Positions 1 through 64,000 of a stretch of DNA of 64,000 bases are shown piece by piece. The stretch lies in contig OZ287751.1 of NCBI GenBank assembly GCA_965649765.1, forward strand, positions 30,814,001 to 30,878,000. Direction: 5' to 3'. Made by a program: the position numbers and the translations under genes. Source of the stretch: Bispira polyomma. Lineage: Eukaryota. Numbering within the stretch: position 1 is the first letter of the stretch; each line of letters opens with the position of its first letter. The notes under the pieces were generated by a model. It was not told where the DNA came from, searched no databases, and saw nothing but the letters and a program-made list of their open reading frames with translations.

Positions 1-14394: not shown

Positions 14395-14578
14395 CGGCCG
14401 TGGCTTTATGTGGGAAAGTTGCCAGTTACTTATTGCTGATGCCGGGTAGTTTACAGTGTAGAATCTTGACCAACTACTATGCACTGCTTCCCCTACCAGT
14501 AAAACTGCTTGTCATGATACTATACTATGTGTTGAAAGTGACGTTAAACCCCAATCAATCAATCAAGCAATCAATCAG
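14395..14578 (+). mobile_element. Related SINE family B, 5'-deleted
   Basis: Body homologous to family A (tgtgggaaag...gacgttaaa) with a (CAAT)n tail. More diverged relatives lie near 34217-34460, 46822-47045 and 51680-51900 (-). Confidence 0.7.
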
Positions 14579-15489
14579 CAGTCGAATAAGTTTCAGTATC
14601 AGCCCAAGGGCCAATAGGTATTCAGGCCCAAGGGCTGTTAATTCTATAATGATGTACCAATGAAAAACTTCAGCTAAAGGGCTTTTAATTTTTAAATTGA
14701 GAGTGTAAAACGGTAAAAGATATTATACCAAATGACCCTATATATAAAATGCATTATTGATAAAGAGAAACATCAGTTTTATCACAAGAAGCATAAAGAT
14801 TGCATGGCCGGTGGGGGGGGGGGGTCGGGTTTGACGGGACATTGGTACCCAGTCTCAGCCCGTATTCACTAATGGACTTGGCCAAGTCTTAGACTTACAT
14901 CTAGTGTACTTTTGCGTTAGATTTAAGCCTAAGGCTTGGCTATTAAGTCAGTTAGTAAACACAGGCCTTGCTAAGTAATTGAATATGCAAAACTACGGAA
15001 CCATTATTAGCTTTAAAAAAACAAAAGTTTCTGGCAGGAGCTCAGTCACTGAGCAACCTTATCAGCTCACTAAGAAGGGACACAGGTTGAGCTCCTTTTT
15101 ATGTCACTTTTTGCTGCAGTGTGATAGTGTGTGGATGAGGGAGTGGGGGAGGGGGTACAATGGTCTCAATGGGAGATGCAAGAAAAATCTACTGTATAGA
15201 TTAAAGTGGCATTTTCTCTGGGTGATATCTTCACTCAGCTGGTGTGTGTGGGGATTTGTACTGGTATAGTTTGCGAACCACAACCATATTGTGTGTCTTG
15301 GGGATCACATTTCACTATGCTGAAGACCCGTAAGTTAAACAACTTACTACTCTTATAAAGGATTATATGAGTTTGTTAATAATAACGCGATTGTGAAATT
15401 TCTAAACATGTTTAGAAAATGCCCCGATTTGAAATTTTACCCCTCTCTGGGCCAGGATAATCGGGAGTACCCCCGAGTAACCCAAATGC

Positions 15490-15640
15490 CACCCAGGTTG
15501 ATCTGGGTGTATTTCCCCCTCCATCCCGCTAAAACAACATAATAGAATCCTCATTGTTGTAAAGATCAACCTGGGTGATCTTCCCGATTGTTGGGATCAA
15601 CCTGGGTAACTTTCCCGATTGTTAGGATCAACCTGGGTGG
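15490..15640. repeat. ~30 bp tandem repeat (3 copies) with an upstream inverted copy
   Basis: gatcaacctgggt occurs three times; acccaggttgatc at ~15491. Confidence 0.75.
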
Positions 15641-16422
15641 CTTGTTGCAGTTGAATCGTTGGGTCCTTCAAGATCACCCTTGTCTTAGCTAAGATTTGGA
15701 GGTGAACTGGTATGGCTTTCGACATACAGGTTGATGTTTTCAATTTATCTCTTAAGATATCCACCCAAAAAAAATTCCATCTCTTGACAGAGGTTATTTT
15801 ATAACTATTTCCGCATCTAAGAGGTAATCAAGAGGATTTAATCGGTCTCAGAAACTTACTTAAACACATGATCCCTAACAACCCTGGAGGCAAAACTTAA
15901 GACTACTTCCTCCAGAGGTCTTAAAGTTTAGACAAAACTTGAGTCTAAATTTTGTGTAAGACATTTTACAAATCCCACTTTTGGCTAAGGAAAATCTAAA
16001 ACTTAAGACACAACCTAAGAGATAAGACAGAATTAAGACCTATTTGGATTCCAGTCACTGTGTCCATATGCACGAACATTCTTACACTTAGAATTACTCT
16101 TCAAAGAAAACATAAATTTTCCGAGAAACATTCTGAGAATAAGAATTCTAAGGTAAATGTTGACTAATTGGGTAAAATAGTTGTGTACAAAACAGGTAGC
16201 ATTAATAGTTTAGTTTGTTGACTAGCATGGAGCTGTTGTTTGTTGAAAAGTTACATTGAAAAAATATTTTTATGACAGGTCTTAGAAATTGTTATTCTTA
16301 GAATTAAGGGTCTGTCATTTACCGACTACAGGAACTTGTATAATCATAAGTAAATGATTTTTACTTAAAGTCTTTGGTCTTCACTTTGGAGGGGTGGTGG
16401 ATGGGAGGTATATATTAGTATA

Positions 16423-16546
16423 TATATCAGTCACTGATATGACTTACCTATACATGTTTAGTCCATATATCAGTCACTGATATGACTTACCTATACATGT
16501 TCAGTCCATATATCAGTCACTGATATGACTTACCTGTGCATGTTCA
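16423..16546. repeat. ~43 bp minisatellite, 3 copies
   Basis: atatatcagtcactgatatgacttacctatacatgtt(t/c)agtcc repeated. Confidence 0.95.
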
Positions 16547-17977
16547 GACAAGCAAAGCTAAATGAGTCCATTTAGTCTTCCAAGAGAAGAAAGAATATAG
16601 TGAAACTTCTATTATCAGAACATGCTGAGAAAGCTCTTTGAATAATAGAATGTTCATAGAATAGCAGTGTCTTTATTTGAATAATACAAGTTTGGATGAT
16701 AGAGCTTCTACTGCACTGTGATTCTAATAGCAGCATACAAACACAAAATGGATGCTGTGCTAGATATGGATCAGTGCTCAGCAGAGTCAACATGTCTTTT
16801 AAAAATCCTCTGTCAAATTACTTTAAAAGCCCGGTTATAGCTGAGATTTTGCCTGCCATGGGAACTTTCTTCTTCTTAATGGAACACACAGTAATGGAAA
16901 TGTTGTGTTTGTTGCCAAAATGTTCTTTGTCGCTGCTTTTACAATGACAATTTACACATGCATGCCAAACCAAAACAGTAATTGTAATAGAAGGATGTAT
17001 TTATATAGAACATTTCACAAGTGTTTAACCTTTGGCCTTGTCTTTTATATTAACGATGTATTCTTTGTCTTTTACATTAATGATGTATTCTTTTTGGAAT
17101 CTACCAAGAAATTATACATGTTTTAAATTGACATTGAAATCCTTAAAAAAGTTATCTTTTAAAAACAGATTTTTAATAGACATTAGCAATAGGTATTAAA
17201 CAAGTTGTTTAAATTTAGCCTTCTAACTAGGTAACTGAGTTTTGATTTTGGTGGAATGCGTCAGCAGCTTATGTGTCAAAAATCACTTTTTGTGGCACAT
17301 CATTGTCATTAGTAATAAACTTAATGTAAAATAGATTTAATTTACTAATGTAATCCTGTGTAACATGTAGCTATGTTAACCACACCATGCCATGTTAGCG
17401 TAAAAATCAAAGCATTGTCGAGGACAGAAAACTCTGTCTCGCTAAGACCAAACCTTTGTTATCAGATAAAACAGTTGGTCAACCTAATACTGATAGTACT
17501 CCTTTATTAGCAAACAGTAAAGGGTTCAACAGACCCAGCAATGGATTCGGGTGAATACAAAAAATATTCTTTGTGATTGTGTAATAAGTTAAAAACAGTA
17601 TTTTTTTTACTCAATAGTAGCAGTCTAAAAGTAGTTGAAACAGTAGTGTATCCTAGCAACGAGAACAAAAACCCACCCTAACAAGTACTGTGTAGTTCTT
17701 CTCAGTTCAAAGTAACATAAAGGGACTTGACAGTGTCACCTTCTTTCTGGAGACCTGTATCAACTCATTCCAAGACACAGTCAATTAATTAGCATGCCCA
17801 AGGCCAAAGATGAAGGCATATGAAATACAAGCTGTTTGCAAGTTGATGCAAATTCTAAAGATATAGTGATGAGGGTTTTTCCATGTAATTCTACTTGAAC
17901 AGATAGGATCTCTGATTTCTAGTTTTCTTATGTTTTCTTATGTGTATTTCTTCTGTTCCTTCCAAGTTCTTTGACTT

Positions 17978-18234
17978 TGAATTTGAATTTGGATATTTAA
18001 CGTCCACTCTAGTACCTTTTAGTAGGTTATATTGGGACGGGCAGTTGGAAACGCTGGAGGAAACACTGCATACAGTCGGTGAAGGTTCTGCAGAGAAACC
18101 AGCGGCCCACAGTAAGGAACTACCACCTTTCCCACATAGGCATCGACGGGATTCGAACTCACGCCGCCCAGAGAGGGGAGAGAGCAGTGATTGTGAAGCA
18201 CAATGCTTGCTAACCACTAGGCCACCGCGGCCCC
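17978..18234 (-). mobile_element. tRNA-derived SINE, family A, copy 2
   Basis: Reverse complement of family A; TSD tctttgactt; (CAAATT)n tail. Confidence 0.92.
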
Positions 18235-19738
18235 TCTTTGACTTACTTAAAGCTTTTATACAACAGGTTGTTCTTTAAAATATCATAGTAGATTCTGTAT
18301 AATGTTGCATGTCCAAAATATCCACAGGATTGGGTTCTAGCTACTTATAGGTAACTTCTACTTATACATAATTAAAAACTGATGCTTTTAAAGGTTGGGC
18401 CTAGAAAATTGGTTGCAGTTTTAGAGAAACTTGTCTTGTATTGATTCTAGTTACAGTGAATCGAAAATGTTATTTATAGGCAATAGGTATTCAAATCCGA
18501 TCCATTACAATTTCCGGCCTAAACATTTTTTTAACGTCACAATAAAGATGCTTTATACATAAAAATGCCAATACAAACTTTGAATTTTTGAAATAGAAAT
18601 GTTTGCAAACGTTTTTAACTGCTATGACACAAACAACTTACACAAATTTTTAAAAGACTGGAAAGTGGTACACCACCATCATATAGAGATATAATCAGTA
18701 GTATCAATTCCAGCAAACTATAAATTTTGTTCTTCTAATTAAAAAAAATAATACAAAGTAATATTATCTTGAGTTTATTAGAATGGATAAATGTTCCTGT
18801 CCTCGAGCTTATGTGGTGACTTGTTGCGGGCGTGGGTGGGGTGGAGGTGGGGGGGGGGGGGGGATATTGAGATAGAATTACTAATATAGATGGTAAGAAT
18901 TTGATTAGTTGTAACTGAAGACAGGTCATAAAAATTTGAAATACATGTAAAGTGAAAACAAAGATATTGTTAAACCCCTTTAAAACTCAGCAGCATTGTC
19001 CATTGATGAAAAGAAGATGTTATTAAAGTTACTACAATTAACTGTAATGACACAGAAAGATGTAATTAAAACAAGGTCAAGCAAAACATTAACAGCAACT
19101 AAATAGTGGCAACGATGAATGCATTTAAATAATTGTAAAATTTAAACAATTTTTAACAAATGTCAGTTTTATAACTCTGACATCAATATCATTGTAGATT
19201 GTAACAAAATTAATGTATGTTATATATAGTTTCTTCTAATTAACCATTTTTTACAAAAGTAATGTACAGTGTATATAATGTTTAACCATTTGTTATAAAA
19301 TTAATGTACATTGTATATACTTTCCTTCTGTTTAACCATTTCGACCCTAAGATAAAACTATCGGCGGGAATTGAAGTCTGACAATTGGGGGTACTTTAAG
19401 AATTTAAGTAAGGTAGGATCCATGTTAGTGTTCTCTGTTTTTGAAAATAGAGGACAGTTACTTGTTCCCGTTAAATTGTACTTTGAATATACTTTCACAT
19501 ACCAAAGTTACGTATTCTCTGAAAAAGAGTTAAAATGGTTTTGATAATTAGAATAGTTTGCTCTTTTTAGTATAAATTTATGTTTAAAATTTCTGTGGTA
19601 ACGTTTGACATTGAATGTTAAACTTCTCTCAAAGAATCGGAGTCATTTTATAAAGGATGTAATAATTATCGTATTTTGTTTTTGTTTATTTTTTCAGACA
19701 TACACGTGAGCCTAGTTAAGGAAAACATTGCCGATGAC

Positions 19739-21149
19739 ATGCAATGTGTGATTCATTTACTTCTAATCTATAGTTTTCTGTTCTGCCTTCTGATACCACT
19801 AAGGCTAATTGAAGGACAAAACAATGGTCCATACTATGGACAGAAGATGGATGGGCAATCCAGACAGAAGGCCAACAACGTAAAACATCAATGGAAAGAT
19901 GAAGAAAATGGTGGGCAAGTTAGGGTAAAACCAGAATATAAAAACCAGGATGGTTTACAGGATTCGGAACCCAGGGCTGCACACAAGTATTCAGATGATG
20001 ATCTGCACCAGATTGGGGAAAGGAAACACAGAAAGAAAGAGCAGCGAGCGAAACTACAAGTGCAGGTGCGGAATGCTAGAAGTTTGGACAATGAACAGAA
20101 ACAGGAAACAGTTGAAAAGTACCAAGATGCAGGTGATCATGTAAATCTGCTACAACAGCCAATAAAGGATAATGCAGCACATTACCAGCAGCAAAGAAAG
20201 GAGTACAATGGAAACTATCAACAACCTGTAAATGAGAAAGTAGGAGATTATATAAAACCGAGAAAGCAGGATGCGGGGATTTACCAACAACCAGATAATG
20301 AGAACGTTGGGAATTATCCAAAACAACAGAACGATAATGAAGGAAATTACCAACAACAACAAGGGAAAGAGAAAGTAGTGAATTACCAACCACCTGCAAA
20401 TGAGAATGTAGGAAATTATCTAAAACCAAGGAAACAAGATGTAGGGAACTACGAACAGCCAGACACGGAGAATAGAGCGAATTACCTAAAGCAAAGGAAA
20501 GATGATGCACAGAATTATCAACAACCAGTCAATGATAATACAAGAAATTACAATCCAGCACTAAACAAAGACAACTACCAACAAGGGGGCAAAGAGAATG
20601 TAGAAAGTTACCAACTACCAGTGAAGGAGCATGATATGGTAGCAAATGCAAGAGGTTACCAGAGAGGGATGAATGAGAATGGAGGCAATCAACAGCAGCC
20701 AGAGAATGTAGGAAATATAGAAAATTACCAGCAAGTAGTAAAAGAGAAGATTGGGAATTATCAGCAACCTTTGAAGGATGGTGGACCCAATTATGAACAA
20801 CCAAGAAAAGAGAGTGCTGTGAATTACCAGAAAATGGAAAGAGATGGTGCTTTAAGTCTAAAAGAGGACAGAAAAACAGGAAAAAAGAAACGGATTGAAA
20901 GGTATCGGCGAAATGAAGATGTGCAACAGGAAAATGACGATTTATCAAGCAGAAACTATAAGAATAAGGGAAATGTGGAGTCCTTAAATGATAACAGATT
21001 AGAGGGCTTTAAAGAGACTGATTTGCATAAACTGGAGAATGTTCTTCTGAACTATAAGGACACAGAAGATAGAAAAAACAAATTAGATGCTGCCAAGCTG
21101 GAAAATGTCCACATGAAGGATGGGTATAATGTACTACCAACAATAGACA
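19739..21149 (+). CDS. Hexosaminidase coding exon 1: signal peptide plus Q/N/Y-rich repeat region (exon starts at 19698)
   Basis: Acceptor ttttttcag| ends at 19697. ATG at 19739 begins the hydrophobic [26 protein letters not shown]. Donor A|gtaagt at 21150, phase 1. Confidence 0.85.
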
Positions 21150-24100
21150 GTAAGTGGCACAGTTTCTATACAGATTGGAGTGTATCGCAAAAATATTTTG
21201 AACAATGAAAATTCAAGATTTATAATATTTCTTTAAATATCACTTCCTCTCGCCGGCAGATTAGATCTTGTAATTCCAGCCATTAAAATCAGCGACGATA
21301 CATATCCAGAAATTCTATGTATATGATATGACACAGCCATTAATGTTACTCTGAGTCGTGTTTGTTGCATCAAATCTAAGGAATAAAGCCTTTAAGTGTG
21401 TCTTGTTTTAAACAAACTAGATCCAAAGAACAATTTGTCAATGAATTTTCTGTGCCAACAAATAGTTATTTAGTATGTGGATATATACAATGTTTTATAT
21501 TCTATCTGCATTTTGACCTTAACTCTTAGCCTAGGCTTCCTTTCAGCAGTCACTAATGTAGTTTGCTTCCTTTCATCAAATATATAGTAAATATTTCAAT
21601 ATAAAAAAAAAATTTTTAATTTATGTTAGAAAATCGGACCGACCTCCCGATTTTTTTCCTCCCTGACCGATAAATTCTGATGGTGTAATAGACGTCGGCC
21701 GACGCCTGATCGGATCTAAAGAAAGGGTGTTAAATGGAAGCACTTGGTAGTATCATGTAAGGACCGATAATATCGGCCGATGTCAGCCAAGAAAAACATG
21801 CTGAAAGGAAGCCCAGGCTTACAATATAATGAACCATGATGAACCTTACAAATCTTGTCTGGTCTATGTATTAAGCCCTTTCAGACTTGAGATTGAGTTT
21901 AGTAAATGTATTCTAACCAGGATGTAGATGTATATTTCTTGGTGTCCGATGACCTCCCCATAAACCTTCCTCATTTGGGTGATGACGCTGAACTTTCATT
22001 TACAATATCTCAGTTTGCAATTGTCACAGGAAGATATATTTGGTACTTATAGTCCTACTATAGGCTATAGATGTGATTACATTGTAGTTGACCCTAGTTT
22101 TACCTTGGATTTAAGAGTTTTACTTTTGATCTACAGTAAAACCTCCATATAGTGAACACTCACAGGACCCAGCCAAAATGTTCACTAAAAAGAGGTGTTC
22201 ACTATTAAGTGGCAATCCTGGTTAAGTAAAAGTATTTTTACTTGTTATTTTAAGATTGACTTAAAAGGGGTACAACAGTAAAAAACTATAGCTATATAAT
22301 AACATTGTGAATGTGTTTGTTAACCCATTTATATAAATGTCAGCCGTTTGTACTGTGTATGAATATATGTTGTCCATAAGTAGATTGATTCAAGTCCAGA
22401 TATATATTGATACTATGTAGCAGCCATTTTTTTTGGCAGTTTGTTCACATCTTACTTAGTATATATTTGTCTTTTATAATAATTGTTTGGTTTGTTTCTT
22501 TTGAAGATAAATTAGTCGTCCAGCAGTCACAAGTTGGCCTGACAATGAGAAACAGAAGTGAGATCCGACCAGCTGAGTCCATTGCTGATGGAAATGCTCA
22601 GGGACTGTATGCAGTTAAAGATGGCCGTCAGCAGGACTCGGTGAATGAAGAAAATAGGAACCTAGAATATGTAAAGAAACAAGGTGATGATGCCTTAAGG
22701 AACAAAGACTTTGAATCTTACAAAAAGCAATCTGCTTTAGACAAAGCCAAGGATTTCTTAGTTCAACCACAAGATCCCTATGGTCAGAAGAAGGATGAAG
22801 ACCAGAATGCCAAACCATGGAAGAAAGACAAAGACGATTGGTATCCTCGTCAGAAAGAACTGGATCAGGACGCATTTCCCAATAAATTTCACCCCGAGTT
22901 ACCTGAAGATGAACAGAAACATAAGGAGTTTCATGTTGATACCAATATAGCAAAGTTTGGCAACATGGAAAGTGACATAGCAGAAGCTCAACGCGTCATT
23001 GGATCTGATTTTCGGCAAGGCAATATACCAAGGGCAAAGAAAAAGCTAACAAAAGGACCTGCAAGGCCACATCCTTCACAAAGAAAGAACGTACAATGGA
23101 TGGAAGAGTCTCAGTCTTATAATCTCAAACTATCTGCCAATGACCAGTTCCGTATTGGCTATGCTCCTATACCACGAGAAGGTACACCATGGCCTATGCC
23201 ACAGTTCTACACTCCAGGGACCAGAGTGTTCTTGTTAAAACCAGAAAACCTCCAGTTGAGCTCACTTGGTGAAAGCTGTGATATCTTAGAGTACTCGATA
23301 CAGAGGGCAAAGATGAACATGTTTGGGGAAGACAATGTCTCCTCGTCCTCAGAAGACCATCATAACTTCCATCTCTTCAGAGAAGAACAGACTGGATATC
23401 CAGAAATAAAAGTTCTTAATATAACAGTGCTGAAGGAGTGTGGCCTATTCCCACAGTATGACATGGACGAATCATGTAAGTAGATGTACATAGAATATTA
23501 TATTTTATTATCCACTGTGATATCATTGTGACGTTTTCGTGGTTGATACCAGGCTTGTATTGTACTAATTATCTTCTTTCATCATATATTTTTTTAATAT
23601 ACACCAGTTGGGCAGTTTTACTATTGTATTACAGTGGAACCTCTATTATTTGAACATGTTGTGAGACCAAGAGTTTTGTTTGGATAATAGAAGGTTCATA
23701 AAATGAAAGAGGCATTTCTGTTTAAAACAATAGGAAATCACAAATTTAGGAGAGTGGAATATTGGATAGTAGAGGTTCTCCTATATATAATTTTAACGCC
23801 TTTATTGATGTGAGGCATCTTCTGAAGTGCAACAGCTGAATCAGTCAACCAATCATGTGTCCTACAACATAGCCTGGGTCGTCATCAGTAGGCAATAGCA
23901 TGTTCACATCTTGCCCAAATATTATTCTACCAATTAGCTTTGTGACATTAGCTGGAGTCGAACTGGGGACCTTGTCATCACCAGACCAACTCCCCACTGG
24001 GAGTTGAACCAGTTACCTACTGATCACCAGACTAACTCCCTAATTTCTAGGCCACGGGAGACCACATAATTTAGAGCAAAAACCCCTTTAAGTAGAACTC

Positions 24101-27100
24101 TGCTGACCCAGCCTCCCTATTACAAGACATGCCTTTATTATCCCACCATGTTTGGAGGGGAAGATTTTGTGAGGACAATTCTGGAAGGTTCACAAAATAG
24201 AACAAAATAAAAGACATATTTTAGTTTTAAGAATAGAACTACATGTACTGTAAATTCAGAATAAACAATGTTCCGTACAACTTGGATCATTATAATTACT
24301 CAACGTACAATTGATGGCACAGCAAATTTGAAAAATGCTATAATGCCTCAAAAATACAGACAAAAGAAGGGGAGGGGGGGGGGTCTGTCTCTAAGGCCTA
24401 TTCTTGGCCCTCACAAAATATGAAAAAAAAAAATATTTTCATTTACATCAACTGCCAGCCAAATGACCAGGGATGGGGATATAGAATTGTATCACTATGT
24501 CAATTAGTCTGTGCCATTTGTCTCATTCTAACCAAACTCTTATGTGTTAATGGATTTTGTGAATTACCCAAAATAACATTCACCAAACCATTAAATTCAC
24601 ATATGAATACAGCAGAACCCACATAGATTTTTTAGACACAACAGTCAAATTCAATCCACAAAGAGAGCTCATCACTACCCTGTATAACAAACCCACTGAT
24701 ACACACTTGTATCGACACCACACTTCAGCACACCCAAAAACTGTTTTGGAGAAAGGTCCATATGGGCAATACCTCAGACTTAGGCGCATATGCACACTAA
24801 ATGAGGATTTCACCAGCAATGCCAAGAAACTCACTGAGTGCTACCTTGCTCGTGGTTACCCCATTAAATCCCTCAGGGGTCACTTCAGAAAGGCTAACAA
24901 ATTCACTCAAGCACAATTACTTGCAGTAAACAAAAGGGAGCAAAATGACCCTCAGTTTTAGTAACTGAATACAACCCAATAAACCCAGACATTAAAGGGC
25001 TCATTAAACATAATTGGAATATTATCCAACACACAGATGACCTAAAGAAAATATTCAATGAAAAACCTATCATTGGATTCAAGAGGCTACCTAACCTCAG
25101 AGATAAACTTACCTCTGCCAAAATTTTGTACCCTGCAGATAGCTGTGAACAGTCAATAAATGACCTCCCACCTGTCTGTACCAGATTAGGCAAGTGCACA
25201 TACTACCCCAAACTTAAGAAACTGGATCAAATCACCAGTTTTCATACAAAAAAGGTTTACAAGTGTATTAATCTCCCACCAAAACCCCGTCTCACATGTG
25301 AATTATATTACTTGATTTACATGATCAACTGTAATCAATGTGGATTACAATACATAGGGGAAACCAAGAGGCCATTTAGACAAAGGATGTATGAACACAT
25401 AAGAAGTGTTAGCAATCCTAAACTACAGTCATCCACCCCAGTGTCAAGGCATTTTAGTCAGAAACAACACTCTACTAAAAATATGGAGTTCAGTATTGTC
25501 CATTGGTTAGGTTTGGATTATAAGGCAAATAGTACAGAGCGACGCAGGCGTCAGGAACTGTACTATATATGGGCCTTACCAACCCTTACCCCTACTGGGA
25601 TTAATATATTTGTGTGATGAGGCCCTCTTACCTGGCACCCTTACCCTAGTGCCCCCTTACCCTTTATATTCTTATATTGGGCCCTTCACTCAACAGAGCT
25701 CAAACGCCTATCTAGGCTCTATTGACGTCACAACGTCACGCTGACGTAACCCACCATTTTAACGTCACGTTACGATCAGGGCATTATGACGTCACCGTCA
25801 CCAGGCAATTCACCTTACTTACCTGGATATTTTGTCTGACTACACAATACAAGCTGTATTTGAATTGCCCATATACAAGTGGCACCTTTTTTTTAAAATT
25901 ATTTTTGTGAAAAAATTTTGTGGAAGATATTTGTAAATAAACAAATTCTGAATAATGTGGTTCATTTGCCACAGCACCTTCAGCAGGAAGTCGAATTTAA
26001 AGAGACACCTCAAATGAAGACATCAGGAATATAGAATCCACTGTACACTTTGTAACAAGGCCTTCAGGAGACCTGATTACTTAAAGAGGCACACATCTCA
26101 GTGCCCAAATAGACAAACAGATGTAATGTTCAAAAACATTCTAGACTGTATTGACACATAGGATTATTCCCCAGATTTATTCTCACAGGATGACATTTTG
26201 GATTTAGCGCAACACAATTCCTCAGCTCACCACCTGATGGACTGTGTCGTTACCACAGAAACTTTCACATACTACCTGGGCCAGTAATTCAACCCAGACA
26301 GATCTGTCAATCCTACCTGATTGTAGACAGAATACACATGTGGGAGTGAATACCTCACCTGTATTTTGGAGAGAAAAGTCTACCCAGATTAGCCCTATCA
26401 GGCTTTGCTCAGCTTCTACCTCACCACATGTGTTGATGCTGGATGAACAACCTACTGATCCTGATCCTACCACAAGCTCCACTCCAGCAACACCTGGAAA
26501 GGAGTTACCTTGTTACTACACTACTGAGTACCTCAAGGAACATGACCACCTAGGACTATTCCTTCCAGATTCTGTCCAGTTTGGGGACACTCTTAATCTA
26601 GAGGATCCTATACCGTCACAGCAAACGAATTCCTTTCAGTGGGGCAACTTACCCTTGGACTCTAGTAGTAAAGAATTCAACCTATTAGAATGTCTGGAAA
26701 ACATATGCATGGATTTATAGGATAATATCTCAAACTATAGGTATTATTTTGTGTATCATACTATATCGGATGGATTACTACCGAATAATCCATTATACTA
26801 TAAGCTTCAATTATTAATTTATTAGTATTATTATCCCTAACATGGTTTAAATTATTAAAGTTAATGTCTATTTTCTTTTTAATTATATTAGTGCATATGT
26901 ATATTCATTGGTGTATTATTCACACCACCTATTTAGGTTGTTTTCCTGTTTATACTTTATTAGTATTAAACCATTATGTACATGAAATACTATTTTATCT
27001 AACCAAATCCACTGCAATCACTGTTGCCTTGGTCAGCAGTAGGCTTGATTACTGCAACTCTCTGTTCCGTTCCCTATCTTGTAGTGACCTCAAACGTCTT

Positions 27101-30100
27101 CAGAACGTTCAACACTCATTGGCTCGCATCGTGGCCAAAACTTCTAAATTTTCTCATATTACTCCTGTACTTAAGTCACTCCACTGGCTCCCAATAAAAT
27201 ATCGTGTTGCTTTCAAAATTGCAACAATTATATACAAATTTCTAAATTCTGGATCACCCACCTATTTCAGCCCCCATCTCTCCAAATATACATGCTCAGT
27301 CAGGACTAGGCGCAGTAACCCTGATAAGTAATATCTTAACATTCCCACTTTCGACCCTCGCATCCACAAATCCAAAGTACATTTCAATCATTGCCTTGCT
27401 CATGATGGCCCCTTCATATGGAACAGCCTGCCTGATCATGTTCGCTTGGCTCAAACGTTCCTCCTCTTTTAGGAGTAAACTGAAGGCCTACCTTTTTGAA
27501 CAGGCCTTTCCACCTTAGCCATCCCAACCATCCCGGTAGTCTCTCTGGTTATGACCACCATCCGTCCCCCATTTCTGATTTTTTTCATTAATGCTTAGGT
27601 TAGTTGCGCCTTAGAATTTGTTATACAAAGATTAAGCACTATAAAAGTACGATTAGATTAGATTATTTCTGTTCATTCCCTTCTGTGTCACCCTATCAAT
27701 AGTTTGGTAGTTTTATTACTTATGTAGTCAACTACCTCTAACTATAATAATAGTCCCTTCCTTTTAAGCTGATCGTTACTAATTAGGGTAACTGTGTTTC
27801 ACCCCACACCAACGGTACACACAGTAACCCATTAGCACATGTCATTGGAGCCACCCCAACTTGTGGAGGCTCCCCTACTGGTCAACCAACATTACCCCAG
27901 TTATTAATGATTTGAATTTAGTAACACCACCAGTCATCACTGGTGGAATCACCACTAGAGCCACCTCAATATGTGGAGGCTCACCACTGGTCAACCATGA
28001 CAACTTTTAAACACTCTGGTCAATCACATTTATTGTTACCTTTGTGTACTCCATTTTTTTGACAAATATCCCCAACCAGATATCATTAATTCACCCCCAA
28101 ATATTGTATTAGTGTATTCATATTCAGACACTAATAACCATATTTGAGGATTGCCTCCAAGGTGTAAATTCAGAATGCGTTTGAACGGACTGACACACAC
28201 ACACACACACATTGTGTTTATCTGTGTATAATATACCTACTTATCCTATATTTAAATAGGATTGGACCTCAAATTCACTGTCAACTGTATAGATACTGTA
28301 TTCTACTATACCATGTATGATAGGTTCAGTATTTATTCACATTTATATATTTATTATTCCACACATGAGAATAACTATTAATAATTATATGTATATATTA
28401 AATAATATATTTTTATTAATCAATTAAAAAGTTTTTTCTGGCCTCTCTATCTGATAATCATATTGGATCTGATACCAGAATCACTGCTTAATACCCAAAC
28501 ATTGAACCCAACAAAAACACATTATAATGGGTTCACCATTTATTCATTTATTCATACATTTATTTCCCCTCATAGGTGAAATTATATTTATTATTATATA
28601 TGCATAAAGATTAATATAATAGTTTGAACCACCCATTAGTTGACTCTTGGTTCTGTACACACCTGAAACCTTCCTGACCACTTATTTCAGTTAGGACAGG
28701 ATCTATTGTCTCTACAATGATTACCTTTGAGTCAGAGCCCACTTAGAGTTCTGCTCCGCCCAGTTGCTCCGCCTGATCAGGTGGAGTCAGGCGGAGTCCA
28801 TTTTTCCACCTTAAGGTAAAAAAGTTGAAATTTTTTACAGCCTCTGATGAGAAACCCACTGGAGTTCGAAATATATTTGAAACCAATAATATATAAGGCA
28901 GTCAGTTCACTCCTGTCACCTACACCAAGTTCAAATAAACTCTTATCTGATGATCATATTTTGAATGGGACTTTATTGTGTTTATAAAATGCATTATAGA
29001 AGTTTGCCACCAAACGTGAAAGCCAAGTTGACTACCGTAGTAATTTTTTGTTTTTCAAAATTTTTCACCTGTCATTTAGAGCCAAAGTACTTGAGCCAGA
29101 ATAACCCCATTTCATAATGGAGATTCCTTTAGCAAATAGGAAAAACTTTTATGACTTTCAGGTAAAATGCTTAAATGTTGAGATCACATGACCTGATTTT
29201 TCATAAAATGGTTTATAGTATATGAGCAGGAGATACAGCAATTTTTAACAAATTTTTGGCCTGCTAGGGTAGAATGGATGTAATATTGAAATTATCTTAT
29301 TTGTCCATTTGTCCAATCATGACATTTGTCTAATTATTATGGCTAAACTGTTTTGCCACAGGATGATCTTAATTTGTATGGGGCTTTATCATGATACAAT
29401 GCTAAATACAAATTTCGACAAACTCTGAAAAACAAAGATGTCTAGCATGGTGACTTTTTCAAAAAAAAGGGATGGGGGATCGTAGGTTTGTCCATTCATC
29501 CATTTGTTCGTTTGTGACATTTGATTAATTTTAGCCAAACTGTTTGATAAATGATGATCATATTTTGTATTGGGCATGATACAATTTTTGCATAATGATT
29601 TACACACTGTTGAATAATCTGATCTGTGAGATATTGGGTGGTTGTGCTCATACTGAAAGAAATAACTCTGTACCCTGTTTCAGTTGATGTTTATGTAATA
29701 ATAACTTATTAAATATACCCCACAAAATGTAAAATACAACGAAACATTCTTAAATTGTTCTATGTATAGCATCATTTTTTTTTTTTTTGTTCTGTCATGA
29801 AAATTATCTACTTCTCTCCTGCATATATGATCATTTTAATCAACATAAAAACTCCAGCATAACTAACTATATACATTACATTTTTGATGTACCCATACAT
29901 AAAGCCACCCCCAGACCCAGTCTTTTGTCTGTAGTTTAATTATTAATACAAAATGAGGTCCAATTGACTTAAAATCTCTAATCGTTGTTTCCTTTTGTGT
30001 GTGTGATAACACTAATAAACTACTGAGTCTGTATTCTTTAAAAGAAACTGTAACTTAAACTGAGGTTCAACTCATGGTAAAGGCTTATGTGAAAGTCCTT

Positions 30101-33100
30101 TTTACATGGAATAAACCCTGCACCTGTCAGCATTTGTTTTAACAAAGCTTTCAGTGCTGAACTTAAATCTGCAGTCAGATTTTTACGTGACTCTACTCCA
30201 GCCAGACAATATGAGGGACTTTGAGCATTCAATGTGCTTGAATCCAAGTGAGAGCTTGAGATCTTTCCAGACTACTGGGCCACATGACTACAAAATAACT
30301 GAATATGTACGGATCCGTTAGCTAATAAGAGCAGTTGACAGTGTGTCTTTTGTGGTAGAACCAGATGCCTCTATAAAATCTAATAAAGGTCTCTCATGGG
30401 GTTTTTACCCTGTCCTCTTAATGTCACTTTTACACAATGAGCTTTATACCCACACTATACTGTTTTCCCCATCTACTGATGGCCCCCGACTTTAGAAATG
30501 GAGGCGTAAGAGCCAGAGCACATGATACTTCTTCTCTTATAGCAGTGTGTAATAAGTAATGGAAAACTGCTGTTCTCTGGAGCTAGCAAAGGGGCTGTTT
30601 TGTGGTAGAGATGTCATCCACTTCTCAACTTTAACAATTCTCGGTCAGATGCACTTTTTGTGTGTGTGTGTGTTGGGGGGGGGGGAGGGGGGGGGGTTCC
30701 CATCCTTCTTACAGTTATCACTTGCAGTCAGCTTCAGTATTTTCACCTTTTTGTCGGATGTCATCCATTTAGTCTTTGTCCAAGTGTTCAAAATTATTTG
30801 AAAAGAAATGCCACAAGATTTTTTGTCTGTCCTCAGTAAACTAGTCTACAGCTAATAATAAGATTCCTGGAAATACATGAGGACTGTCTTGTCGTACGTG
30901 TGTGGTACAAGTAAAGTAAATACAGTAGAACCTCTATCATCCAAACTTCTATTATCCAAATATTTGCTTTTATGAACTCATTTCCACTCTCTCTCCAAAA
31001 AATTATGTTTTCCTATTGTTTTTTTGCACAAAAGGGCCTTTTTTAATTAAACTCCTACTATCCAAACACAATCTTACTCTCCCATCATGTCCAGATGATA
31101 GAGTTTCTAATGTATACAGGTCCATCATGCAGAAACCCTCCAACTCTGGTGACTTTGAATGACTGTACATATTGGGATGCCAGATACTGCATACCGCATG
31201 TATGGACACTCCTCTTAAAGAATGGGTTTAATTTTGAGATTGATAGAAATAAGTTTTGTGATTTCAATAGAAATTGTAGCCTGGTGCAAGACTAGTTGAT
31301 AACAACACTCTTCTTTGGCTAAACACAGACAAGTCAAATCTTCCACTTTTCTGAGTATTACTTGTACTACTTATACATCTTTAGAGATATATATATATAC
31401 TGTAAGAAATATATAACCTGTTAAGCCCTGGGGGTAAGTGCCTAATGGATTGTATGCCGTCTATCAAAACAAATCTTTTTTAGTTTTTTTCGTTCAACCG
31501 AAAATAAAGAAATGTTTTCCCCTTTTAAAGATCAGTTCACCAATTTGTATGCTCCATAGAGTCTTCAGCCACTGCTTATTCAGGCTTGGAGCAAAACGGG
31601 AAAAAAACCCATAAACAATTCTGCTGCAGACTAGATTGCAAACTTTAAATATTTCAGTACTTACACTTTACAGTAATTGTCACAAAAAATATACAGTAAT
31701 ATACTTAATTGTGGGGTTTAATTTGTTAATTGTATTTAAATTGGTATTAAATATAATAATGTAATATTCGTATTACCTCTGTAACTTGTAGTGATACATT
31801 TTCTGTGGAATGTAACTCAATTATAAAATTTCCCCTCGAACATTTTACTTACATTTCCACAAACAGTCTACTGAAATTACTCACACCCTCATGGTGGGTT
31901 TCCTGCGCCAAAATTTAGTGATTGATTAGTTCATTCCAGTATTACTTCCCTTTATCACACATACACACACACACGTGTAACCACACATACAGTCATCCAT
32001 CTTGTCAAGTCCATTGGAGTTTGACAAGGACTGGTTTCTCTAAATGACCTTTGCTTTTTCTGCTGTGTTTTTCTTTTGAGGGGGGAATTTTTTGAGTGTT
32101 ATAAATGAATGGCTGAGTTATCGTTTGTTTCAGCTTCACATTTTTAAAATTGAAAAAAAACTATTGAAAGAACATGACATGATATACTGTATATGAAGTA
32201 GATATGTTTCAATCAAGAATATTTTTATTGGCACACAACTTAAGAAATTTAATTAAATGTTTTTTAACTGACGGAATAATGCAGATATCTTTCTGGAATG
32301 TTTGAACACTGTCAGTATTTATGAAATGGGGGGGGGGGGGGGGGGGGGGAGTGCCTTGGTAACGCAGAGGTAACACTCTTACCTTCCATCTCTGAAGTCA
32401 TGGGTTTGAGCTTTTGGAATGAATGACCTTTCAAATGAATGACCTTTCAATAACAATCTTGTCCAAACCATATGTCAATGACTACTTGTCACAGTGGGTT
32501 CATATTTTGTATAAATATTAACAAAACGTAGCTGTGCAACATTCGTGCCTGACATTATCCTGACCTTTTGATGTTGGTGTAAGTGAACTTGACCTGGGAA
32601 CTTACCCGACTATATTTTACTACCTTTCACAGGAGGTTTATATTTTGTACAAATATTCATTAGGGCCTGTTGATGTGCAGCATCTTGCTCTGATACCATT
32701 TAACCGGTGACAATGGAGTAATGATCTTACCATAAAAAGTTTTTTCCAAACTGTCTGGTAGTATCTACTCACAGGAATTTTTTATTAATAAAGATTGTGA
32801 AGGTAATCAATATTCCCTTTATCAGTTCATAGTCATGGTTGTCCCAGGTCAAGGAAAACCTGGAAAATCTAAATGGTCATGAAAAAGTCATGGAATTTAA
32901 TATTTTAAACGTCATGACATAGTCATGGAATTTGTAAATCTGCCCAAAATGTTGTGCTATGAATGTGATAAAATGTAGCAACTCCAGAAAAATGCACTGA
33001 ATTTAACACTGGTACTTGTCACTTGTGTACAGGTGCAGAATGTGACGGCTGTAAAGGGGGGATGGGAGGCTGTACTATTAAAAAAAAACCTGTAATTAGA

Positions 33101-36100
33101 CATCACAAAATCAAATATTCCAAAATTCAATCATTTGTGTACCCAGAAAGCAGAATTGTGTCTGGAGAAGTAAACCAGCTGTTTCAATATCTCTGGTTCT
33201 ATTTTCTCTTCTCAGAACAAAAATTCAGTTATCTGCGGTTCCAATGCTAAATAGGAATTTTGCAAAAGATATATACTTTTGATCTTCTCTGCACCAAGCA
33301 TTGTTAATCACAAACTTTACCTACAGGGAAACTACTTTGTTGCATGTTAGCTTGCAATCTGATTTTGCAAAGGAGAGTCATATTTTGTGTCTCAATGGGG
33401 CAGTATTTAAAGCAACCTCATCACGGCCTCCATGTCAGTGGCACTTTGTGTGCAGATCTAAGAAATCTAATTTGGAAACGGGAATAGTGTTTTAATTATT
33501 TTGGTTGTTGAAGTTGTACTTTGTAAAGTTTAGTAATTAGGGAGTGTACTCTATATTGTTCAAAAGTATCAATAATTGTCACAGCACTATATTGTTCAAA
33601 AGTATCAATAATTGTCACAGCACTAAGATATAAAATTCGGTGCCATTCTTAAAACTGGATAAATAAAATAAATTCACTAAAAGTAATCTCATGGTAACTA
33701 TGTTTATTTTGTACTGTTTTGTGATAAAATACCCATGGTACTGTATGGGTTAGAATGTGAACATTATTAAACATATACATGTACCTATAATGTGAATAAA
33801 CTTGCAGCTTGAAATCCCCAGCTCACCTATTCTGTCACTAGCAGTCCAAATTATTGTTCCTCCATACATCAGTAGTAATTACATTAACTGAAAAGTGTAC
33901 TTGTGACATAGGAGCTACTTATGATGAAAGGATCAATGTGTAAATAATTTAGTGTACAACTTGATATGTTCAGGAGTATATGGACTAGATCTGGATTTAG
34001 TTCGAGTTTTCTTAAAATGGTTTAAAAAAACATGGTTAGGAAAAAATTAAATTGAACGTCGTAGTTTCTTTAATGTGTCGAGTTGATTCAAAAATCCAGA
34101 GGAAAGGGCAAAAGCTATATTGGACTGATCAATTAGTGGCCACTCAAGTATAAAATTCCATTTCAATCTTAATATTTTGTGATCTTTGATGTAAAACTTT
34201 AAAAAAAAATTTCTAGAGCCGCGGTGGCCCAATGGTTAGAAGCGTTAAAAGCTTCACAATCACTGGCCTCTCATCCATGTGGGTTCGAATTCTGTTCATT
34301 TGTTCATATGGGGAAGTTTGTCAGCTACTTGGCCACGGGTTGGTAGTTTACAGTGCCTCAGCACTGGTTTCTGTTTTTTTAACCATAAAATCTGGCCCTC
34401 GTGATATGACCTAAGCTGTTAAAAAAGTGACATAAAACTCAACTAAATTCAAATTTATTCTCAAATGAATTATAACTGGTTTGGAAAACTGGTTGTTGTA
34501 ATCAATACAAGAACCGACAACTGGGTAAACAGGTTTATTGTTTACAACTTCAGTATAGACACACAACCTGGTAAAGTGTTGTTGAATACAGACATAACTT
34601 CATGTATAACATAGTAGATAACCTCTATTATCTGAACTTCTCTTATCCATATATGTATTTTTTTAATAAATTTATTTTCACTCTCCCAATTTTATGTTAT
34701 TTATATATCTATATATCTATATTTATTTTTTTGACTAAAATCCTTCTTTCTTTCTACATGTTTAAACAATAAAGTTCCCACTGTACTTCTCCAAATCCTT
34801 AATTGTTTATCCAAATTATGGTTCATCTACACAATTATTTATTTATAGAAATATCTTTATACTTGTGATGTAGAATGAATTTATGTTAAAATACGGGACC
34901 CTAATGAATACCCTACTCTAAAACCATTTGCTTGAAGCACAGAAAAAAAAGCAGACCAAGCTCTCCATAACACCCACTTAATATGCTTATAATTGTTGTG
35001 CACCTGACACTTTGCCATTGGTCAATGGATTGTGATTTAATCCATAGAAAATGTGTAGTTTATTGTACGCAAAAGTGTAGGTTATGGTATACAAAAGTGT
35101 AATTGCATAGACAGCCTCCTCTGAACATATGTTACTGCAGGAACACATTTATGGAAATCAGTTTAGCGCAAAATTAACATTCATAGTCATGATTGCGTCA
35201 GCTTCTATATGATTAACAAGCCAGTGGAGACTATATGAACAAGTGATACTCTGACCTCTCTATCTTCACTGTTTGGAATCAATTTAAGCTTTTTTACACA
35301 AATGAGATTGAATGGTAATTTCCAATGAAGATTAAAACTTGTACTTAAAGCTTATCAGTAAAACAGGTTCAATAGTGTTTAAAAATTAGTAACATTTTGT
35401 CCCAGCTAAAATTTCTCCTTCTACGTTATGTTAGTATCTTAATTCATACATAGTGCATTAATTCAATTGAAATATGCGCATTGAGCAGATTTAAAAAAAA
35501 TCCACAAAACATTTACATGTGTGTCCACTGGAATCATTGAGATGGCACAATGAGAAACGAGCTTCTGATTGCTATGGTAGAATAAGTAGTGTGTACAAAC
35601 AATACCAATTAAAAATTATGCAAGACCTACAACTTTACTCAATAATAAACCCTATAACGACCATGATTGTTGGTGGTTGTCGACACTCATTTGAATCTGA
35701 GAAACCATGTCTATCGACACTGGTATATTGCAGTTTACACACAACTCGGTTTGTGTGAGACTATTTTTTCTACAAATCATAGGGAGACTGCTGTATACAA
35801 GAGTGCATTTTGAACCCTATATGTTTTGCATTATATTTATTCAATCTCACGATCGTGTGTAAAAACACTCTCTAGGTGGTTTTGTTCCCTGCTGGTCACT
35901 GGATACGGACTGGACGATGTTTTGGGACTATTCTTTGTGAATATGACTCTGATTTGAGCGTCTTTAGGGCTTTACAGACCGTGGACTACACAGCACTATA
36001 CTACAAACAAATAGAAATAAGACAATATATATATATTGATTATTCACACTGATCCCTACACATCATTGGCAATTAAACTTGGAGAAATCTACAAAAATGT

Positions 36101-39100
36101 TGTATTGTTAGGTTGCCCTATATGTAATATTTACCAAAATTATTAGTGGAGGAGAGGTACATTCACACATTTATATGGCTTATGTAGTGTGGTGGTTGAT
36201 GAAAATAGTACTGACATGACATGCCGTGGCGTCCCCTATACTGTTGTGTAGTCAGTGGTTTGTAAAGCCTTTTATAGACTATTTTACAGCACAAATAAAG
36301 TTATTGCCATTATATGACATCATTACATCAGTTAAATCTTATTTACTGGTGTTTTATCTATTTCTATTTAGATGATTTGGAAGTGAGAAAAAGCGGAGCT
36401 GTGTTAATAGCCCGAGAAGTGTGGGGAGCCATCCGGGGTCTGGAGACTTTTACACAGCTTGTGTACCAGAACGAAGCTGGACAAGTGAGTACTCATATCC
36501 ATATTTGTATACTGAGAACATATAAAATTAAAAATTTAGTGTCTCTGTGGCGTAGCGGTTTGGATCTGAAAGATCTGAGGGTCCCAGTTCGATCCTCGCT
36601 GCTGGCGGGGTGATTGTACCCTTGGACAAGGTGCTTTAACCAAAATAGTCCCTCTCTTCCCAGGTATATAAATGGGTACCTGGCCGCTACTGGGTGTTAG
36701 TCTTTGATGCGCCGAATGTGGCAGCATGGCTAGTATGCTTCCTGGGGGAGTTGAGACTGAACAATTGGTTCACAAGTGCAAGAACCCAGCCTGAGCTTAT
36801 AACGTCAAAGCACAATAACTGGGCTATATCAAATAATAGTTATTAGTATTTATTTACCTTAATCTGGTAATCACATCATTATAATTACATGTACCCCTTT
36901 ACTTGACTTGCCAAAGTAGAGTCAGCCAGCACTAGTAACTCTAGTAACTAGTACAGTGGAAACTCTACTATCCAGACATGTTGCGAGAACAAGATTTTGT
37001 TCGAATAATAGACTGTTTATGAAATAGAAGAAGCATTTTAGTATAAAATAATAGGAAAATGAAAATTTAGGAGAGTGATACTGTATTCATAAAATCGAAT
37101 ATTCAGAATTTCAGATAATAGAAGTTCGGATAATAGAGGTTTGACTGTATACATAGTTACAAGGTTACCATTACCCACACAGAAGATATGCCCAGACGAA
37201 AGTTAGACTACATGCTACAATGAGTAGATTTTACAGAGAAAAACCTTTGCGTTACTCCAAATAAAAGAGTAACTGACCAACCAGAGTTCTACCTGCTGTA
37301 CTTGTAACAGGTTTCATGGAGAGTTTCTTGATGACTTAGTTTTACAATATGTGAAATAGTGTTAAGCACACCCCACTTCTACGAAGTAGCCCTTATAACC
37401 TGACAATGTTCCATATAATATATCTACATACAATGTATGATTTAAATTATACAGTAACACAGAAATTTGGCGTTTCTTATTTAGATGTCTGGACAATATT
37501 AACTTTTGGAAGTGATCCGATACAAAATACTTATTAATGATTTATTAAACGTTGAAATTTTTTTGAGCGACTTCGGGTGAATTTTTGGCCCGGCGGGTAT
37601 ATACAGTCACCTGCAACTTGCCCAAATCTTTAAAAATTTTCAAAAAATCCAAATTTTCTAAAAAAGAGTTCCAAAAAATCTTAAAAANNNNNNNNNNNNN
37701 NNNNNNNNNNNNNNNNNNNNNNNNNNNNNNNNNNNNNNNNNNNNNNNNNNNNNNNNNNNNNNNNNNNNNNNNNNNNNNNNNNNNNNNNNNNNNNNNNNNN
37801 NNNNNNNNNNNNNNNNNNNNNNNNNNNNNNNNNNNNNNNNNNNNNNNNNNNNNNNNNNNNNNNNNNNNNNNNNNNNNNNNNNNNNNNNNNNNNNNNNNNN
37901 NNNNNNNNNNTTTGGCGGCCAACTTGAATTTCTGCGTTAAACATATAAACGTGTTTATCTCGGTAATAATGCCAGATGGAGCGATGTCAGCCGAATTTTG
38001 GGGTATATGCAGAAAATCGCTCTCCCACCATTTTTGGCAGCCATCAAAATACATTTAACGTCACACAATGTTTCATTTGGATGCTTTGTTTTTGCTGTGC
38101 AAAAACAATTTGCTTTCATTTGCAAAGCAGTTTCTAATTTTAATATGGTTTTTGCGGTATTTTCGGAAGCTGTACAAAACATCCATCTTCATCTGTCCTA
38201 AGTCGGAGCTTATCACCTAATTATGGGACCAACAGGTCGCCATTCTCATCTTGTTATCATAATTTGTTTGTCACAAATTTGACAATATTTTTTATTACTT
38301 TTGTAATAGGTCTTGTATTTGTGATATGTCTGTATTATTTGTTCACTATTGGATCCATAATTGCATTGTAGAAATTGTAACAGCAAATACCACTTTGTTT
38401 CCCTATTATTTTACCTCTTCTCACACGAGGTGTAAAACAGTTATAAAGACAGTGACAAATATGAATTGTTCTAAATGTAATTAAATATGTAAAATGTAAA
38501 ATAAATAGAACTACATCAGGGATAGGTATATGACTACATGATGAATACACTGAATATAACTCTCTTGTGGTTAACATTAACATGGTAGGTATACATTTTT
38601 TGTATAGCCTATTATTCTGTGGTTTCTAAACCTCGGAAAAGTCACGGAATTCCGTCACGGAACGGAAAATCGCCTAAAAATCGCCCAATACATATATATA
38701 TAAACAAAGATGACCCTATAAGTTACCTAAAATCGTTAATAATTAACCGATTTTGATAATTTAAACACCACTGTAATCCTTATAACAAGGGCCATGTATA
38801 GATGCTAAAAGAAAAACGCAACAATAGGTTGAATATATATTTATTGACATCAAAGAACATACACAAAGAATTTGACAATTCTAGAGTATATTCAATGCAA
38901 AGGATCTGTCTGTTACTGTGTTAAGTCTATTCAATGCAGATGCTCTGTCACAGTACCAAGTATATTGGACGATCCACGGAAAATCGCCCAATACATTCTA
39001 GAGTATATTCACTGCAGGGACTCCGTCACTGCATTGAGTCTATTAGGCGATTCACGGAAAATCGCCTAGAATCAGTAGGGGGCTTCTATTTTAATGAATT

Positions 39101-42100
39101 ATAATATTTCTATACAAATAATACTTTAAACCCTAATATATATGGATTGTATATTATATAAGGTTTCCATTGGTGTTTAAATGATTAAAATCAGACAAAT
39201 ATTGACAATTCTAGAGTATATTCAATGCAAAGGATATGTCTGTCACTTTACTAAGTCTATTGGGCGATCCACGGAAAATCGCCTATAATCAGTAAGGGAC
39301 TTCTATTTTAATAAATCTATATATATTTCTATACAAATGACACTTTAAACCCTTATATATAGATAGATTGGATGTGATATAAGGTTGCCATTGGTGTTTA
39401 AAATCATTAATTAAAAATTATTAAAATCAGACAAATATTGACAATTCTAGAGTACATACACTGCAAGGGGTCTTTCTGTCACTGTATTAAGTCTATTAGG
39501 CGATCCACGGAAAATCGCCTAGAATAAGTAAGGGCTTCTATTTTAATAAATTATAATATTTTGATCATTTAACCTCTTAATTATAAGATAAAATCAAGTT
39601 TTTCAAACACAACCATAGTATTAAGAAGATTGCACTTAGAGGTAAGTTAACAACATCAAACAAATAATCTGTGGCTCCAGTAGTGTAATTGGATAGAGAC
39701 AACTTCATTGTGTGGTCTTATTGTCCATTCAGTTTCATAATTATAATATAAATTAACGTTTAGGTACTTAAACTATGACTTTAAAGAGTTAGGCCATTTT
39801 TAGGCCATTTTTGGGCGATTTTTAGGCCATTTTTGGGCGATTTCAGTCGATTTTCCGTATCGCCCTCACGGAATACCAAAGTTTAGAAGCCACCCTATAA
39901 TTCACCAATGAAGCTCAAGTTGAAAGTCATACCAAACCCAAGTCATACTAAACCCAAGTCATACTGAATCAAAGAGAAGGGGCTCTGTTGATGGCCTTAT
40001 ACAAAGGACATCTCCTATACTTGTTACCATTCTTTTTAATAGAGCAGTCAGCACTGAGTTGAAATTATGCAGCCAGATTTTTTGTTTTGCTCTGACCAGA
40101 AACATGGATATAGGAGTTTTAACCTCGAGTTAGAGCTGAGCTATATATAGAGTTTTGCAGCATAAAAGTCATTCACTTATCCTTGCCCTAATGCCGAGGA
40201 TACATTATGGTGAGATATATACCGGTTCCGCTCTCCATCTCGCCCATGTTCGCATAAACGCCCATCCCCAACTTTTTAAATATTACGGAAAACGGCCAAT
40301 TAACTTTGCAAAAAACGTATCATATAACAACAAATACCATGAAGGAACTATCAAAAATCGATGTTTTTATATGCAAAACTTTGTAAAACATGCCAGTTTA
40401 AGGTAACTTGGTCATATAAACAGCCATCATTTGCGCTTCCTGTGTACACTAAGAATGGTGACGTTTTTTCACCTGGGAGCACCTGTAATTCCGGTACGCA
40501 GTTGGAGATAAAACAACAAAATGGGGCTGTTTTTCGCAAGGAATTGTATGGATTTGTTAATTTTTCTATTTCACAGATAAAAAAGGTGATTTTGATGTAC
40601 TTTATGTCATTTTATAATGTTTATACGGATCGAAACGAAATACGAATTCGCATAACGGCCCATTCTCACAATCGCCCATCCCCAACTTCTTTGAGTTTTT
40701 GTTGTTTTCGCCCCTGGGCGCCTCCGAGAGCGGAACTGGTATATATACTTCACACATATTAAGGTCAAATCAGACTCTCAAGGTCAACTGAAAGGTCTCC
40801 CTTATCTATGGGGAGAGGGGCCGCGGTGGCCTAGTGGTTAGCAAGCATTGCGCTTCACAATCACTGGTGTCTCACCTCTGGGCGGCGTGAGTTTGACTCC
40901 CATTGATGCCTATGTGGGAAAGGTGGTATTTCCTTACTGTGGGCCGCTGGTTTCAATGCAGAACCTTGATCAACTGTATGCAGTGTTTCCTCCAGCGTTT
41001 CCAATTCCAATATAACCTAAAACAGGTACTAGAGTGGACATTAAATATTCAAATAAAAAAAAGACAAACTATCTCTGGGGAGAAGAAGATACATCTGACT
41101 GCATATTTGAGTTCAGTGCCAAAAGCTTTATTGAAAGAATGGTCACAAGTACAGGTTGTGTCTGTATACCCATTGCCTTAACCAGAGTTGAATCTGAGTT
41201 TGAGCAAGTTTCTTTCGAAAATATAGGGCCATAATTTTCAGGTATAAGACGTAAAAGAGTTCACAATTTTAGTCATTTGTTTGATTTATATATTTTTTGT
41301 ACAAAAACGCACTAACTTTACCTCTCATTCTCAAGATGTCAATCTTGTCATTGTTAAGTGTATCTGGAACCCTCAAAGTAAATATTGATACTGGTTTATA
41401 GTCTGATATCAACCCTAAATGGGTTTTAGGCAGTTTTGATGCCTCCAGCTTAGGTTATTTCTTTTTTATCAATTAAATATTAACTCTGAGCTCTCTTATA
41501 AGGGAGCACATACTAGTCATGCTGCCACGTATGGTGCAAAGAGTGACAGCCATTAAATACACCTTTGTGTGAAATATCTTGTCCAAAGCCACAATATCTG
41601 GACCTTCTGTCCAAAATCAAATACTCTAACCACTAGGCCATTACTTTGGTTTTGATAGATCGGATTAACTATTACTAGTCAGTTTAGAATGGAAATCTTG
41701 TAATTATCAGTATATAGGATTGATTAACTGGGACTCAATACATACTACTTTTACCACCTTATTTATTTATTTTGTTTGTTTAAACATAATTTATTTAACG
41801 ACAATTACCCACAGCCACAAGGCACTTGGGCTTCTTGTCCAAAAAAACAACAACACATTTTACACAGTAAACAACAACATATGGTACAAAAAGAAATACT
41901 ATACACTATTGAGTGATAATTTAACAAAACAGGAAGTTATTACATAGTACAAAAGATGAATGATAGGATGACATGTAACGTGTGTGACATTAAAATCTAA
42001 TTAATAGTGAACCTATTGGTGTGTGAAATAAACAACTGCACTATGTCAAATAGTGTTCGATCAATTTTAAAAAGACCAGTGCCATACAGTAAAATATGTG

Positions 42101-45100
42101 ATAACTCACTTGGACTACCAAGTAGATTAATTTCAGGTATATGAGTACTTATGTTCTGTAGCATTTCATCTCTATGAGCAGCATAAGCAGGACATTTTAT
42201 GAAATAATGTGTCACAGTTTCTGGACCATTTTTTACACACAGAGCAGCAGTCATATTCTATCAAGTTGTATGATCTACGGTGGAAGTTCAAAGCACTGAG
42301 ACCCATTCGAAGCCTACTGTGGTATACTGCAGGGTTACCTGTGTGCCACGAATTTGCTTTATTAAATTTGACTTGATAGTTTGATTTTAGCTTTCACTTA
42401 AAAATTTGAAGTGATAAGACACCTCTCAGGTCAGGGTTAAGATGGTTCCAAACTGATAGAAAGAATGATTTGTAGTTATAGTCTTTCTTACAAAGGAATT
42501 ATTAGCTGAATATACGTACTATTTCTCAGATTATATCCATGCACACCACCCTTGGGACATAACTTGTAAAGATATTCTGGAGAATAATAATTCAGAATTT
42601 TATACATTAGGACAAGTTTTTTTATCAAATGTCTGTCCTTGAGCAGTTCTAATCCAAATTCAGATAAAAGACATTTATGTTTAGTAGCTTTATAGGCCCC
42701 AGTAATTGTTAAGCAAAACTGTCGTATCGATTGACCTTATTTATTAAGAACTCATTAAAGACAATATGTTTAACATGCAATGGCTGAGCTTTAATTATTT
42801 TAACTTACACGGAGAGACTGTTACAATACTAACATTATAAAAATCTACAAGTACCAAAGTGAAAAATCCAAGGAAAATGACTTTACAACTTAACAGCTCG
42901 CAGAAACAGTAGAACCTCTGTTACACAAACATGTTCTATGAGCAAGATTTTGTTTGAATAATAGAAGGTTCGTAAAACAGAAGAGGTATTTAGTTGTAAA
43001 ATTTGAAGAGTGAAAAAAAGTTGAAAAAAATCAAATATTTTGATTACCGATGGAGACTAAGTTTACTCTACCAAGGAAGAAAACTTTGACCTACTTCCAT
43101 GACGTCACAAATGACGTTTTTGCTACTATTTATTACTTTACAAATTAAAACATGTATTAAATTTTATGTTCAAAGCACTGTACCACATAAATTTTATTCC
43201 TGTGTGCTAAGGGAGCACAATGATAATATAATATACCATTGACTGCTGACTGACAGACATGGCACTAGTAAATAGAAAGGGCAGCTGGTTGATGGACAAG
43301 GTCGTCATGGGGTTAATAGAAGTTTGGATGATAAAGGTTCTACGTACAGTAATAAATTTTATTTCTCAAAGTAAAAAAGAAACAGGCACCTGTAGAGTAT
43401 TGTGGTACCTTATTCATTCCAGTGGTTCCAGAATTTCTATCATAAAATTTTATTTATTGATATCAGTACCTTTAACCTCAATTAACTTAATTAAAAGACC
43501 AAAATTCTATAGTAATGTCTGTAATCGATGCTGTCTATCTTGTGGTCCAGTCAAATGATGAAGATAGTTTTAAAAGATTCTATTTCCTGTACATTTCTGC
43601 CCATTAGATGCCACATATATGTAAGTTCATCGAGTCATTGTATTCCAGAGTTCTCCATAGGTCGTTGAAAATCTGGAGAAAAAATGATGATGGACACGTT
43701 TAAATTTTTTTTTTAAGTCCTGTAATTTTTAAAATCTAAACAAAATTTTATGCTGTGACTACAATAAAATGCTGCGACTATGGCAAAAAGGCGTAAATTT
43801 GATACTGGTCCATGTCACTTTTCAAAATCATTTTACATATGAAAACCACATGACAAAAGGTATTGTGTGTAATGCCTGTGTGAGGGGTGATGGGAGGCCA
43901 CTAAGAAGCTCCCCAGGCTTTCTGATGGATCATTGAGGAGGCATTTAAAATCGCTGCATCACGCAAAAACATTCTATCTTTTAAGCGGAATAACAGCAAA
44001 GCTTGCATATTTGATAAAGCTACCTTTAAAGGACTTGCCACTTGCCTCTTCCCATGTAGATCTCTACTAGGGGGCTTTAAGGTCTGTCTATTCCATCACA
44101 TTAAAGGTCTCCACTGACACTACACCCTCATATTCTAATTAATTACCCACACACACTCCAGCTCTCTCACCCAAGTAGAGTGTTGTTCATTAAAATTGTA
44201 ACAGTTTAACCATTACTACGATTCTTTATGATTCTGTCGTGCTGATAATCGGGCCTCCCTAGGTTAACAAAGGTCACCAGGTAAAAGTGTACTGCTAAAC
44301 CTATATTACTGCCCACCACCCTACTGAATGACTGCTAGCATCTCCCCCAGAGGTAGAGGGTATAGAGATAAGGCAGTATAAGGCAGAGGCGATTAGATTG
44401 ATGTGTTCATCATAATAAGGGCATTCAGTATATCAAAATTAAATGCTGGAATGTGATAAGTTTATCCGATAAATGAATCCAGGTTAACAGTAGTTACTTG
44501 CCTGATATTTTGCTACTAAATATATTTTATTCCACCACAGTTAATGACTGTTTGGGGTATGATCATTCCCATTGTCAGCTGTTTAAAGGAAGGGAGAAGA
44601 TTTAGTCCAGGCTAGATATAAGAAACTACTTGTCCATGAGGAGATTCATATTTAGTACAAGTATCTCCTAGTGGGTATAGTGTGTAATGAAATGGCAAGG
44701 TCGGTCCTCATTTTGACCAATCAAATTATGACTTTCTTATGTGTCGTGTATTAAGAATGTAATAAATCAATTATACATTTTTGATGTTCCTTCAATAACC
44801 TCTTAAATAAACTGAGGTACACAGACGGTTCCTTAACTGTAAGTCTATCAATAAATTACTTTGTGTTTTGCTCACGACTTTCTTGCCATGAATTTAAACA
44901 ATGTTAAATCCATGAACATTTGTTCATTTAAACCTGTATTTACTTATATGGTGATGTTTTGTGAAATAAACAAAATGCTGAAGTAATGTTTTCATTTGTT
45001 ATCAGTGCAATAATTGAATATGACTTAATGTGATGATACAGTCATGTATTTAACACCAAATAAAGCTGGGTCTCATTTCTCATGCCATTAAAGCACAAGA

Positions 45101-48100
45101 AAATTATTTCAAAGAAATAAATCCTAATTCACCTGATGCTGTATGATACTTCCTGTTGAGAGGCTTCACTTATCAGAGTGTCATCAGCATACACTGGGTT
45201 TTCCAATTGTATTTCCTATTTTTCAGTACCTGGTCAACAAGAGCCTGATACATGATTTCCCCAGGTTCAAACACAGAGGTGTCATGCTGGATACCTCCAG
45301 ACATTACTTGAACAAAGAAACCATCATCATCAACTTGGTAAGTATTTCCATGTACTGCTCTAGAAAGCCAGTGTTATTTATATGGTTTTTTTTTTTCCTG
45401 TATAAAAATTACATGGTGAAACCCCTTTAAGTGGAACTCTGATAAGTTGGTTACCCTTTTATGTTGAATTAAATCTGTGGTTCCAGTGTAGCCTTTTCTT
45501 TAAAAATCTACCCTCTTGAGTGGATATCCTGCTTAAGTAGAAGTAATCCTTCTGGTCCCTTGAGGTTCCACTTAAAGGGGTATGATTTTGGTACCTGTAT
45601 TAGACAAGCATGATTTCTCATTTGGCTACAATTGCTTTAATAGTGTGTCTGTACAACATGACCATACAAATGGACACAAATCTGATAAATTGGCCTTACT
45701 ATTAATGCCCCTGGCATCAAGGTTAGAAGTAACAGTGTTAATGTACACAAGGGACTTGGTGATCTTTTAAAACTTTTTTCTAATAAAAGATCAGAAGCTA
45801 CACAACACCACTGCCAGGAATGTCTCAAAGTTGGGTGATAATGTAATGTGTTCTATACTATGGAAACAAGGTTTGAGCACGCAGTATCCATTGTTGATTA
45901 AAGGACAGGCCCCTACTTAAAAAATGGATGAGGTGTAAAAAATGGATAAGTCAAACACTGAAAAGCAGTGAAGTTTTAAAATGTTAAGTAAATTGTATTC
46001 CAGCTAAAAATCAGCCTTTCAGGGAGATATTCTTTGTCTGTAGCCTCAGGTGGCCAGTGTAACTTACATCTAGTGTCAATTTCATCCCACATTTCACTTG
46101 ACAAAGCATTCGCCCACTTTATCAGTTGTCCCATAAAGAAAAACCAATATCTGTAACAAAATTTCAAACAGCTGTAATCGCAACATTAAATAACCTGACT
46201 TTGTAAGGAATTTTAAATACATTTTGAGAGTTTTCAATTGTTATCGAAATGTTAATTATTTTCATTGTCTTTAAAAGAGCACCTGTGCTTTATATAAACC
46301 AAAAAAAGTGGCAGCACTAATTTTAATTGGTATGACATTATACATACACAAACCAACTGGTAAAAAGTTCTGTTGTAGTGCTCCTTCCAAATATCAGTCC
46401 TGTTTAAAATGCATGTAACCATTTTAAAAGCTGTTGTCTCTCAACAGCCTCACTACCTCGCTACTAAACTCTCCTTCAGCAGCCTTACAAAGGGAAAGAG
46501 ACTCTCTGTTTCCTCTAAAAACCCGCCAAGAGAGATGGATGTAGAGCCTTCTCGGTTGTTGCCCCTATGTTATGGAACAGGTTTCCAGTGGAACTTAGAC
46601 TGCTTGAAACACTTTCTGGTTTTAGGAGAAAGCTTAAAACATATCTCTTTAGGCTCGCCTATCCGCCGTAGTCCTCTTCCTGGTTGCTGACGCATCCATC
46701 CTTACGACCTGGCTATGTTTTTCATTTTTCTATTGGCTGATTGATTCTGATGTTGTGCCTTAGAAGATGCCTAGCATCAAAAAGGCGCGTTAAAAAATTT
46801 AAAATACAATACAATATTGAAGGGGGTCGCAGTAGCCTAGTGGTTATGTAAGTGCTTGCTTTAAAATCACTGGCCTCTCAATTCTTGGGATTGAATACCA
46901 CAGATTCTGTCCTGATGTGAGATCGTTTGTCATGTACTTGCCATAGGTCAGTGCTTAACAGTGGCTTCAACACTAAACCTGGCCATTTCAATATAACCAA
47001 AGATGATGAAACTGATGTAAAACGTAAATGACTAAATAAAATCCAAATATTAAAGATGGGTTGTTTTCCTTTTACATTTTCAGTCCGTTGGAATGTGTGT
47101 TGTGAAATGACATAATTTCCACAATGGGACTCCAGTTGCCCAAACTGCTTGTGAAATGAACAATTAGATTTGGGTTGTTGTAAAGTCTACACGGAGTTCA
47201 AAGACAATAGAGTCTCCTGTATCTGTCCCGATTCCAACCAATTATCTGCTCTGTAACATTCTTGATAAAAAAGAAATTTGTGTTGTTTTTTTCTCTTTTA
47301 ACAGAACATGGAAAATGATTAATATGTCAATAAAACAAAATTGATGCATGTTAAGTATTTTATTCACTTACTAATGACACATTGGCCTTTTTTGCAGGTT
47401 TAAAATTAGGTGTTTCATATGAATATCATGTACAATGCACCTTGTGTGACTTTGGTGTCGGATATTAAGATGAGAATCAGTGTCCAGTATATGAGAAGAT
47501 TGTCACATTCTGTTTCAAAAGATATAATTTTACATAAAAATGAAAACAGAAACTTGATGCCACTTTATTACTAAAAACAGTAGAAGGAAGGGGCTAACCT
47601 GGACTTTAATGTTGTACTAAATGAGCAAGAATTTTCTGTAGAATGGAATTTTCTGCATAATCTACAGAACAACAGATTGTAAGACAGGGATGTACATTTT
47701 TATGGCGGCTAATGCCTCATTCATACATTGTCAGTAATATTGGTTCACCATACCGTCATAGTGTAAACGCCACCTAAAAAAGTTGCTAGTATTACTAATG
47801 TAATAAAGTACGGACGTTCAGAACTTTTAAAACATATTTCAAGCATATTGGAAACCATGGTTAGGGGGATTTAATGCACTGGAATAAATTTAACCCTTAG
47901 TTCAATGGTCAAACTTGGTCATAAAGTTTGTAGTCATTTCACACATAAACTATATGCTTGGTTTTATGGTCAAAACTGGGGTTATCAAGATCATTGATTT
48001 ATTTAATAGGGTCCAAGAAACTTGCTGCTAGAATTTTGTGGGTGTAGTTTGTATCAGATCAAGAGTGTATGGCCCGAAGGGTTAAGTTTGAGAAGTTTGC

Positions 48101-51100
48101 TTCAAATCCTGTACCTCTTAACTGTTGTTTTTATATTGATTAAATGTATCGTAGGCCTATACCAGATCGGCAATGCTCGGGGTATGTACAACGTGTCCAC
48201 TTGTGACACATTTCACTTTTAAAAATTTGACTAAAACATGCGTACCTGCCAAATATTACGAATATCAATAATAAATTAATGTTAACAATGTAACAATGAT
48301 GCTGATCTGTGAAATGACTGGGCTTATATAGACAGGAGAGACATGATTATTTTGTCTTGGAAGTCTAATCAGTGTGATGTGGCTTATGAGAGGAGGTTAC
48401 ATGTAAAAGTAATAAATTAAGCGTTCCGCAAGAGGGCACATGGGCAATTTGGCACATCTATGCAGTAGCCCTGGGAAAAACATTTTAATATGGTGTCCTC
48501 ACACTTCGACCAATCAGAAAAGTCACATGACCAAAAACACATTTTTTTTAAAGGGGTGTGCTTGTCCGGATGATAACTTAAAATGCGCTTCACCTATTCT
48601 CATAAAATTTAGTAAATAGGTTTCTTATACATGTATAGATGTCTGGACAACATTAACATCCGATACAAAATGGCCGACTTATTAACGATTAATTAAGCGT
48701 TAAGATTTTTCGAAACAATAAAAATGAAAAATCCTTAATATCTCGGAAACGGTGCGAGATAGATCGATTTCAGGTGAATTTTGGGCTCGGGGGCACACTC
48801 AGTTATATGCAACTTGCCCAAAAATTCATTCAATCATTAATATTTAAAAATTCAAAAATTTTTCAAAAAGTCAAAATTTTCAAAAAAGTCGAAAAATTTC
48901 AATATTTTTTTAAAAAAAGTGCAAAATTCAAAAATTTTCAAAAAAGTCAAATTTTTTTTTCTTCATTTTTTTTTTGCAACATTTTTTTTTTTTTTTTCTT
49001 CTTATTGTTTAAAAAATGTATTTTTTTTTACAAAATTTTTTTTTTGCAATATTTCTTTAATTTTTTTTTTTTTTGCCAATATTTCTTTTTATTTCGTTTT
49101 TTTTTGCATCGCTTTCTTGCCATTTTTGGCGGCCAACTTGAATTTCAGCTTCAAAAGCAAAAATGCTTTTATCTCGGAAAGGGTGCCAGATAGAGCGTTT
49201 TCGGCCAAATTTTGGGCCTAGAGGGTATATGCAAAAAATTGCTCAATGTCTCATTGGGACGCTTTGTTTTTGCTGTGCAAAAACAATTTCCTTTCATTTG
49301 CAAAGCAGTACTCTAGTTTAGCTTGGATGTACAAATACAGCGTTACGTCATGAACTGCCTCCATACAATGATACTTGTGTCTCAGGCCGTGTTGATTTAA
49401 TTATTATATTGGTGCATGTGCCCCAAGCCCCACGGTACTTTGAACACGCAGACCATGTCCAAAGTAACTTTTACCCTCTAAAGTCTCTCTGTAAAGACCA
49501 TGGGCTGTTAACTCAAAGGTTTGAAAGAATAGGGGATTAGCTCTCATTTGAAAATGTTCAAATTTACAACTATATTCATAGAAAATTGGGGACGGGCTCT
49601 TATTACTTTGTTTATATTATTGTTTACTACCACCAACTTTTGGTGGACTGTTTGTTTTATTTTGAGCGTCTATTTCTTGTTTTGGAAAAAAACGAATGAA
49701 ATACATAATTTATTTTGCGGTGACAAAATTCAATGCAGCCAAATTTGGACAGAAAATAGTATGTAACAGATGCAAGTTTGTTATCAGGAATAATAGGTAA
49801 TATGATATTATGAGTGTTTTATGTCTTATAAATATTCCCAATGTAATCAGTAAGTCAATTCTAAATAGCTTACACAGTATGTGTCATTGTTTTATTCCAT
49901 ATCTGATATTTAACTGTTTCGAGGGTTCATATAAACTTTAGGAACACTGTTTTGCAGGAAGCCATGGCTCAGAACAAAATGAATGTCTTTCACTGGCACA
50001 TTGTTGATGAGCAATCATTTCCATTTGAGAGTAAAACCTATCCAAACCTCACCAAAATGGTAAGTCACCTGTCATATAAAGTTATATTAAATTAAACCTG
50101 TCAGATAATGTAAGGTGAAAGATTAATGAGTCAGATTAATTTCTGCTGCTAAATGGTATTACCATTGTAAGTAACCTATCAGATAAACTACATGTATTTC
50201 CTCAAAACTTCACTTCACTGTTGAACCTATTCCCAGTTGTTCTCTATGTGTAAAAGGGATATCAACTGAACAGCCTTATGAAATTCTACCTGAATCAGTT
50301 TGACAGTGCTTAGAATAAATTTTAAATATATATGTATTCATCAATGATTCTATTTAATTCATATAAAAATGTTAAAAAAAAATAAGAAAAAACAACAAAA
50401 ATCTAAAAATGATTTCAGCAAAAAACCCTGTGCTTGTATTCACTAACAGGCTTAGCAAAGTCTTAGGCTTAAATCTAGCACAAATGTATGCTAGAATTAA
50501 GCCTAAGACTTCCCTAAGTCTGTTTACTTAGTGAATAAGGGCCCAAAAAGACAACAGAAATCATACTATTATAATAATTCTGCAATGTCAGCAGTAAACG
50601 ACAAAAATCATATTGTTAAAAAGATCAAGTGATGTCTGCAAAAAAAAACCCACTATTGTGTCTTGTTTACAGGGCGCCTATAGTCCATCCCATGTGTACA
50701 CTCCAGAGATGATGGCAGACATCATTAATGAGGCCAGACTTAGAGGAATACGGGTGATACCTGAGTTTGATACTCCAGGTAGAGTTTAGTGTTTTGTATG
50801 ACAAAGCATGTATACCGTAATACTGGGGAGTTTAGCATCATTGGAGGTGTAGGAGTATGAGGGCTTTTTGAGTCGTTTCAAGTATAAGTTACAGTAGTTT
50901 CTTTTTTAAAACATTAAAAGAAAACAATTAAACATTCAGTTGAAACACATTGTGTCATTTTTATGCAATAAATGAAAATTTTAAAATGGCTGGACTGTTA
51001 CAAAAATATGTACATTATGTGCAAGACTAGTTTAAAGAGTTTATTGTTGCATAGAAATTTCTTTGAAATAGATCTTTTATGTAATACATTGGCAAACATG

Positions 51101-54100
51101 AAAAAACCGGCTTTATTCCTTCAGTATGTAATAATTATCACATGACTGAGTAACACAATACAGTCACATGACTAAAGTTAATTCTTTCACAGGTTATATG
51201 TCATTACAAATGCCATGTCAAATTTAACCTCCTTTAACAACAGCTAGGCATGAAATCTATGCCTGCAGCTGAAAATGTGTCTTTAATTTTTTATGGAATA
51301 TTTCTACTAATTTGTAGACAAACCTGTATTAACATGCTGGAAAAGGTATCGCTAGATTATCAATTAAAGATGATGCCAAATCTGTATGTACTTCTACCTA
51401 ATTTTAATGAAGGATAAACTTTGTTTCGATATTTAATAGATAAATCAAATATATTTTACAGTCCTCTATGTTTTCTTCTAGGTCACACATTTTCCTGGGG
51501 TCTTGGACAAGACAACCTGTTGACTCCCTGTTATGACTATGATGGAGAACCTACTGGTTACTTTGGTCCTATCAACCCTATCTTAAAGTCCACCTATAAG
51601 TTCCTTCAGGGATTATTTTCAGAGGTATGTAAATTCTGATTGTTAGGTTAATTAACTCCTGGAATTTGAGTCCTTATATGTGTTTTATGTCACTTTTAAC
51701 ATCTTTTGATCATACTGTGATGGTAAGATTTATTGGTGGATGAAACTACATGAGGTACTGTTTCTGTACGGGAAACCACCAAACCTACGGCAAGTACCTG
51801 GTAAATTTTCCCACATGAAGGGAAGCAGTTCAAATGAATCCCACTGTTCACGGAGTGGAAAGGTTAGTGATATTAAAGCAGATGCTTATAACCACAGTTG
51901 AGTAATATTAGATATACCTTCCAACTTCTAAATCTAGTTAAAGGAATGTATTAATGGTGCACTAACGCAGAAACATAGATGTTTAGATAATTTAATTATG
52001 CTATTTTTTTTGTGAAAACTAATGCCCCAGTCCCACCTGCCTTCACATAAGCAGCCATTACAAAAATCAATTTGCGTAGGGTTTGCGTGGTGTTTGCGTG
52101 AGCTGATGTAATATACATAAACATACATAACCTGACATGAGAGATGATACACAAGAAATTCTAATTGGGGAATAAGTGAGCACTAACTGTGATCAAAGAT
52201 GTAATTTTAAAGGAAATTAGCTTCATTTGGTTTCTTCGTTTGTTTTGTTGTTCCCTTCAAAAACCACCAGAGACATTTATCTTTCTAACAAAACAAAAAT
52301 GTAATTTGATTCTAGTTGACTACATGTATATGCAAGGCTATTGACACTAGTTTTGCCTATATTTTTGTTATATTACAGTTGTTTTTTATGGTTTTCTCAC
52401 TTGAGAAAAAAATAAATAAATTAAGCATAAAATGTGTTTAACAAATTGTATGATACAGAGATTGTTATTGGTGTTCCAGTCTCGAAATGACCACGGAGAC
52501 TAGGGAAGGGGGGGGGGGGGGGGAAGTGATGTAACGGGTGTGCATTTAGCCAAGGTTGCCAAATACACACTTTACATGACAAATTTAGGGGAGTAAAAAA
52601 ATAGCGCTTATATTAGTACTTTAGTTAGATCAATTGCAAACCGAAAATGATACTGCATCACAATTTACTTTGACATTCCAACAGTTACACTATTTACACA
52701 ACTATTGTTTCAGCAATGCTACTGATTTGTTGCATATTCCCAAGACTTATTTGCTCCTTTCAGTCATTTAGAGACTGTTTGGTTCACTATTGACCGTGTA
52801 ATGTTAACTAATAAGCTTCACAATTTTATTGCAGGTCATGTCAATCTTTAAGGACAAGTTCATCCACTTGGGTGGAGACGAAGTTCCCATGGAATGCTGG
52901 CAGACCAATCCCTTCTTAGAACGGTTCTTGACCAGGAATCATCTCTATGAAATTAAGGACCTGCTAAACATCTACATGAAGAAGCTCTTTGACATCATAA
53001 AAGGCATCGGCAAGTCTCGGACTGCGGGCAGTGGCAAGATTGTCTGGCAGGAGGTGTTTGACAAAGGGGTTGAGATAGATAAGGACACAACAGTGCAGAT
53101 CTGGATGGGAGATGCTTGGGATATTGACCGGGTGACCTCTCAAGGTCACTCTGCCCTCTTTTCCACATGCTGGTATTTGAACTATATCAGCTATGGGATG
53201 GATTGGGATAAATATTACAGATGTGAACAACTAGGTGAGTTATTATTAACTAATGATCGAAGTTTTTGACGAATAACATTTTCCATGTCCGCATCAAATT
53301 CGAATTTGAATTTGAATTATGTTATGTTATGATTCTCAGTGAATGATTGTAGTTTATGTTAGTTATATAAAATCTTAAAACAGAAATTCCCAATTTTTAA
53401 CCTAGACTTGTACAATAGATATAAGTAATCTGTTCTATTATGTGTTTACACAATACTCAGGTTCACATCTAACTCTGTACAATATCCATATATAACTGAT
53501 ACTGCCCTATATTTCACAAAACTTAGGTTAACACTTCACTCTGTACAAGATCACTATTTAACTGATACTGCGACATACATGTATTTACACAATGTTCTTG
53601 AACTGTGATCACAGAAGAGTACATTATGAAACCACTGCTTTAAAGAGTATGTTATGAAACCACTGCTTTAAATGACTATTTAAAGATAGAAGTTGTCACT
53701 CAACTTTTTCACTCAATCTTTATGAAAACAAAAATGCCCCGGTTCTAACTTGGACTTGTACAATATGTAAGTAAGGACTGTACTGTACCAATACCAGGTT
53801 CACACCTTAAACTCTGTACTGTATATTTATATATAACTGATACTGTCCTATAATACACAATACCAGGTTCACACCTTAAACTCTGTACTGTATATCTATA
53901 TAGAACTGACATTGTCCTATATTACACAATACCAGGTTCACACCTAACTCTGTACAATATCTGTATATAACTGATATTGTCCTATATTACGCAATACTTA
54001 GGTTCAAACCTCGACCTGTACAATGTACGTAACCAGTCTTTAATCATGGGGGGAGAAGTTTGCCTCTGGACAGAGTATGCTGACGATGAAAACATCTTGC

Positions 54101-57100
54101 CCAGAATATGGTATTTACATGTACTTCAGTAAAGTTTGGGCTTAACGTCAATTTTATTACATTTATATTATGTCACGATGGGCAGTTTATTAGTAGAAGA
54201 TATCAAAACGGTGTAGTTCGTCAAGAGATATCTGTTCTGCAAATCACCAGCCTTCTGCATGTCTGCTGCCAACTTTCCCATAATCACTAAGGGGCTGAGT
54301 TTCAAATCCAGACTGCTATCCAGACACCACTGAGGCCTATGTCTGGGCAAAAGATAGCCATTCCGATGCAATTGCTAATTCAGATAATCAACTGCCAAAC
54401 TTCCCACATACATACCAGGACCCCTATATGGTACTGTAAAAATAACTTTACAGTTACAGTACTTGTATGAATTCTTTTAACAGTTGTTTAAAACAAACAT
54501 AACTTGATATATTGAAATACATGTATAGCTATAAGTGCTAAAGGTCATAACTTCTTGTTTATTTACTATAATTAAAGTATATTGATTATTTAGTCATGAA
54601 AGCCTCTCAAGGATCTATGTACAGATAATTGCTTTGGATATTTCATATCTATGTATTGTCATTAACAAATCCAGTACTGTCATACACAACCCTGTATATT
54701 CATAGTACATGTATACATATTTTTGCCAAGAAATGTTAAAAATAGATTATTTTTGCCACATTCATTTATTGTCCATTTAAGTTTTTTGGTTTGCTTTAAA
54801 GTTTCAAAACACATTCAATCAGTAAAATTCTTCTGGTGTTCTTAGCATGTGGTAAACACCTTTTAGACATGTAGAACAAGTTCTTAAAATTGTAGAAGAT
54901 GTTGTGATGCATCCTATCAAAATAGTTCAGCTATAGCTTCTGTTTCTTATTCCTGTTTAAGCCTTGTTAGAAAATAGTGGGATTTTTCATGATGGGATTT
55001 TTAAAGGTAGGATTTTGCCTTAGCTTCCTTGTGAAGTTTTCATGATTGTATCATCAACATACTTTAATTAAAGTACATAAACAACAAATTATGACCTTTC
55101 GTACTTTTAGCTATCTAGATAATATTTAAAGAGATATTCAAGGGAGACTAGATGTGAAAACAAATAAGCGCTCTTTTCAAGGTAACAGGCTCAATTCTAA
55201 TTTATTAACCCTTTAACACTCTCGATTTCAACTTTACTACTAACTTATATGAAAAATCCCTTCTCGGTTTTGACTCTGTTATTATCATAATACAATTGCT
55301 CAGATCACATAGAGGTTATTGATACTGGGGACACTGTTTTAGCCAATGTTTTTGCTATTTTTAGGCCTCGTGCCTCAGCAGCAGCAGAGCGTCTGTGGAG
55401 CCATAAGGATGTACAGAGTCCACAGGAAGCAGCACCTCGGTTAGAGGAACAGAGGTGTCGTATGAAGAGGTAGGGAGGATGTCCGATTACTAAAAAATTA
55501 ATCACTTCATATAAGTCCAGTGGAATCCTGTTATGTCGAAAGGGACCATAAACATTTGTTCTACTCAACCAGAACTTTTATTTAACAGGTAAATTTTAAT
55601 AAAAATATAGCAATTGAACCTTAAAATAACGTCTACTTAAAAGGTAACACAACCAACAAAAGGTGAATATCTATTGCTCTTTATACTTAGCGCATTAATA
55701 TATCATCTTTAAGGTACTTTTTTTGTATTCTGATTTTTACAATATATCTATCTTAATCTGGTACTCAGAGCGCTTATAAACCTTTTCCTTACTGTAACAA
55801 TCCACTGCATCAGTTACTGTCATTCTAACTGAAAGAACAAGGCTTGTGGATGACCATTTATCAACGCCTTAAGGATCTTTAGCCTGCCACTGGAGATAGG
55901 ACCCCGTGACAGAGAACTGCCATGTAAGATGGTTATCTAAACCACTAGTCAAACGAGTGTTCACATCTTGCCTAAGGATGTTATCCCACCAAATAAAACT
56001 AGTGCCCAGTACTGGACATTGAACCCGGAACCTTCTGATCACCAGCCTAACTCCCTAACCACTAGGCCATGGTGGACCACAATATCTATAAAGCGTGCTG
56101 TATTCCAACATATTTTATTTACTTATAAAAAGGTCTATCATTTTTCCAGACGTGGTATTCCAGTTGGTGTTCTAAGTGGACCAGGGTATTGCAAGAAGTA
56201 TTCTAAACCCCAGCAGTTCAAGCCTTTCACCTGGAATTCCAGCAAGAAGAAGCCTGAGAACACCTTTGAGACATTGGATCTTGCTACTAATAAACATGTA
56301 AGTCATTATAATAATTGAAGCATTTATAGAGCACCAAATTGATGAGAACATCCTCTAAGGTGCTGATATTTAAAAAGAAAAGATCCAGGGGCAAGCAAAA
56401 TGTCGTTACCCAAAAGCATTGTGGGTGTACAGTACATCTAATCTATTATCTGTATACCTCAAAAGAGAGCAAGCTTCTGTGAGGTGGTATAACCTTAAAA
56501 GAGGCAGTTGTGTGTAAAAACAACACAAACTACAAGTAAGGGAGTAAAATATGTTGATAACACTGCATTTATACAGTCAATAAAAGCTAAGCTAAAGTTA
56601 ATAAAAACTGGCGCGAAAAATATTTGGAATTTAGGTAAATAAGGCGCAATAGTCACAAACATGTCAATTTCAGCAAATATTACCCACAATTTTATCAAAA
56701 ACACAACATTTTCTATGTGGCGAATTTCAGATACAGTGGCGAATTTTAGATTCCTAACTCTAGAAGTTCTGATAATAGAGGCTCTACTGTATTTGTGTTT
56801 CAGATCTATGTGGTGGATGTGAACTCTATGTACCTGTTCCCACTGATTGTCCTACTGTGTGTTGTCTGTCTAGCCATCCTCATCTCCTTGCGCCACAAGT
56901 TGAATGGCCAGAAATCATTCCTGGTCAAGTTCCAGCTCCCAGGGATCTTTCCAAGGTAAGTAAAGGTTATTATATAGGTAGCACTTTGATATCAGAAATC
57001 TCACCACCTATGGAACACTTTGATATCAGAAATTTCACCATTGATAGGTTATTATATGGGCAACACTTTGATATCACAAATATCACCACCTAAGGGTTAC

Positions 57101-58137
57101 TATATAGGCAACCCTTTGATATCACAAATATCACCACCGATAGGTTACTATATGGGTAACACTTTGATATCAAATGTGACATGATATCAATGATGAATGA
57201 GTGAAGTGAATGAGTGACTAATACAAGTCACAAGTGGTGATAATGTCTTATCAGAGTGAGGGGCCGCGATGGCCTGGTAGTTAGCAAGCATTGCGCTTCC
57301 CAATCACTGGTCTCTCACCTCTGGGCGGTGTGAGTTCGAATCCCGTCGATGCCTATGTGGGAAAGGTGGTAGTTCCTTACTGTGGGCCGCTGGTTTCAGT
57401 GCAGAACCTTGACCGACTGTATGCAGTGTTTCCTTCAGCATTTCCAACTATCCGTCCCAATATAACCTACTAAAAGGTACTAGAGTGGACGTTAAATATC
57501 CAAATTCAAAGTCTTATCAGAGTGTCCCCCTATCATATTATGACATTTTTATTATATGCCCATATATATTTATTTTGATTTATTCATGTTATGTGGATAC
57601 GGGTTGTGTTCACTGTAACTTGGTAATCAGAGAAGTATAAATGTAGCGACATGCAGTTTATTACTGGAGAAAAAACAGTAGAGGGAAGTTGGAAAAGGTT
57701 TTGTGCTCTACAAAACACCAGCCTTCAGCATGTCTACTGCCAACTTTACCACATACAAGCAGTGGCCAAGAATCAAAGCCCAACTGCAGAGGTGGAAGGC
57801 CAGAGTGTCACCTCTACATTACTGAGGCCCCGATCATCCCAAAGCATTGCCAGTTCAATTATTGAATTGTGTACACTAAGAGCTAGAATCTTAAAATGGA
57901 GTTTAAATAAAACTAAATATGATATGGTTGTGTATGTAATAACATGACAATTAAAATGTATGACATTCTTCTCATTGAGTCCTGTCCACATATATTTATC
58001 GTATTGTATGTTGTTTTTCTTTCAGAAGGAGTGCGAAAGGCTTGGTCTTTATCTTCATGGCGTTTGCCTTTGTATGGTGTATTTGGACTGCTCCAATTTG
58101 GTTGCACACATGGGAAAACAAGAACAAACCAATGTAG
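19739..58137 (+). CDS. Beta-hexosaminidase (GH20, HEXA/HEXB-like), 13 coding exons, ~1326 aa, with long N-terminal repeat extension and two C-terminal TM helices
   Basis: Spliced join 19739-21149, 22507-23475, 36372-36484, 45227-45337, 49958-50059, 50673-50778, 51482-51624, 52835-53234, 54002-54110, 55365-55469, 56150-56297, 56804-56955, 58026-58137. All introns are GT-AG with matching phases. GH20 motifs seen: [111 protein letters not shown]. Confidence 0.93.
21529..21818. mobile_element. Harbinger-type MITE
   Basis: TIR gcctaggcttcctttcagca / tgctgaaaggaagcccaggc with TTA on both flanks. Confidence 0.8.
22507..23475 (+). CDS. Hexosaminidase coding exon 2: charged linker plus start of the GH20 N-terminal (domain 2) region
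   Basis: Acceptor tttcttttgaag|. Encodes PWPMPQ...[10 protein letters not shown]...[20 protein letters not shown]. Donor T|gtaagt, phase 1. Confidence 0.92.
24547..25617 (+). mobile_element. 5'-truncated, frameshifted Penelope-like element (RT C-terminus plus GIY-YIG endonuclease)
   Basis: [14 protein letters not shown]...IDFLDTTV...[11 protein letters not shown]...SAHP...[12 protein letters not shown] (PLE RT and thumb). Cys linker CTRLGKCTY(Y). [17 protein letters not shown]...R..EH...HF...PTGIN (GIY-YIG). Confidence 0.92.
25955..26720 (+). pseudogene. Disrupted zinc-finger ORF (C2H2 plus C2HC fingers, S/T/P-rich tail) downstream of the PLE ORF
   Basis: From 25955: [49 protein letters not shown]. 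Stops at 26015 and 26159. Probable frameshift into ORF 26244-26720. Confidence 0.75.
27003..27665 (+). mobile_element. 3' fragment of an L2/CR1-group LINE nested in the PLE-associated region
   Basis: [13 protein letters not shown]...[13 protein letters not shown]...[14 protein letters not shown]...WNSLP...SKLKAYLF; ends in a (GATTA)n tail. Confidence 0.9.
28840..28899 (+). ncRNA. Type I hammerhead ribozyme
   Basis: Stem I GCCT/AGGC. Core CTGATGA (28844-28850). Stem II GAA/TTC. GAAA at 28868-28871. Stem III ATATATT/AATATAT. Cleavage triplet AUA ending at 28895. Confidence 0.85.
33551..33626. repeat. ~36 bp direct tandem duplication
   Basis: tattgttcaaaagtatcaataattgtcacagcacta occurs twice. 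Confidence 0.9.
36372..36484 (+). CDS. Hexosaminidase coding exon 3
   Basis: (Y)[37 protein letters not shown]; tttag| ... |gtgagt. Confidence 0.95.
36540..36855 (+). mobile_element. tRNA-derived SINE with CORE-like central domain
   Basis: A box TGGCGTAGCGG, B box GTTCGATCC, then ccttggacaaggtgcttta...ccaggtatataaatgggtacc resembling CORE-SINE cores; TTA-rich tail. Confidence 0.7.
37688..37910. other. Assembly gap (223 N)
   Basis: Run of N inside the dispersed repeat. The homologous part of the 48420-49320 copy is a poly-T-rich tract. Confidence 0.99.
38619..39893. mobile_element. Non-autonomous TIR element (possibly hAT-like) with internal ~220-240 bp tandem repeats
   Basis: TIR gtggtttctaaac / gtttagaagccac. 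Subterminal (cggaaaatcgcc) motifs are inverted at the right end. About three internal repeat units lie in 38873-39560. Confidence 0.75.
40222..40739. mobile_element. TA-flanked MITE
   Basis: TIR ccggttccgctctc / gagagcggaactgg set in TATA flanks. Confidence 0.8.
40816..41069 (+). mobile_element. tRNA-derived SINE, family A, copy 3
   Basis: Family A sequence; TSD tatct(a/c)tggggag. Confidence 0.92.
41760..42720 (-). mobile_element. Degenerate 3' fragment of a non-LTR retrotransposon (CR1/L2-group-like C-terminus)
   Basis: The minus strand encodes [16 protein letters not shown]...[16 protein letters not shown] and ends in an A-rich simple-repeat tail near 41760. Confidence 0.75.
45227..45337 (+). 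CDS. Hexosaminidase coding exon 4
   Basis: [37 protein letters not shown]; tttcag| ... |gtaagt; 111 nt. Confidence 0.96.
46430..46817 (+). mobile_element. 3' end of an L2-like LINE
   Basis: [42 protein letters not shown], followed by a UTR and an (AATAC)n tail. Confidence 0.8.
48420..49320 (+). mobile_element. Dispersed non-autonomous repeat (possibly Helentron-associated) with low-complexity A/T core; second copy at ~37470-38135
   Basis: Blocks shared between copies: agatgtctggacaa, gcaacttgcccaaa, tttggcggccaacttgaatttc, gctttgtttttgctgtgcaaaaacaattt. Confidence 0.65.
49958..50059 (+). CDS. Hexosaminidase coding exon 5 (not in ORF track)
   Basis: [34 protein letters not shown]; ttttgcag| ... 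|gtaagt; 102 nt. Confidence 0.96.
50673..50778 (+). CDS. Hexosaminidase coding exon 6 (not in ORF track)
   Basis: [35 protein letters not shown](G); tttacag| ... G|gtagag. Confidence 0.96.
51482..51624 (+). CDS. Hexosaminidase coding exon 7
   Basis: (G)[47 protein letters not shown]; ttctag| ... |gtatgt. Confidence 0.96.
52835..53234 (+). CDS. Hexosaminidase coding exon 8 (catalytic Asp-Glu)
   Basis: [17 protein letters not shown]...WQEVF...[22 protein letters not shown]; ttgcag| ... G|gtgagt; 400 nt. Confidence 0.96.
53398..54033 (+). repeat. Degenerate ~65-70 bp minisatellite overlapping the exon 9 acceptor
   Basis: Units caatac(c/t)aggttcacacct..actctgtac..tat..ataactgata.tgtcctat; the last unit contains the real splice junction. 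Confidence 0.88.
54002..54110 (+). CDS. Hexosaminidase coding exon 9 (not in ORF track)
   Basis: (G)[35 protein letters not shown](W). The nearest phase-compatible acceptor is acttag| ending at 54001. Donor TG|gtattt. Confidence 0.9.
55365..55469 (+). CDS. Hexosaminidase coding exon 10 (not in ORF track)
   Basis: (W)[34 protein letters not shown](R); ttttag| ... AG|gtaggg; 105 nt. Confidence 0.96.
56150..56297 (+). CDS. Hexosaminidase coding exon 11 (end of GH20 core plus linker)
   Basis: [49 protein letters not shown]; tttttccag| ... |gtaagt. Confidence 0.9.
56804..56955 (+). CDS. Hexosaminidase coding exon 12 (TM helix 1; coding frame not in ORF track)
   Basis: [50 protein letters not shown](R); gtgtttcag| ... 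AAG|gtaagt; phases 0/2. Confidence 0.82.
56963..57172 (+). repeat. ~48 bp minisatellite (about 5 copies) immediately after the exon 12 donor
   Basis: ggtta(t/c)tatat(a/g)gg.a.cactttgatatca(g/c)aaat.tcacca repeated. Confidence 0.9.
57259..57510 (+). mobile_element. tRNA-derived SINE, family A, copy 4
   Basis: Perfect 14 bp TSD gtcttatcagagtg at 57245-57258 and 57511-57524. Confidence 0.94.
58026..58137 (+). CDS. Hexosaminidase terminal coding exon 13 (TM helix 2 and stop; coding frame not in ORF track)
   Basis: [36 protein letters not shown]. Strong acceptor gtttttctttcag|, phase 2. TAG at 58135-58137. Confidence 0.78.
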
Positions 58138-58319
58138 CAGTTTCCAGTCCAAAGTAATGTGTTATACCTTTAAAAGGATCTTTTTATTACATGTATATAC
58201 CACAAGGACAATCTTACTAGGATCGTCATTCTCTGCTAGAAAGTACTCAGAAAAGGAATTCAAGGGTGAGAACACCTTTTCAAAAGATAGTATTCACTTT
58301 TGACTCGCCCAAGTCATCC

Positions 58320-58325
58320 AATAAA
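58320..58325 (+). terminator. Candidate polyadenylation signal
   Basis: First AATAAA I found downstream of the stop codon (~180 nt). Confidence 0.4.
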
Positions 58326-60409
58326 AAAGTATAAATACTAGCTGAAATTTAGTGTTTTTCTAGCATTTAATTGCACAATTTAGGAGCCTTTTGCCATTGG
58401 TTTTAAGTTTTAAACCAAAGTGGCACAGGTAATATATAGACTAAGGGCTATTGTTGTCACATGGGATGCCAAACAGGTGGACAGGCGCCCATCTGGGTGG
58501 CTGCCACAAGTTAAATAATGAAGTTCAAATTTGGTACAAATATTTATCAGGAAGTGTAGGTCCTTGCCTGGCTGCATTTTGACTTTTGACCTTCAAGTAA
58601 TGACCTTGAAAATAGAAATATATTCCTTGAGGGTGTAGTTGGGGAAAGTCATGGGCTGACCTAGTTTTGACCTTCAAGAAATGACTTTGACTTTGAAAAC
58701 CTTGTCCAGGCTATATATCAGTAACTACTCACAGAAAATTTACGTTTGACGCAGATATACAGTAGAGGATTTGGATATTTTCTTTTTACTTGTTGACTTT
58801 TTCACCCCATGACTGTGAGGTTTCCACATCTCTTAAATGTTATTTTGTTTTCCATTTTAAGTTCATGTTTAAGAGCATTTCATTTTAGTATATGCTGTCC
58901 ATAGTTGTAGTGTTGATAGTGAATCTGTGTGTTTATTTCTGATTTCTTGAGTGATCAAAGAGAAATGATACCACATGGATTTTTTCAATAATTGAACATG
59001 TGCTTTGTATTAATATATGGTATGGTGGGAAACATCCATGTCAATAATGTTTATGTTAGATTCTCATTACCTATTTTAGAGCTGATTAATTGAAGCTTAG
59101 CCAACAGCATTACTGTTCTCATTTGTTGTACTGTCAACTTCAGTTTTATGTTTCTTTTACAATTATGAAGCACATACAAAGAAACAGCTCTAAAGAAATG
59201 TAAGGGGTCATAAACAAATTTTTCAGTAGTGTCCACTCACGAGTTGCGACCATTCTCCAACCTAATCACGATTTTTACTTTAAAACTGACCTTATAAGCC
59301 AAACACTTGTGAGTTACCACCAGCAGCCATTCTAAATAAACTCCAGCAGCACTAATTTACTTGTAAACAATTTAGCACTAGAATATAATCAATGAGCAGT
59401 AATTCAAGAAAAAAAAAGAAAAGTTTTTTTGACCAACTGACCCCCACAGGAACAACCTACAATAAATTGTTACTGTATTCATAAGGTTTTCACTCTGTCA
59501 TTAAAACTGATTTTTCACTGCTGATTAGAAAGACTATTTACTCAGTTACCTCCAGTTAATTGTGTCCACATAACAGATATATTCATGTACTGTCAAACAA
59601 ATCGATGTATATTGTCGCCCACTTGGTCATCTGGCGATGTGGGCCCCCATGGGCCACTCCACTCTGTTTTATTTGTATTAAATTATTTGTTTGTTATACA
59701 AAAAGTTATGTTCATTGTGTGCTCTGTTTATGTTTCTTGTAATTAATTTCTGCACAGTGCTATTCTTTTTTTAACATACTATACATGAAAACGGTTTTTC
59801 TTGTGTGCCACTTGCATTTAACTCAGTAAGAACAATTGTACTTTAATTGTTTAGCAATGATTAGTACCTGTTAGTGGTACCTTAATTATATGCATAGTAG
59901 TATTCAGATAATGCTTCAGTAAATGAATGTGATATTGTAATGTCTATCAGTAGTGCTGCAAATCCGATGTCCAAAATAATTATGTCCATCCCAGTGGGGG
60001 GTGGACATATTATTTTTGCTTTTTCCGGCGTCCAGCGTCTGCTGTCCGCCGTCCGTCACATTTGGTTTCCGGTCATTTCAAGGAAAAGTATTTATCCTAT
60101 GTTTACCAAATTTGGTATGGGTATTTATTGGGTTAATAGCTTGCATGGGCTAGTATTTTTTTGGTGAAGATAGCTCCATAGCTAACTGAGTAATAGCTAC
60201 TTACTTACTTTTATGTACTTCTTTGGTTTCCGGCCATTTTAAGGAAAAATATTTGACATATCTTTACAAAATTTGGTATGACCAATAGTTAGGTCAATAG
60301 CTTGCTTGGGATTGCTTTTAGTGATAATAGCTATATAACTGACTCAGCAATAGCTACTTAGCTACTTTTAGTAGTAATAGCTACATAGCAAAAAACATAA
60401 ATATGTCTA

Positions 60410-61230
60410 TCTTCTAAACCGTGCGAGATAGAGCGATTTCGTCAAAATTTTCGACCCTCAGGTTATCTAAGCAATGTACTCTTGGCAATTTTGAAAAATA
60501 TTTTACTCTCCCCAAGAATGGCGGCATTTTTGAATTTTTTCCAAAAATGGAAAAACGTAAATTTGCTTCTATCTCCTTAACCGTGCGAGATAGAGCAATT
60601 TCGTCAAAATTTTCGACCCACAGGGTATCTTAAGAAATGTACTATAGGCAATTTTCAAAAAATTCCCTCTCCCCAAAAATGGCGGCCATTTTTAATTTTT
60701 GAATTTTTGCCAAAACTGGAAAAACACAAATTTGCTTCTATCTCCTAAACCGTGCGAGATAGAGCGATTTCGTTGAAATTTTAGACCCACAGGATATCTA
60801 AGCAATGTACTCTTGGCAATTTTCAAAAAGTTTTCTTCTCCCCAAAAATGGCGGCCATTTTGATTTTCTTAACCGTGCCAGATAGAGTGATTTCGTCAAA
60901 ATTTTCAACCCACAGGGTATCTAAGAAATGTACAATAGGCAATTTTCAAAAAATTCCCTCTTCCCAAAAATGGCGGCCATTTTGAATTTTCGAATTTTTG
61001 CCAAAACTGAAAAAACACAAATTTGCTTCTATCTCCTAAACCGTGCGAGATAGAACGATTTCGTCGAAATTTTCGACCCACAGTCTATCTGAAAGATGTA
61101 CTATAGGCAATTTTCAAAAAATTTCCCTCTCCCCAAAAATGGTGGCCATTTTGAATTTTCGAATTTTTGCCAAAACTGGAAAAACACAAATTTGCTTCTA
61201 TCTCCTGAACCGTGTGAGATAGAGCAATTT
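60410..61230 (+). repeat. Tandem array of ~168 bp units (about 5 copies) inside a larger element starting near 59978
   Basis: Units begin ccgtgcgagatagagc at ~60419, 60581, 60750, 60873, 61041 and 61209. Confidence 0.92.
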
Positions 61231-64000
61231 GTTGTTACTCTCACACACTGCCCATCAATTGATTTCTTCTGAGCGTTCAAAGAATTCACGCACAGATTAT
61301 ACAACGAACAATAGCTTTTTCTTGATCTCGCCTGAGTAGACACATCACATACACCCTTCCTTTGGTGTAAATAAAAAATTAGGAAACTTGTGCAGATTTC
61401 TTTTGATACAAATAAAATAACATGAAATTTATACACTATTCCTTTGATTTAAATAAATAAACTTATGAAACTTGTACATAAACCTGAAAAAAATGGACCT
61501 TAATCAATTGTAAATGTAGTTTATCATTACCTTACATCAGATTTTTATAAATAATAGTTAAATTATCTGTTGTGAAGAAATTTTGCAAAATTGATGGCCA
61601 ATTTTCCCACCCATCACTTTAGCTGATGGCCAATTTTCTTGATGGGATTTTTTGCTGATGGGATTCACTTGATGGACATTTTTCCTGATGGGCTTTTTTC
61701 AGGAATCTGTTACATGGTGTACACTACTAGGCAGTGCTTGTGTAAATGTGTTATGTACCATTTTGTCCCCCTTGCAATTTTGACTACCGTTTTGTCCCCT
61801 CGGTATTTTGTCCAACGACATTTTGTCTTTGCAGTTGAAATAATTTACATGTATACTAATACATTTTGGAGCATCGTTGATATATTTTACAAACAAAACA
61901 TTCTTGTAAGACTACTGTGCAATTGTTCCAAAAGGTTCATGGGGTGGACATTACACATGTTAATGTGTGTTCTTCTATGCTATCCTGTTTCTTTTCATAT
62001 GTTGCATCTACTCTTAACAGGGCGTCTTATTTCTAGTTTGTTCCAGAACTAAGCAGTTTGTGAGCTTTAATTTGTTTCTGCCCTTGAAACATTTTCTTGC
62101 TCCATAAAGTCAACATTTTTTGGCCCAAACCCCTTTGATATCCCATATAAATCTTGGGTTATTTATCTATATCTAGTATATATGTGTTCATTTATAGATC
62201 TTTGATAGAAACTATTGTTTCTTTAAAATTCCTTCATTTTCTAAATTAAGATAAAACACTAAACATGTTTGAAATGTGTTAATTGATGATACATGAGTAT
62301 GGTACAGTGGTAGTTATATATTCTTATTTTTTGTGACATTACAGATGAAAACTTTTGTACCGTTGAGAGCCCTCTTTAAGTAGAACTCTGTTAAGTAAAT
62401 TTCCCCCTTTAAATGGAGAAAACTGAGTGCTGAGTCCCATAAAAGGCATTTACTTTTGAAATCCACACTATTAAGTGGGAAAACCTTGAGTAGAGGTATT
62501 TTTCCTGGTCACTTAAAGGGTTTCAACTGTATTAGAATACATCTATGTCAAAAAAGTTTATGTTAGCTTCTCATAAACTGTTTTAATGAGCTGATTAATT
62601 TAAACTTAGCCAACAGTATTACTGTGCTAATTTGTTGTTTAGTCAACTTCAGTACTAAATATGCCATCAATATGTTAACATTGTTGTGTTTTTTCATATT
62701 AAAGTTTGAAAATGACCAATAAGATCTCACACTTTTTGTAAAACACATTCCTTGCATATAGAAAGACTTGAAGGAAGATTTCTGTGTGATTTTTAACACC
62801 GGAGAAGTTATTAGACAGGTGTAGTAGAACCTCTGTTATCAGGAATTCTATTATCCAAATATTATTCCTGTCTTAAACTTTTCTTGCCACTCTCCCAAAT
62901 ATAGGTATTTTCATGTTGTGCTATACTAAAGAACATATTATATTTTACAAATCGTCTATTATCTAAAGGATTAAGATAAAATGTTACTATAGCTACTAAA
63001 TATGAGAATAATGCCAGGTATTTGGTATATTGTTACATCAAAATGGCTATGTTTCTTCTACATAAGTTGTAGAATTTAAATGTAGAATGGGAGCGATTTA
63101 TTACAGTTATGTATTTATCATTTATTACACACTACGCCACTCCACTGGGATGATATATGACCGGTGTCATTTTTTTTGATGGGTTTGTTTTGTAAAGCTT
63201 TGTCTTCTTTTGTTAAATAATTTAATCATACACACCACTCATGTAGTTTTAATATTTGATTCCACTACTTCCCCTAAAGCCACACAAACATATTATTTTT
63301 GTGCTATACCATCCACCATCCGGTTTGGTTTCTGCTCATTAAAAAGAATAGTATTAGAGATACACCAAATTTACTATATAGGTTTATCATGGGTATAGCT
63401 TGCTTTAGATTCATTTTGGGCCGGTTCTAGAAAATAAAATGGCTGCTGTTACCGTTGACGTGAAAACGGTTTCTGTTCATTTAAAGGAAAAGCAATCCAG
63501 ATATATTCACCAAATTTAATACATGGGTTTATCATAGGAAAACCTTGGGATTGATTTTACTCTTCTGTTTAATTCTCACATCCTCTGAACTGTGGGAAGG
63601 GGCGGGGGTGGGGGGGCTTGGCATTCACATGTGATAATGTGTACATACAGAATTAACAACAGAAATAAGTCCCATTTTGGAAAGCTTAGTTTTTAATATT
63701 TGTTTGTTTTTTTAATTCAAAATATATGTTGCTGGTATAAACAGCAGAATAATTTTAGTGGTTGTCTTTTGATTTTGTTTGTGAAATATGGAATGTTTTA
63801 TTTATGTATGGTCGTAGCTGGAAAAAGAAAGCTAGAAGTGCTTATTATAGATACATAGTCAATTTGCAAAATGCTTTTTTTTGTAGACATAGCTTGCCTA
63901 ATTTCTCTAGTGAGGGTGTGGTCATAATCTATGAATACCTCATCTATTTATCCATAGCCCATGTTTACATTTAGTTAATTTAGATACAGTAAATAATTAT

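Follow-up and report, generated by a model that had tools for sequence, protein, structure and literature searches.

A tyrosine-anchored 11-residue repeat in the predicted N-terminal extension of a putatively membrane-anchored GH20 hexosaminidase from Bispira polyomma

The gene that carries the repeat

The window, i.e., the whole 64-kb stretch of DNA analysed here, is part of a 1.035-Gb genome. On its plus strand, a gene could be modelled as 13 exons between 19739 and 58137, in which all 12 introns are of the GT-AG type, the phases fit (1-1, 1-1), and the joined frame codes for 1326 aa with no internal stop. The model runs from a signal peptide through a Cys-free low-complexity extension of 637 aa, which contains the repeat, to a GH20b domain, the GH20 catalytic domain, a linker and two hydrophobic helices. 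It is predicted to encode a GH20 beta-N-acetylhexosaminidase with a C-terminal two-helix membrane anchor.

The repeat lies in the first coding exon found (19698-21149, 1452 nt, phase 1-1), which is bounded by a polypyrimidine-AG acceptor and a GTAAGT donor. A single orthologue of this exon was recovered among 777 candidates, the 409-aa protein P0200, which shares the start Met at 19739, is 44% identical up to the donor and ends two residues past it. The first 26 residues (19739-19816) are a predicted signal peptide, with a hydropathy of 2.53 over aa 3-21 and a likely cleavage before Gln27; P0200 is identical at 14 of these 26 positions and has the same junction between G and QN. This signal-peptide-like start, kept in both species, supports the extracellular or luminal location assumed when the repeat was first noticed in the bare sequence. 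The second exon (22507-23475) contains the remainder of the low-complexity extension, a motif conserved in the clade described below (from 23091) and the start of GH20b (PWP at 23187). It has 79 relatives at E<=0.001, among them P0121, to which it is 62-63% identical. P0121 and P0200 come from the same source, each on a contig of 938,132, and are presumed to be co-located.

The downstream exons, out to 58137, were located by tblastn with homologues. A GH20 exon at 36372-36484, found with P0002-P0004 and joined in phase by GT-AG introns, is followed by those at 45227-45337 (with the motif DTSRH), 49958-50059 (HWHIVD), 50673-50778 and 51482-51624, of which the second and third after it, at 49958 and 50673, were also matched by the GH20 profile. 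The catalytic exon (52835-53234) matches PF00728 at E 3.3e-19 and human HEXB and HEXA at E of about 1e-30 to 1e-27, and holds HLGGDE (52865-52882) and a substrate-pocket loop (53171-53197) that is without the alpha-type Arg. Further GH20 exons lie at 54002-54110 (LWTEY) and 55365-55469, and the domain ends, with the linker, at 56150-56297. The exon at 56804-56955 encodes predicted transmembrane helix 1 (56834-56890, hydropathy 3.15) and matches P0002-P0004, and the last coding exon (58026-58137) encodes predicted helix 2 (58042-58098, hydropathy 2.24), matches P0002 and P0003, and closes with an in-frame stop. The motifs for the catalytic Asp-Glu pair and for substrate binding (HLGGDE, DTSRH, HWHIVD, WYL and LWTEY) are all intact; HLGGDE and WYL were aligned to human HEXB, and the others were placed by likeness to the numbering in PMC2492878. 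The domain architecture is that of the HexA/HexB type, with PF00728 matched by the catalytic exon and PF14845 matched in part by the second exon (E 1.3e-4, under the curated cut-off), and full-length P0002 passes both.

It could be argued that the first exon encodes a separate small secreted protein, or an intron-retaining isoform that ends at the stop at 21208, apart from the hexosaminidase, and the open reading frame does continue for 19 codons beyond the donor before reaching that stop. However, the similarity to P0200 stops at the donor, where P0200 itself all but ends, and the next exon is in phase and without a signal peptide of its own. Relatives, moreover, have signal and enzyme in one piece: P0002, P0003, P0005, P0006 and L024 each carry a signal, a low-complexity extension, GH20 and two hydrophobic helices in a single uninterrupted ORF. 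A separate product is extremely improbable, and the repeat very probably belongs to the hexosaminidase protein, although the join of its exon to the rest is itself a prediction. The stand-alone matrix or prion-like protein of the sequence-only reading gives way here to an N-terminal extension of a GH20 beta-hexosaminidase gene, by a predicted splice join.

Several other features were observed in the surroundings. The 12.9-kb intron holds a broken retroelement (24563-25617, plus strand), in which a GIY-YIG endonuclease (PF01541, E 3.3e-6) comes after a fragment that looks like reverse transcriptase, and which is probably Penelope-like. An ORF at 26804-27331 on the plus strand, which gave no match in Pfam, looks like the C-terminal part of a LINE-type reverse transcriptase. 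Very high-copy interspersed repeats lie at 21505-21840, 22006-22340 and 23509-24000, in the introns flanking the second exon, where contig depth exceeds that of the exon by a factor of hundreds to thousands. In the contigs of one DNA run (X2), the depth was 113.7 for the repeat exon (19650-21250) and 61.4 for the next (22177-23576), the two being near-equal in the runs X1 and X3. On the minus strand, a GC-rich stretch at about 18130-18235 has tRNA-like box motifs when inspected by eye and is possibly a SINE; ARAGORN found no tRNA in the 64-kb window. Downstream of the gene, a tandem array at 60391-61234 has periods of 123, 169, 291 and 460 nt.

The 11-residue repeat

The repeat was first noted at 20118-20850, a span that lies within a 528-codon ORF on the plus strand (19622-21208), and its units extend over 20147-20854. 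There are 18 Tyr-anchored units from 20213 to 20854, and degenerate copies lie at about 20147-20212 and close to 20690, which makes the original count of about 20 eleven-residue units a fair one; all seven of the units then quoted were found in this ORF, starting at 20213, 20246, 20279, 20381, 20414, 20447 and 20480. The 244-aa span from 20118 to 20850 contains 21 Tyr residues, and 13 of the 20 gaps between them are exactly 11, whereas 20,000 shuffles averaged 0.7 such gaps and never gave more than 5. The autocorrelation of amino-acid identity peaks at lag 11 (z 11.0) and lag 22 (z 9.1), where 99% of shuffled maxima stay below 3.9. At the DNA level, self-identity is highest at 33 nt (0.50), 66 nt (0.46) and 99 nt (0.45) over a median of 0.30, and Tandem Repeats Finder reported only one 69-nt piece of the array, which fits old, diverged repeat units.

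The units are of two kinds in the first half of the array, at about 20213-20545, where A units (YQQP-type) alternate with B units (Y-x-K), and are plain 11-mers thereafter. The 22-residue higher-order period that had been proposed holds for this first half and is absent later, and over the whole repeat the autocorrelation at lag 22 (0.26) is no stronger than at lag 11 (0.28). The companion proposal, that an acidic unit is followed by one with Arg and Lys, fits loosely only, with A units ranging in net charge from -2 to +1 and the four Y-x-K units having +1, -1, +2 and +1.

The exon interval 19650-21250 was recovered as one contig in each of three DNA runs with no differences, which argues that the array is not an assembly artefact; the runs are from a single study, possibly the assembly's own source, and their short-read contigs are genomic and read through the introns. 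No second allele of the repeat was seen in these contigs of one study. The 11-residue Tyr repeat is genuine and protein-coding. It would have arisen as a coding tandem expansion of a 33-nt unit.

What is conserved in the repeat

The comparison with P0200 showed how much of this pattern is shared. Of the 212 repeat residues, 152 align to P0200, and the number of units differs between the two species. The YQQP-type anchors of P0200 are spaced at 24, 20, 22, 20 and 23 residues and then mostly at 11, such that the two-part layout is common to both. Its Tyr residues are fewer (10 in 177 aa), with 2 of 9 gaps equal to 11 (P 0.03), and lag 11 reaches a z of 3.8, just below the shuffle limit of 3.9; its basic units are without Tyr, and it has a 42-aa duplication of its own (lag 42). 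In the single pairwise alignment of the two repeats, which is ambiguous and favours the YQQP anchors, Tyr was kept at 9 of 14 positions, Gln at 18 of 26 and Pro at 7 of 11, whereas only one each of 11 Glu, 11 Asp and 6 Arg residues was retained. What appears to be conserved is YQQP with a Lys/Gln-rich unit between, and neither a Tyr every 11 residues nor the positions of the charges. The sequence-only reading had named an orthologue without Tyr periodicity and with neutral dN/dS as the outcome that would tell against it; P0200 keeps the strict Tyr periodicity only in part, which goes halfway towards that outcome, and it does keep the YQQP spacing.

Beyond P0200, the repeat was not encountered in the sequences compared. 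The N-terminal extensions of 10 other proteins of the clade measure 50-217 aa (one being 5'-partial) against 637 here, and all 10 have a QxP count of 0-1. Among 22 other extensions or exon fragments, lag 11 was the top period in one, on account of an unrelated short duplication. A metagenome scan with the repeat-exon alignment gave 0 relatives among 501 pattern matches, and when the conserved part of the next exon was used for a further scan, 16 loci came up, 15 of which were examined and had no upstream YQQP repeat, most of the contigs being short. No longer homologues of the second exon were found at E<=0.001. Of four weak extra matches in the same genome, the two loci that were read, L014 and L015, are DNA satellites open in several frames and not paralogues; the other two matches adjoin L015. 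The Pfam matches to the repeat were noise (Mucin-like, E 0.03-0.19), and the nearest ESM Atlas entries, semenogelin (0.81) and an apidaecin-like protein (0.76), lie below a useful level, 0.81 being reached by a third of shuffled proteins.

Selection on the repeat was assessed among its own units. The frame of the repeat exon has no stop, as opposed to 39 and 40 in the other two plus-strand frames. With the Tyr column left out, pN/pS among all 18 units was 0.68, and within types (5 A and 3 B units) it was 0.39, a value biased low because the units had been grouped by amino-acid likeness; a neutral simulation of the latter gave a mean of 0.91 (P 0.013), with a stop in 93% of the runs. These ratios compare unit pairs within one genome, which are not independent, and are distinct from a dN/dS between species. 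The protein-level constraint suggested at the outset is supported by the stop-free frame, by the two ratios and by an orthologous exon at 44%.

The constraint is unevenly spread, and this bears on the idea that the repeat is nearly inert, i.e., that a disordered extension tolerant of change grew by slippage and unequal crossing-over, with selection doing little more than keeping the frame open and the chain polar. Columns 5, 6 and 9-11 of the unit, at a pN/pS of 0.83-1.17, are what this idea would predict, as is the variation in unit number, each species having its own duplications, and so is the range of the clade extensions from 50 to 637 aa with no repeat in common. Columns 1, 3, 7 and 8, at 0.26-0.52, argue against it, together with the within-type ratio under the neutral simulation, biased grouping included. 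Furthermore, the repeat is conserved relative to P0200 (41%) to the same degree as the rest of the extension (29-43%), and the two-part layout is shared; the enzyme part of the next exon is 79% identical to its orthologue. A nearly inert repeat is unlikely. The repeat is lineage-restricted, with real but weak constraint.

Physical character of the repeat

Gln and Asn make up 30% of the repeat, Tyr 8.6% (5.6% in P0200, where the Tyr of the B units is not kept) and charged residues 27%, with a net charge of -3, less than 1% Ser, hardly any Thr and no Cys. Lys exceeds Arg by 21 to 10, and by 22 to 2 in P0200. The FoldIndex is -0.32. Single-sequence AlphaFold, which is weak evidence for disorder, gave a mean pLDDT of 50, mostly below 50 over the repeat, with no strands, and placed a long helix at aa 86-171 with a pLDDT of up to 87 around aa 87-116. 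In all likelihood, the repeat is disordered, as these models predict.

Prion-like (Q/N-rich) domains are charge-poor, the yardstick being 30 or more Gln+Asn per 80 residues along with a low content of charged ones. In both species, the maximum was 29 per 80, just under this number, with 24-27% of the residues charged. The prion-like reading of the Q/N/Y/G bias does not hold up against 27% charged residues, at most 29 Gln+Asn per 80 and the near absence of Ser, and the repeat is not classically prion-like because of that charge. A looser version of the idea, in which Tyr stickers and the patterning of charges in a phase-separating domain would make the enzyme condense inside secretory granules, could draw on the Gln+Asn and Tyr contents, the near-zero net charge, the evenly spaced aromatics and the lack of Cys, and on the semenogelin cluster as the nearest in the ESM Atlas, for what a score matched by a third of shuffled proteins is worth. 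The same figures for charge, Ser and Gln+Asn stand against it, as do the excess of Lys over Arg and the halving of Tyr in P0200, and we regard such condensation as very unlikely.

Two other functions were considered and set aside. Tyr sulfation is unlikely, with 1 of the 21 Tyr residues having at least three acidic residues within five positions, and so is an amphipathic helix built of 11-mers, as in LEA proteins or synuclein, since most units contain Pro and Gly and no confident helix covers most of the repeat.

The hexosaminidase subfamily

The enzyme part of the model resembles human beta-hexosaminidase A/B in its GH20b and GH20 domains, in the match of the catalytic exon (E about 1e-30) and in its catalytic and substrate-binding motifs, with the residues taken from PMC2492878. 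The ordinary animal hexosaminidases compared are about 540 aa long, without an extension or C-terminal helices, in contrast to the 637-aa extension with its repeat and the helix pair seen here. The best single-domain matches of the catalytic exon, at 59-63% identity, are proteins of 731-824 aa that include one from Capitella teleta, whereas ordinary hexosaminidases of 500-600 aa reach 39-49%. In a midpoint-rooted tree of 31 hand-picked enzyme cores, the model and 10 long proteins formed a clade (11 of the 31 rows) at 100/99, within which the nemerteans Lineus and Tubulanus were sister to a 9-row group containing Capitella. Two C-terminal hydrophobic segments are present in seven of the eight full-length clade proteins and one in the remaining protein; none of three ordinary mollusc hexosaminidases has any. 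The separate clade and these segments speak against orthology with the ordinary soluble lysosomal HexA/B.

The members of the clade, besides the model, are P0002-P0006, P0015, P0142, P0159, L021 and L024, of which the named ones are from Capitella, Lineus and Tubulanus. The Capitella teleta protein CAPTEDRAFT_228468 and the Lineus and Tubulanus "hexosaminidase alpha-like" proteins (P0004, P0015, P0159), whose names are automatic only, share 47-61% core identity with the model and have an N-terminal extension of low complexity and hydrophobic helices at the C-terminus, of which P0004 has one and P0015 and P0159 two each; their extensions are 50-99 aa long and without the 11-mer or YQQP repeat. 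An AlphaFold model of P0002, built from a 30-row alignment, had a confident core, two C-terminal helices and a pLDDT below 50 for residues 21-104, and its fold matched human HexA/HexB (PDB 2gjx, 1nou, 1o7a) with a target TM-score of 0.93 at 45-46% identity.

The pocket loop reads NY here, DL in HexB and NR in the alpha-type modB, Tyr thus replacing the Arg of modB. A positively charged pocket is a feature of HexA alpha that serves charged substrates, according to PMC4774620, and the Arg after WYLN that would provide it is absent here, so that neutral substrates are predicted on the same authority. Insect and ascidian plasma-membrane and sperm enzymes are likewise GH20 enzymes held at the membrane. 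In PMC2492878, membrane-bound animal hexosaminidases are ascribed to an uncleaved N-terminal signal anchor (type II), in contrast to the predicted C-terminal helix pair of this gene. As judged by sequence, the host gene marks out a GH20 subfamily characterised by a conserved motif immediately ahead of GH20b and a predicted C-terminal two-helix anchor. No published description of this clade or its repeat was found within the largely open-access literature covered.

Other GH20 sequences were seen along the way. The same genome has at least five other GH20 genes, encoded by either strand, clustered in about 115 kb (G000:C2:23559814-23672307), and additional loci at 62.0 Mb of C2, 58.6 Mb of C7 and 61.3 Mb of C9. 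A second exon-level GH20b set (P0176, P0179, P0182, P0187 and P0193), which was outside the tree, has another upstream motif (WDWS/T-type) and long Asn/Gln-rich N-terminal stretches. Two full or near-full clade members, L021:627-3059 and L024:31-2781, are intronless on short metagenome-collection contigs and are probably transcripts.

Proposed processing of the extension

Two basic sites bracket the repeat. Upstream lies RNAR (aa 111-114, 20069-20080), a minimal RxxR convertase-like site, and downstream, after a Lys cluster, lies the furin-type site RYRR (aa 388-391, 20900-20911), the sole Rx[KR]R in the 637-aa extension; cleavage at either is a prediction. RxxR is described as the minimal convertase motif in PMC2953431. 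Both are kept in P0200, whose only two RxxR sites match them, and their surroundings (10 of 12 residues identical around RNAR, 15 of 23 over aa 371-393 around RYRR) are better kept than the repeat. The extension has four RxxR sites against 2.2 expected by chance, little above, and Rx[KR]R occurs in 2 of the 10 other clade extensions. Three 12-aa windows reach 10 of 12 identities to P0200 against 0.66 expected (P 0.018), but just one of them is basic; if the cut-off is lowered to 9 of 12, the P becomes 0.06.

The conservation of both sites and of their surroundings favours a disordered pro-region with furin-type release. The reading to which we lean is that of a disordered pro-extension of a predicted membrane-anchored hexosaminidase, the repeat block of which is likely clipped by a furin-type protease; for convertase cutting of the extension taken by itself, the likelihood is evenly balanced. 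The signal peptide would direct the protein into the secretory pathway, with the extension and the catalytic domain luminal or extracellular, and, given the C-terminal anchor, the extension would be a free end and not lie between the enzyme and the membrane. Unfolded and highly charged, it would serve as a pro-region. Cuts after RNAR (aa 114) and RYRR (aa 391) would free a 277-aa repeat peptide and leave the anchored enzyme, which, without the alpha-pocket Arg of HexA, would trim neutral terminal GlcNAc/GalNAc. Selection would then act on length, charge balance and YQQP, not on a strict register of a Tyr every 11 residues, and the block might perhaps serve as a weak sorting or retention sticker. 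A specific binding role for YQQP is possible but somewhat doubtful. By itself the repeat is ordinary, since fast-evolving low-complexity extensions are common on secreted enzymes; with two conserved convertase-like sites bracketing it, however, one can ask at little cost if a structural peptide is released from an enzyme precursor as well.

Possible cross-linking and a hypothetical two-product precursor

The sequence-only reading had also raised cross-linking through Gln, Lys and Tyr. In such a tether, the links would be made by a transglutaminase, between the first Gln of YQQP and Lys in the basic units that alternate with it, or else by oxidised Tyr residues, and the enzyme or the released repeat peptide would be fixed in a chitinous or glycoprotein matrix such as cuticle, tube, jaw or chaeta. 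Each species has 8 QxP motifs where 2.4-2.5 would be expected (P <0.001), human TG2 targets Gln in QXP (PMC2988817), and the two species have in common that Lys-rich units are interleaved with the A units. During mussel shell repair, transcripts of beta-hexosaminidase and of repetitive low-complexity proteins are both raised, as reported in PMC8194122. However, the QxP excess is a by-product of the repeated YQQP unit and therefore not independent evidence, the TG2 rule is that of the human enzyme, and the motif is missing from the other clade extensions. The halved Tyr density of P0200 and its Tyr-less B units count against the tether too, and the DOPA or dityrosine variant is weakened because strict Tyr periodicity is only partly kept there. 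The enzyme, besides, already has a predicted membrane anchor. Gliadin QXP peptides, semenogelin and molluscan RLCD shell proteins are similar in being Gln/Pro/Tyr-rich, disordered and secreted, with lineage-specific repeats that contain QxP, but they show no homology (no Pfam match above noise, Atlas 0.81), and here the repeat is fused to an enzyme and cross-linking is hypothetical. Overall, the tether is unlikely.

The furin-type release that we prefer and the matrix cross-linking could be combined into a two-product precursor, in which the cut frees the 277-aa YQQP/Lys peptide to be cross-linked into the matrix, and the C-terminally anchored hexosaminidase remains at the cell surface and works on chitin or glycan in the very matrix that takes up the peptide, trimming it. 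This combination is quite unlikely. If true, it would mean that one worm lineage built a two-product precursor on an annelid-nemertean GH20 subfamily for which no description was found in the literature covered.

The subfamily is unlike the soluble or N-terminally anchored animal hexosaminidases of one family survey (PMC2492878). The host enzyme is a candidate for the trimming of glycans at the cell surface or in the Golgi of annelids and nemerteans, and its subfamily may hold more interest than the repeat.

Follow-up and report, generated by a model that had tools for sequence, protein, structure and literature searches.

A probable three-ORF Penelope-like retrotransposon family of Bispira polyomma with a conserved zinc-finger gene and two termini

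We analyzed a stretch of 64,000 nucleotides from Bispira polyomma (contig OZ287751.1; the window). Positions 24543-28946 of its plus strand are a single 5'-truncated insertion of a Penelope-like element (PLE), and the copy ends at 24542/24543 and 28946. As a whole, it is best explained as the dead, 5'-truncated arm of a three-ORF Penelope-like retrotransposon, an arm that ends at the terminus designated T2; we assign this reading a probability of approximately 0.8. The window copy is dead, though the zinc-finger gene of its family is intact elsewhere in the genome. In this family, a conserved two-zinc-finger gene (ORF-Z) and a CRE cluster lie between the enzyme gene (RT-EN) and a hammerhead, which is a departure from the textbook single-gene PLE. 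The features of the window copy are as follows.

24543..25617, plus strand: 3' 1.07 kb of the RT/GIY-YIG ORF, 5'-truncated (tblastn against the frame of copy L005; Pfam)
25618..25668, plus strand: conserved short spacer up to T1 (...CCCTTACCCTTTA(TA), ~25666), an alternative insertion end
25723..25800, plus strand: CRE-like cluster, enriched over shuffles and conserved in position
25955..~26720, plus strand: decayed ORF-Z (tblastn, two frames); the intact form has 258 aa
26996..27663, plus strand: nested ~670-675-bp high-copy repeat, LINE-tail-like and foreign to the PLE, with the TSD TATTT
27664..28837, plus strand: non-coding tail from ORF-Z to the hammerhead, with hairpin repeats, a 597-bp segment, and GC palindromes
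28838..28901, plus strand: type I hammerhead motif with a complete core; helices II and III are retained in other families
28902..28946, plus strand: terminal 45 nt up to T2 (...TTCAAATAAACTCTTAT), where many copies stop

A previous sequence-only reading of this DNA regarded the co-oriented series as one PLE unit. We found its parts on the plus strand, each near its proposed position and in the order RT/GIY-YIG ORF end, CRE cluster, broken C2H2 ORF, hairpin repeats, and hammerhead, and they are contiguous or linked in other copies. The non-coding tail contains two hairpin-bearing 33-nt direct repeats (27843-27875 and 27953-27985), a subfamily-specific 597-bp segment (28096-28692) that is present in some copies and absent from others, and GC palindromes at 28767-28786, ahead of the hammerhead. 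The nested segment had been taken for an L2 fragment. The insertion is real; however, it is a unit-length, high-copy repeat of ~675 bp (more than 3400 candidate copies, 97-98% identity, fixed ends) rather than a random LINE fragment. It is younger than the PLE copy; in other PLE copies, 26995 is followed immediately by 27664.

Residues 321-664 of the L005 RT-EN frame match window positions 24572-25602 (tblastn) with one break near 24950, and the stop codon is located at 25615-25617. Pfam GIY-YIG was detected on 25126-25617 (E=1.8e-6), and YEH...SRH motifs are visible in the translation. The GIY-YIG domain is C-terminal with CCHH inside its core (CxxC...H..H), and a CX5CxxC linker is located upstream of it in the window and in L005. 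The window retains the C-terminal part of the RT only, while the L005 RT matches Pfam RVT_1 (E=1.3e-8) and has the DKG motif upstream of the RT core (DKGSAVVV). Based on published criteria (CX2-5CxxC linker, CCHH, and C-terminal EN, as opposed to Penelope/Poseidon, Hydra, and Naiad; PMC8557442), RT-EN appears to be of the Neptune/Nematis type, by motifs that do not separate Neptune from Nematis. As in other PLEs, the copies are often 5'-truncated, form partial tandems (pLTR), and lie beside inverted copies that are themselves 5'-truncated. However, it departs from the single ORF of canonical EN+ PLEs: ORF-N, RT-EN, and ORF-Z are separate and conserved.

The repeating unit is ~5.4-5.5 kb long (the tandem period of L026 is 5435 bp) and reads, in DNA order, ORF-N, RT/GIY-YIG ORF, T1, CRE cluster, ORF-Z (~258-288 aa), structured tail, hammerhead, T2, and the next ORF-N. 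Since ORF-N (~260 aa, NLS and helical) precedes RT-EN, the family has three ORFs, and the two-ORF picture drawn from the window was incorrect. ORF-N starts ~25 nt beyond T2, and the hammerhead is located ~130 nt upstream of the ORF-N ATG. Segments 25620-26995 and 27664-28946 are contiguous in other genomic copies. L012 and L026 are tandems in which T2 leads directly into ORF-N and RT-EN, and sequences continuing past T2 into the next unit were found in L002 (minus strand), L004, L012 (twice), and L016. Among families with ORF-Z 35-66% identical, the RT-EN stop is followed by ~340 bp, ORF-Z, 0.8-1.9 kb, the hammerhead, and ORF-N, and the same order was found in a foreign assembly (ERZ22147071). 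EN and ORF-Z identities co-vary over 13 loci (Pearson 0.76). We concluded that the parts are a single co-evolving unit.

The unit has two termini. T2 is located at 28946, 51 nt past the predicted hammerhead cleavage site and ~100 nt past the start of the hammerhead core, and many copies stop there against unrelated flanks. T1 follows the RT-EN stop by ~50 nt (~25666). The window copy continues across it; more than 20 independent copies stop there and are followed by unrelated DNA or (TA)n (15 of 40 scored matches stop at T1). K-mer depth peaks ahead of both termini. At 7/7 loci, T1-ended and T2-ended arms stand head to head and are sisters in the tree, and a single shared TSD of 11-17 bp flanks each arm pair, also at 7/7 loci; these loci were picked for long arms, so that how often T1 and T2 pair is not estimated without bias. 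The targets are AT-rich or (TA)n. T2/T2 inverted pairs occur for a short derivative, and no clear TSD was found at single-arm copies such as those in the window, L001, and L005. New insertions come from templates of more than unit length and are 5'-truncated, and the typical insertion consists of two inverted arms from one event, one starting at T2 and the other at T1. Because T1 arms are sister to T2 arms with one common target duplication, there are two termini, not two elements. The hammerhead had been proposed to mark the true 3' end. A terminus is indeed located just past it, ~3.3 kb after the GIY-YIG stop, but T1 is a second one. The sequence-only reading also named PLE copies ending right after 25620 as evidence against its single unit. 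Such copies exist as arms ending at ~25666; however, these arms are the sister halves of hammerhead-ended insertions.

The many RT-EN copies that stop ~50 nt past the stop codon may also be explained by a single-ORF PLE ending at T1 and a separate 'Z element' (CRE, zinc-finger ORF, and hammerhead tail), perhaps non-autonomous, that became adjacent by chance or via read-through (3' transduction). A DNA k-mer depth several-fold lower over ORF-Z than over RT-EN is consistent with this explanation, as is the mobilization by PLEs of host genes framed by pLTRs (PMC3846280). Nevertheless, we consider two elements to be very unlikely. The RT-EN/T1/CRE/ORF-Z junction is shared by every family and the foreign assembly, and the genes co-diverge. 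Long T1 arms extend back via ORF-N, T2, and the hammerhead into ORF-Z (L002 minus strand; C2:6475958-6480743), T2 arms cross T1 into RT-EN with random 5' truncation points, and the 5' region of ORF-N was never seen without the Z tail upstream. The sisterhood of T1 and T2 arms around one TSD also argues against separate elements. Another explanation is that T1 ends are secondary and arose through recombination or deletion at an AT-rich hotspot, or when the element inserted into its own older copies where ORF and pLTR meet. The sequence around T1 is AT-rich (TTTATATTCTTATATT), and AT-rich DNA is the preferred target of PLE endonucleases, which in vitro also favor the junction of their own ORF and pLTR (PMC11167929). 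However, what follows T1 is unique flanking DNA without PLE sequence, and it repeats the 11-17 bp beyond the T2 end of the partner arm, as is typical of a primary insertion end. We consider a secondary origin to be very unlikely.

The window ORF-Z is split between two reading frames with three stops and one frameshift (tblastn), and its finger 1 has lost one Cys through a 3-codon deletion. Intact ORF-Z frames (256-294 aa) were found in dozens of copies from at least 6 diverged families. They share a plan of two N-terminal C2H2 fingers followed by a conserved motif-rich tail. Intact copies have two C-x2-C-x12-H-x3-5-H/C fingers above the Pfam cut-off; intact L005 and L015 match zf-C2H2 (PF00096) in two stretches with E=1.6e-9 and 38.1 bits (cut-off 25.2). 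In AF2 models, residues 1-60 have pLDDT of 83-96 (two confident fingers) and the tail is mostly low-confidence. The sequence-only reading had postulated a second, zinc-finger gene in this PLE family. This gene is intact and conserved in other copies, and is linked to RT-EN in every family examined as well as in the foreign assembly. We found no description of such a zinc-finger gene in the literature on canonical EN+ PLEs.

A 9-sequence alignment of ORF-Z contains 51 invariant columns, some in blocks outside the fingers, and families and other organisms whose ORF-Z is only 35-45% identical still share its start (MWFTC) and C-terminal motifs. Between families, dN/dS is 0.07-0.15, with ratios of 0.03-0.15 where dN of 0.19-0.28 is set against a dS at or near saturation; these values are approximate because of this saturation. 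Within families, dN/dS is 0.2-1.4, and very young families exist (e.g., dS of 0.011 for L021 vs L026). These within-family ratios and young families would be expected if ORF-Z were a captured host zinc-finger gene carried as passive cargo and intact only through the youth of its copies, and host-gene capture by a PLE has been documented (PMC3846280). We regard this explanation as very improbable. It is at odds with the low dN against saturated dS between families and with the retention of the ORF, its start, and its C-terminal motifs at such low identity, also in other organisms. Moreover, no stand-alone cellular homologue outside a PLE context was present among the full-length matches inspected. 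At the level of sequence, these patterns show ORF-Z to be a selected gene of the element.

In the hammerhead of the window, helix I pairs 28838-43 with 28896-901, the core CUGAUGA is located at 28844-50, helix II at 28851-67, GAA at 28868-70, and helix III at 28871-94; cleavage is predicted after A28895. All core nucleotides are present at 28844-28895 (C3-A9, G12-A14, A15.1-U16.1, and H17: CUGAUGA...GAA A...U A), as in the hammerheads of the other families. In the window copy, a deletion makes helix II one nucleotide shorter than in the family, and MFE folding of this copy does not give the hammerhead structure. The core and three helices were found in most families sampled, 0.8-1.9 kb past ORF-Z; a simple core pattern detected no hammerhead after ORF-Z in L023 and L028. 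Helices II and III are kept through differing sequences in other families and in L041/L044, a compensatory change that was judged by eye from the alignment and MFE folds, in which indels shift the register. The helix II variants are GAACACC/GGAGUUC, GAUUAUC/GAUUAUC, AACUGA/UCAGAU, and GAAAU/AUUUC, and those of helix III are AUAUAUU/AAUAUAU, AUAUAUAUC/GAUAUAUAU, and AUAUUCACA/UGUGAAUAU. An Rfam search gave no hammerhead at the gathering score; the best match was RAGATH-1-hammerhead with 21 bits in L026 and 17.9 bits in the window (cut-off 56.3).

Within the CRE cluster (25723-25800), TGACGTCA occurs at 25723 and 25787, together with TGACGTAA, TAACGTCA, ACGTCA, and CGTCA. Two of the three TGACGTCA sites of the 64-kb window fall in this interval (0.36 expected), and 7 of 24 ACGTCA matches sit within 72 bp. 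Most copies of every sampled family carry the cluster at an unchanged position, as do the foreign loci L041 and L044; where it is not in place, foreign sequence is inserted upstream of ORF2. In sequence, this clustering of TGACGTCA palindromes ahead of a gene fits a CRE (cAMP-response-element) promoter. The sequence-only reading had proposed a separate promoter for the zinc-finger gene. Because ORF-Z in tandem units is as much upstream of ORF-N/RT-EN as downstream of RT-EN, the CRE cluster may instead be the general promoter of the element.

The mechanism by which canonical EN+ PLEs integrate is only starting to be understood. We propose that the RT-EN protein nicks both target strands in a staggered manner, and that reverse transcription is primed at two fixed internal RNA sites, which would extend the internal initiation observed in vitro for a Poseidon PLE. 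The CRE cluster would be the promoter in the inter-ORF spacer, the equivalent of a pLTR. The transcript may begin with ORF-Z and continue through the hammerhead into ORF-N and RT-EN, and hammerhead cleavage could part the ORF-Z message from the RT-EN message. Judging from its domain content, the ORF-Z protein may bind nucleic acid as an accessory component of the RNP, or it may act in targeting or transcription, and conserved short motifs in its disordered tail would recruit host proteins.

A tentative joint reading, which we hold to be possible rather than probable, combines integration from T1 and T2, a tail-equivalent grown into a CRE-promoter/C2H2 cassette, and an essential trans-acting role for the C2H2 protein. 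Both strands would be nicked by a complex of RT-EN that is probably dimeric; cDNA would start at two fixed internal RNA sites, T1 and T2, 2-3 kb apart, giving a two-armed insertion, and the segment between them would be the equivalent of the 30-40-bp PLE 'tail'. The C2H2 protein would act in RNP assembly, targeting, or self-transcription. T2 arms copy the cassette before the rest of the unit, so that, if this reading is true, many truncated insertions would spread CRE-driven zinc-finger genes through the genome.

Canonical C-terminal EN+ PLEs of the Neptune/Nematis type (Arkhipova 2006; Craig et al. 2021, PMC8557442) resemble the Bispira family in the DKG RT, C-terminal GIY-YIG with CxxC...H..H, CX5CxxC linker, 5' truncation, pLTR partial tandems, inverted 5' arms, (TA)n or AT-rich targets, and a hammerhead in the inter-ORF repeat. 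PLEs with the CX2-5CxxC linker are known to have tandem and inverted pLTRs and to target (TA)n (PMC8557442). However, canonical elements are described with a single ORF, whereas the Bispira family has three; 2-3.3 kb separate its RT-EN stop from the hammerhead, a spacer that holds a gene and the CRE cluster, and its termini are kilobases apart in place of a 30-40-bp 'tail'. The metazoan PLE hammerhead is minimal (PMC4209133), whereas helix III in the Bispira family is stable (7-9 bp). In the Poseidon element PAc of Anolis, reverse transcription initiates internally ~111-118 nt into the ORF, just past the HHR, and both strands are cut and extended (Frangieh et al. 2024; PMC11167929). PAc is similar in its hammerhead at the pLTR/ORF boundary, insertion ends ~100 nt downstream in the next unit (here T2), AT-rich targets, and the cutting and extension of both strands, here supported by genomic signatures. 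In contrast, the start sites of PAc are adjacent (tens of nt) and its ORF starts inside the hammerhead, whereas the two sites of the Bispira family are 2-3.3 kb apart, with T1 upstream of T2 and behind the RT-EN stop, and ORF-N starts past T2.

Chlamys-2_cBra of Chara (PMC8557442) is another PLE that has gained a small zinc-binding ORF, and its hammerhead is canonical. However, it belongs to another PLE clade in the green lineage and has an N-terminal EN, an upstream gag-like zf-CCHC knuckle ORF that is not C2H2, a 3' hammerhead, and no reported CRE cluster. EN-minus Athena/Terminon PLEs (PMC8557442, PMC6431247) are similarly multi-ORF, with an upstream coiled-coil ORF1 that corresponds to ORF-N in position, but they are telomere-bound, lack an endonuclease, and have extra ORFs unrelated to ORF-Z.

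LINE ORF1 proteins and the N-terminal C2H2 fingers of R2 provide a small nucleic-acid-binding protein or domain beside the RT for RNP formation or target recognition. We know of no sequence relationship between these and ORF-Z, which differs in being a separate gene after RT-EN in the DNA unit and in its long disordered tail.

These results call for caution in genome annotation. In such genomes, intact small zinc-finger ORFs may belong to transposons by the hundreds, and taking the first 3' end of a PLE as its boundary would cut the element in two. The two fixed termini, sister arms, and single TSD support both-strand synthesis from defined internal starts, and extend the in vitro Poseidon result to start sites kilobases apart. 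An accessory DNA/RNA-binding gene and a conserved CRE cluster have been retained in the pLTR-equivalent through deep diversification, and what a PLE needs beyond RT-EN, thus, becomes testable.

In the window, 24543-28946 (+) is one single copy of a repeat, a 5'-truncated Penelope-like element (PLE). The sequence-only reading had described the end of an RT/GIY-YIG ORF (RT-EN), a CRE cluster, a zinc-finger ORF (ORF-Z), structured repeats and a hammerhead in this region. Each of these parts was located on that strand, and the observation was confirmed because tblastn, Pfam, motif counts, repeats and the hammerhead nucleotides placed them as follows.

24572-25602 (+), part of the RT/GIY-YIG frame, tblastn match to residues 321-664 of the frame of L005 (a genomic copy), with one break near 24950
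25126-25617 (+), GIY-YIG domain (Pfam E=1.8e-6)
25615-25617 (+), stop codon of RT-EN
25723-25800 (+), CRE cluster: TGACGTCA twice, TGACGTAA, TAACGTCA and more half sites
25955-26717 (+), broken ORF-Z, split over two frames, with three stops and with a finger cysteine lost to a 3-codon deletion
26996-27663, nested insertion with a TATTT duplication
within 27843-27985 (+), two hairpin-bearing 33-nt repeats
28838-28901 (+), hammerhead with all conserved nucleotides and three helices

The window copy is dead and is ~91-92% identical to its relatives. All sequences analyzed were natural copies. An AT-rich 597-bp segment with a (CA)n run (28096-28692) is present in the window copy and one subfamily, and is missing from most fetched copies.

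A search of the organism's own genome (1.04 Gb) recovered 25620-26995 and 27664-28946 as repeats, directly contiguous in other copies; therefore, 26996-27663 is a nested insertion. This insert, which postdates the PLE copy, is a unit-length repeat of ~675 bp; its ends are fixed, and it has over 3400 candidate copies that are 97-98% identical. It has a (GATTA)n-like tail and a remnant similar to the C-terminal end of LINE ORF2, and thus probably represents a very young family, SINE-like or derived from a LINE tail. Seven copies with an exact spacing of ~9.8 kb at G000:C8:32900230-32959753 suggest a large tandem or segmental array holding this repeat.

PLE copies share the end at 28946, and their 5' truncation points are random inside RT-EN, a hallmark of target-primed reverse transcription that starts at the 28946 end. 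Common 5' boundaries at 24542 and L005:3776 were rejected as family boundaries; they are merely the ends of the query copies. Just 5' of the truncated window copy, AAACTCTTAT (24533-24542) is identical to the last 10 nt of the element (28937-28946), representing either microhomology between target and terminus or a 10-bp duplication. The single-arm copies L001 and L005 have no such match. Identities of the EN region and ORF-Z co-vary (13 loci, Pearson 0.76). The present results demonstrated the unit structure of this PLE.

ORF-Z is a real gene of the PLE. It is intact at 256-262 aa in other copies, and a protein search of the genome identified dozens of intact frames (256-294 aa), grouping at 90, 60-67, 43-45 and 38-40% identity to the query. 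The proposed linkage of an intact zinc-finger ORF to RT/GIY-YIG and the hammerhead was borne out: most of the 12 loci fetched from these groups have the RT-EN stop, ~340 bp, ORF-Z, 0.8-1.9 kb, the hammerhead and the next unit's N-terminal ORF, in that order, while a few have no RT-EN upstream or no hammerhead that could be detected. Comparisons between families gave dN of 0.19-0.28 with dS close to saturation (ratios 0.03-0.15); selection on ORF-Z was demonstrated. The protein has two C2H2 fingers (Pfam 38.1 bits, cut-off 25.2). An alignment of nine sequences contains 51 invariant columns, with some blocks beyond the fingers (QTD; H.G.N...F...K; SPH; PG; the E-P pair in an EDPLP block; and a C-terminal L...L.....D). 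Conserved motifs of the protein include TQTD(I/L), EDPLP and WGN. The conserved (S/T)(T/S)QTD(I/L) motif resembles an LC8-type anchor in sequence. In an AlphaFold2 model (23-sequence alignment), residues 1-60 form two confident fingers (pLDDT 83-96), and the tail is mostly of low confidence with three short helices.

A word-based protein search with ORF-Z returned one finger-only match, while a full HMMER profile search against 1.84 billion representative proteins identified full-length relatives at 37-40% identity (P0002, P0003, P0004, P0016 and others), all from metagenome-type assemblies. In one of these, ERZ22147071, the relatives lie 250-370 bp 3' of genes that match RVT_1, HTH_animal and GIY-YIG, on the same strand. 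The foreign loci L041 and L044 likewise retain the spacer with its conserved sequence, the CRE sites and a hammerhead, and helices II and III of their hammerheads are built from different, compensating sequences.

In the spacer that separates the RT-EN stop from the ATG of ORF-Z, two blocks are kept in most copies of every family; L017, L019 and L021 have other sequence in their place. The first block reads ...GCCCTCTTA..CACCC..AACCC....TATATTGGGC, and the second contains two to three TGACGTCA sites and TGACGTAA. The 64 kb contain three TGACGTCA sites, two of them within 25723-25800 (0.36 expected), and seven of the 24 ACGTCA matches fall in the CRE cluster, inside 72 bp. Conservation of this non-coding DNA argues for a function of the blocks, and a putative promoter is the obvious reading of the CRE-bearing spacer. 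Outside any PLE sequence, TGACGTCA with an adjoining ACGTCA half site occurs at 43100-43117 in the window, and may be a host promoter element.

The hammerhead of the window copy has a helix II one base short, and its minimum-energy fold is not a hammerhead. Rfam did not detect a hammerhead at the gathering threshold in the whole window or at E<=10 in 5.5 kb; sub-threshold RAGATH-1-hammerhead matches appeared only with tiny search windows. Indels in helix II shift the families into different registers in the alignment. In metazoan PLEs, the hammerhead usually takes a minimal form that lacks a stable helix III (PMC4209133). In contrast, helix III here has 7-9 pairs.

Two loci, L012 and L026, are head-to-tail tandems (periods of ~5490 and 5435 bp), in which the end past the hammerhead (T2) continues directly into ~1.4 kb more coding sequence and then RT-EN again. 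L026 and G000:C2:59177335-59196175 form an array in which at least four units of a younger related family are joined head to tail, with a 5.43-kb period and the same RT-EN frameshift in both units read. The ORF encoded after T2, ORF-N, is as follows.

L004:4224-5006 and homologues, ORF-N, a separate, conserved ORF upstream of the RT-EN ORF

ORF-N (~261-294 aa) begins with MSVSDTAL and has a KRRR motif and helical regions. In all families, its conserved stop lies ~150 nt or more ahead of the ATG of RT-EN itself. The gap is AT-rich, ~150 nt long and contains stops; an intron in it, splicing ORF-N to RT-EN, is possible. The real ATG of ORF-N is ~25 nt past T2. We rejected the ATG inside CUGAUGA as an ORF start in the window copy: the same frame stops after 16 codons elsewhere, and the apparent start is an artefact because the window copy has a 1-nt deletion.

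Many RT-EN copies stop ~50 nt past the RT-EN stop, at ...CCCTTACCCTTTA(TA) (T1, window ~25666), followed by unrelated DNA or (TA)n; 15 of 40 scored matches to the region have T1 ends. Copies likewise stop at T2 (...AAATAAACTCTTAT, window 28946), before unrelated DNA or (TA)n. The fetched loci carry T1-ended and T2-ended copies in head-to-head orientation. The two arms of a locus were sisters in all seven cases of a sample biased toward loci with long arms (tree of 462 bp before T1, support 86-96), and in L002, L003, L004, L007, L010, L011 and L013 the same 11-17 bp follow the T1 end and the T2 end of the partner arm. Because the head-to-head arms are sisters and share this duplication, a single insertion event yields two inverted arms, each starting at a fixed site of its own. 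According to the sequence-only reading, PLE copies ending just after 25620 would count against a composite element. Such copies exist, with their end at T1; however, they do not split the element because T1 and T2 arms arise in one event. Long T1 arms reach back via ORF-N, T2 and the hammerhead to ORF-Z (L002 minus strand; C2:6475958-6480743), and T2 arms cross T1 into RT-EN; therefore, the template is longer than one unit. In contig runs that look like DNA, k-mer depth peaks just 5' of both T1 and T2, and is lowest over ORF-Z. The analysis demonstrated two termini, sister arms, one target duplication per pair, and AT-rich and (TA)n targets.

Short derivatives containing only the PLE tail (window 28005-28946, often without 28054-28240) were noted at L048 (G000:C13:1479000-1481800), L049 (C5:67780000-67783100) and L050 (C13:19844300-19847200). 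They are T2/T2 inverted pairs flanking a 310-440-bp spacer, with an identical inner boundary at several loci, and look like a non-autonomous, retrozyme-like offshoot.

Canonical EN+ PLEs have a single ORF, terminal repeats (pLTRs), inverted 5' copies and, at one end, a 30-40-bp tail; clades having the CX2-5CxxC linker target (TA)n (Craig et al. 2021, PMC8557442). RT-EN here has the CX2-5CxxC linker, an internal CCHH and a C-terminal EN; by its motifs, it would be of the Neptune/Nematis type, not Penelope/Poseidon, Hydra or Naiad. For a Poseidon element, both target strands were shown to be cut and extended, and reverse transcription to begin at an internal site, just past the hammerhead and 111-118 nt into the ORF (Frangieh et al. 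2024, PMC11167929). T2, 100 nt past the start of CUGAUGA and 51 nt past the predicted cleavage site, is a good fit with this internal initiation. No counterpart of T1 has been described. Extra PLE ORFs include a zf-CCHC in the Chlamys element of Chara, and the domain figure of the review shows a coiled-coil ORF1 as optional; Adineta Penelope mobilised single host genes. Full-text literature searches turned up no description of a canonical EN+ PLE with a C2H2 gene.

We propose that both target strands would be nicked with a stagger and that priming would occur at two sites inside the RNA. As a spacer promoter, the CRE cluster would drive a transcript running from ORF-Z through the hammerhead and ORF-N to RT-EN, and hammerhead cleavage would separate the messages. 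ORF-Z may be a nucleic-acid-binding accessory protein with host-binding motifs. In L045 and L047 of ERZ22147071, the N-terminal part of the RT ORF has precomputed matches to Pfam DUF8422 (PF28514) and HTH_animal (PF26215), and these matches may serve as handles for PLE annotation.
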